From Ruminococcus albus 7 = DSM 20455 (lineage in GTDB: Bacteria; Bacillota; Clostridia; Oscillospirales; Ruminococcaceae): a stretch of DNA of 32,000 nucleotides. Location: positions 60,001 to 92,000 of the forward strand of contig NC_014824.1 of the NCBI RefSeq assembly GCF_000179635.2. The letters are read 5' to 3'. The stretch's first letter is position 1. Each line of letters starts with the position of its first letter. Shown here one piece after another: positions 1 to 32,000 of the stretch. A program made the translations under genes and the position numbers. The notes below the pieces were generated by a model, which was not told where the DNA came from, made no database searches, and saw only the letters and a program-made list of their open reading frames with translations.

Positions 1-516
1 ATCGAGGCAGCAAATAATGAAAAAGCAAATCTGATCTCACACGAAAATGATTTCTCAAAATACTCTATTCTTGAAAGGATAACAAGTAAAAAGGGAAATG
101 TCAAAGGAAAAATACTCAAGCTTCTTCTTGGCAGACTTGTAAAATCCATCAACGATATGGCTGCAGAAGCTTGTCCTCAGCTTACACTGGATCTTAACAT
201 TAATTCCAATGGAAACGTTATTATTCAGTGCAAAACTCCAAGCGGTACCCAGGACTATGGAGATCTTTCTACAGGAGAAAAACTGCTCGTTCAGTTTCTG
301 GTAATGACTCAAATAAATCAGCTATCAGGTTTTAAACTTCTCGTAATGGATAATCTTGATAAGCTGGATGAAGCCAACTTTGAAAAAATGCTTGATTTCC
401 TCTCGCAGCCAGCGGTTGCAGAGTATTACGACCATGTCTTCGTGGCAACGGTCAACCACACCGAATTTGAAGACGTACTCGGAAAATTCAGTGATATAAA
501 TGTCATAAACGTTTAA
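1..516 (+). CDS. C-terminal fragment of an ABC/SMC-type (Rad50/SbcC/RecF-like) ATPase; the 5' end lies outside the window
   Basis: Frame 1 is open from base 1, and the listed ORF 157-516 is only its first internal Met. An ABC signature-like LSTGEKLL is followed by a Walker B/D-loop-like KLLVMDNLDKLD. A hairpin terminator follows. Confidence 0.6.
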   Translation: MEAANNEKANLISHENDFSKYSILERITSKKGNVKGKILKLLLGRLVKSINDMAAEACPQLTLDLNINSNGNVIIQCKTPSGTQDYGDLSTGEKLLVQFLVMTQINQLSGFKLLVMDNLDKLDEANFEKMLDFLSQPAVAEYYDHVFVATVNHTEFEDVLGKFSDINVINV

Positions 517-556
517 AAAAGAAACGAGCTGATATAATTTTCAGCTCGTTTTACTT
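515..556. terminator. Bidirectional intrinsic terminator between convergent genes
   Basis: An 11-bp stem, AAACGAGCTGA (522-532) / TCAGCTCGTTT (541-551), is flanked by an A-run on the left and a T-rich tract on the right. Confidence 0.6.
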
Positions 557-584
557 TGTTAATTCAATATGAGAATTATCGGCA

Positions 585-3293
585 TTACTTTATAACTATT
601 TCAAAAGCTCTGCTGTTGATATTACTTGTATCCCATTCACCGTTAACTTTAGCGCAAAGTACAGCTTTATAAGTGCCGGAAGGGATCTTTTTGGAAGTAT
701 ATGTGCTGGAATTACCCGGCATATAATCTTGAACTTTCCATTTACCAGATAGAAAAACAGCTATACCGTATTTTTCTGCCCCGTCAACAGGCGACCATTT
801 CAGCCTGAACTGGTTTCCTGAGACCTCAGAGGTGACTATCGGATATTTAGAAATCTTTGCTTCATTGGGCGTTATTGTAATTGCATTAGAGAAATCCTGT
901 TTCCACTTTCCGTTTATCATCACGATAACAGCAACCCTGTAATTTGTTCCTGCTTTGAGGTTCCTTAGCGTGTATGAGGTGCCATTACCATCGGCAAGCT
1001 TCTGCCATCTGTTGTTTACATATCCACATACAGCGTACTTTTCAGCTCCTTTATTTTCTGACCATGTGAGCATAACACAACCGTCACCGGGGAGGTATGA
1101 AACCGTAGGTTTTTCATTAACAGGAACTGTATTATCAATATAGACATCATCTACATGATATTCACTTGCATTGCCAACTTTATCATATGCATAGATATGT
1201 GTTCGATAAACACCAAATTCATTATTATGATCGTTTACATTTACACGGTAAGTAACTATATCACCATCTATAGTTCCACTTGCTTTTGAATTTGTTTCCC
1301 ACGAAGGCTGGATATCATCCTGATTATTTTCAATCGTCCATGTAGGAAACTGTACTCTATCAAGACCACTTCCGCCATCATCAGTTACTTTACAAGTTAT
1401 TGTATAACCTGTACAAGAGACATCTGTAACCTTAACGTCAGATATTTTGGGAGGCTCTGTATCAACTTTTTCAAATGACCATTTCTGCGCATTAGTGGTA
1501 TTATATGGGTGCTGCTGAACGTTTGAACTATTTGCTGTTTGCATTCCTGCAAGGTCAACAGAATAACCACTGAGTTTTGATATCAAACGGTAGTATCCTT
1601 CGCCTTCAGCCTGTATTCGCCAAAGCTGACCTCGTTTATTTGATGGATTATATTCCCACAACTGAATATTATTCTTATGTAAAAAAGCAGTCGCATCACT
1701 ATCTTCAACGTCCAAAGATAGATGTGATGATGATTCTATGATTTTGTAATAACCGTCTGCTACATAAGTTATTTCAAATGTATCACTACTGTTTTTGGAG
1801 TTTTGTATTTGTATATTTGAACCATTTTTGTAATTATGGTCGCCATCTGCATCGAGCCATACTCCACAAGCTGATTTTATATAGTACGTTCCGTCGGCTA
1901 TAGGTCTATCATTTGAAATATACGGAATAAAACACCATGACTGAGCCTTGCTGTCGTTAGCTTCATGTGTTTGAATATATCCAGTATCTCCAATTATAGC
2001 ATTTTTGACATCCAAATAGTAACCATTTGCTCGTGATTGTATGGTATATCCGTGGTTTGTTGGTTTAATTGACCACTGTTGTGCAAACGTTGCATTATCC
2101 TTATATGTTTGAACCTTTGTTTTGTGGTTCAATGAGGCTCCGGGTACATCTAATGCAATGTTTTGTCCGTTCTGAGTGATTTTGTAAAATCCATTATTAA
2201 GGTAGGTCACTGTCCATGAATCATAATCCTTATTAGGAAGAATACTGCCTTCTGTCGCAATCAGCTTCTCTTGTTCATCAGCGGGGTATTTTGTACCCGG
2301 TATATCAAGATATACTCTTCGTCCCAACTCGCTAATTATCAAATAATTCCCATCAGGAACAGTTTGCCCAGCAGCTTCAGATTCACTCATCACGTGTCCC
2401 TGTTTTTCGTTAATATTGACAGTAAAACAAAATTGATTATCTCGTCTTACAGCTGTGTTCCCGTTTGAATCATTAGCATCAACGACATGAATATATACAG
2501 GCTGACTACCTCTAGCTGTTGTTTCAATCCACTGATCAAATCCATGATTTCCTGTAATTCCGAATGTCGAATTAACGTCTTCCCTGTATTGATTTGCCAT
2601 TACACCGGTCTGCCTTGTTATAATTGAGCTTTCTCCAACATTTCCACCTATATAAACGTGAACCTCTAATGATTGTGAAGACGAGTCAGGATCATATACC
2701 CAACCCCTAACATGGATTGAACCTTCTCCTCCTTCTACTAAATCAACATAGCCAACAGGAGAGTGGTTTGAAGGCTCCTTAGACGGTGAAGAATAAAGAT
2801 ATGCAAAGGAATACCTTCCGAACATCATTGCAGATTTAGAAATTGTATTATCCCATTTTATACCACAACTTCTGACTTTACTACCTCCACTATAATTACC
2901 ATTACCATTACAATCGACAAATGTTATAGTATCTCCAGATACACTGGTTACAAATATTGTATGACCACTACCCATCGTATTTCCATACTGTATAACATCG
3001 CCGGCCTTTACTTCACTGATACTGTATGACTTAGTCCATGACGATACGTGTGATCCAAAAACGTTATAAGCAATAAGTCTTGCGAAGCCAAAGCATTGTG
3101 TACCGCCATCAAATCTATCATTCCATGTCGAGTAATTAGGGTATGCTGACCTTAAACTGCTTAGTTTACTATCAAATTCACTTTGCGTAATTGCACTGGC
3201 AGCCAAATTCGTAATAACTTTATTGGGCAGATACACCCCCAAGCTACAAATCATCATTAATGACATAAACACGCTCAACAATCGTTTTTTCAT
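585..3293 (-). CDS. Secreted multidomain cell-surface protein: N-terminal CHAP/NlpC-P60-like cysteine peptidase/amidase, ricin-B (QxW) lectin repeats, a GBS Bsp-like repeat, and two FN3-like modules
   Basis: Start moved to the internal ATG at 3293 (MKKRLLSVFMSLMMICSL signal peptide, GAAAGGG RBS). Cys/His pair GTQCFGFA ... GSGHTIFV. QxW motifs AQQWSI, AQSWCF, GQLWRI, AQKWSF. DRVQFPTWT...YRTHIYAYDKVGN is Bsp-like. The AEKY(A/G)... FN3-like modules are repeated. Confidence 0.8.
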   Translation of the reverse strand: MKKRLLSVFMSLMMICSLGVYLPNKVITNLAASAITQSEFDSKLSSLRSAYPNYSTWNDRFDGGTQCFGFARLIAYNVFGSHVSSWTKSYSISEVKAGDVIQYGNTMGSGHTIFVTSVSGDTITFVDCNGNGNYSGGSKVRSCGIKWDNTISKSAMMFGRYSFAYLYSSPSKEPSNHSPVGYVDLVEGGEGSIHVRGWVYDPDSSSQSLEVHVYIGGNVGESSIITRQTGVMANQYREDVNSTFGITGNHGFDQWIETTARGSQPVYIHVVDANDSNGNTAVRRDNQFCFTVNINEKQGHVMSESEAAGQTVPDGNYLIISELGRRVYLDIPGTKYPADEQEKLIATEGSILPNKDYDSWTVTYLNNGFYKITQNGQNIALDVPGASLNHKTKVQTYKDNATFAQQWSIKPTNHGYTIQSRANGYYLDVKNAIIGDTGYIQTHEANDSKAQSWCFIPYISNDRPIADGTYYIKSACGVWLDADGDHNYKNGSNIQIQNSKNSSDTFEITYVADGYYKIIESSSHLSLDVEDSDATAFLHKNNIQLWEYNPSNKRGQLWRIQAEGEGYYRLISKLSGYSVDLAGMQTANSSNVQQHPYNTTNAQKWSFEKVDTEPPKISDVKVTDVSCTGYTITCKVTDDGGSGLDRVQFPTWTIENNQDDIQPSWETNSKASGTIDGDIVTYRVNVNDHNNEFGVYRTHIYAYDKVGNASEYHVDDVYIDNTVPVNEKPTVSYLPGDGCVMLTWSENKGAEKYAVCGYVNNRWQKLADGNGTSYTLRNLKAGTNYRVAVIVMINGKWKQDFSNAITITPNEAKISKYPIVTSEVSGNQFRLKWSPVDGAEKYGIAVFLSGKWKVQDYMPGNSSTYTSKKIPSGTYKAVLCAKVNGEWDTSNINSRAFEIVIK

Positions 3294-3405
3294 AAAAACA
3301 CCCTTTCTAAAATCAACGCACAATAAAATTATAAATCATTTTGGAAACAAAAGCAGCTTCCACAGATTCGATTATTCTTACACATCTGTTTACCGCAAAT
3401 CTTTC

Positions 3406-3717
3406 TCAAAGAAAATTCGCTGTATAATAAGGAATAGTCCATAGAATCCGCTTTAGATTGCCGTAAAATCTTAGATAAGTAGCTATATGAATTTTCTGAT
3501 ACAATCTTGAAAACGTTAAATAAACAGAGTTTAAGCTTTTATGATTATTGGTAAAATTGTTTTTCTCACTCGCTACGTATTGTTCTGAACTAGCAGTTAA
3601 AAATCTTGTTGCTGATGCAATGAACGCAATCGTTTCATTTACAGCCGTCATTAATACTGCTGCTACAACTGAACTGATCTCGCGGACATAGAAGCCAAAC
3701 TTTGTTTTCGTTTTCAT
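3406..3717 (-). CDS. Hypothetical small protein
   Basis: 103-aa ORF with a GGAGG RBS about 8 nt upstream of the ATG. No recognisable motif. Confidence 0.4.
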   Translation of the reverse strand: MKTKTKFGFYVREISSVVAAVLMTAVNETIAFIASATRFLTASSEQYVASEKNNFTNNHKSLNSVYLTFSRLYQKIHIATYLRFYGNLKRILWTIPYYTANFL

Positions 3718-3980
3718 AAAAATACCTCCGAAAATTACATTATCGATTATTTAATAATAATCGTATCGGCTTACGATAAACGTATTTGAAAATTACCCTT
3801 ATCGCTGTATTTATTATAACTTTTTGTCTGCAGTTCGTCAATGTTATAAATATACGAAATTGTATAACATTAACATTATGGCTTGCATACATTCAGCAAA
3901 TTATGAACAATATGCATAATAAAATTCACACTTTTTCCTTGACGTTCTAGTGTATTTTAGGTATTATCAATTATTACATA

Positions 3981-4010
3981 AAAAAACTCCCCTAAATCAG
4001 GGGAGAAAAA
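3981..4010 (-). terminator. Intrinsic terminator of the membrane-protein gene
   Basis: Stem CTCCCCT (3987-3993) / AGGGGAG (3999-4005), followed by a T-run on the minus strand. Confidence 0.6.
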
Positions 4011-4023
4011 GGCGGTAATTTTG

Positions 4024-4485
4024 TCAACTGCACTTAGACTTCGCCTTAATTGCAGCGACTTCCTTAATTACAATGCCTGAGAGCACTCCAAGTGAAAACA
4101 GTGCTATAAACACCAAGAAGAGTTTTGGGGATATTCTGACTGTTGACAAGCTGATATTTTTTATTGCGATTATTTTTGCAATACTGAACACACAGTTCAG
4201 AATAAAGCACAAGAATGACGCTACAGCGCAGCGCCAAGACTTTTTTAAAACGGCTTTAGCAGCGAATATGACTGTAAGTGTCATTGAAAGATACTGAAAA
4301 CCTGTCATAATATTCCAAAGAAGTTCAGGCATCAATTTTGCCATTCTTTTCATAAGGAAAATAAAAACGCAAATTGAGATCACTGTTTTTATCATAAAGA
4401 AGATCGTGATTCCGTTTACTTTCGGCTTGATTGTTTCATCACCTTTCTTGTTAGCAAGAAAAGCGGCATAGAATATTTTGAACAT
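4024..4485 (-). CDS. Integral membrane protein (about 4 TM segments), function unknown
   Basis: Start moved to the ATG at 4485 (MFKIFYAAF...), preceded by AAAGGAGAAA. Several long hydrophobic segments. A terminator lies downstream. Confidence 0.6.
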   Translation of the reverse strand: MFKIFYAAFLANKKGDETIKPKVNGITIFFMIKTVISICVFIFLMKRMAKLMPELLWNIMTGFQYLSMTLTVIFAAKAVLKKSWRCAVASFLCFILNCVFSIAKIIAIKNISLSTVRISPKLFLVFIALFSLGVLSGIVIKEVAAIKAKSKCS

Positions 4486-4771
4486 GTAAATTTCTCCTTT
4501 AATATGTATAATAATATATAAATAGACCATCGGTGCGAACGATGGTCAATTGATTCTATAAGTGATTCGTTTGTAAGTGAATGATTGATTTATGTATATA
4601 TATATGTATATGATCATGAAACAAAGTCGCACTCGTCATCTCATGCAAAAAAGGAATTTGTCCATCTTTTATTAAATAATAAACTCCATGTTATCAATAA
4701 TAAAAGTCTGTAATTATTATATACGAAAATTTGGTTCGATAATAACAGAGTTTTTATCTAATGTAATTTTC

Positions 4772-4780
4772 TGCTATAAT
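4772..4780 (+). promoter_or_regulatory. Extended -10 promoter element (TGcTATAAT) upstream of the 4818 gene
   Basis: TGCTATAAT sits about 40 nt upstream of the ATG. The same TCTGCTATAAT core occurs in three other promoters in this window. Confidence 0.4.
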
Positions 4781-4817
4781 CATTATAAGCAATAAATAAT
4801 GTAAAGGAGAGCACGAT

Positions 4818-5075
4818 ATGATAGCTAAGATCAGTAATGATTTTATCATTAACACAGACGAGATACGTTTTATTCTTTCCTGCAAATCAAATTCGGCAAA
4901 AGAAATTGCATCAAACGCTAAGAAAAACAATACGTTGATCAATGCTACAAAAGGGAAGGCAACTAAAAGTATCATAGTTCTTAAAAACAATGAAGTTATC
5001 TCTTCGGATTATAACCCTGATACATTATTTAATAAATTTTCGATGACAGTTAACAGCAACATCAATGATAAATAA
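4818..5075 (+). CDS. Small RemA/DUF370-like protein (tentative)
   Basis: AAAGGAG RBS. The central segment SAKEI...LINATKGKATKSIIVLKNNEVISSDYNPDTL parallels the RemA pattern SAPIKR...[31 protein letters not shown] as I recall it. Confidence 0.45.
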   Translation: MIAKISNDFIINTDEIRFILSCKSNSAKEIASNAKKNNTLINATKGKATKSIIVLKNNEVISSDYNPDTLFNKFSMTVNSNINDK

Positions 5076-5077
5076 AA

Positions 5078-5097
5078 GCTGTCACTTTCGTGACAGC
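5078..5097. terminator. Bidirectional hairpin terminator
   Basis: GCTGTCAC-TTTC-GTGACAGC sits between the convergent genes 4818-5075 (+) and 5103-5372 (-). Confidence 0.55.
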
Positions 5098-5102
5098 CTT
5101 TG

Positions 5103-5372
5103 CTACCATTCTTTTTTTACAAGATCTCTTGACTTATCATCTTCAACAACAGTTAGATTTCTTTTCAAAAAACCTCTTATCATTTCAGATACCTTCAGTT
5201 CTTCAGGATCAGGATTTTCGGGAAGATAAGATTCGATCCATAAAGCCCATCCGATATACATCGCAAAATTTTCATTTAGCTCTTTTGCGAATGAAAGTGG
5301 CGGCAAAGAAAGAGGTTTGATCTTAAACCCGGAAACTATTTTATTGTAATCAGAACGTGTAATGTAATACAT
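5103..5372 (-). CDS. Hypothetical protein
   Basis: 89-aa ORF with a GAGGTG RBS. No recognised motif. Confidence 0.5.
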   Translation of the reverse strand: MYYITRSDYNKIVSGFKIKPLSLPPLSFAKELNENFAMYIGWALWIESYLPENPDPEELKVSEMIRGFLKRNLTVVEDDKSRDLVKKEW

Positions 5373-5512
5373 GTTATCACCTCACTATTTATTTTACTAC
5401 TTATATTATATTCGATTTTTTTTAAGAATGAAAAATTTTATATGATCTTTTCATGCTTTTAATTTTTACATATAGTTTAACTGTAAATACGTGAAAAAAA
5501 GGAGGAAAATGT

Positions 5513-5746
5513 ATGACTTACTGGTTTTTATTCTGTATTTGCATATTATTTTTCATACTGGTTTTTTTGTTTATATCCATATATCTGCTTATATGCAAAA
5601 TAAGGATAATGATAAAGGGACAACCCAAAAGCTTCAAACAGCCGGCCAAATTTGTCCCTAAGCTGGATCTTGAAGTGCAGCAAGTTCAGCCATCCGTCGA
5701 TAATTCCAGCGCAACTAAAAGAGGAGACTTCAAAATAATGAAATAA
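5513..5746 (+). CDS. Small single-pass membrane protein
   Basis: AAAGGAGGAAAA RBS and an N-terminal hydrophobic helix (WFLFCICILFFILVFLFISIYLLI). It lies immediately upstream of the secreted-protein gene. Confidence 0.5.
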   Translation: MTYWFLFCICILFFILVFLFISIYLLICKIRIMIKGQPKSFKQPAKFVPKLDLEVQQVQPSVDNSSATKRGDFKIMK

Positions 5747-5764
5747 GACAGGGAGGAAATTATC

Positions 5765-6958
5765 ATGAAAAATAAAATGATTGCTTCGGTTTTGGCGCTT
5801 ACAGTGCTTACTACACAGATAACAGCTTTTGCTTCTGATAATACAAACGGAATGATGATAGCTGATGATGGAAATAACGTTGATTTTTCCGAAGTAATGC
5901 AAAACGGAGCCGAGCAAATACAGTTAAACCAACCGGCAGCTCAGCCTACAACGGGAATAACAGCTGATTTTGACGGTTTTCATAAGCAAATGGATGCTTT
6001 TTTGGAGTCGGCAGGGTTTGATTATTCTGAATTTACATCTCAGAAGTTTTCTTTGCCGGACATGACAAACATATCTACGGAGGCTGACATGAAAGAACAA
6101 TATGCCGAAATGGTCGCAGGGCTTTCCGCGTATGGATTCGGACAAAAAGCAACATTACCGGATAATTCCGGCTACACTCTCAATGCAATAGGCTCCTTTA
6201 AAGATTCTTTCGGTGATGGATTAAAATCAGAATTCACTCCATACACAGAGTTTACTTTTGATAGTCAAGCGGTTTTTGCGGATTTTTCTGCAAACAGGGA
6301 TTCTCTTTTCAGTGCAGCAAGAAACTCAACAGGATACAATGAAATAAGTCAGATGATGAATATAAGTGATGCATGGGACAGCTTTAACAGCTATAAGAAC
6401 AGTATCAATCCCAATAATATCACACCTGAGCTACTTAGTTTTGGTTCGCTGGAAACAAAAGTCAATAATTATGCAGTTGGACAAATAAGCTCAATAAAGA
6501 ATGATTTTGATGGTAAAGACAGCGACAAATCTATCACCCGGAACGATTTTTTATCGAAAAAGCAAGATATCATGGATCTGGAAACGGAATTAAGAAGAAC
6601 AGCGGATAAAGACTTTCAGATAGCTTATGATTTTATTCCCCCGAGCTATGACAACGGTTATATGGGTCGTTATGAGACTTATGATATAAGAACTGACGGA
6701 CTCCGTGACCCTAAAGTACAAAATAAAATGATCTCAGATATGGGATTCGATCCAAACCTAAGCGATATCGACAATATTTCAAAACGCTTAAAGGAAAATA
6801 AATTCTCTGATGGCTATGAAAATGTAGAATCTAATTTTCGCGGCGATCTGTTTAAAAAACTGGATACTTTATTATCAGGCGAATCAAAAGCAGAAGACGT
6901 TGAAGAAAAAGGATGGAGTGATCCCACAACCGATCTTTTACTTGACGGAATTGAATAA
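5765..6958 (+). CDS. Secreted protein of unknown function
   Basis: GGGAGGAAA RBS and a signal peptide (MKNKMIASVLALTVLTTQITAFA). A terminator follows. Confidence 0.7.
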   Translation: MKNKMIASVLALTVLTTQITAFASDNTNGMMIADDGNNVDFSEVMQNGAEQIQLNQPAAQPTTGITADFDGFHKQMDAFLESAGFDYSEFTSQKFSLPDMTNISTEADMKEQYAEMVAGLSAYGFGQKATLPDNSGYTLNAIGSFKDSFGDGLKSEFTPYTEFTFDSQAVFADFSANRDSLFSAARNSTGYNEISQMMNISDAWDSFNSYKNSINPNNITPELLSFGSLETKVNNYAVGQISSIKNDFDGKDSDKSITRNDFLSKKQDIMDLETELRRTADKDFQIAYDFIPPSYDNGYMGRYETYDIRTDGLRDPKVQNKMISDMGFDPNLSDIDNISKRLKENKFSDGYENVESNFRGDLFKKLDTLLSGESKAEDVEEKGWSDPTTDLLLDGIE

Positions 6959-6964
6959 TAAAAA

Positions 6965-7002
6965 AAATCTCCCATGGAATAATGAACCATAGGAGATTTT
7001 TT
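6965..7002. terminator. Bidirectional hairpin terminator
   Basis: An imperfect ATCTCC-C-ATGG ... CCAT-AGGAGAT stem is flanked by an A-run and a T-run, between convergent genes. Confidence 0.55.
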
Positions 7003-7024
7003 GCATCAGGAGAAATATGGGTAC

Positions 7025-8767
7025 TTATTGTGTCAGTAATTTCTTACCTTTAATATGTGCAGCGATTTTTGTTATATCGCTGACGTTGATCACTCCATCA
7101 CCATTTACATCGGCAAATTTCTGGGCGTTTTCATCGAGAAGTTTTTTCCCTTTTATATGCGCTGCAATCTTAGTAATGTCGCTTACGTTTATAACGCTAT
7201 CAGTATTTACATCTCCGAAGAGTAGCGGTTTGAATGTACGATAATATACGTCTTCCTGCATATACGGATGTTGAACCGTTGCGTATTTATTCGAATATTC
7301 TTCTGCTGTGCTGCCCTTATAGCCAACAATATAATTAAAGTCCAACGCATAGTTAATTGCGTATACATTTACATACTCTATCTGTTCAATGATGCAATTT
7401 TTGGAGTATACAATAACTGTTGTTCCGTTGTTGGAGTTGTTCAAACCCGAAAAAGCGCCATCACCTATAAATTCAACGCTTTCAGGAATCACCGCCTTAG
7501 TTATGCCTTTACATCCTTTGAATGCTTTTGAACCTATATATTTTAAACCATTAGGAAAATTTATTGCTTTTATTCCGGAATTTTCAAATGCACTTGGATA
7601 GATAGCTTCAATGCTTTCGGGAAGAAGTATTTTTTCCTTTTTTTGTCCCGCAAAAGCATTTGAACCTATGTATTTCAGTGTAGAGGGTAGCTTGAATTCG
7701 GCAGTTACGGGTATCCCGGGAGAATCAGCTATACCGAGGGTACCTTCTCGAATGTCTATATAAGATGGGTTATTGCCATTGATTTTATAAAGCCAGTTTC
7801 CAAGATAAAGTGCCTTTTCAGCTGATGAGTCAAATTGCTTTTCAAACGGTGTATTCTTGAATGCTCCGTTTCCCAGTCTTTCAAGAGAATCAGGAATAAC
7901 TACTTGTTCTGATATCGAACATCCATCAAAAGCATTATGAGATAATGTACGGAGACCATCATTCAAAGTAACACCTTGCAATCTCTTGTTTCCACTAAAA
8001 GCAAAGGCGCCGATTCCTTTTACGTTTCCGGGAATATCAATATCTAATGCCTTTACAGTATCATTAACATTATCACTAAAAGCATTACTGAATGCATAAT
8101 CGTCTATATACAGATCATTTTCAGTAGGCAGTTCCAGACTTGTAAGTTTCATCTCAGATTCATTAAAAGCACCATAATTAATGTATTTGAGAGTATTGGG
8201 GAAAACTATATTTTCTATACTTTTAGTTCTGTAAAAAAGATCTATTCCTACTATCAGCTTTTTGAAGGCTTCTGTACCTATTCCTACACATCCATCCGGA
8301 ATGACAAGTTCAGTAATATCTTCACCTTTCTTTGAAAAATCAACTACCCAGTTATCTACCATTATTAACTCATTAGATTTTTCCTTTATCTGGCTGTTAA
8401 ACAGTTCAGTCCCGGTAAATGCGTTTCTGCCTATAAATTCAAGGCTATCGGGGAGATCTACCTCCTTTAGATTTGCACAGCCGTTAAAAGCATTATTGCA
8501 TAGTGAAGTAATGCCTTCACTGATAACGACTTTTTCAATAAACGTATCTCCTTTAAAAGGTGAATCGTAATTTCCTGCAGTATCGGTGTTTTTAAGCTTA
8601 CCTTTTCCTGTTATTGTTACTGTTGCCGTATCATAATCAATGACATAACTTGCGTTATCGCCCCACTGCTTCGCTTCTGAAACGTCTGCATAAGTTGTTA
8701 TGCTCATTGAATTTGCGCTCAGCATTAACGCTGAAACAAGTCCTGAGAATATGTTTTTGAATTTCAT
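7025..8767 (-). CDS. BspA-type leucine-rich-repeat surface protein with a C-terminal type I dockerin
   Basis: Signal peptide. Many repeats of the ...IP.SV..IG..AF..C..L pattern. The C-terminus has two dockerin Ca-binding repeats (GDVNTDSVINVSDITKIAAHIKGKKLL and ADVNGDGVINVSDITKIAAHIKGKKLL). Confidence 0.85.
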   Translation of the reverse strand: MKFKNIFSGLVSALMLSANSMSITTYADVSEAKQWGDNASYVIDYDTATVTITGKGKLKNTDTAGNYDSPFKGDTFIEKVVISEGITSLCNNAFNGCANLKEVDLPDSLEFIGRNAFTGTELFNSQIKEKSNELIMVDNWVVDFSKKGEDITELVIPDGCVGIGTEAFKKLIVGIDLFYRTKSIENIVFPNTLKYINYGAFNESEMKLTSLELPTENDLYIDDYAFSNAFSDNVNDTVKALDIDIPGNVKGIGAFAFSGNKRLQGVTLNDGLRTLSHNAFDGCSISEQVVIPDSLERLGNGAFKNTPFEKQFDSSAEKALYLGNWLYKINGNNPSYIDIREGTLGIADSPGIPVTAEFKLPSTLKYIGSNAFAGQKKEKILLPESIEAIYPSAFENSGIKAINFPNGLKYIGSKAFKGCKGITKAVIPESVEFIGDGAFSGLNNSNNGTTVIVYSKNCIIEQIEYVNVYAINYALDFNYIVGYKGSTAEEYSNKYATVQHPYMQEDVYYRTFKPLLFGDVNTDSVINVSDITKIAAHIKGKKLLDENAQKFADVNGDGVINVSDITKIAAHIKGKKLLTQ

Positions 8768-9090
8768 TCAGAACACCTCACTTTCTTATTATAAGTATAG
8801 CACAATCAAAATAATAAATCAATATAAGATAACCTTATACTTAATAATTATCGTAGCTTTCCAGATCCGGAAAATCCAGATGTGGACGTATTTACGCGGT
8901 TTTCCTTACTCTTTGAGTTGAGATCTTTTCTTTTTCCTTAACAGTAAATATACTTGTCACTAAAATAGTTTTCCCCGATTTATATCGATTATATTGAAAG
9001 AAATTTTCATATATAATTATTGTAGATCATGGATTGACAAGCTGGAGTGTCTATTCGATCGAATATATTATAATTTTAGGAGGACTAAAA

Positions 9091-10752
9091 ATGATCAACT
9101 TATCAATGCCTATTTATGCAGCTAATATGAAATTTCCCGATGAATACATATCAGGAAACCCGGGCTCTACAACAATTAAGACCGGAGCGACAGGTGCTCC
9201 CGGAGTCGGTAATTCAAAAAAAATGCCAAGGGTTCATAAATCAAAATTTTCAAACGTTTTCACCATTTTGGTGGGAATAGTAAAAGAAGAAATAAAAGTT
9301 GCCTGCGCTGTTTGCGGGAGTGACAAAATATACGCAGAAATCAACGAAAAGCCTGTAGTATTCAATAATGGAGAATTATCTTCAATAGAAACACTCTCTC
9401 CAAAAGATATTGTAGCAGCTGCTACAGTTTATTATATGACAAATGCAGACCCTGATTACGAAGAATTTCAAGAGACAGCAAAAAAAGTAATTAGTGATAT
9501 CAGATCTTCTGGAAAAGCAAATTATGAAGACGCATTATTGCTATGTGATTCTTTTTATTACACAGCCAAAAACAAACTAAGTCAGGATCCTGCTTCAGGC
9601 TCACCGGCATTTATAGATGGAGAACCACTCAGCGATGAAAGCATAAAAGAAATGGGTAGGTTCTTTAAACCTAACATTTCAAACGACTTCCCGGCAAATA
9701 CATCTATTTTTTCAGCAATCGATTTTAAAGAGAAAGCTACTATATCAGAATCCGAAAAAACAACAATAGTAGATATAATATCAAGATGCAAATCAGGAGA
9801 ATTCATTCTTCCTTATGAATGGAGCGCTGACGACAGACAGCTCATTCCTTCTCTAAGTTTCCTTGATTTGTATATCCCTAGTGAAGATTTTGAGGACGCA
9901 CTGATCACTATGCACAGAGCCGGAACAAAAATCATCCAAAATATGGATCTCGGTAAAACAGGAGAAAACGCAATCGGCAATTACGGTAAATGCTTCGCTT
10001 TTATCGGGAAGCCCGGTACAGGTAAATCAACCATGAGCAAAGCTCTATGCGCTGCATTAGGCATGCCCTACTATCCATGTACAACAACAAGATACTCCGA
10101 GGAAGATGAATATCAGGGAAAACTTAAAATATCATCGTCCGAAGAAACATCCTCAGCAGCATATACAGGTTCAAGCAGTAACTTTAAGTTCTGTGAAACA
10201 CCATTCCTTAAAGGCTTCGAACGGGGAGGAATAGTAGTACTTGAAGAATTCAATTTGGCCGATCCCGGTATGCTCATGGGTGCCATAGGACAAGCAATCG
10301 AGAAACCCTTTATCATCGAAAAAGACGGATACTTGCCAACTGTAAGACATCCTCTGTGCATGATCTGTGTGACATGTAACATTGGCACACAAGGCTCTCA
10401 GATGCCGTCTGAAGCACTTTTCTCAAGAACGCCACACGTATTTGAGATCGATGATCCGGCGGATGAACAATTCGTAAAGATCCTCGGCAAACAGACCGAG
10501 GATGTATCAGAAAAGCAGATAAAAACTGTATACAGCACTTATAGGAAGGTTCTGGACTGGTTGAAAACCGAAAATATGCCGGAACTTATAAAGGTACTAA
10601 CTCTCAGACATTGCCTTGCAGCCCTCGATCAGATTGCGGCAGGGATCTCAACAAAAAAAGCACTTCAAAGGACTTTAGTAAATCCCTTGAAGGTTTATGC
10701 TCCAGATGTCGCAGAGGATGTAAAAGTCGGAATAATCGATATAATAAAGTAA
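9091..10752 (+). CDS. CobS/MoxR-like AAA+ ATPase (AAA_5 type) with an uncharacterised N-terminal extension of about 300 aa
   Basis: Start moved to the ATG at 9091 (TAGGAGGACTAAAA RBS). Walker A is GKPGTGKST and Walker B is GIVVLEEFN. The downstream layout (HPLCMICVTCNIGTQG...FSRT) resembles CobS-type ATPases. A VWA-protein gene follows directly. Confidence 0.8.
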   Translation: MINLSMPIYAANMKFPDEYISGNPGSTTIKTGATGAPGVGNSKKMPRVHKSKFSNVFTILVGIVKEEIKVACAVCGSDKIYAEINEKPVVFNNGELSSIETLSPKDIVAAATVYYMTNADPDYEEFQETAKKVISDIRSSGKANYEDALLLCDSFYYTAKNKLSQDPASGSPAFIDGEPLSDESIKEMGRFFKPNISNDFPANTSIFSAIDFKEKATISESEKTTIVDIISRCKSGEFILPYEWSADDRQLIPSLSFLDLYIPSEDFEDALITMHRAGTKIIQNMDLGKTGENAIGNYGKCFAFIGKPGTGKSTMSKALCAALGMPYYPCTTTRYSEEDEYQGKLKISSSEETSSAAYTGSSSNFKFCETPFLKGFERGGIVVLEEFNLADPGMLMGAIGQAIEKPFIIEKDGYLPTVRHPLCMICVTCNIGTQGSQMPSEALFSRTPHVFEIDDPADEQFVKILGKQTEDVSEKQIKTVYSTYRKVLDWLKTENMPELIKVLTLRHCLAALDQIAAGISTKKALQRTLVNPLKVYAPDVAEDVKVGIIDIIK

Positions 10753-10767
10753 TACAACGATCGAAAT

Positions 10768-10789
10768 GCTGCGGTCATCTGACCGCAGC
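10768..10789 (+). promoter_or_regulatory. GC-rich intergenic hairpin between the AAA+ and VWA genes
   Basis: A 9-bp stem, GCTGCGGTC-ATCT-GACCGCAGC, sits 16 nt after the AAA+ stop codon. It is followed by TATTTCAAATT, which is not a clean U-tract. Confidence 0.5.
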
Positions 10790-10816
10790 TATTTCAAATT
10801 ATATAAGGAGAATTTT

Positions 10817-13207
10817 ATGAATGAAAAATCAAAGACGGAACTTTTAAGATTCTGGAATGGATATTTTAAAAAGCTATCGAAAATAGATAGTATGATAGTA
10901 GGAAAAAAAATCGCTGTCAAAAGATGTGACGATTCTTTAGCCTACACTACAACAAAAAAAGACAAACGAATTATTTCCATTAATCCTTTTAGTCCGAGTG
11001 TACCGGAGTATCTGGTGAATGCAAAAAGATTCATAAACGGGCTGAACATTCATGAGGTCGGACACCAAAGATTCTCGGATTTTGATGCTCACAACAACTT
11101 TATAAAAATAATGGAGACTGCATCCAACATAAATTTCACTAACTGGCTTAAGAAATACGATTACCCCCCGTTGGAACTCTCCAGGGCTTATACAAAAAAG
11201 GAGGTATCTTTATTCCATCGTATATGGAATATAATCGAAGATACTTCTATAGAGTATTGGACATACGAAACTACAGGCGGCGAATTTCCTAACGATCTTC
11301 GCTTTACCGTAACATCAACTTATGAATTAGGCCCGAGCCTGGAAGAGTACGATGATCCATTTAGCCAAGTTTGTGCCGCAATGCTGCAGTACGGAGATAT
11401 AGGATTACTCAAAGGAAAATTTACATTTCCCGAAGCAAGAAAAATGTTTCTGGAAATTCAACCATCATACGATGAAGCTATCGAAGAAGGAGACGCAAAA
11501 AAGCGCATTTTAATCGCTTATTTTGTCTTCGAGAAGCTAAAGGTTTTCTGGGAACCACTCCTTAAGCAACAAGAGTTAATGGAAGAGCTGCTTAAAAATC
11601 TGGCTCATGATCTTGCTCGACAAGGTAAAGGTACACATTCATCAGATGCCTCAAGTGCATCACCGGGCGAAAAAAGCGAAGATGAAATCAAAAAGAAAGA
11701 AAAGAAGGAATCAAGAAAAAAAAGAACGATCGAGATGACTAAAAAGGAACTTGAAAAACTTCTTAAAAATCTCGAAAAAAATGACGATAACTCTGAAGGA
11801 GAAGAAGTTACCATCAAAATCATCGATGATGATAATGAGCCAGAAGAGAAGGAAGATGCTGAATCAAATGGAAACAGCGGTTCTGTTTCTTCAAAGAATG
11901 ATAGTACCAATGATGAGAATGGTGATTCAAACAACGGGATCAAATCTGAATCTACTGATAATGAAGACCATTGTAAAAGTAATAGTTCCGACAAATCTGA
12001 TGAAAACAAATCAGATGGAGCAGAGGATTCAAATATAAAAGATGAGCCTGCGGATAATGATTCCTCTGATGAGGCGAAAGCAGAAAATGATGAATCAAAT
12101 GAAAAAGAAGCAGCTAACGATTCCTCAAAAAAAGATTCAGAAGTGGATGAAAACGACAATACAAGCGGTTCAAATGACCTTGTAATGGAAAACTTTGATG
12201 TTGAATCCATCAATACTGATCTCGAAGATGATGATATTTGGGAAGATGTTGAAATCAGCCCCGAAGAGATCGACAGAATAAACGAAGAGATCGACGAAAT
12301 CATAAGTAACGAAATTATTTTTGAAAAAAAGAATATAAATGACGATAAATTGATCGATTTCCCGGATATACAAGGAAGAGGTTTTACAAAAGCAAAATGT
12401 AAAAACGTTGTTCTTGACGGTACATCATCATCTCTTTCAACGGCATATGAAAACGAAGTATCATGCATTGCCGGAGATATAGATAAACTTGCTGAAAAGC
12501 TGAAAAGAGCATCTGCAAAACCTAACACTGTAAAAACAAGACGTTCTTCGGGTCGTTTATCGGTTGACAGGTATTCGCGTTTTGATGCTCATCCTACCAC
12601 AAAACTCTTTGACAAAAGAAGAACAGCCGGAGAAAATGATTTAGCAGTCTTTATATCTGTTGACGAAAGCGGATCTATGAGCTGCGGGCGGCGTTCAAAT
12701 TCCGCAAGGAGGGCAGCGATCGGCATAGCTGAAGCGTGTGCTAAAGCTAAAATACCACTTTATATCATGGGCTTTACTGCAGATATAGACGGATACGAGG
12801 CGTATCACTTACATTACGTTCGATGGAAAAACACCATCGATGAACGTTATTCTCTTATGAATATATCTGCCAGAATGAATAATTTTGACGGATATAGTAT
12901 AAGATATGCTTCGAGACTTCTTCAAAAAAGAACCGAGAAAAATAAGCTGTTGATTGTAATTTCTGATGGTCAGCCTGCAGCGCAAGCATATAGAAATTAT
13001 TCAAATATTGGCGTTGCAGACACTAAAGATGCTGTACGTCAAGCAACCGCTGATGGTCTTGTCGTTCACGGAATCGCTATTGGCGGAACGGATGACGAGG
13101 TCTTGAAAGAAATCTATGGAGTAAATTTCACAGAAAACGACAATCTCTCTGATCTACTCAGGGATTTTGGCTCAGCGATCCTAAAACAATTAATTAAGGA
13201 AAGGTGA
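10817..13207 (+). CDS. CobT-like VWA protein with an N-terminal HExxH-containing domain, a long acidic low-complexity linker, and a C-terminal von Willebrand A domain
   Basis: Start moved to the ATG at 10817 (AAGGAG RBS). HEVGH is encoded at 11051-11065, with IIEDTSIE downstream. About 230 aa are D/E/S/N/K-rich (roughly nt 11610-12310). The MIDAS motif is VDESGSMS, followed later by VISDGQP. Confidence 0.8.
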   Translation: MNEKSKTELLRFWNGYFKKLSKIDSMIVGKKIAVKRCDDSLAYTTTKKDKRIISINPFSPSVPEYLVNAKRFINGLNIHEVGHQRFSDFDAHNNFIKIMETASNINFTNWLKKYDYPPLELSRAYTKKEVSLFHRIWNIIEDTSIEYWTYETTGGEFPNDLRFTVTSTYELGPSLEEYDDPFSQVCAAMLQYGDIGLLKGKFTFPEARKMFLEIQPSYDEAIEEGDAKKRILIAYFVFEKLKVFWEPLLKQQELMEELLKNLAHDLARQGKGTHSSDASSASPGEKSEDEIKKKEKKESRKKRTIEMTKKELEKLLKNLEKNDDNSEGEEVTIKIIDDDNEPEEKEDAESNGNSGSVSSKNDSTNDENGDSNNGIKSESTDNEDHCKSNSSDKSDENKSDGAEDSNIKDEPADNDSSDEAKAENDESNEKEAANDSSKKDSEVDENDNTSGSNDLVMENFDVESINTDLEDDDIWEDVEISPEEIDRINEEIDEIISNEIIFEKKNINDDKLIDFPDIQGRGFTKAKCKNVVLDGTSSSLSTAYENEVSCIAGDIDKLAEKLKRASAKPNTVKTRRSSGRLSVDRYSRFDAHPTTKLFDKRRTAGENDLAVFISVDESGSMSCGRRSNSARRAAIGIAEACAKAKIPLYIMGFTADIDGYEAYHLHYVRWKNTIDERYSLMNISARMNNFDGYSIRYASRLLQKRTEKNKLLIVISDGQPAAQAYRNYSNIGVADTKDAVRQATADGLVVHGIAIGGTDDEVLKEIYGVNFTENDNLSDLLRDFGSAILKQLIKER

Positions 13208-13211
13208 TATA

Positions 13212-13706
13212 ATGCTGATTGAAGATGGTAAATTACTATACCTAGTATCGGATGATCCGGAGCTCCAAAAAGAAATGAGGATACTGGAAAGTAAATATAG
13301 CGGTAGTCCAGAAGCTGAAAGACTGCCTCTTACTCCAATTGAAATGCCCGATACAGCCCCTGAACCAAAAATCAACAACACAAAGCTTCCTGATACCATT
13401 GATGTGAAAAGCGCTATGTCTCAGTGGAGCGAAAAGACTACAGAAGATAAAAAGAAACTGATACGCACTGTTATTTCATATATACGGTCAGTGAAAGAGG
13501 ATGCAAATCTTTCATACGCAGAAAAAATCAACAAATTTCCCAAAGATATCCCTGATTTGGTAAGGCCTATATATAGAGATGTTGTCAGAGGCAAAGGATT
13601 TAAAAAATTATCCGACTTGCTCAATGATGGCTCTCAGGATTTTGAAAGTATTTTTAATGAAATACTTGAAAGATTGAGAAATATGATCAAGCCCTATCTG
13701 AATTAA
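13212..13706 (+). CDS. Hypothetical protein, tightly linked to the VWA gene
   Basis: The ATG is 5 nt after the VWA stop codon, with a GAAAGGTGA RBS inside the VWA 3' end. No recognised motif. Confidence 0.6.
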   Translation: MLIEDGKLLYLVSDDPELQKEMRILESKYSGSPEAERLPLTPIEMPDTAPEPKINNTKLPDTIDVKSAMSQWSEKTTEDKKKLIRTVISYIRSVKEDANLSYAEKINKFPKDIPDLVRPIYRDVVRGKGFKKLSDLLNDGSQDFESIFNEILERLRNMIKPYLN

Positions 13707-13720
13707 TATTTGATCGTTAA

Positions 13721-13756
13721 AGCTCTTGCTTCGGCAGGAGCTTTTGATTTTTTTTG
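13721..13756 (+). terminator. Intrinsic terminator ending the AAA+/VWA operon
   Basis: A 9-bp stem with a TTCG tetraloop (AGCTCTTGC-TTCG-GCAGGAGCT) is followed by TTTGATTTTTTTT. Confidence 0.7.
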
Positions 13757-13757
13757 A

Positions 13758-13777
13758 AAAATCTGCTATAATATAAT
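13758..13777 (+). promoter_or_regulatory. Extended -10 promoter (AAAATCTGCTATAATATA)
   Basis: TGcTATAAT lies about 120 nt upstream of the 13895 ATG. This 18-mer is identical to the first 18 nt of the 22-mer found at 22708-22729 and 24248-24269 (minus strand). Confidence 0.5.
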
Positions 13778-13894
13778 TATAGAGGGTAAGCTTAAACCAT
13801 TAATAAGATATTTTCGTCTACAGATAGCTAATTGAGAGGAGGGGAGCCGCTTTTCTGCTCAACATAAAGCGTTGAGGTATTCTGCGGCGTTTAT

Positions 13895-15316
13895 ATGAAT
13901 GATGTAACAGAATGGTATCTAAAACATGCCAAAAAGCTTGATAAAAAGTATTATAACAAGGGAGAACCGGTCTACGTTCTGCACAGAAGAACTCTGATGG
14001 CAGCTAAAAGTATTATTGATTTGATAAATGATATTCCTGCCGACGACCTGTACCTTGAACTGTATATGCTTGTTAAGGACAAAAACTTTGGCAGTTTTGT
14101 CGGAAGATATCAGTATGTTTTAGAAATGGCGAAAGAGAAACCGGATGTTTTCACCGAACAACTTTATGACTTTTATCTCAAAATGGCATCTACTATAAAG
14201 AAGAACAACTATTATTTGCGCTTTTTCGAATTCGTGTCCTATTTTCAGAATGAAGATATGAAAATCATGGACACAAAACGACAGCTCGTTTATCGGGCTT
14301 ATACCAATCTATTGATGAATCAGGCTGAATTTTTGCGCAAAAATAAGTTTGAATTAAACAAAATGGTCGCAGGTGTGACCACAAAAGGGGAGCTCATCGA
14401 GGTAGATGATATCTGCCCGAATTTGGACTCTTGCGTTCACGAGTTCGAACACATAGCGCTTACGGCACCAGACAAGCTAAAACCTGACACAATGTTCAGA
14501 ATATACGAAAAAAGAGGATATAAGATCAATTCATGGGAAGATGCAGATGTACTTCGTGTTACTCAGCAGCTCCACACAAACTCAGTAGCTTACCTGACTC
14601 CATATATAAACGAGTTTACGATAGACATTATTCCGCAAAAAAGGTTCAATCCTGAACTGGGAATGTATTTGAATAGTATTCCCAAATTGCTTAAGGACAA
14701 CAATACATTAAAAGAAACTCTTTGTCATCGTCGAAAGACACTTTCTTCTAACGGTTTAAAGATCCATTTTGAAAACAGTACATTTATGAAAGACGTGCTG
14801 CTCAAAGAGATCTATCACAACGGAGCTATTGTATGCCTTTATCGAATGGAAACTACACAAGGCGAAACGGCAGGTTTTTATAATACACAGAATAAACAAT
14901 TTGCGTCAATGTTTGCATTCACAGAAGAACAAATTATTCTTCTGGGACGATTTGTTGAGACTGTAATTTTATGGTGTTATGCTGCATTTGTTGGTTCAGA
15001 TACAAATGTTTTACCTACATCGGAGTCCTATAATGATTATATCTTAGATAAAAATGCAGATGTAACTTTTACTTCAATAGGCGGCAAACTGAGAGTTCCA
15101 ACGGAAATCAAGCACATTCGAACAATTGCCGGTGACGATCGCTACGAATCTGAGATAAAGCATATCAGCGGTTATATCCGTAAATTACCGGATGGACAAA
15201 AAGCATCTGAAAGAGCGCTGGCGCTTGCTCAATCACTCGGTTATGACCTTAATGATAACGAAACTTATGTGCAGCCATTTGAACGCTCAAGCTGGATAGT
15301 AAAGCCCGAGCATTAG
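13895..15316 (+). CDS. Orphan 473-aa protein containing an HEFEH motif
   Basis: Long ORF with normal composition. HEFEH is encoded at 14438-14452. The RBS is weak or distant. I recognise no protein family. Confidence 0.65.
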   Translation: MNDVTEWYLKHAKKLDKKYYNKGEPVYVLHRRTLMAAKSIIDLINDIPADDLYLELYMLVKDKNFGSFVGRYQYVLEMAKEKPDVFTEQLYDFYLKMASTIKKNNYYLRFFEFVSYFQNEDMKIMDTKRQLVYRAYTNLLMNQAEFLRKNKFELNKMVAGVTTKGELIEVDDICPNLDSCVHEFEHIALTAPDKLKPDTMFRIYEKRGYKINSWEDADVLRVTQQLHTNSVAYLTPYINEFTIDIIPQKRFNPELGMYLNSIPKLLKDNNTLKETLCHRRKTLSSNGLKIHFENSTFMKDVLLKEIYHNGAIVCLYRMETTQGETAGFYNTQNKQFASMFAFTEEQIILLGRFVETVILWCYAAFVGSDTNVLPTSESYNDYILDKNADVTFTSIGGKLRVPTEIKHIRTIAGDDRYESEIKHISGYIRKLPDGQKASERALALAQSLGYDLNDNETYVQPFERSSWIVKPEH

Positions 15317-15395
15317 TTATATACCCATAAAAAACGTAGTGTAGGAATAAAACCTTATTATTCCTCAAAAAAATAGTCTTTGAAAAGGTGAGTTA

Positions 15396-15611
15396 ATGGA
15401 ACTGAAAGAAATGATCACTCGTGAAGAAGAAAAAAGAGATGTTAAACAAAATATAGATACTCTCTTGTGGACACTTGAACGAATAAAAAATGGTATAGAA
15501 AACGATGAAATACCCGATGTAACAAAGTCAGGTATCATCAGAGATGTTGAATGTGCTGAAATAATAGTCAGAATAATTCAGAACAAGGTAAAAGGAAGTG
15601 AAGTATTATGA
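15396..15611 (+). CDS. Small hypothetical protein (charged, helical)
   Basis: AAAGGTGAG RBS. Its stop overlaps the next start (ATGA). Confidence 0.5.
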   Translation: MELKEMITREEEKRDVKQNIDTLLWTLERIKNGIENDEIPDVTKSGIIRDVECAEIIVRIIQNKVKGSEVL

Positions 15612-15958
15612 CGATCAAAGAGGTTATGCGTGAAGACTTCCTTGATTTCGTTTACAAACCATATGAACTGTATAAACAGGTATCCATGTCAGATATTGAA
15701 AAGATGATTGACGGAGAAAAAATAACCGTCGAATTGAAATTCGGAAGAGTTAATGACGGTGAGTATATTTTGGAACGTAAAAAAGGTACGTTATATTTTT
15801 ATCGAAAGGGTTATTTTGGAAAAGCCATTATCTATTCCAAAAACGGAATCGAAGCAGTGATTTCAGATAGGAATTTTCAAAAAGGGTTAATTAAATGTCA
15901 CGCCACCGGAGTTATTGCTCACACCGAAAGTTTCCCGAGATTTTTTGCGAAGAATTGA
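15608..15958 (+). CDS. Hypothetical protein
   Basis: Its start overlaps the preceding stop by 4 nt (ATGA), indicating translational coupling. Confidence 0.55.
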   Translation: MTIKEVMREDFLDFVYKPYELYKQVSMSDIEKMIDGEKITVELKFGRVNDGEYILERKKGTLYFYRKGYFGKAIIYSKNGIEAVISDRNFQKGLIKCHATGVIAHTESFPRFFAKN

Positions 15959-15979
15959 AATTAAAAGGGAGAGATTTTT

Positions 15980-16258
15980 ATGATCATAAAAATAAACAAT
16001 AAAGAATTATATATAAATTCGAAAATGTATCATGCCGCTTCCAAAATCGCTGAATTCATACTAAAAACCATGAGAACCAAAACACGCAGCAATAATCAAA
16101 ACACTTTTTATTACGCTATAATTATAGCTTTACACACGTTGACCGGAGAAACGCTTTCTTCTATCGATGATGACGAACTTGATATTCTTATGCGAGCATG
16201 GGATGATAATAATAAGGAACTTATAAAAACCGAAGAAGTTGCAATAGAAGGGGAGTAA
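15980..16258 (+). CDS. Hypothetical protein
   Basis: AAAGGGAGAG RBS. It is the last gene of the plus-strand run. Confidence 0.5.
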   Translation: MIIKINNKELYINSKMYHAASKIAEFILKTMRTKTRSNNQNTFYYAIIIALHTLTGETLSSIDDDELDILMRAWDDNNKELIKTEEVAIEGE

Positions 16259-16317
16259 TACAAGTTAACTGTTTTATTCCGAGTGTGATTGAAATACAAA
16301 GGAACAAACTGTTGTCA

Positions 16318-16400
16318 GATAAATAACTATAATTGTCGATTTTACCGCCTAACTCGTGTCTTTAGTCATGAGTTAGGCGGTATTTCCTGACAATCCATCA
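16318..16400 (+). repeat. Copy A of an approximately 80-bp hairpin-containing repeat (IS200/IS605-end-like)
   Basis: An 11-bp stem, CCGCCTAACTC (16345-16355) / GAGTTAGGCGG (16370-16380), encloses GTCTTTAGTCAT. The reverse complement matches 24596-24700 closely, flanks included (...GTCAgGAAATaCCGCCTAACTCATGACTAAAG...GGCGGtAAAATCGaCAATTA...). Confidence 0.65.
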
Positions 16401-16532
16401 TGCATATGATATAAATTTCTCCATATATTATATAATACAACCATAGCAAGAAAATGTTTGTGAATATGCCTATAAAATAACGGCTTCTTTTGTGCGAATT
16501 TACAAAAAATAGTTATAAAAAGCGAGAAACAG

Positions 16533-16561
16533 TTTACAAACAAGATTGGATATGCTACAAT
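16533..16561 (+). promoter_or_regulatory. Sigma-A-type promoter upstream of the RNase III-like gene
   Basis: TTTACA, a 17-nt spacer, then TGcTACAAT. It would give a leader of about 360 nt before the ATG at 16931. Confidence 0.55.
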
Positions 16562-16930
16562 GTACACAACATGGATGGCATAGATCGTTTTGCTGTGTGT
16601 TCGTGCGCCTGGTCATAAGCTATGAACAGCTTTTGGGCAGAGTGGCGGCATTCAGAAAAATGTTTATTATGGTATTAATGAATTAATAATATATTTGATT
16701 CTATTTCTTTGTTTAGAGTTGTGCAAAAAACAGATTCATCAAAGATTATTGAACATGGAGTTTTTCTTGATGAAATGATTTATTTGCAGAGTTTGATTTA
16801 AGAAATGGGTTTATTTTAGTATATCACAATATGGGCTACCTCTGTGTATCTCATATAGTTTTTGCTGTATATTTGCTGATTTTGCCTCCATGAGTTGATC
16901 ATTCAACCAAATTTATGGGAGGTATTTTTT

Positions 16931-18451
16931 ATGCATGAAAAAAAGTGGCCGGAAAACTGTGTGTGGCCGAGACCGAGATGGGATTTAGCAGATAAGTTAT
17001 CTCATTCAAATATACCTATTAGGAACTCAAAAGATGTTCAAAAATATTTTAATGAAGATTACCCCAAAATCAAAGAGTATATGGACGAACAGGTAAGGAT
17101 AGGCAGACTGAATCCTGATTATACACTTAATAAAAACTATTATAATATATATATCCAAAACCATACCTGTAAAACTCCAGAGGAGTTGAAGGAACTTAAG
17201 CTTCTTCAACTTGAACAAGATGAAGAATGTGAGTATGAGTGGCGCCCTGAAATAGGAGACGGATTTTGGGATGGGAAATTCCTTATCGAAAATTATGAGA
17301 GCGCCCCTGCTGATTTTGCAAACCTTCATAAAATATCCGTTAATGACGCTGGAAATGATCCTGTAAGTTATCTGAGCAGTATAACTGGATACAAATTTCA
17401 AAATGAGAACCTGCTAAGACAAGCTTTTACGAGGAAAGCCTTTAAGGAAGAATATCATCTTACGCGGTGCAGCGAACAATTTGAATTTTTAGGTAATGCA
17501 GTACTGAATGCAATGGTGACAAAAGAAATCGTCAAACAGAGCATATTAAATTTACCGGAGTACGTCGATGGAGTAGCATGGTTAAATTCGGAACGAGACA
17601 AGGGTTATATGACAAAACTTCGTACACAGTATGTTAACAAGGAATTCCTTGCCGAACGCGCAACTACACTGGGGTTTGACCGTTTCATTCTTTATGGTAA
17701 AGGCGAGAAAAAATCACAAAACAGCCGCGGAGATATTATAGAAGCAATCATAGGTGCTGTAGCTTTTGACTGCAACTGGGATTGGTCCACTCTTGAGAAA
17801 GTCGTATTTAATTTGATCAATTTCTGTATACCACATTTGGGGCATGAGTGTTATTTTGACGAAATGAACAAATGGCATCAGAAGCATTTTGGCAAGATAC
17901 CAGAGTATAAAGTTTTTCAAAAAAACAAGCCTGATGATACAGAGTGTTTTGAATGTGTGATACGATTTTCTCTGCCCGAAAATGATAAAGGGATCGAAAC
18001 GATTCAGGAAAAAGTCGGGAAAGAAGGATCAACTCGTTCTTTGGCAAAAGAAAATGCCGCAAAAAAAGCAGTGGATTTTTTAAAGGAAATCGGTTTATGG
18101 CTTGTTTTAGAAAACATAAATATCGAGCCGAGAGTAGAAGATGCGATAAATCAGCTTCAGGAATTGTATCAAAAGAAATATATTGACAAACCCGAATACG
18201 AATTTGTACGTATTGCTAAAGTCTGGGCGTGTGAATGCAAATACAATGGTATACAAAACTTTGCATATTCCAAAAACAAAACTGATGCTAAAAAGAAAGC
18301 AGCTTTCTATTCGCTTACTGAATTCATCATGAAATCAGGTTTAGAATATGATAAATGGTTCTCAATGATGCTTGATCTGATAGAAGAAGAACGACCGTTA
18401 CGCGAATGTATCCTGGAATATGATCGAAAAAAATCAAAAACTGAAGACTGA
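16931..18451 (+). CDS. Atypical RNase III-family protein: unknown N-terminal domain of about 175 aa, an RNase III domain with a signature Asp-to-Asn change, and two dsRBD-like modules
   Basis: Start moved to the ATG at 16931 (GGGAGG RBS). GYKFQNENLLRQAFT, then SEQFEFLGNAVL where canonical proteins have ERLEFLGD (the AAT codon is at 17495-17497). GDIIEAIIGAV is retained. The two dsRBD-like segments end in LAKENAAKKAVDFL and TDAKKKAAFYSL. Confidence 0.8.
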   Translation: MHEKKWPENCVWPRPRWDLADKLSHSNIPIRNSKDVQKYFNEDYPKIKEYMDEQVRIGRLNPDYTLNKNYYNIYIQNHTCKTPEELKELKLLQLEQDEECEYEWRPEIGDGFWDGKFLIENYESAPADFANLHKISVNDAGNDPVSYLSSITGYKFQNENLLRQAFTRKAFKEEYHLTRCSEQFEFLGNAVLNAMVTKEIVKQSILNLPEYVDGVAWLNSERDKGYMTKLRTQYVNKEFLAERATTLGFDRFILYGKGEKKSQNSRGDIIEAIIGAVAFDCNWDWSTLEKVVFNLINFCIPHLGHECYFDEMNKWHQKHFGKIPEYKVFQKNKPDDTECFECVIRFSLPENDKGIETIQEKVGKEGSTRSLAKENAAKKAVDFLKEIGLWLVLENINIEPRVEDAINQLQELYQKKYIDKPEYEFVRIAKVWACECKYNGIQNFAYSKNKTDAKKKAAFYSLTEFIMKSGLEYDKWFSMMLDLIEEERPLRECILEYDRKKSKTED

Positions 18452-18574
18452 ACTTACAAATAGATATTTTATGATTGAAATGCATATGCTGCCATTCTGA
18501 TTGTAAAATATGTTTTCTGTTTTGTTATCGGTAAATAGGCTTGAACGTCAAATATTCAGAATATAAGAGCCAAA

Positions 18575-18614
18575 AAAGAGAACTCTAACGCTTAACAGCA
18601 AAAGAGTTCTCTTT
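18575..18614. terminator. Bidirectional terminator between the RNase III-like gene and the topoisomerase operon
   Basis: 12-bp arms AAAGAGAACTCT / AGAGTTCTCTTT with a 16-nt loop, an A-run on the left and a T-rich tract on the right. Confidence 0.6.
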
Positions 18615-18618
18615 TCGT

Positions 18619-20601
18619 TTATACATATTTTTCTCGTTGAAAGCCTATAAATTTATGTCCCTTATATTCTTGCTCTGCAAGTTTTCCAATCACGTTGTAA
18701 ACATTTCCTTCTTTACTTCTGATCCCAGTTAGTTTGATGGATTTTCCCGCAAACAAATCATTTAATTCTTCATTTGTAAATGTATGCCCACCCCATACAG
18801 AACTGATCCTAATGGTTTTTCCTTTCCATTCACCAACGACCTTATCCTTGATCTCAACCGGCTTGATAGACAATGCAGTACGCATAGCAGCTCCGTTTTT
18901 TTTCATGACCTCTATATCATGCTTTACTAATTCCCGGATCTCAGCAAGCAGTTTCTCCGGATCACTTTTTCCTGCAGCTATTTCCTTCATGTTAAGCATG
19001 ACCTGTTCTGTTATCTTTATATTTCCTATATTCGTTCCCGGCAAGATCCTGTAACTCATTTCACCGCACTGGGTCATAGTTATCTTACCCTTTTTATCTA
19101 CAAGTAACGGAAATTTGGCTGATTCGTCTGTAACCTCAGAATAGGTACTTACTCGTGTGGCACCTGTGCCAACGTCATATTTTTCAAGTTGTTTCATTAA
19201 CCATTTCTGTGTTGGCACAGTGGGTTTCTTTGCAAATCCCTCATGTATAAACGGTGATGCAGTTTTTCCGAGTTCTTTACCTATAGTTTTTTCTTCGTCA
19301 TCATCTGCATAATTAAATACCGCTTTGTATCCTATTTTTTTCGGGACAGCAATTTTTCCAATAAATTCTGGATACATCTCTATATGCCCTTTTTGAAATT
19401 CATATTCATAGTCTTCCGCCAGCATTGCCAAATAGTTTTTGGCAAGCGTTGTGTATATCTCTGCAGCTCCCTTTCCGTACTTTTTTAGATCTGCCAGCGA
19501 TTTAGGGACTACCGGGCCGGGCCGGTTAGCTCCATGCGCACAACCCGTTGAAATATGAGTTTTACGCGGAATCCTATGTGTCAACAGGGAAGTCTTGACT
19601 CCTACTACATTAGCAATTGCGTCTATTTTGGGGAGAAGTTCATTAAACTGATCTATAGTTATCTTTTTATCTTCAGTTCGTGGATAACTTACGATCTGGT
19701 CTTCGTACATTTTCTGATAGGTAGCCAAAAGTTCGCTTGCTTTTATTCCCTTGGCAGATAATATTGAAGATAATGCTGCAAGATCCAGCAGCTTCCCGGG
19801 TGGCTGTGATTTAATCTCTTTTGAATCAACAACAACGCCGGAAGGCTTATATTTACTAGGAACATCAGATTTGTTTTTATATTTTTCTTCGGAGTTATTG
19901 GTATACACATTACCATTTTCATCTTTAAACCTCGTCTGATAAAATGGCGTTTTTTTGTATTCGCTTACAGCTTTAAGCTGCTCGCCTACAAGCCATACCA
20001 TTGCAGATTTTAAACGTCCTTGCCTGAGTACGGACCTTCCATCTCCGAATATGGTAGCGATCCTAGTGAACTGAATGGAAATAAAATCCCATTTGGTGCG
20101 ATATAGAGCCTTTATATAGTCCATATCTTTATCCATAGAAGGAATCTCTTTTCTGCTTACAAAAGCCTTCTGGATGTTTCCCGCTGCTTCATCCGGGAAG
20201 TACATTCTTGAATATTTTCTCGGTCTAAGCTTCAGTTCACTCAATATCTCCCATGCAAGCAGTTCACCCTCTCCGGAAGGATCATCATCAGTTGCAATGA
20301 CGATTTCATCACACTTAGACAGTACATTATAAATTTCCTTAAGCAGTGCATCAGATCCGGGCTTCTTTATCCTTCTCCATTTAAATTCCTTTTCATCCCA
20401 GGGAAGAAAGTCGATGTTCCAAGACTTGTATTTTCCGGATAAAGAAGCATCGACCTGCTTGTAAGGTTCCTCGAATTGATACAAATGACCTTTTGCATGA
20501 GTAAGAATAAATTGCTCTCCGTTGTATATACCGCTTACGCCGCCCAGCGCCTTTTTAAAGTTCTCATAAGCACTATTTTTTTCGGTTAAAATCCCTACCA
20601 A
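18619..20601 (-). CDS. Type IA DNA topoisomerase (Topo III-like, as found on mobile elements)
   Basis: TTG start with a GAAAGGA RBS. Toprim residues are Glu (GILTEK) and the acidic cluster ATDDDPSGEGE. The active-site Tyr context is VSYPRTED. CAHGANRP and GTGATRVSTY are also present. Confidence 0.85.
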   Translation of the reverse strand: MVGILTEKNSAYENFKKALGGVSGIYNGEQFILTHAKGHLYQFEEPYKQVDASLSGKYKSWNIDFLPWDEKEFKWRRIKKPGSDALLKEIYNVLSKCDEIVIATDDDPSGEGELLAWEILSELKLRPRKYSRMYFPDEAAGNIQKAFVSRKEIPSMDKDMDYIKALYRTKWDFISIQFTRIATIFGDGRSVLRQGRLKSAMVWLVGEQLKAVSEYKKTPFYQTRFKDENGNVYTNNSEEKYKNKSDVPSKYKPSGVVVDSKEIKSQPPGKLLDLAALSSILSAKGIKASELLATYQKMYEDQIVSYPRTEDKKITIDQFNELLPKIDAIANVVGVKTSLLTHRIPRKTHISTGCAHGANRPGPVVPKSLADLKKYGKGAAEIYTTLAKNYLAMLAEDYEYEFQKGHIEMYPEFIGKIAVPKKIGYKAVFNYADDDEEKTIGKELGKTASPFIHEGFAKKPTVPTQKWLMKQLEKYDVGTGATRVSTYSEVTDESAKFPLLVDKKGKITMTQCGEMSYRILPGTNIGNIKITEQVMLNMKEIAAGKSDPEKLLAEIRELVKHDIEVMKKNGAAMRTALSIKPVEIKDKVVGEWKGKTIRISSVWGGHTFTNEELNDLFAGKSIKLTGIRSKEGNVYNVIGKLAEQEYKGHKFIGFQREKYV

Positions 20602-20606
20602 ATTCG

Positions 20607-21383
20607 TTATCCTTTCTCGCTACTCTTCTCATTAAAAATAACTATGGTTGACATATTATCTTCGTATTTCCTGATCTTTGCAGCATCTATCAAGGCTCTT
20701 ACAGCTGATTTTGTATTATCAGCTGTAAGTACAAGTTCCATAATGATATGCTGCCAGAGAGCACAATGAATACCATCAGATGTTATCACTATGACACCAT
20801 TCTTAAAATCAAAAGAACCTGTCTGTATCTGAGGTTCAGCAAATGAGCCTATATTGCTCGTCAGCTGGTGCATAGCCACGCTTTCCATGTACTCTCTTTC
20901 ATCTATTTTATTCTGCAGGTACTCATTGTAGTTTGCCGTATGATCAACTGTCATCTGAATGATTTTTGGCTCTTTGTTCTTATTTGTGGTGATCCACTGA
21001 AGTCTTGTGTTTCCGCAATGTGCAAAATATACCTTCTCTTTATGAATAACACAACAGGTCATGCTGCAGCCGAAGTTGGGAAAACGTTCGTCATTAACAG
21101 CATTGAATACTCCGAGAACTCTGTTAGCAAGATAAAAAGCCTCATCCATTAAACTGTCCGCATTATCAAAGATGGCTGTTCCTTCACGGTCAAAGCGCCT
21201 TTTTATCAGGTTGATCACTTCGGCGCATGCAATACTTGCAGGATTATACTGTCCCTCAATTCCTCCTATACCATCTGCTACGATAAATACAAAAGTTTCA
21301 GTATCTAAGGCGAACTGATAAATAACATCTTCCTGCCTTTCACGATTAACGCCAATGTCACTCATTCCATCAAATACTATCAT
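20607..21383 (-). CDS. PP2C-family Ser/Thr protein phosphatase
   Basis: GVNRERQEDV, VADGIGG, ITSDGIH and YEDNMSTIVIF. The start overlaps the upstream stop (ATGA). Confidence 0.8.
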   Translation of the reverse strand: MIVFDGMSDIGVNRERQEDVIYQFALDTETFVFIVADGIGGIEGQYNPASIACAEVINLIKRRFDREGTAIFDNADSLMDEAFYLANRVLGVFNAVNDERFPNFGCSMTCCVIHKEKVYFAHCGNTRLQWITTNKNKEPKIIQMTVDHTANYNEYLQNKIDEREYMESVAMHQLTSNIGSFAEPQIQTGSFDFKNGVIVITSDGIHCALWQHIIMELVLTADNTKSAVRALIDAAKIRKYEDNMSTIVIFNEKSSEKG

Positions 21384-21931
21384 TTCTCGGCTGAATTATC
21401 AGCCGTCACCTCCCCGGAGTCACTATTTTTTGAAAGGATTACAGCTGCACTGTACACAGCGTAATCGTCAATGATCTTATCTTTGTAATTCAAGTAGATA
21501 AAAGATACTTCCGCTGCAGAATATGGAGTTCCGATCTGATTGACCGAGGCTACATACAATCCGTTGATATCTTCAAAAAGGTCTTCAAAAGAAGCTATCC
21601 CTTTTTTTGCATCTTCACTGCTTTCAGGTTCGATAACCAGATCGCTCTTTTTATCTGTATAGTTTTGTTGAATAGAAAACAACATATTTTGCTGAACTTC
21701 AAGCTCAACAAGAAAATCCTCTGGTGACATTTTACCAATGACATATAAAGTGTATACGTCTTGTGTTGACTTTATCAGCTCATTCAGCTTATCTTCCGTT
21801 TCATCAACAGACATTATCCATTCTTCGGCTTTTATTTCTTTTTTAGTTTCGATTGTTTCTTTTTCGCAGGCTGATAAAAAAAACAGCGATAAAGAAAACA
21901 ATACCGGAGCAATTTTCTTCGATAGTCTCAT
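21380..21931 (-). CDS. Lipoprotein of unknown function
   Basis: Start moved to the ATG at 21931 (GGAAGGA RBS). The signal peptide carries a lipobox: MRLSKKIAPVLFSLSLFFLSAC. Confidence 0.7.
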   Translation of the reverse strand: MRLSKKIAPVLFSLSLFFLSACEKETIETKKEIKAEEWIMSVDETEDKLNELIKSTQDVYTLYVIGKMSPEDFLVELEVQQNMLFSIQQNYTDKKSDLVIEPESSEDAKKGIASFEDLFEDINGLYVASVNQIGTPYSAAEVSFIYLNYKDKIIDDYAVYSAAVILSKNSDSGEVTADNSAEK

Positions 21932-21932
21932 A

Positions 21933-22676
21933 CTAAAATTTCCTTCCGGATTCAGATATAAACTCTTCGTACTGTCTTTTATAATAGTTATAGAAAACCT
22001 CGTCTTTTTCTGTTTCAGGTAAAGCGTCATGCAAAAAGTCGATCGGAGAATCATAGAATTGTTCTGCGATATCGCGGAGCTTCCATTTATCCAACCACTT
22101 CAGGATGTTACGATCACCAAAAAGCCTGTATACATCTTCTATGTTTTCAAAATTCTGTTGCTGTGTGATTGCATGCTGTAAACATATAGCAACCTTAAGC
22201 TTACCATCGTTTATAACATCGAAGAAATGTTTTGGAAACTTCTTTATAACTCCGTTAAGAAGATCGTTATATGTAACGATTATCATTTCCCTTTCATCTA
22301 AATGGTAACGGGAACCGAAAACATATTTGAGCAACACCTGAATATCAGACTTGACCATTTTTTTATGCGCTTCGCCGTTTTCTTCTGATGTGTAAAACCT
22401 AGCCTTGCCGTTAGGTTCATTGTAGAAATTTATATAAGACAAATACTTGTCAACCTTATAATTTTTCAGTATTTCAAGATCCAGTCTCTGTTCAGCTGTC
22501 TCAGGATCCCAACCTAGAATATTTTCGATGAGATACCTAAAGATCTCAACAGCGATAGAATTGTTTCTATCTGCGTTGTCCCCGAAGTAATATGTTGAGG
22601 CCTGCCTTCTTTTTCCTACAAGTATCTCCTCATATTCAAGTATAATCGCCATTTTCTGTTTATCAGTTATGATCAC
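21933..22676 (-). CDS. Hypothetical protein, first gene of the topoisomerase operon
   Basis: The ORF is open from 22685 (a TTG that abuts the RBS). The GTG at 22676 is 9 nt after AAGGAG and is the better start, and the ATG at 22652 is an alternative. Its stop is 1 nt from the lipoprotein ATG. Confidence 0.6.
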   Translation of the reverse strand: MIITDKQKMAIILEYEEILVGKRRQASTYYFGDNADRNNSIAVEIFRYLIENILGWDPETAEQRLDLEILKNYKVDKYLSYINFYNEPNGKARFYTSEENGEAHKKMVKSDIQVLLKYVFGSRYHLDEREMIIVTYNDLLNGVIKKFPKHFFDVINDGKLKVAICLQHAITQQQNFENIEDVYRLFGDRNILKWLDKWKLRDIAEQFYDSPIDFLHDALPETEKDEVFYNYYKRQYEEFISESGRKF

Positions 22677-22707
22677 AAAGATCAACTCCTTATTAAAATT
22701 TATTTGC

Positions 22708-22729
22708 TATATATATTATAGCAGATTTT
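22708..22729 (-). promoter_or_regulatory. Extended -10 promoter for the topoisomerase operon; copy 1 of an exact 22-mer
   Basis: The minus strand reads AAAATCTGCTATAATATATATA, about 35 nt upstream of the RBS. It is identical to 24248-24269. Confidence 0.5.
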
Positions 22730-22730
22730 C

Positions 22731-22860
22731 TCGTGAAGCTTCACACGACTAAAGTCGCGTGCTTCCTATAGTGTCCTAGCGGACACCCCCACTTTAGGTG
22801 GGCGGACTACGTTTCTACCATACAGCCTGAACTCAGAAAATTATGCTGTTTTAGCAATAA
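22731..22860 (-). ncRNA. Putative TnpB omega-RNA (reRNA) scaffold overlapping and following the tnpB 3' end
   Basis: Consecutive hairpins lie directly downstream of the tnpB stop codon: 22788-22802 (CCCAC/GTGGG), 22771-22786 (GTGTCC/GGACAC), 22744-22761 (CACGAC..GTCGcGTG) and 22733-22744. The position matches known TnpB guide-RNA loci. The exact ends are unknown. Confidence 0.5.
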
Positions 22861-24166
22861 TTTCCGCATTCAGGTTAACTAAGGTAGAGAACGTGCAGGT
22901 GCTTCTCTTACTGAATTGAGGGACTTTAGCCTCAATGAGCAACCTTGAATTCTCATCCAAGGATTTTAATATTTCACGTATGAAGTATCTTGCACCGATA
23001 TTATACGAAGCAGATAGATCACAGTTGTAGGTCTTGCCATTTTGAAATTTGCATAGCTCATAGGTATTGAAACCACCGAATTTACCGCGAAGTACAAAAC
23101 CACTGCCATCGTAGGCAAGGCGTGACGTATTCCATGCACAGATATGGCTTACTCTCATACCTAGTCTGTGAGCTTTATTCGTTACAATAGACTGAACTTC
23201 CTGACTGCGCCACAGCTTGAGTTTCTGCTTTTTAGAACCGCGGACCTTACCGTTCTTGTCTAAATGCTCAAATACAATAACATCTGCATTATAAAGAACG
23301 GCTATATCTACGATGCAGTTCGCAGTTTTAGTGGCAATGTCGTGATTGATTCCTTTGGCTTTTGCCCAAAGCCTTGGTGTTTTATAGTTACCATGCTGCT
23401 GAGCTTTTTTGATACGGTTAACACAATGCATCAGATGGTCTGTTTCTTTGGTAAGCTTACAAAAATGCCTTCCAAGAATAGTGCCATCTGAACGCATTAC
23501 GGAAATCGTAGCAGCGGTGTTTATTCCAAGGTCTACAGCAACAATGGTCTGCTCATACACAGATATATCTGCAAGTTTGACCTTTTCCTCAAACGGAAAG
23601 TCCAAAAACCACTCCTTGCCTCGTTTTTGAAGTGTTGGAGCGCATTGCTTGCGAAAACTGCAATATCTGTATATATAATCCATATCAGACTTTTTAAGGT
23701 TTATCGTTATCCAGTCCCATGTATTACGGATGTATACTTTGATCTGGGCAGTATAATCACCGGTCCGATTGTACATTACTGTACGATACATAGACGGGAA
23801 TGAATAACCTGCTTTTGGATACGATGGTTCTCTTCCGACCGGATCTTTGATCCAGTTATCGAGATTGGTTTTGTAAGATGATACCTTGCCTATAGCCTCG
23901 TTAATAGCACCACGGCGCAGATAGCTTGGCATCTTATAGAATTTGGCATCAAAATCATAAATTGGATCGGGATTATCTTTTGTAGTATGGATCAGTGTTT
24001 CAATATATGTGAGTCTACTCACACCTTTGAATGTAATTATGTTATCCCATTTATCAAGACATACTTTGATAAGGTAATCTACAGCATGTCTGTATTCGAT
24101 AACGGTATCTTTAAAGATGTTGTTGTAATGCTTGATCTTAACGCTGTAAGTCGTATATATCTGCAT
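22841..24166 (-). CDS. tnpB: TnpB-family RNA-guided nuclease (IS200/IS605 accessory protein type)
   Basis: RuvC-I is IVAVDLGIN, RuvC-II is VIVFEHLD, and RuvC-III is YNCDLSASYNIGARY. AWNTS is also present. The usual CxxC...CxxC zinc ribbon is largely degenerate. AGGAGGGA RBS. Confidence 0.85.
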   Translation of the reverse strand: MQIYTTYSVKIKHYNNIFKDTVIEYRHAVDYLIKVCLDKWDNIITFKGVSRLTYIETLIHTTKDNPDPIYDFDAKFYKMPSYLRRGAINEAIGKVSSYKTNLDNWIKDPVGREPSYPKAGYSFPSMYRTVMYNRTGDYTAQIKVYIRNTWDWITINLKKSDMDYIYRYCSFRKQCAPTLQKRGKEWFLDFPFEEKVKLADISVYEQTIVAVDLGINTAATISVMRSDGTILGRHFCKLTKETDHLMHCVNRIKKAQQHGNYKTPRLWAKAKGINHDIATKTANCIVDIAVLYNADVIVFEHLDKNGKVRGSKKQKLKLWRSQEVQSIVTNKAHRLGMRVSHICAWNTSRLAYDGSGFVLRGKFGGFNTYELCKFQNGKTYNCDLSASYNIGARYFIREILKSLDENSRLLIEAKVPQFSKRSTCTFSTLVNLNAEIIAKTA

Positions 24167-24247
24167 ACTGCAGACTCCCTCCTTCTACTTGTTTTTTTGA
24201 GAATTAATGTAATCTGTTACATGTTTAAGAATTCTATCACTTACTGT

Positions 24248-24269
24248 TATATATATTATAGCAGATTTT
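24248..24269 (-). promoter_or_regulatory. Extended -10 promoter of tnpB; copy 2 of the exact 22-mer
   Basis: The minus strand reads AAAATCTGCTATAATATATATA, about 80 nt upstream of the tnpB ATG. Confidence 0.5.
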
Positions 24270-24308
24270 TTTAAGAATAAAAAATTATATATACTAAAAG
24301 TTTTGCTG

Positions 24309-24334
24309 TGTTTGTGTCACGCGTGACACAAACA
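24309..24334. repeat. Perfect 26-bp palindrome
   Basis: TGTTTGTGTCACG|CGTGACACAAACA, centred on ACGCGT. Confidence 0.9.
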
Positions 24335-24595
24335 AAATTTTAATTGTTTTTATTAGATCTAAGAAGCAGAAAGGGTGAAGTGTTGCAACCGCAGCACCCT
24401 CTAACTATATCCGAACATCAGAGTAAAAAAACATATTTACTGGTGACAGCCCCTTCCCTTAAGAATTATAATAGCATCTGTCAGTCTTAATTGAGGCTTG
24501 CAGTTTAAAAGACGAATTATATGGTCAGGACTGCATTCCTGTATTTGGTAGTCCATACGATATGGTATTACAATGAATATACATACCCTCGACCA

Positions 24596-24700
24596 TGCAC
24601 AACAGAATGTCAAGAAATGCCGCCTAACTCATGACTAAAGTCACGAGCGTGCGGCGGCAAAATCGTCAATTAAAAATTTTATATAGTTATTTTTATTGAA
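24596..24700 (-). repeat. Copy B of the hairpin repeat (inverted relative to copy A)
   Basis: CCGCCTAACTCATGACTAAAGTCACGAGCGTGCGGCGG (24620-24657) and its flanks match the reverse complement of 16318-16400. The core resembles the hairpin at the tnpB right end. Confidence 0.65.
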
Positions 24701-24786
24701 AATAATTTTTCTATATAATAACATTCTCCCCCCCCCCGACTAAAAGCTTGGGAGAATGTCACGACAACAACCTAAGGCTATTTCAA

Positions 24787-24817
24787 AGAGTTTCCGATTA
24801 CAGGAAACTCTTTTTTT
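24787..24817 (+). terminator. Plus-strand intrinsic terminator with no upstream plus-strand CDS
   Basis: A 9-bp stem, AGAGTTTCC-GATTACA-GGAAACTCT, is followed by TTTTTTT. Confidence 0.65.
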
Positions 24818-24822
24818 ACACC

Positions 24823-24848
24823 AAAAAAGGCTCCCAAAAGAGAGCCTT
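24823..24848 (-). terminator. Minus-strand terminator of the Cys-rich protein gene
   Basis: The minus strand reads AAGGCTCTC-TTTT-GGGAGCCTT followed by TTTT. Confidence 0.6.
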
Positions 24849-24915
24849 GAATACATACGTTATACACCTGCAGCCTCAACCGTAGCTTACTCTGTTTATG
24901 CATAACTTAGTTATT

Positions 24916-25368
24916 TCAGATCCGGATATTACCGACTAAAACATCATCCGCAATATCTACTTTATAAGTGATAGGTTCTTTATATTGTTCTTTTTCGGCG
25001 GCAAATCTTGACGTCCTCAAGAAGTTCGGACAATCAAAAACCATATAAGATATAGCATTCATGCATCTTTCCGGAATAGCTACCCACCCCGGAACCGGCC
25101 TGAAGTTTTGAAACCATCTGCATTCCAGATCTGTAGAATGCTGACAGCACCAACACAAGGTACCGCATTTGGCAAGCCCGTCTTTCTGAGCCTCAGTCAG
25201 CCTTGAAATGTCTAAAAGCGTTCGTTCAGATGCTTTTTTAGAGATCCGCAGTTCATGAAGTTTGTTCCCGCTGAGCCCGTCTTGATAAAAATCAATTTCA
25301 GTATTTTTTGCTTTTATTGTTTCGATATTACATATAAATTCTCGGAGAGTTGTGTTCATTTTAAACAC
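24916..25368 (-). CDS. Cysteine-rich (putative Zn-binding) protein of unknown function
   Basis: 150-aa ORF with the cluster KCGTLCWCCQHSTDLECRW...PVPGW...CPNF, flanked by a terminator. Confidence 0.6.
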   Translation of the reverse strand: MFKMNTTLREFICNIETIKAKNTEIDFYQDGLSGNKLHELRISKKASERTLLDISRLTEAQKDGLAKCGTLCWCCQHSTDLECRWFQNFRPVPGWVAIPERCMNAISYMVFDCPNFLRTSRFAAEKEQYKEPITYKVDIADDVLVGNIRI

Positions 25369-25449
25369 CTGCTTTCTAACGTATTTACTTTTTAGCTCCA
25401 GTTATCAAAAAAGTATCTGATAATATTATATGTGGAAATTTCGATAGAT

Positions 25450-25481
25450 AAAAAAAGCCCTGTTCTATAAATCGAACAGGG
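25450..25481 (-). terminator. Intrinsic terminator
   Basis: CCCTGTTC (25458-25465) / GAACAGGG (25474-25481), followed by a 7-nt T-run on the minus strand. Confidence 0.65.
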
Positions 25482-25495
25482 AAGATAACAATTAA

Positions 25496-25678
25496 TTAAG
25501 CTACAGCAAACATCTTATACAGATATTCCTCAGGAAAACTGGACTGTCCGCCACTATGCCAGGAAACAGTTACCTGATCAAAATCGTCAATATAAATAAT
25601 AGTAGCGACAGAACCTTTCCGGATATCCAGATAGTCTTCTAAAATCTTAACTTTTTCTCCAACCGTTACTCGTGACAT
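25496..25678 (-). CDS. Small DUF4314-like protein (tentative), a type common on Firmicutes conjugative elements
   Basis: Start moved to the ATG at 25678 (AAAGGAAAGGAA RBS). GEKVKIL...KGSVATIIYIDDFDQVTVSWHSGGQSSF fits the G.rV.l...G..GtV..iDD.g.i.V.Wd.G pattern as I recall it. The upstream 50 codons of the listed ORF look non-coding. Confidence 0.5.
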   Translation of the reverse strand: MSRVTVGEKVKILEDYLDIRKGSVATIIYIDDFDQVTVSWHSGGQSSFPEEYLYKMFAVA

Positions 25679-25967
25679 ACATAAACATTCCTTTCCTTTA
25701 TCGATGATATTATTATAGCAGAATAAAGGCATGATGTTCAAGACATCTTTTCTAAATACTTTTTCAAATTGTTCAGCCAAAACCTCAAGTGTGATAAAAT
25801 ATAAAGCTTGCTTTATGACAAAAATCAAGACTGCGAATCACCGTTATTTTAAAAACAGCATATTTTGTTTTACAAATAGCTGGGTATAATAATGTACTAT
25901 GAAATAGTTTTTTGAATCAGCTTTATTAACTATAAATGAATAATTTATAAAAATCGACTCCTGACAA

Positions 25968-25997
25968 TTGACAAAACAGGTATATGTGTGTTATAAT
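25968..25997 (+). promoter_or_regulatory. Near-consensus sigma-A promoter
   Basis: TTGACA (25968-25973), an 18-nt spacer, then TGtTATAAT (-10 at 25992-25997). Confidence 0.7.
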
Positions 25998-26003
25998 CAT
26001 AAT

Positions 26004-26262
26004 GTAAAATTAAGGACAAAAAATGGGTGACATTTGACGTTCTTAGACCGGTAAACATTGCGTCGGTTAATTGTAATCTACAGAAAATCAGATTGACTTT
26101 CTGCAGCGCAGCAAAAAGCAATGTCTAAAACCAAGAGATCAAACAACCGTGATCTTCGGGGATTGCCTATACGGAAAAGATCTTATGCCCCCGGTTTGCA
26201 TGTGACCGGAGTGATAATTATCATAATTGCCCGCCAAACGAAAGGCGGGTTTTTTATTTTTT
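26004..26262 (+). ncRNA. Candidate ncRNA or cis-regulatory leader of about 255 nt
   Basis: It is bounded by the consensus promoter and an intrinsic terminator (CCCGCC-AAACGAAA-GGCGGG plus a T-run, 26229-26262). The only internal ORF is 4 codons. Several local stems are present (for example CAGAAA..TTTCTG, GATCTT..AAGATC, CCGGT..ACCGG). Confidence 0.5.
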
Positions 26263-26296
26263 AGCGAAAAGCGATCAAATGATCCAGGAGGGTAAA

Positions 26297-26470
26297 ATGA
26301 GTTACGAGATATATCGTATCACCGCTCGATGTAAATGTCCATGCGGAAAAGGAGAGATTATTCGTGGTGATTCCATGAATGACTGGAATCAGACACGAAG
26401 CGGAGACATTGAAATACACTGTCCGGAATGTTCTAACAAGCTTAAATTCACAGATGGGGGGATTAATTGA
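26297..26470 (+). CDS. Small zinc-ribbon protein (possibly the 5' part of a frameshifted longer gene)
   Basis: Start moved to the ATG at 26297 (AGGAGGG RBS). Cys pairs are CKCPCG and CPEC. The ORF ends just after a G6 run, beyond which another frame stays open. Confidence 0.55.
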   Translation: MSYEIYRITARCKCPCGKGEIIRGDSMNDWNQTRSGDIEIHCPECSNKLKFTDGGIN

Positions 26471-26755
26471 TATCAATTACCCCGACTACTCCGGAGATCC
26501 CAATATCAAAAAGCAAATGTCTATAATACAAGATAGAATACAGAATTATAAGTTTAAAAAGAGAAGAAAATCAAAGCTCAATTAATAATACAATACGATG
26601 AATTAAAGAAAGAATATTATAAAGATCGCGAAGCATATTTGACCGAAACAGAAAAACACATAATTCTTTATACACTTATCCGTGAGAATAATACATAATA
26701 ACAGAGCTGGAGAATTGCTGCTTAAACTATATCAAGAAAAACTCTGAATTAATCT

Positions 26756-27027
26756 GTCTAAAATCAAGACAAATAACTGTCTAATATTCAGGCAGTTATT
26801 TATTCGTCTTAAATTAAGTGTCTAAAATTCAGATAGATAAATGTCTAAATTTTAGATAAATGCAAGAGCTCACAAACAACCAAGTCTAATTTTTAGGCTG
26901 ATTATTGACTAATATTTAGATAGAAATGCAACTGATAAGGCGCAGATGATAGAAAATTAGACAAATAAGTGTCTTAAAACTAGACAGATAGTGTTCTGAA
27001 ATAACATAAATAGTCTAAAATTTAGGC
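26756..27027. repeat. Array of at least 9 degenerate 15-bp palindromic sites, consensus GTCTAAA-N-TTTAGAC
   Basis: Sites at 26756, 26779, 26806, 26820, 26843, 26884, 26907, 26971 and 27013 (each 15 bp), plus an isolated near-perfect site at 27783-27797. Confidence 0.85.
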
Positions 27028-27142
27028 TGATTTTAGTAGTTTGGGATGTTTTCTGATCTCCGAATGAAGCGGTTATATAAATATATTAAGATTTTGCCAA
27101 AACTTACATAATTTGCCATATATAACCAATTATTGTAAAAAG

Positions 27143-27243
27143 TATTCAAATCTTGAATACTATTATTCACGAATTGAATATTATAATTCAAACCTTGAAT
27201 ACTTTTATTCAAAGTCTGAATATTATTATTCAAGTCTTGAATA
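27143..27243. repeat. Five 17-bp palindromes (TATTCA-N5-TGAATA) at exact 21-bp phasing
   Basis: Units start at 27143, 27164, 27185, 27206 and 27227. Related AATTCAAnnCTTGAATT sites lie at 27372-27388 and 27632-27648. Confidence 0.9.
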
Positions 27244-27247
27244 AAAC

Positions 27248-27346
27248 GCTTTAGCACGCTAAAACTATCTTTAGTACGCTAAAACTAATTAGTTTCATAT
27301 TTCTAAAACTAATTTCATATTTCTAAAACTAAATTTAGTTTTAGCG
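27248..27346. repeat. CTAAAACTA repeat block
   Basis: A 20-bp tandem pair (27248-27267 / 27268-27287, 18/20 identical). A perfect 20-bp tandem duplication TTTCATATTTCTAAAACTAA (27293-27312 / 27313-27332). An inverted copy TAGTTTTAGCG (27336-27346). Further copies include a 10-bp perfect inverted repeat at 27426-27454 and direct copies at 27560-27590. Confidence 0.85.
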
Positions 27347-27482
27347 TGACGAAGGAAAATTCTGGAAAAATAATTCAAAGCTTGAATTTAAAAGTGCCTC
27401 AAATGAAGCAAAAATCTTCAAAATCCTAAAACTAATTCGAAAAGTTAGTTTTAGACTCATAAAGGAAAATAGAAACGAAAAC

Positions 27483-27513
27483 ATACCCAAATGATACCCA
27501 AAACATACCCAAA
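27483..27513 (+). repeat. Three direct ATACCCAAA repeats with an 11-bp period
   Basis: 27483-27491, 27494-27502 and 27505-27513. Confidence 0.7.
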
Positions 27514-27955
27514 TCGGAGGAAATCCCGGGCTACAAACAGCGTTTGAGTTCATTTCTGCCCTAAAACTACCCTAAAACTGCACCAAAACTGGATTTTTTC
27601 ATTCGTTTTTTCTTCCCTTTTTACCTCCAAAAATTCAAACCTTGAATTTAAACCAAAAATCAGGGGGGACCAACTTTTTTTCAAGAGAAAAATCGACCTC
27701 ATGAAAGAATATTAAAACGAAAATACACCCGCCGGACAAAGAAAATATAAAACATAGATGCAGCTCTGCTCTCTTGTAAGGTGTCTAAAAATTAGACAGT
27801 AAAAAATCCTATCGTTTCATCCCATCTTCATTACATTTTCCCGTCATACTTCAAAATCAACCACCCACGAATACATTTCTCTATTACAAAACATTCTTTC
27901 CCTCAAAAAAAGAAGCTTTATTGAAAACAAGAATGATACCATACTGAAAAATCAC

Positions 27956-27984
27956 TTGACTTGATTTTTTATGTATGTTATATT
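27956..27984 (+). promoter_or_regulatory. Promoter of the 28010 gene
   Basis: TTGACT, a 17-nt spacer, then TGtTATATT. An AAAGGGGAG RBS precedes the ATG. Confidence 0.5.
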
Positions 27985-28009
27985 GTAAGTAAGAAAGGGG
28001 AGAAATCAA

Positions 28010-28441
28010 ATGGCATTAAAAGGAATACATGGCGGAAGATTCAGTTTTGACAGTAAAGAACTCATAAAGGAAATCAAGAGGGATATCGTAGAATTTGGAA
28101 GAGAAGAAATTTATGCTGTATGGTTAAGAAAGTACCCCCAATATAATGTAGAATTTATCGTAAATTATGACTTCATAATTGATGAAGATGATGACCCGTT
28201 CAAAGATTTTGAAGTTAATGATGATTACTTGTACGGAAAATTTGAAAAAGGAGAGAACGAAAGGATCGTTCTCATGTCAGCTGACAAAATACTTGACTAC
28301 CTGCAAAAACAGAATGACCCGACTGAAATTTACGAAGTAAATGTACACGGAAATCAATTTTCAAAAAATCAGGTTTCAAAAGTTACATTTATATTTCAGG
28401 TTGTACAAATTACTGGACAGAGCACCTGGAAAATGATATAA
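28010..28441 (+). CDS. Hypothetical protein whose native stop codon was displaced by the IS insertion (native form about 112 aa)
   Basis: The reading frame runs from host DNA into the left IS end at 28346. Removing the IS and one duplicated target copy places a TAA immediately after ...EIYEVNV. Confidence 0.55.
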   Translation: MALKGIHGGRFSFDSKELIKEIKRDIVEFGREEIYAVWLRKYPQYNVEFIVNYDFIIDEDDDPFKDFEVNDDYLYGKFEKGENERIVLMSADKILDYLQKQNDPTEIYEVNVHGNQFSKNQVSKVTFIFQVVQITGQSTWKMI

Positions 28442-29575
28442 TATAGGCATGAATAATGGAATAACCGAGTATTTTGAAGATATTGAATTATATGAGGAAT
28501 ATGACGGCTATTTTTGCAGTATCCCCGATATCATTACAATAGCAATTCTTGGAAGTATCTGTGGACTTAGAAACATTCATCAGATTCATCAATGGGCGAC
28601 AAATGACAGAGTAAGCGAATTCTTAAAGGAGAAATTCGGAATCGATCATGTCCCTTGCTATTATTGGATATTGAGCCTGCTGAAATATGTCAAGCCCGAA
28701 TCGCTCAACCGCTGTTTTGCGGATTGGGTCTATTCATTCATGCCCGAAAAGTCCAAAAGTATGACGATCTCTCTTGACGGGAAAACTGTTTGTTCGACAC
28801 TTAAAATGAGTAAGATCGAAAGTCCTCTGCACATCATCAGCGCACAGATATGCGAACTTGGATTGACCCTGGCACAACGCAGCACGGACGATAAAAGCAA
28901 CGAGATACCTGCGGTGCAGGAGCTTCTGAAAGAACTGAAAATAAAGGGTAATATAGTTGTTGCGGATGCACTGAACTGTCAGAAAGAAACTGCTGAGATT
29001 ATCGTAAAACAAAAGGCAGATTATCTGCTTTGCGTTAAGGATAATCACCCAAATTTGAAGAAAGATATCGAGGATTATGTGCAGGACAGTTCTCTCAGAG
29101 ACACTATGCAAACAGTTTCAAGAACGGAGAAAAACCGTGGCAGAGTTGAAACAAGGACAGCGTATGTAACAACAGATATCAACTGGCTGGAACAGAAAAA
29201 AGAGTGGAAAAATCTGAAGTGCATAGGAGCCATTCATACTGAATTTTCAACGAAAAAAGGCACTTCGAGCGAATGGCACTATTACCTTTCAAGCCGCGAA
29301 ATGACAGCGGAACAGCTCCTTCATCATGCAAGAATGGAATGGTCGGTTGAGTCAATGCACTGGCTGCTTGATGTTCATTTTGAAGAAGATTGGTGCAGAG
29401 TCGAAAACAAAGACGTTCAGCAATGCCTGAATATGTTCAGAAAAGCTGCGATAAATTTAATCAAGAACTTTAAAAATCGGAACAATTCTAAAGCCGCCAT
29501 ATCCAAACTTATGTTTGAATGTCTTATGGAGCCGCAGATGATTTCGAGGGTGATTTTTGAAAATTGATTTCCGTG
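28346..29575 (+). mobile_element. ISAs1-family insertion sequence (1,230 bp) with perfect 22-bp terminal inverted repeats and a 9-bp target-site duplication
   Basis: The left repeat CACGGAAATCAATTTTCAAAAA (28346-28367) is the reverse complement of 29554-29575. GTAAATGTA flanks both ends (28337-28345 and 29576-29584). Confidence 0.85.
28449..29567 (+). CDS. ISAs1-family (H-repeat-associated) DDE transposase
   Basis: N-terminal DIITIAILGSICGLRNIHQIHQW. D/D/E contexts are ISLDGKTV, VVADALNCQ and HWLLDVHFEEDWCR. The 3' end runs into the right inverted repeat. Confidence 0.85.
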   Translation: MNNGITEYFEDIELYEEYDGYFCSIPDIITIAILGSICGLRNIHQIHQWATNDRVSEFLKEKFGIDHVPCYYWILSLLKYVKPESLNRCFADWVYSFMPEKSKSMTISLDGKTVCSTLKMSKIESPLHIISAQICELGLTLAQRSTDDKSNEIPAVQELLKELKIKGNIVVADALNCQKETAEIIVKQKADYLLCVKDNHPNLKKDIEDYVQDSSLRDTMQTVSRTEKNRGRVETRTAYVTTDINWLEQKKEWKNLKCIGAIHTEFSTKKGTSSEWHYYLSSREMTAEQLLHHARMEWSVESMHWLLDVHFEEDWCRVENKDVQQCLNMFRKAAINLIKNFKNRNNSKAAISKLMFECLMEPQMISRVIFEN

Positions 29576-29593
29576 GTAAATGTATAAATCCTG

Positions 29594-29622
29594 TTGACAT
29601 CATTTACTTTTTGTGATATACT
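29594..29622 (+). promoter_or_regulatory. Promoter directly right of the IS
   Basis: TTGACA (29594-29599), a 17-nt spacer, then TGaTATACT. Confidence 0.5.
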
Positions 29623-29677
29623 TATACTCGTAGTGGGATTGCTACATGCTAAAACCAAAATCGTTTTCAGGAAAATT

Positions 29678-29706
29678 GGCGGTTGTTATGACCGCCATTT
29701 TTCTTT
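29678..29706 (+). terminator. Hairpin plus T-tract about 50-75 nt downstream of that promoter
   Basis: GGCGGT-TGTTATG-ACCGCC followed by ATTTTTCTTTT. It also lies inside a possible 32-codon hydrophobic ORF (29646-29744). Confidence 0.45.
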
Positions 29707-30520
29707 TAAGCTTCAATTCCATAAAATATAAATACCTTTTCTGAATTTACAGAAGAGGTATTATTTATATGCTGAAGAACCGTACATCCTCATCACATCT
29801 CTCCGAACTTCCATTCCCTCATAATAAAAAGAACGTAAAAAAAATCATGCAACATAAAAATAAACCACTAATATTTTTCCTGTATATTACGAAACAATCC
29901 ATAATAGATAAAAACAATTCTCCATAAAAAGAAAATCAAAAAGAAGATCGCCCTGATACCAACTTTCTCTTTCACCCTGGGGAATGAACATAAAAAAGAA
30001 GTTTCAAAAGAAAAAACAGCCCTGCAGCACTTTCTGACAACACTAATATAAAAATACCGTATAGTATTATTTTAGACAGCTTTGTTGATTATTTTGATTG
30101 TATCAAAAAAGTTCTTACGTATACTTCTTTTATCGCTCTTTTGAATGCGGTCAACTTTTTATCCGTACAGCCCCCAAAAAAATAAAAGGGGAGCATTCCT
30201 CATACCTTTCCTTCAATTATCCTTTTAGACACTTTTTACTGACATTTTGTTTTTCACGAAATAATGCATTGAACCTAGTAATAACCGTTATCCTTCTTTT
30301 TTACCCTCTCTTTTCACTTTTTCTTTTTTAGACAGTTATATATTGTATTTTGAAATCATCAAAAAAAGGCCAAAATACTCCTTCCGACCTTATGGCACCT
30401 TTTTCATTCTTCCGCCTCTCAATCCTTTTATCAAATTTTTTTCATTCAAACATCTTTCTCGCTTCCCGTTTTTTATAAACATCCGTTCTATCATCTTCCG
30501 GTACATCATTCCCACAAAAA

Positions 30521-30561
30521 CAACTATATATAATTTCCCGCTTAAAGATTATATATAGTTG
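30521..30561. repeat. Perfect 14-bp inverted repeat with a 13-nt spacer
   Basis: CAACTATATATAAT (30521-30534) / ATTATATATAGTTG (30548-30561). Confidence 0.9.
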
Positions 30562-30646
30562 AGAATCAAAATTGCATGCTCTTAATTTTTCCTGAATACT
30601 TCATTTTGTTTTACTTATAGTGTTTTTTTTCTTTTCATATACTCCG

Positions 30647-30892
30647 TTATTTTTTCCGTATAAAAGAAAAGACCCCGCATAATGCGAGGTCAATCGTGCG
30701 TGCCAATGCAAGACGCTGACGTTCAGATAATTGATAATGGTCGCCGATGAACCGTGTGGTGCTTGTGACGGGATAACCACGGTTCAGCAAAAAATAGACC
30801 TCCTCAGCCGCTTTATGCAGCTTTGGGAGTGCCTTTTCGGAAAAATCACGTTAATCTGTGGGCATAAAGCATCGTTTAGCATTTTGAGCCAT
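30647..30892 (-). pseudogene. Small ORF interrupted by one in-frame TAA (or a 47-codon TTG-initiated ORF, 30647-30790)
   Basis: GAGGTG RBS plus ATG at 30892. An in-frame TAA lies at 30851-30853. The frame then stays open for 67 codons (...FLLNRGYPVTSTTRFIGDHYQLSERQRLALARTI...). An internal GAGGAGG plus TTG is at 30790. A hairpin lies at 30671-30691. This patch has locally higher GC than its surroundings. Confidence 0.3.
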
Positions 30893-31030
30893 ATTTTCAC
30901 CTCATGGACAGTTTTAACGCCTGTCTGATATCAGAAGATAGTCTGTTTTTTTGGATAGCATTAGTATATCATGCTCAATCTGAAAAGTCAAGCTTCGGGC
31001 ATAGACCCGAATGAATCTCAGTGTGAGCTA

Positions 31031-31066
31031 AAAAGAGGAACAGCTGAAAATACTGTCCCTCTTTTG
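31031..31066 (-). terminator. Terminator of the right-edge LRR gene
   Basis: An imperfect AGAGG-A-ACAG ... CTGT-C-CCTCT stem with a T-run on the minus strand. Confidence 0.5.
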
Positions 31067-31098
31067 GATATTATGAAATATGTTTTTAAGCGGATAAA

Positions 31099-32000
31099 TT
31101 ATTTAATGGTTATCGTGAATGATCGTTTATCCAGGTCTCTTGTATCCCACTTGCCGTTTATCTTGGCGCATATCACGACTTTGTATTTGTCTCCGGGAGT
31201 CAGCCTTGGGGTGGTGTAAGATGTCTTTTCAGTGTATTCTACAACTTTCCATTTGTTTGCGATTTTTACTGCAATGCCGTACTCGGTGGCATTCTTGATG
31301 CGCTCCCATCCGAAACTGTACTGGTGAGTTGTCGGGGAGTATACGCTCCAAGTTTCGGAAGGCTGCCATTCATCTATCACAACGAGCACCGGATTCGAGA
31401 AGTTCATGTCCCACTTGCCGTTATACATTGCGAAGACAGCTACCCTATATTTAGATATGAAGTTCAGACCGCGCAGTGTGTATGAATTGTCTGTTGTCTT
31501 TTCAACAAGCTTCCACTTATCATTCTGATAGACTGCGATGGCGTACTTTTCTGCGTTTTTATCAGCTTTCCAGCTGAGTTCTGCATAACCTGCACCGGGA
31601 ACAAATGTTATGTCGGTCTTATTTTTATTGCCGATATATTCGTACTGGACATTATACTTTTTTGCATACTTCTCGCCTTCGCTGTCAGGATAGCAGTATA
31701 TCTTTAATTCTTTGATCTTTATCTCGTCAAAGCCGATAGCATAATAATAACCGAAAGCCTTTTGGCCGATACTTGTAACGGAGGCAGGAATAGTTACGTT
31801 CAGGAGACTGTTACAGCCATAGAAAGCATCTGAACCGATGGTCTTTACACTGTCGGGGATAGTTATGCTTTTAAGGCTTCTGCAGTCCTGGAAGGTGCAA
31901 TCGTTGATGGCTGTGATACCGTCAGGGATATTTGCGCTTATAAGATTTCTGCAGCAGTCAAAAGCTCCGCCGCCTATCTTTGTAACACTGTCAGGGATAG
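31099..32000 (-). CDS. C-terminal part of a BspA-type LRR surface protein with FN3-like modules (N-terminus outside the window)
   Basis: My hand translation of 31429-31860 in the frame of the listed ORF stays open (...IPDSVKTIGSDAFYGCNSLLNVTIPASVTSIGQKAFG...AEKYAIAVYQNDKWK...). The C-terminal module is homologous to the C-terminus of the 585-3293 protein. Confidence 0.8.
   Translation of the reverse strand, partial: IPDSVTKIGGGAFDCCRNLISANIPDGITAINDCTFQDCRSLKSITIPDSVKTIGSDAFYGCNSLLNVTIPASVTSIGQKAFGYYYAIGFDEIKIKELKIYCYPDSEGEKYAKKYNVQYEYIGNKNKTDITFVPGAGYAELSWKADKNAEKYAIAVYQNDKWKLVEKTTDNSYTLRGLNFISKYRVAVFAMYNGKWDMNFSNPVLVVIDEWQPSETWSVYSPTTHQYSFGWERIKNATEYGIAVKIANKWKVVEYTEKTSYTTPRLTPGDKYKVVICAKINGKWDTRDLDKRSFTITIK

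Follow-up and report, generated by a model that had tools for sequence, protein, structure and literature searches.

An accessory RNase III-family gene of Ruminococcus albus 7 with a substituted catalytic site, a family-specific N-terminal domain and a probable autoregulatory leader RNA

Results

The gene and its surroundings

The window is a 32,000-nucleotide stretch of DNA from Ruminococcus albus 7 = DSM 20455 (NC_014824.1, positions 60,001 to 92,000), and all coordinates below refer to it. As shown in Table 1, it carries a gene for an RNase III-family protein, preceded by a promoter and a structured 5′ leader, and the surroundings of this gene consist of IS, TnpB and topoisomerase genes. 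By sequence reading, a Shine-Dalgarno (SD) sequence, GGGAGG, lies 8 nt 5′ of the ATG at 16931, so this codon was preferred as the start; an in-frame TTG at 16895 was considered and dropped, as the SD belongs to the ATG. The protein with exactly this sequence is carried by 23 public contigs.

The promoter has 10 of 12 consensus matches plus the TG in a consensus scan, and the leader starts 9 nt past its −10 box. It is conserved in L005, a relative whose protein is 61% identical, and a TATAAT-like box stands at an equal distance before the leader motif in most relatives with upstream sequence displayed. On the other side, the RNase III gene converges with a topoisomerase gene, and between the two lies a terminator-like hairpin with a perfect 10-bp stem (AGAGAACTCT / AGAGTTCTCT) and a loop of 16 nt, preceded by an A-run and followed by a T-run. 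Note that a pattern scan missed this hairpin because its loop is longer than 8 nt. The gene's own promoter, the shared terminator-like hairpin and the neighbouring genes agree with the preliminary description of the locus, in which the gene was monocistronic and located on accessory DNA, and the gene content suggests that the region is mobile.

Table 1. Features of the RNase III locus, with coordinates in the window.
Feature	Position	Strand	Description and basis
Sigma-70-like promoter	16533..16561	+	TTTACA, 17-nt spacer, TG-extended TACAAT
Conserved 5′-terminal leader hairpin	16570..16680	+	~110 nt, starts CAUGGAUGGCAU; alignment, RNAalifold, covariance model
SD-sequestering hairpin	16884..16923	+	Sequence, MFE folds
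CDS, RNase III-family protein	16931..18451	+	506 aa + stop, counted from ATG
N-terminal domain, aa 1-147	16931..17371	+	Helical, invariant motif WPxxCxWPxP
RNase III catalytic domain, aa 148-300	17372..17830	+	Pfam, PDB alignments, family columns, codons
K224 codon	17600-17602	+	Replaces E. coli E65 / Aquifex E64 equivalent
G267 codon	17729-17731	+	Replaces family-conserved Glu beside D268
dsRBD-like module 1, aa about 305-390	17843..18100	+	Divergent; AF2, TIGR02191, weak Dicer_dimer
dsRBD module 2, aa about 400-470	18128..18340	+	Canonical, invariant KxxAKKxA; Pfam dsrm, AF2
C-terminal helix, aa 474-505	18350..18445	+	AF2, alignment
Terminator-like hairpin between convergent RNase III and topoisomerase genes	18570..18619	.	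Sequence reading

Domain organization of the protein

The protein is built from a family-specific N-terminal domain, an RNase III domain, a divergent dsRBD and a canonical dsRBD. The N-terminal domain matched no Pfam family, and its structural model (pLDDT 80) found no fold in the PDB at E <= 0.001, the best match having an E value of 1.8. When 1.84e9 representative proteins were searched with a profile of the domain, only 70 matches were obtained, and an RNase III domain was present in all 10 of the scanned matches of at least 389 aa. The window protein has the motifs WPxxCxWPxP, GRLNxDY and PxxGxxxW, together with every invariant column of the domain (W6, C10, W12, P13, P15, G58, L60, D63, Y64, P106, G109 and W113). 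A novel N-terminal domain of about 175 aa had been proposed for this protein; its novelty stands, as regards both families and folds, but it is shorter (~147 aa) and common to the whole family.

The catalytic domain was matched by Pfam Ribonucleas_3_3 at residues 158-280 (E 1e-15) and by Ribonuclease_3 (E 2e-13). Bacterial RNase III structures were matched at E about 1e-9 by Foldseek, whose matches comprised RNase III, Dicer, Drosha and tandem-dsRBD proteins. The TIGR02191 match spans residues 151-382, but its score of 109.1 bits does not reach the equivalog cutoff of 166.25, in line with the earlier statement that the gene is not the housekeeping rnc. Downstream of the catalytic domain, the AlphaFold2 model (mean pLDDT 84) has alpha-beta-beta-beta-alpha modules at 308-387 and 402-468, so that the two dsRBD folds expected from the sequence are both seen in the model. 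The first consists of a helix at 308-320, three beta strands and a helix at 369-387, and has a weak Pfam Dicer_dimer match at 320-389; the second consists of a helix at 402-414, three beta strands and a helix at 450-468, and bears INQLQELYQKKY and the KxxAKKxA motif, with K450, A453, K454, K455 and A457 invariant in the family alignment. Pfam dsrm matched two stretches, the best being 405-458. The C-terminal helix has a length specific to the lineage carrying Asn at the catalytic position (see below) and is poorly conserved (31% identity to L005).

Compared with class 1 RNase III (E. coli Rnc, Aquifex aeolicus, TIGR02191), the protein shares the catalytic fold, the signature region (EQFEFLGN in the window), the equivalents of E38, E41, D114 and E117, and a dsRBD after the catalytic domain. 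Unlike class 1 enzymes, it has the N-terminal domain, a second dsRBD, Asn for Asp in the signature, Lys at the E65 equivalent, a score below the equivalog cutoff and an accessory genomic context, and its 506 aa lie outside the class 1 norm (a single dsRBD in ~220-250 aa). Class 2 RNase III (yeast Rnt1p / Pac1) also has an N-terminal extension, one catalytic domain and then a dsRBD; the window protein differs in having an N-terminal domain with neither PDB fold relative nor Pfam family, in having two dsRBDs instead of one, and in being bacterial. Foldseek further linked it to TRBP dsRBD1-2, the MLE dsRBDs and the RNase III plus dsRBD part of Dicer and Drosha, but the window protein has only one RNase III domain and lacks helicase and PAZ domains.

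Substitutions in the active site

Bases 17471-17500 encode SEQFEFLGNA, in which the Asn189 codon is AAT at 17495-17497. When the protein was compared with the PDB by phmmer, FEFLGN aligned with LEFLGD of Campylobacter jejuni RNase III and with LEFLGN of 2ez6, an engineered D44N mutant of the Aquifex enzyme. By these alignments, Asn189 stands at the position of the catalytic Asp (E. coli D45, Aquifex D44), as had been proposed from the reading of the signature. The second acidic pair (GDIIEAIIGAV) is kept, again as described, and its D268 and E271 are invariant in the family. Acidic residues retained in the window protein are therefore E182, E185, D268 and E271, and the set of metal-binding acids (E. 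coli E41, D45, D114, E117) is incomplete, E185, D268 and E271 being present and the D45 equivalent being Asn189.

The preliminary description named the Asn alone; E224K and E267G are further active-site changes. K224 aligns with the Glu of ...aeGdlsklr in C. jejuni RNase III and with Aquifex E64. Among 118 aligned relatives, position 189 is Asp in 100%, position 224 is Glu in 94% and position 267 is Glu in 98%, and all three are changed only in the window protein and the clusters P0001 and P0002. N189, K224 and G267 occur together in 14/14 variants of the Asn lineage, which consists of two 90% clusters that are 61% identical to each other. Every other cluster among the 120 closest keeps the Asp, as do all 15 metagenome loci readable at the catalytic position. 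The Asn is thus a derived trait of a small lineage and not a feature of the family. An example of the Asp-type relatives is P0006 from R. albus AR67.

Between the window gene and L005, dN/dS was 0.27 for the whole gene and 0.21 for the RNase III domain alone, where conservation in the Asn lineage is highest (72% identity). Since dN/dS is 0.27, we regard the changes as a selected remodelling of the active site instead of an error or a pseudogene. Homologues carrying Asp had been named beforehand as a sign of strain-specific mutation or sequencing error; such homologues are indeed the rule, but an error confined to this strain is excluded by the 61%-identical relative and the 14 variants.

Distribution of the family

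The family of RNase III proteins with this type of N-terminal domain comprises 900 or more sequence clusters from Firmicutes of the rumen and gut, and the window protein represents a divergent sub-lineage of it. The distribution of the family is patchy, one Lachnospiraceae genome has two copies, and flanking genes differ among relatives. Asp-type relatives are found among defence-type genes, in regions that are defence-island-like by context. None of the defence-protein models of PADLOC-DB v2 matches the window protein or its unassigned neighbours, the sole match nearby being a weak REase_II on ORF 21380-22054. In PHROGs, a single family without assigned function matches the RNase III and first dsRBD part. 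Searches of PLSDB plasmids and INPHARED phages by tblastn found no family member but canonical rnc only, matching residues ~142-389, and IMG/VR viral contigs contained no relative. None of the neighbourhoods examined had an Argonaute or partner gene, and literature searches on RNase III in leading regions, anti-defence, defence islands and structured-RNA catalogues turned up nothing on the family or its leader motif. In some relatives, faint RM44_endonuclase matches were found.

The conserved 5′ leader hairpin

Genes of the family are preceded by a conserved 5′ leader with three parts, namely the ~110-nt hairpin, a second hairpin in which the SD is sequestered, and a long-range helix joining the transcript 5′ end to the anti-SD. 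The first hairpin has one long stem with imperfect pairing, topped by a stem-loop that varies among loci, and no multi-helix junction. In an alignment of 28 distinct sequences (A4), RNAalifold gave 39 pairs, 24 of them with compensatory changes; 93.6% of the leader cells were paired, compared with 38-51% in slid controls, and 0/500 shuffles reached the observed values. Many leader nucleotides, among them the CCUGG/GGCAGAG internal loop, are invariant in sequence, beyond what pairing alone accounts for. The leader is ~93% identical between the window and L005, though synonymous sites differ at 55%. Note that the basal helix of the hairpin has invariant pairs and only two compensated lineages. 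A small leader peptide starting from an ATG in the 5′ part of the leader was considered and rejected, as lengths vary by non-multiples of 3 and the variation tracks base-pairing.

A covariance model built for the motif (R1) scored 92.4 bits (E 1e-21) on the window leader. Over the window and 85 further loci, 86 sources with 895 kb in total, R1 gave 37 matches, one per locus, all upstream of a family gene and on the same strand. An unbiased scan of metagenomes for the RNA pattern yielded 22 leader copies that the model confirmed; of the 19 with enough DNA, 17 had a family gene downstream and the other two a transposase or recombinase fragment. The motif is absent from a sister RNase III family that lacks the N-terminal domain. 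In Rfam 15, nothing matched at gathering score in the whole window, and nothing at E <= 1 in 16250-17000. As substrates of the protein, the guide of the nearby TnpB and the ncRNA candidates had been suggested; this suggestion found no support, as R1 matches the window only once, at the leader, and no link to the TnpB gene was found. The gene's own leader, which the preliminary description did not mention, is the one RNA partner to which evidence points, and it is from their co-occurrence that we infer binding.

The SD hairpin and the long-range helix

Further downstream in the leader, an anti-SD CCUCCAU (16885-16891) pairs with AUGGGAGG (16915-16922), and all 29 distinct loci folded have a paired SD in their MFE fold. 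The same anti-SD arm is also complementary to leader nucleotides 1-11. In the window, the duplex between the 5′ end and the anti-SD has −15.4 kcal/mol; over the loci, the mean for cognate pairs was −18.1 kcal/mol versus −16.7 ± 0.2 kcal/mol for permuted pairs, a value matched in 0/5000 permutations. Position 13 pairs as G-C in 22 loci, A-U in 10 and G-U in three, never as A-C, and is unpaired in four; one locus (L093) has a three-way covariation. The anti-SD:SD helix has no significant covariation of its own (762/5000 permutations). In the window and L005, the duplex between the 5′ end and the anti-SD is shorter (10 bp and a bulge) than in most relatives.

Discussion

The locus is best read as an accessory RNase III cassette that is self-contained and regulates itself, made up of a promoter of its own, a riboregulatory 5′ leader in two parts and the gene, whose product in the window lineage would bind dsRNA, including its own leader, and cleave poorly or not at all; we put this at somewhat better than even (about 0.55). 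As three acidic positions are replaced and the rest of the protein and the leader are under purifying selection, a binder of dsRNA and of the leader with poor cleavage is the most likely function. A cleavage-impaired dsRNA binder was already suggested in the preliminary description; that was a reasonable suggestion, which the two further substitutions and the purifying selection strengthen.

The leader is probably a new RNA switch that lets the protein control its own production. In the proposed mechanism, the transcript 5′ end would form a long dsRNA hairpin of about 32 bp, whose first 11-14 nt could pair alternatively with the 3′ tail of the hairpin or with the anti-SD 200 nt downstream. With the anti-SD taken up by the 5′ end, the SD would be free and protein would be made. 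Protein bound on the hairpin would occlude the 5′ strand, and in the Asp-bearing relatives it would cut the hairpin and thereby remove this strand; the anti-SD would then close on the SD and translation would be off, a negative feedback as in E. coli rnc, which is autoregulated via a 5′ UTR hairpin (PMC5371410). The likeness to E. coli rncO is that the mRNA of the enzyme itself begins with a dsRNA hairpin, with negative feedback proposed. Unlike rncO, the window leader matches no Rfam family, rncO included, and it adds the SD-sequestering hairpin and the long-range anti-anti-SD helix; because of these additions, regulation is expected to be translational and not by mRNA decay alone.

It is possible, though we consider it the lesser prospect, that the protein is still an active dsRNA endonuclease, in which Asn189 together with E182, E185, D268 and E271 binds metal and the substitutions tune metal preference or rate, for example towards single-strand nicking or slower turnover. 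Four canonical acids are retained and invariant, and conservation within the lineage is highest in the RNase III domain. According to its title, the crystal structure of Aquifex D44N (2ez6) includes cleaved product, and the effect of S. aureus D63A was described as 'less pronounced' than that of E135A (PMC3386247), some cleavage being left, so residual activity of the Asn protein is possible. Likewise, E267G alone need not be damaging, because Aquifex RNase III has Gly there. Against an active enzyme, deep mutational scanning of E. coli rnc found no substitution tolerated at D45 (PMC10037077), the Asn is joined by a charge reversal at the E65 equivalent and by the loss of the Glu beside D268, and all 118 aligned relatives have the Asp, as expected if the ancestral activity needs it. 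In S. aureus, the catalytic-site mutants D63A and E135A lost cleavage and kept RNA binding (PMC3386247). The window protein resembles these engineered mutants (Aquifex D44N, E. coli D45, S. aureus D63A/E135A), which uncouple RNA binding from cleavage, in the catalytic-site residue concerned, and its EFLGN is identical to that of 2ez6; unlike theirs, its change occurs in nature, where a lineage has fixed it along with two more substitutions, and is under purifying selection.

Catalytic sites are also incomplete in some natural proteins of the RNase III fold, such as mitoribosomal mL44 and the trypanosome KREPB4-type proteins, which act by binding or by pairing with active partners. Their likeness to the window protein is an analogy of principle only, with no specific sequence relationship.

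It is unlikely that the leader senses something other than the protein (a small molecule, another protein or RNA, or the housekeeping RNase III), with the gene as a regulated output only. The three-part arrangement of anti-anti-SD, anti-SD and SD does follow the logic of a riboswitch expression platform, the invariance of many leader nucleotides would suit such a sensor, and binding of the protein to the leader is so far a proposal drawn from co-occurrence. The leader is nevertheless a rod-like single hairpin, typical of ligands of RNase III and dsRBDs and not of small-molecule aptamers; it occurs with one protein family only and not with the sister family, the usual signature of an autoregulatory leader; and in E. 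coli, S. aureus and Streptomyces, RNase III is known to regulate itself through its mRNA.

RNase III enzymes work as dimers, and the protein could be a dominant-negative or decoy carried on mobile DNA, forming dead heterodimers with Asp-type enzymes or competing for dsRNA substrates. The dimer-forming catalytic domain is the best conserved in the lineage, and Asp-type relatives lie amid defence-type genes whereas the window copy lies amid IS, TnpB and topoisomerase genes. This reading is doubtful, as no family member was found in the plasmid, phage and viral-contig collections searched, and the mobility of the window region is suggested by gene content only. A more far-reaching version, which we hold to be just as doubtful, is that the Asp-type members are a single-gene, dsRNA-directed immune or anti-mobile-element nuclease of gut Firmicutes whose dose is set by a pre-miRNA-like hairpin rheostat, and that the Asn/Lys/Gly lineage is a 'dead' derivative on mobile DNA that jams this nuclease by heterodimer poisoning or by competition for substrate or leader; if true, the jamming derivative would be for bacteria what dsRNA-binding suppressors are for viruses.

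That the Asn is a sequencing error, or a mutation of this strain in a gene under decay, which the single transition from GAT and the Asp of most homologues might suggest, is highly improbable and already refuted by the occurrence of the exact protein on 23 independent contigs, the shared N189, K224 and G267 of the two clusters, the intact ORF, the low dN/dS and the conserved leader. A housekeeping rnc with decorations would account for the RNase III domain and dsRBD, but it is equally hard to credit, given the score below the NCBIfam equivalog cutoff, the lack of rnc-type neighbours, the patchy distribution, variable flanks and two copies in one genome, and the lost catalytic Asp.

Returning to the autoregulated cassette, bacterial RNase III is usually viewed as one housekeeping enzyme with one architecture, and the locus departs from this view. 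It belongs to a large accessory RNase III family, marked by a second dsRBD and by an N-terminal domain exclusive to it. This family carries what is probably a dedicated RNA switch, supported by covariation and outside Rfam, in which a 5′-terminal dsRNA hairpin is tied to SD access by a long-range helix. The family also includes a natural lineage that has dismantled its catalytic acid cluster and yet is under selection, which offers a comparison separating binding from cleavage. The leader switch would provide a testable model of how a potentially toxic dsRNA nuclease meters itself, and the family, given its defence-island-like surroundings, is a candidate for a part in dsRNA-based conflict of bacteria with their mobile elements.

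Conserved RNA leader upstream of the RNase III-family genes

The most informative feature of the locus, which the preliminary description missed, is a new RNA element upstream of the RNase III-family gene. The upstream DNA of the window was compared with that of a related locus, L005, and the alignment between the two starts at window position 16457. Identity was ~93% in the block at ~16520-16700, whereas the coding sequences were only 74% identical. A promoter lies inside this block (see the table), and the leader motif starts 9 bases past it, opening with CAUGGAUGGCAU. The motif was also found ahead of family genes encoding proteins with only ~40% identity. Alignment of 28 distinct copies gave a single long, imperfect hairpin whose apical stem-loop varies, for which RNAalifold predicted 39 pairs with compensatory changes in 24. 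Paired cells made up 93.6% of this alignment, compared with 38-51% when the partners were slid; the covariation score was 0.425 (slid controls, at most 0.145), and none of 500 shuffles reached any of the observed values. The basal helix showed little covariation of its own. Length differences between copies are not multiples of three, indicating that the element is not coding, and the motif had no match in Rfam 15.

We next describe the linkage of the leader to the gene family. When R1, a covariance model of the hairpin, was run on 86 sources (the window plus 85 loci, 895 kb in all), it found 37 copies, exactly one per locus, on the gene's strand and always upstream, 7 of them outside the seed alignment. 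On the loci of a sister family without the N-terminal domain, R1 found zero copies. Furthermore, a gene-blind RNA-pattern scan of metagenome contigs yielded 22 copies confirmed by R1. Downstream DNA was sufficient in 19 of these, and in 17 a family gene followed within 64-262 nt. The other two were followed by a 612-aa transposase-like ORF (L147 345-2393) or by a recombinase fragment and other unrelated genes (L117 2328-2945), which look like insertions severing the leader from its gene. The hairpin stands at the transcript 5′ end of every N-domain RNase III family gene and, in the examined loci, was found upstream of these genes only.

A second hairpin stands directly before the start codon in all 29 distinct loci folded, where (UC)AUGCCUCCAUG pairs with CAUGGAGGUAU, the Shine-Dalgarno (SD) sequence. 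The complementarity of the anti-SD arm extends to the transcript's first 11-14 nt (window 16570-16583), in a long-range pairing of 10-13 bp and one bulged U. Most loci have values of -15 to -21 kcal/mol for this duplex, which as a rule exceeds the anti-SD:SD helix in strength. Its mean energy was -18.1 kcal/mol for cognate partners versus -16.7 ± 0.2 for permuted ones (0/5000). At leader position 13, the pairs were G-C in 22 cases, A-U in 10, G-U in 3 and A-C in none, with 4 loci unpaired, and locus L093 has C in place of U at leader position 3, with matching changes in the hairpin 3′ tail, the anti-SD and the SD arm. The anti-SD:SD helix showed little covariation of its own. Leader nt 1-12 thus have two partners that exclude each other, the hairpin 3′ tail and the anti-SD, and likewise the anti-SD pairs with either the 5′ end or the SD. 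The SD hairpin together with the covarying long-range pairing suggests a three-helix translational switch.

Positions of features of the window, its protein and related loci
Feature	Position	Strand	Remarks
Promoter TTTACA-17-TGnTACAAT	16533-16561	+	
Leader hairpin, ~110 nt	16570-16680	+	covariation; 5′ end of transcript
Leader hairpin copies	L005 9606-9716; L008 9762-9871; L012 9739-9848; ~50 other loci		
SD-sequestering hairpin	16884-16923	+	16885-16891 pairs with 16915-16922
RNase III-family ORF	16931-18451	+	506 aa
Terminator-like hairpin	18570-18619		shared by convergent RNase III and topoisomerase genes
MoxR-type AAA_5 ATPase (572 aa) and VWA/CobT_C protein (813 aa)	9034-13207	+	adjacent genes
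N-terminal domain	to ~residue 147		helical; AlphaFold2 model
dsRBD-like module 1	residues 308-387		alpha-beta-beta-beta-alpha, divergent; AlphaFold2 model
dsRBD module 2	residues 402-468		alpha-beta-beta-beta-alpha; AlphaFold2 model
C-terminal helix	residues 474-505		AlphaFold2 model

Domain organization of the window protein

The ORF has a GGGAGG Shine-Dalgarno sequence 8 nt upstream of ATG 16931, which favours this start over an in-frame TTG at 16895. Translation of 17471-17500 gives SEQFEFLGNA, with the AAT codon at 17495-17497. In phmmer searches against the PDB, FEFLGN aligned to LEFLGD of C. jejuni RNase III and to LEFLGN of the engineered Aquifex D44N mutant (2ez6), where the Asn was matched letter for letter. 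By these alignments the Asn is at the catalytic Asp position, as had been proposed. Pfam placed the RNase III domain at 158-281, two dsrm stretches (the best at 405-458) and a weak dsRBD-like Dicer_dimer match at 320-389. An AlphaFold2 model built from 36 family sequences (mean pLDDT 84) has the RNase III domain between the N-terminal domain and two dsRBD-like modules, in agreement with the count given in the preliminary description. Foldseek against the PDB returned bacterial RNase III, Dicer and Drosha as well as tandem-dsRBD proteins (TRBP dsRBD1-2, MLE), and module 2 carries the canonical, family-invariant KxxAKKxA RNA-binding motif. The N-terminal domain had been described as novel and about 175 aa long; its novelty held, since it matched no Pfam family and, when modelled alone (pLDDT 80), no PDB fold (best E 1.8), but its length is ~147 aa.

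The protein shares the catalytic fold of class 1 RNase III but fails the equivalog cutoff, lacks the full acid set and does not have the single dsRBD of that class, consistent with the earlier view that the gene is not a housekeeping rnc. Its layout is similar to that of class 2 RNase III (Rnt1p), whereas its N-terminal domain is unrelated.

The Asn is a lineage trait in an Asp-bearing family

The protein search gave at least 922 clusters, mostly 450-510 aa and ~40% identical, with source names including Ruminococcus albus and Eubacterium. A genome scan found full-length members in rumen/gut Firmicutes, namely Ruminococcus, Eubacterium, Lachnospiraceae, Oscillospiraceae, Succiniclasticum, Erysipelotrichaceae and Sarcina. 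Note that Lachnospiraceae bacterium AC2029 (JNLK01000001.1) has two family genes ~56 kb apart (L021, L025), each with its own leader motif. The N-terminal domain appears exclusive to the family, because its profile had only 70 matches among 1.84 billion representative proteins and an RNase III domain was present in all 10 scanned matches of at least 389 aa.

The window protein was aligned with its 120 closest clusters to compare residues. Asp was at position 189 in all 118 clusters outside the Asn lineage, and Asn occurred only in the window protein and the 90% clusters P0001 and P0002 (98% and 61% identical to it). The same three carry E224K, at a site that is Glu in 94% of relatives and aligns with E. 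coli E65 and Aquifex E64, and E267G, which is Glu in 98% of relatives and precedes the D114 equivalent. E182, E185, D268 and E271 are invariant in the family, so that the second acidic pair is retained as first described. N189, K224 and G267 were present in 14/14 sequence variants of the two Asn clusters, and 17 further metagenome loci had the ancestral residue at every readable site (Asp in 15 loci, Glu224 in 15, Glu267 in 14). Thus, homologues at large do not conserve the Asn but its own clusters do, and on this comparison it is a lineage-specific trait inside a large Asp-bearing family.

A strain-specific mutation, sequencing error or gene decay was ruled out by the identical protein on 23 contigs, among them one from NCBI assembly GCA_000621285.1, and by the dN/dS of 0.27 (dS ~1) between the window gene and the P0002 gene of L005. 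Conservation is highest in the RNase III domain (72% identity; dN/dS 0.21). D45 of E. coli rnc tolerated zero substitutions in deep mutational scanning (PMC10037077), and the S. aureus catalytic-site mutants D63A and E135A lost cleavage and kept RNA binding, the D63A defect being only partial (PMC3386247). The natural D-to-N change mirrors binding-only laboratory mutants. The window protein is therefore probably an accessory, cleavage-impaired dsRNA binder. We use "cleavage-impaired" rather than "dead" because the Aquifex D44N crystal holds processed product, the D63A defect is partial, and Gly at 267 is the Aquifex residue at the same position. While this part of the earlier proposal stands, the suggested RNA partners gained no support: no evidence linked the TnpB-like ORF, a guide RNA or the ncRNA candidates to the gene.

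Genomic context and a sister family

The window gene is monocistronic and convergent with the topoisomerase gene, as described before, and ends at the terminator-like hairpin. This hairpin, missed by a pattern scan, has a perfect 10-bp stem, a 16-nt loop and flanking A- and T-runs, and is likely a bidirectional terminator. Neighbours in the window include a Toprim topoisomerase, a PP2C phosphatase, a DUF4046 protein, a TnpB-like ORF, a DDE transposase, and CHAP/ricin and LRR/dockerin proteins. The TnpB-like ORF (22841-24166, minus strand, 441 aa) has a sub-threshold OrfB_IS605 match (22.7 bits, cutoff 30.5). Four ORFs without family matches (13212-16258) follow the AAA_5/VWA pair, and contigs L001-L003 carry this block co-linear with the RNase III gene. 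ORFs 21380-22054 and 21933-22685, both on the minus strand, overlap by ~120 nt when listed from first possible start codons; an identical public contig has adjacent 183-aa and 247-aa (DUF4046) genes instead, and ORF 21380-22054 has a weak PADLOC REase_II match. A large CHAP and ricin-type lectin protein is upstream in both Asn-lineage loci (window 585-3323, L005 5763-8933, both minus strand), with patchy similarity; it adjoins the gene in L005 and is 13.6 kb away in the window, a difference that may reflect a window insertion of ~10 kb (5.7-16.3 kb).

Neighbours of relatives are unrelated from locus to locus and often of mobile-element or defence type; examples are a relaxase and orphan methyltransferases, a reverse transcriptase and HTH protein, Phd/PIN and AAA_14-DUF4143, AAA_15/AAA_21 ATPases, and AAA_21 with UvrD helicase. 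No PADLOC model matched the window protein, the plasmid, phage and viral-contig collections searched held zero family members, and our literature search found no paper describing the family. This context is our lead for a possible role in mobile-element conflict. The sister family (327-370 aa; L046-L092, e.g., L059 5959-6942 and L073 5911-7023) has an RNase III domain with all acids kept and two dsRBDs, and shares the LRQAFTR and INQLQEL motifs with the main family; it has neither N-terminal domain nor leader motif. Its members come from Christensenellaceae, Acholeplasma, Anaeroplasma, Treponema and Clostridia MAGs and adjoin a Cap4-type nuclease and coiled-coil protein, DUF2971, HNH and a HepT-like ORF.

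Proposed autoregulation

In the proposed mechanism, the SD would be open while the 5′ end holds the anti-SD. Protein bound to the ~32-bp hairpin would occlude the 5′ strand, and in Asp-type relatives cutting of the hairpin would remove it; in either case the anti-SD would close on the SD. The net result would be negative autoregulation. E. coli rnc (PMC5371410) and the RNase III of S. aureus and of Streptomyces are known precedents in principle; here, the feedback would be coupled to translation. The leader would resemble rncO in working principle, but it falls outside every Rfam family. Restriction of the RNA to the N-domain-containing family suggests that the N-terminal domain may read the conserved sequence. 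The Asn lineage keeps its leader in full (R1 scores of 92-97 bits), and feedback there would thus act via binding.

Follow-up and report, generated by a model that had tools for sequence, protein, structure and literature searches.

The window analysed here is a 32,000-nt stretch of the genome of Ruminococcus albus 7. Its minus strand carries a tnpB gene (22841..24166; 441 aa), recognised with the NCBIfam model guided_TnpB, a PDB profile and homologues, and, further downstream, a gene for a Pfam DUF4046 protein (21933..22676), which starts with GTG after AAGGAG and is the first gene of its operon. A window-wide motif search showed that a 22-mer, AAAATCTGCTATAATATATATA, is present in two exact copies on this strand, one between the two genes (22708-22729) and one (24248-24269) 82 nt upstream of the tnpB ATG. 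The third copy, on the plus strand at 13758-13779, lies upstream of a gene for a 473-aa protein and has 2 mismatches, its first 18 nt being exact (18/18 at 13758-13775). Such a match was found in 0 of 100 shuffled windows, and the direct repeat that brackets tnpB lengthens to 25 nt with 1 mismatch. The repeat reported in the first-pass annotation is thus real; its meaning is considered below.

A divergent TnpB and its RNA scaffold

The product of tnpB matches guided_TnpB over residues 76-393 with E=2e-18, yet at 66.8 bits it stays below the cut-off of 100, and the scores obtained with the Pfam models OrfB_IS605 (22.7 bits against a cut-off of 30.5) and Cas12f1-like_TNB (17.6 against 26.3) did not pass either. 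Profile comparison with TnpB of PDB entry 9nzp gave E=6.7e-8, and more than 7000 homologues were retrieved. Judged by its sequence, the ORF is a divergent TnpB, as first annotated, with clear homology despite scores under the curated cut-offs. An exact-protein look-up found nothing on record; among named TnpB proteins, that of Ruminococcus albus AR67 is the closest.

Residues D212, E300 and D383 coincide in alignment with the catalytic positions of 9nzp and Cas12f and are invariant in relatives down to 51% identity, so that the RuvC D/E/D triad described earlier is indeed intact. The gene looks active, and nuclease activity of its product is assumed here. The CxxC...CxxC zinc finger (TNB) is degenerate: AYDG stands in place of the first CxxC, the second is reduced to CKFQ...C, and only C372 and C382 of the zinc-finger cysteines are conserved. 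The previously noted absence of most zinc-ribbon cysteines is in fact a trait of the whole family.

Hairpins fill the 108 nt from the tnpB stop codon to the last conserved base at 22733. The predicted omega-RNA scaffold as a whole (22733..22959, minus strand) comprises a core at 22735-22905, closed by a long-range helix, and two more conserved hairpins upstream, inside the ORF. Compensatory changes were seen in 31 of the 63 predicted pairs, with 95.2% of cells paired. The covariation score was 0.314, whereas shuffles gave 0.135 and slid controls no more than 0.077; the observed values were reached in 0 of 500 shuffles. The fold is also stable (MFE z-score −6.9). No omega-RNA family of Rfam was matched at gathering and E-value thresholds. 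Covariation strongly supports the view that the structured RNA behind tnpB is a guide-RNA scaffold, as had been proposed from its position and appearance. The proposed extent of ca. 110 nt has to be revised, since ca. 120 nt of the tnpB coding sequence also belong to the scaffold.

Ends, insertion site and decayed tnpA of the element

To set the ends of the element, more than 25 copies located elsewhere were compared with it. On the right, homology with nine of these copies (L001-L009) and more than 20 further ones breaks off sharply after ...GGCTTCAC (window position 22733); this right end is identical at more than 24 loci, the flanks of which are unrelated. On the left, homology among the copies begins, at window position 24664, directly after a TTGAY pentanucleotide. 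Of 18 distinct insertions, 16 have TTGAY there and 2 have TTGAA. In the window, the target, or TAM, pentanucleotide at this place is TTGAC (24665..24669, minus strand). A left-end subterminal hairpin, GCCGCCGCACGCTCGTGACTTTAGTCATGAGTTAGGCGGC (24619..24658, minus strand), is kept in all copies, and its core, GACTTTAGTC, is common to the left-end and right-end hairpins. With sharp ends and subterminal hairpins on both sides, the stretch at 22733..24664 (minus strand) is a complete IS200/IS605-family element of 1932 bp that consists of the left end, a tnpA pseudogene with a promoter cassette, tnpB, the omega-RNA scaffold and the right end. The first-pass annotation had a unit starting near the upstream 22-mer (ca. 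24270); the actual left end is at 24664, and this 22-mer is internal to the element. Its view that the scaffold ends against the other 22-mer holds insofar as the adjoining flank contains the 22-mer; the element itself ends at 22733, and GAG (22732-22730) intervenes.

The element has been found in more than 20 different genomic contexts. It is multi-copy and assemblies break in it: the exact DUF4046 protein is present on 22 contigs, of which the three listed all begin inside the element. Contig JHYT01000017.1 of GCA_000621285.1 matches the replicon almost perfectly, with 2 mismatches over 5367 nt. A megablast search with the host region and the element gave no match in phage and plasmid collections.

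Only a pseudogene of tnpA, which codes for the Y1/HUH transposase, is left in the window. Its 5′ remnant (24454..24613, minus strand), delineated by alignment with L007 and with L029, whose TnpA is intact (142 aa), has lost the start codon, has a mutated HUH motif (PDHIIRLL) and contains a stop codon. The 3′ remnant (24185..24247, minus strand; ...TVSDRILKHVTDYINSQKNK*), aligned with L029, L007 and L001, lacks the codons for WNPSYFVA, with that for the catalytic Tyr among them. In relatives the association with TnpA persists: besides the intact L029 protein, PF01797 is carried by L007, L008 and P0023.

As comparison of copies shows, the middle of tnpA has been replaced with a promoter cassette (24248..24453, minus strand), in which the internal 22-mer is accompanied by a perfect palindrome of 26 nt (24309-24334). 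The cassette is present in L001-L006, L009 and L044-L046 and missing from L007 and L029, in both of which tnpA is intact. In nine of these sister copies (L001-L006, L009, L045 and L046) the internal promoter reads TAAATCTGCTATAATATATATG, and L044 has a variant with 7 A's. Relative to these nine, the window copy has a T>A change and, immediately behind the 22-mer, a deletion of 22 nt; its identity to the flank 22-mer is 22/22, compared with 20/22 for the standard element copy. Sister copies that share the internal promoter have unrelated right-end flanks.

Among known systems, ISDra2-type IS200/IS605 elements, which are OMEGA systems with the TAM TTGAT, are similar in that they insert 3′ of a TTGAY pentanucleotide without target duplication, have left and right subterminal hairpins, a TnpB with a RuvC D/E/D triad and a structured RNA that extends over the tnpB 3′ end to the right end and takes its guide from the flank, and encode a Y1 TnpA, as do the intact relatives of the element studied here. 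Unlike them, the window copy has a decayed tnpA carrying a promoter cassette, a TnpB that is divergent enough to fall under Pfam and NCBIfam cut-offs (ca. E=1e-7 to solved TnpB structures) and belongs to a family that has lost the zinc finger throughout, and an RNA without an Rfam model. With IS1341-type and other tnpA-less elements it shares the arrangement of tnpB and omega-RNA between intact ends in the absence of a functional transposase; it differs from them in that tnpA remnants are still recognisable and the gap holds a host-type extended −10 promoter and, upstream of it, the 26-nt palindrome. Presumably, such a tnpA-less element is mobilised in trans or persists through TnpB-mediated homing.

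The promoter family and the element-free locus

The motif TCTGCTATAAT occurs at 5 exact sites in the window, while 1.0 would be expected even with one mismatch allowed, and 0 of 100 shuffles reached 5. The extended −10 element TGCTATAAT (of the TGnTATAAT type) is likewise found at five sites, each time followed by an RBS and a start codon, and is conserved at the orthologous locus. Besides the 22-mers, members of this promoter family are located at 4770..4780 (plus strand), where TCTGCTATAAT is accompanied by a leader that, over 40 nt, shows 73% similarity to that of the DUF4046 gene; at 25712..25722 (minus strand), where TCTGCTATAAT lies upstream of an RBS and an ATG; and at 5402..5443 (minus strand), which shows 86% identity over 42 nt to the internal promoter region of the element. 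At 4770 and at 5402-5443, similarity thus reaches past the core. A sigma-70 consensus scan that required a −35 element did not list the 22-mers, which are without one. From motif, position and conservation we infer that the 22-mers are extended −10 promoters. The internal copy, with its TGCTATAAT, would belong to the element's own tnpB promoter, and the copy at 13758..13775 (plus strand) is a family member upstream of the gene for the 473-aa protein.

The downstream copy is native to the DUF4046 operon, whose extended −10 promoter core it forms: in element-free orthologues of the downstream gene (L040 and L041, 85% aa identity), AAAATCTGCTATAATATATATAG, with an identical 23-nt core, stands at the same place in front of the gene. 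The sequence at 24665..24720 (minus strand) is the upstream part of the native promoter region that the element split in two; when joined to 22732 and beyond, it aligns without gaps to the promoter region of L040. Once joined, the two flanks run colinear with the element-free orthologue and contain no duplicated bases, so there is no target-site duplication. The orthologous locus also has ca. 1.2 kb of extra DNA further upstream. These orthologues stand in for an exact empty site: the junction TTAATTGACGAGAAAATCTGCTAT gave 0 matches in metagenome_contigs and viral_contigs, and no exact same-replicon empty allele was found. By this comparison, the downstream 22-mer predates the insertion. A nested or tandem element was also considered as the source of the flank 22-mer and rejected, since the DNA past this copy is the native DUF4046 leader, conserved in the element-free orthologues. 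TTGAC was likewise rejected as a −35 element of the split promoter, being just ca. 11-12 nt from TATAAT.

Because the element-free locus has AAAATCTGCTATAATATATATAG natively and TCTGCTATAAT recurs five times in the window, the repetition of the 22-mer is explained by promoter-family homology.

Origin of the repeat and the predicted guide

In TnpB systems the guide derives from the DNA adjoining the right end. The predicted guide template is therefore GAGAAAATCTGCTATAATAT (22713..22732, minus strand), the first ca. 20 nt of the flank, a guide length that we assume; in all copies, flanks diverge from 22732 onward. The right-end flank that would supply the guide does contain the 22-mer, as the first-pass annotation had noticed.

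The explanation that we consider very probable is that a canonical non-autonomous IS200/IS605 TnpB element sits inside a host promoter and that the repeat reflects shared promoter ancestry rather than a guide-target relation. The element, with its decayed tnpA, active-looking tnpB and omega-RNA (24664-22733, minus strand), would have inserted without target duplication directly 3′ of TTGAC, within the region that holds the native promoter of the DUF4046-PP2C-topoisomerase operon, and its right end would thereby have come to adjoin the extended −10 element of this promoter (TGCTATAAT). The omega-RNA guide would be GAGAAAATCTGCTATAAT..., which together with the TAM TTGAC would specify the uninterrupted version of the same site; the predicted empty site is ...AAAATTTTTAATTGACGAGAAAATCTGCTATAAT... 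By analogy with the TnpB family, cutting of empty sites may serve to retain or re-copy the element. The second 22-mer would be the tnpB promoter of the element, lying in a cassette of ca. 200 nt that took the place of the middle of tnpA in this sub-lineage and travels with the element to unrelated loci. The cassette promoter and the host promoter would both belong to one family (…AAAATCTGCTATAATATA…), with at least five members in the window and others in related genomes. The step from 20/22 to 22/22 identity may be accounted for by the T>A change within an A-run, a 7-A run being seen also in L044, and by the 22-nt deletion.

The same anatomy would be compatible with another source of the perfect identity, namely short-tract gene conversion or repair between the repeats, which may then also mediate occasional deletion of tnpB and the omega-RNA. 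Both differences from the nine sister copies (L001-L006, L009, L045 and L046) raise identity to a flank 1.5 kb away, and the 22-nt deletion begins exactly at the repeat end. However, the 7-A variant is also present in L044, at an unrelated locus, and homopolymer slippage is enough for the left-hand change; the A that follows the deletion belongs to the downstream sequence of the element and not to the flank, and so the right-hand gain results from a deletion rather than from conversion. We therefore regard gene conversion as unlikely. Somewhat more doubtful still is the idea that the promoter which took the place of tnpA in this sub-lineage had been captured from the same family of host promoters into which the element inserts, in which case homology of 20-25 bp (up to ca. 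45 bp) between the interior of the element and promoter paralogues could drive the spread of the tnpB-omega-RNA module among paralogous promoters by recombination, as well as a reversible deletion that restores an entire promoter ahead of the host operon. If true, this would provide a TnpB-only element with a TnpA-independent route of movement or switching.

The first-pass annotation had raised the possibility that TnpB and its omega-RNA are aimed at the 22-mer in front of their own gene and at 13758, for autoregulation, TldR-like repression or homing. TldRs target promoter −10 regions (bioRxiv 10.1101/2023.11.30.569447), and the guide predicted here likewise overlaps a promoter −10 element: its template includes the 22-mer, and from guide position 4 to at least 22 the match to the internal copy is perfect. 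The register tells otherwise. TldRs and their TnpB relatives need a TAM plus a seed of ca. 6 nt (bioRxiv 10.1101/2023.11.30.569447). At the internal copy, the place of the TAM is taken by TTCTT (24277-24273), followed by AAAAAAATCTGCTATAATAT, whose first three bases are AAA instead of GAG; at the 13758 copy it is taken by TTTTT (13750-13754), followed by TGAAAAATCTGCTATAATAT, with TGA instead of GAG. Neither of the other two copies thus has the family TAM TTGAY on its 5′ side, an absence that the first-pass annotation itself had named as counting against its proposal, and guide positions 1-3, next to the TAM, mismatch at both. The internal promoter, moreover, is kept in sister copies with unrelated guides and is therefore not tied to the guide of the window copy.

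As to TldR-like repression, the definition of TldRs includes a deteriorated RuvC active site (bioRxiv 10.1101/2023.11.30.569447). We found neither RuvC decay, nor loss of transposon context with a fixed non-transposase partner, nor a TAM-flanked promoter target elsewhere. The protein is not TldR-like, given its invariant RuvC triad and the intact transposon ends; in contrast to TldRs, the element is multi-copy and occupies many genomic contexts. Self-targeting in any of these forms is thus very improbable; the overlap of guide and promoter is a by-product of the insertion site. Least credible of all is the second option raised initially, creation or insertion of a 1540-bp promoter-tnpB-scaffold unit by recombination between two promoter copies: a 22-25-bp direct repeat does bracket precisely these 1540 bp, but the mobile unit measures 1932 bp and has canonical left and right ends, the stretch at 24270-24664, which precedes the internal 22-mer, is made up of cassette, tnpA remnant and left-end hairpin common to copies in other genomes, it is the joined outer flanks and not the 22-mer-bounded unit that are colinear with the element-free orthologue, and the insertion site carries the family TAM.

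A sequence that adjoins the guide and recurs near the nuclease gene can therefore mimic self-targeting or TldR-like regulation, and element boundaries, TAM register and element-free orthologues are what reveals it as promoter-family homology. The element is an example of how replacement of tnpA with a promoter yields a TnpB-only derivative. It belongs to an abundant clade of TnpB proteins without a zinc finger from gut and rumen Lachnospiraceae and Ruminococcus, to which an omega-RNA supported by covariation and a TTGAY TAM can now be assigned.

The repeated 22-mer and the element boundaries

The 22-mer AAAATCTGCTATAATATATATA occurs on the minus strand in two exact copies, at 22708-22729 and 24248-24269, whose match extends to 25 nt with one mismatch, and its first 18 nt are found again at 13758-13775 on the plus strand, upstream of a 473-aa gene. 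A comparable 22-mer match was obtained in none of 100 shuffles; the recurrence reported in the first-pass annotation is thus real rather than due to chance. The ORF between the minus-strand copies (22841-24166, minus strand) codes for 441 aa.

The boundaries of the element were set by comparing the region with element copies from other genomes. More than 7000 TnpB homologues were found, mostly in gut and rumen metagenomes, and many lie on contigs of 1.5-2 kb, as is usual for elements whose multiple copies break up assemblies. In copies L001-L006 (96% aa identity, adjoining clpX/clpP/tig), DNA similarity runs from window position ~24680 to 22733 and then ends; in the copy of Ruminococcus albus AR67 (L009, 94% aa identity) the match spans ~24671 to 22733. 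For copies L007 and L008 (84%, with Y1 tnpA), which lack the promoter cassette, the long match is accordingly confined to 24249-22731, with a short additional match in tnpA (24529-24456). The right end reads ...GTCGTGTGAGGCTTCAC in more than 24 loci, with unrelated DNA beyond it, and TTGAY is located directly 5' of the left end in 16 of 18 distinct insertions. By this comparison, the IS200/IS605 element occupies 24664-22733 on the minus strand (1932 bp), with the TAM TTGAC (24669-24665, minus strand) 5' of its left end. The downstream 22-mer therefore belongs to the flank, with the three bases GAG (22732-22730) between it and the right end, and the upstream 22-mer lies ~400 bp inside the element.

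Origin of the two 22-mers

The element-free DUF4046 orthologues L040 and L041 (85% aa identity) read ...CATATAAAATTTTTTTTGAGCACAAAAATCTGCTATAATATATATAGAAATAAATT...AAGGAG...ATG. When the left-end flank of the window element is joined to its right-end flank (...CTATATAAAATTTTTAATTGAC followed directly by GAGAAAATCTGCTATAATATATATAGCAAATAAATT...), there is no gap relative to L040 across the junction. Judged by these alignments, the downstream 22-mer forms the predicted core of the DUF4046 operon's native promoter and predates the insertion, which made no target duplication. The shorter motif TCTGCTATAAT is present five times in the window (~1 expected; five reached in 0/100 shuffles), each time upstream of an RBS and a start codon. 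Beyond the motif itself, the family member at 4770 resembles the DUF4046 leader and that at 5402-5443 the element's cassette, and R. albus AR67 has another native copy outside the element (L009:139). Together with the native flank copy, these matches identify the repeated 22-mer, at the level of sequence, as promoter-family homology.

In the sub-lineage of the window copy, a ~200-nt cassette takes the place of the central part of tnpA; it contains a perfect 26-nt palindrome and an extended -10 element, TGCTATAAT. The cassette promoter reads TAAATCTGCTATAATATATATGG in L001-L006, L009, L045 and L046 and AAAAAAATCTACTATAAT in L044, with loci and right-end flanks unrelated. Recurrence of the same promoter in such settings indicates that the upstream 22-mer is the element's own predicted tnpB promoter, independent of the guide. 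The window copy departs from the standard by a T>A change in the A-run and a 22-nt deletion directly after ATATAT, which lift its identity with the flank from 20/22 to 22/22, a rise that may reflect coincidence or short-tract conversion.

The palindrome (TGTTTGTGTCACGCGTGACACAAACA, 24309-24334, minus strand) lies ~45 nt upstream of the tnpB -10 element. It is kept in sister copies (L001) through paired changes in both arms (TTTGTG...CACAAA to ATTGTG...CACAAT), which suggest an operator or hairpin under selection.

TnpB, the omega-RNA and its predicted guide

The 441-aa protein matches NCBIfam guided_TnpB with E = 2e-18, below the curated cut-off, and Pfam weakly; a profile of its family matches the solved TnpB 9nzp (E = 6.7e-8). 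As the first-pass annotation had proposed, the RuvC residues are intact: D212, E300 and D383 align with catalytic residues and are invariant among relatives down to 51% identity. The zinc-finger loss was likewise borne out, CxxC...CxxC being absent across the whole family and not from the window copy alone. Intact relatives carry a Y1 TnpA of 142 aa, of which the window retains fragments only, with the start codon deleted, the HUH motif mutated and the catalytic-Tyr codons deleted.

Alignment of the last 230 nt of 24 element copies yielded a consensus RNA structure of 63 pairs, in which 31 pairs show compensatory changes and 95.2% of cells are paired. The covariation score was 0.314 (0.135 ± 0.007 in shuffles, 0/500 of which reach the observed value; at most 0.077 with partners slid), and the fold of the window sequence has a z-score of -6.9. 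An omega-RNA scaffold behind tnpB is therefore well supported. Its extent exceeds the ~110 nt first assigned to it: a long-range helix, GAAGC...GCTTC, closes the RNA core from ~22905 to 22735, and two further conserved hairpins lie upstream of this core, inside the tnpB ORF. An Rfam search with the scaffold returned no family match.

The predicted guide starts at 22732 (GAGAAAATCTGC...). It had been suggested that this guide targets the element's own promoter and the copy at 13758. TnpB relatives and TldRs require a TAM and a TAM-proximal seed (bioRxiv 10.1101/2023.11.30.569447). In register with the guide, the internal copy has TTCTT at TAM positions 24277-24273 and AAA at target positions 1-3, and the 13758 copy has TTTTT (13750-13754) and TGA; neither has a TTGAY TAM, and the targeting proposal fails. 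TTGAY in register is also missing at the other promoter-family members checked in the window, and TAM plus guide are matched only by the uninterrupted site itself. A TldR-like identity was rejected, the catalytic triad being intact.

Genomic setting and relation to known elements

A solo left-end-like fragment at 16330-16395 (plus strand) matches the element's left end, hairpin included, with 85% identity over 68 nt; it is preceded by TTGTC and lies within a ~640-nt non-coding gap 5' of an RNase III-like gene. Neither tnpB nor a right end follows, and the fragment probably remains from an older insertion of a related element. A further mobile element of unrelated type lies at 28346-29575; it codes for a 372-aa DDE_Tnp_1 (IS4-like) transposase, which is flanked by perfect 22-nt inverted repeats, CACGGAAATCAATTTTCAAAAA and TTTTTGAAAATTGATTTCCGTG. 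In the non-coding stretch at 27138-27730, inverted repeats and short direct repeats of 16-24 nt, each in 3-4 copies, are densely clustered and look like iterons/an origin or a regulatory array. A 47-nt direct repeat (625-671 and 31139-31185, 72% similar), shared by a 912-aa lectin/CHAP gene and a 109-aa ORF near the window end, may represent paralogous gene fragments. Genes around the element (9034-13207 and 16895-22685) code for an AAA_5 MoxR-like ATPase with a VWA/CobT-like protein, a 518-aa RNase III-like protein with a long N-terminal extension, the DUF4046-PP2C-topoisomerase (Toprim) operon, and dockerin/LRR and ricin-lectin/CHAP proteins. This content suggests an accessory or extrachromosomal-like part of a cellulolytic Firmicute; phage and plasmid collections contained no near match to the region.

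The window element belongs to the canonical ISDra2-like type of IS200/IS605 elements, and its TAM, TTGAY, is similar to the TTGAT of ISDra2. Its TnpB falls in a divergent protein clade that has no zinc finger; the window copy is a derivative with a decayed tnpA and a promoter cassette. From what is known of the family, the cassette promoter would drive transcription of tnpB and the omega-RNA, whose 3' guide (GAGAAAAUCUGCUAUAAU...) would lead TnpB to TTGAC-flanked empty sites, favouring element retention or re-copying; mobilisation would require TnpA in trans. The downstream operon is probably still expressed via its -35-independent extended -10 element or read-through.

The TTGAY TAM is similar in sequence to a -35 box. 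The joined sites of two related copies read TTGAC/A-N16-TATTAT (L030:2965) and TTGAT/A-N17-TAGAAT (L021:2416), where the slash marks the junction; a TGn extension is present in each. In both cases the element seems to have landed precisely between the -35 and -10 elements of a strong promoter, and guides derived from promoters may therefore be common in the clade of the window TnpB.
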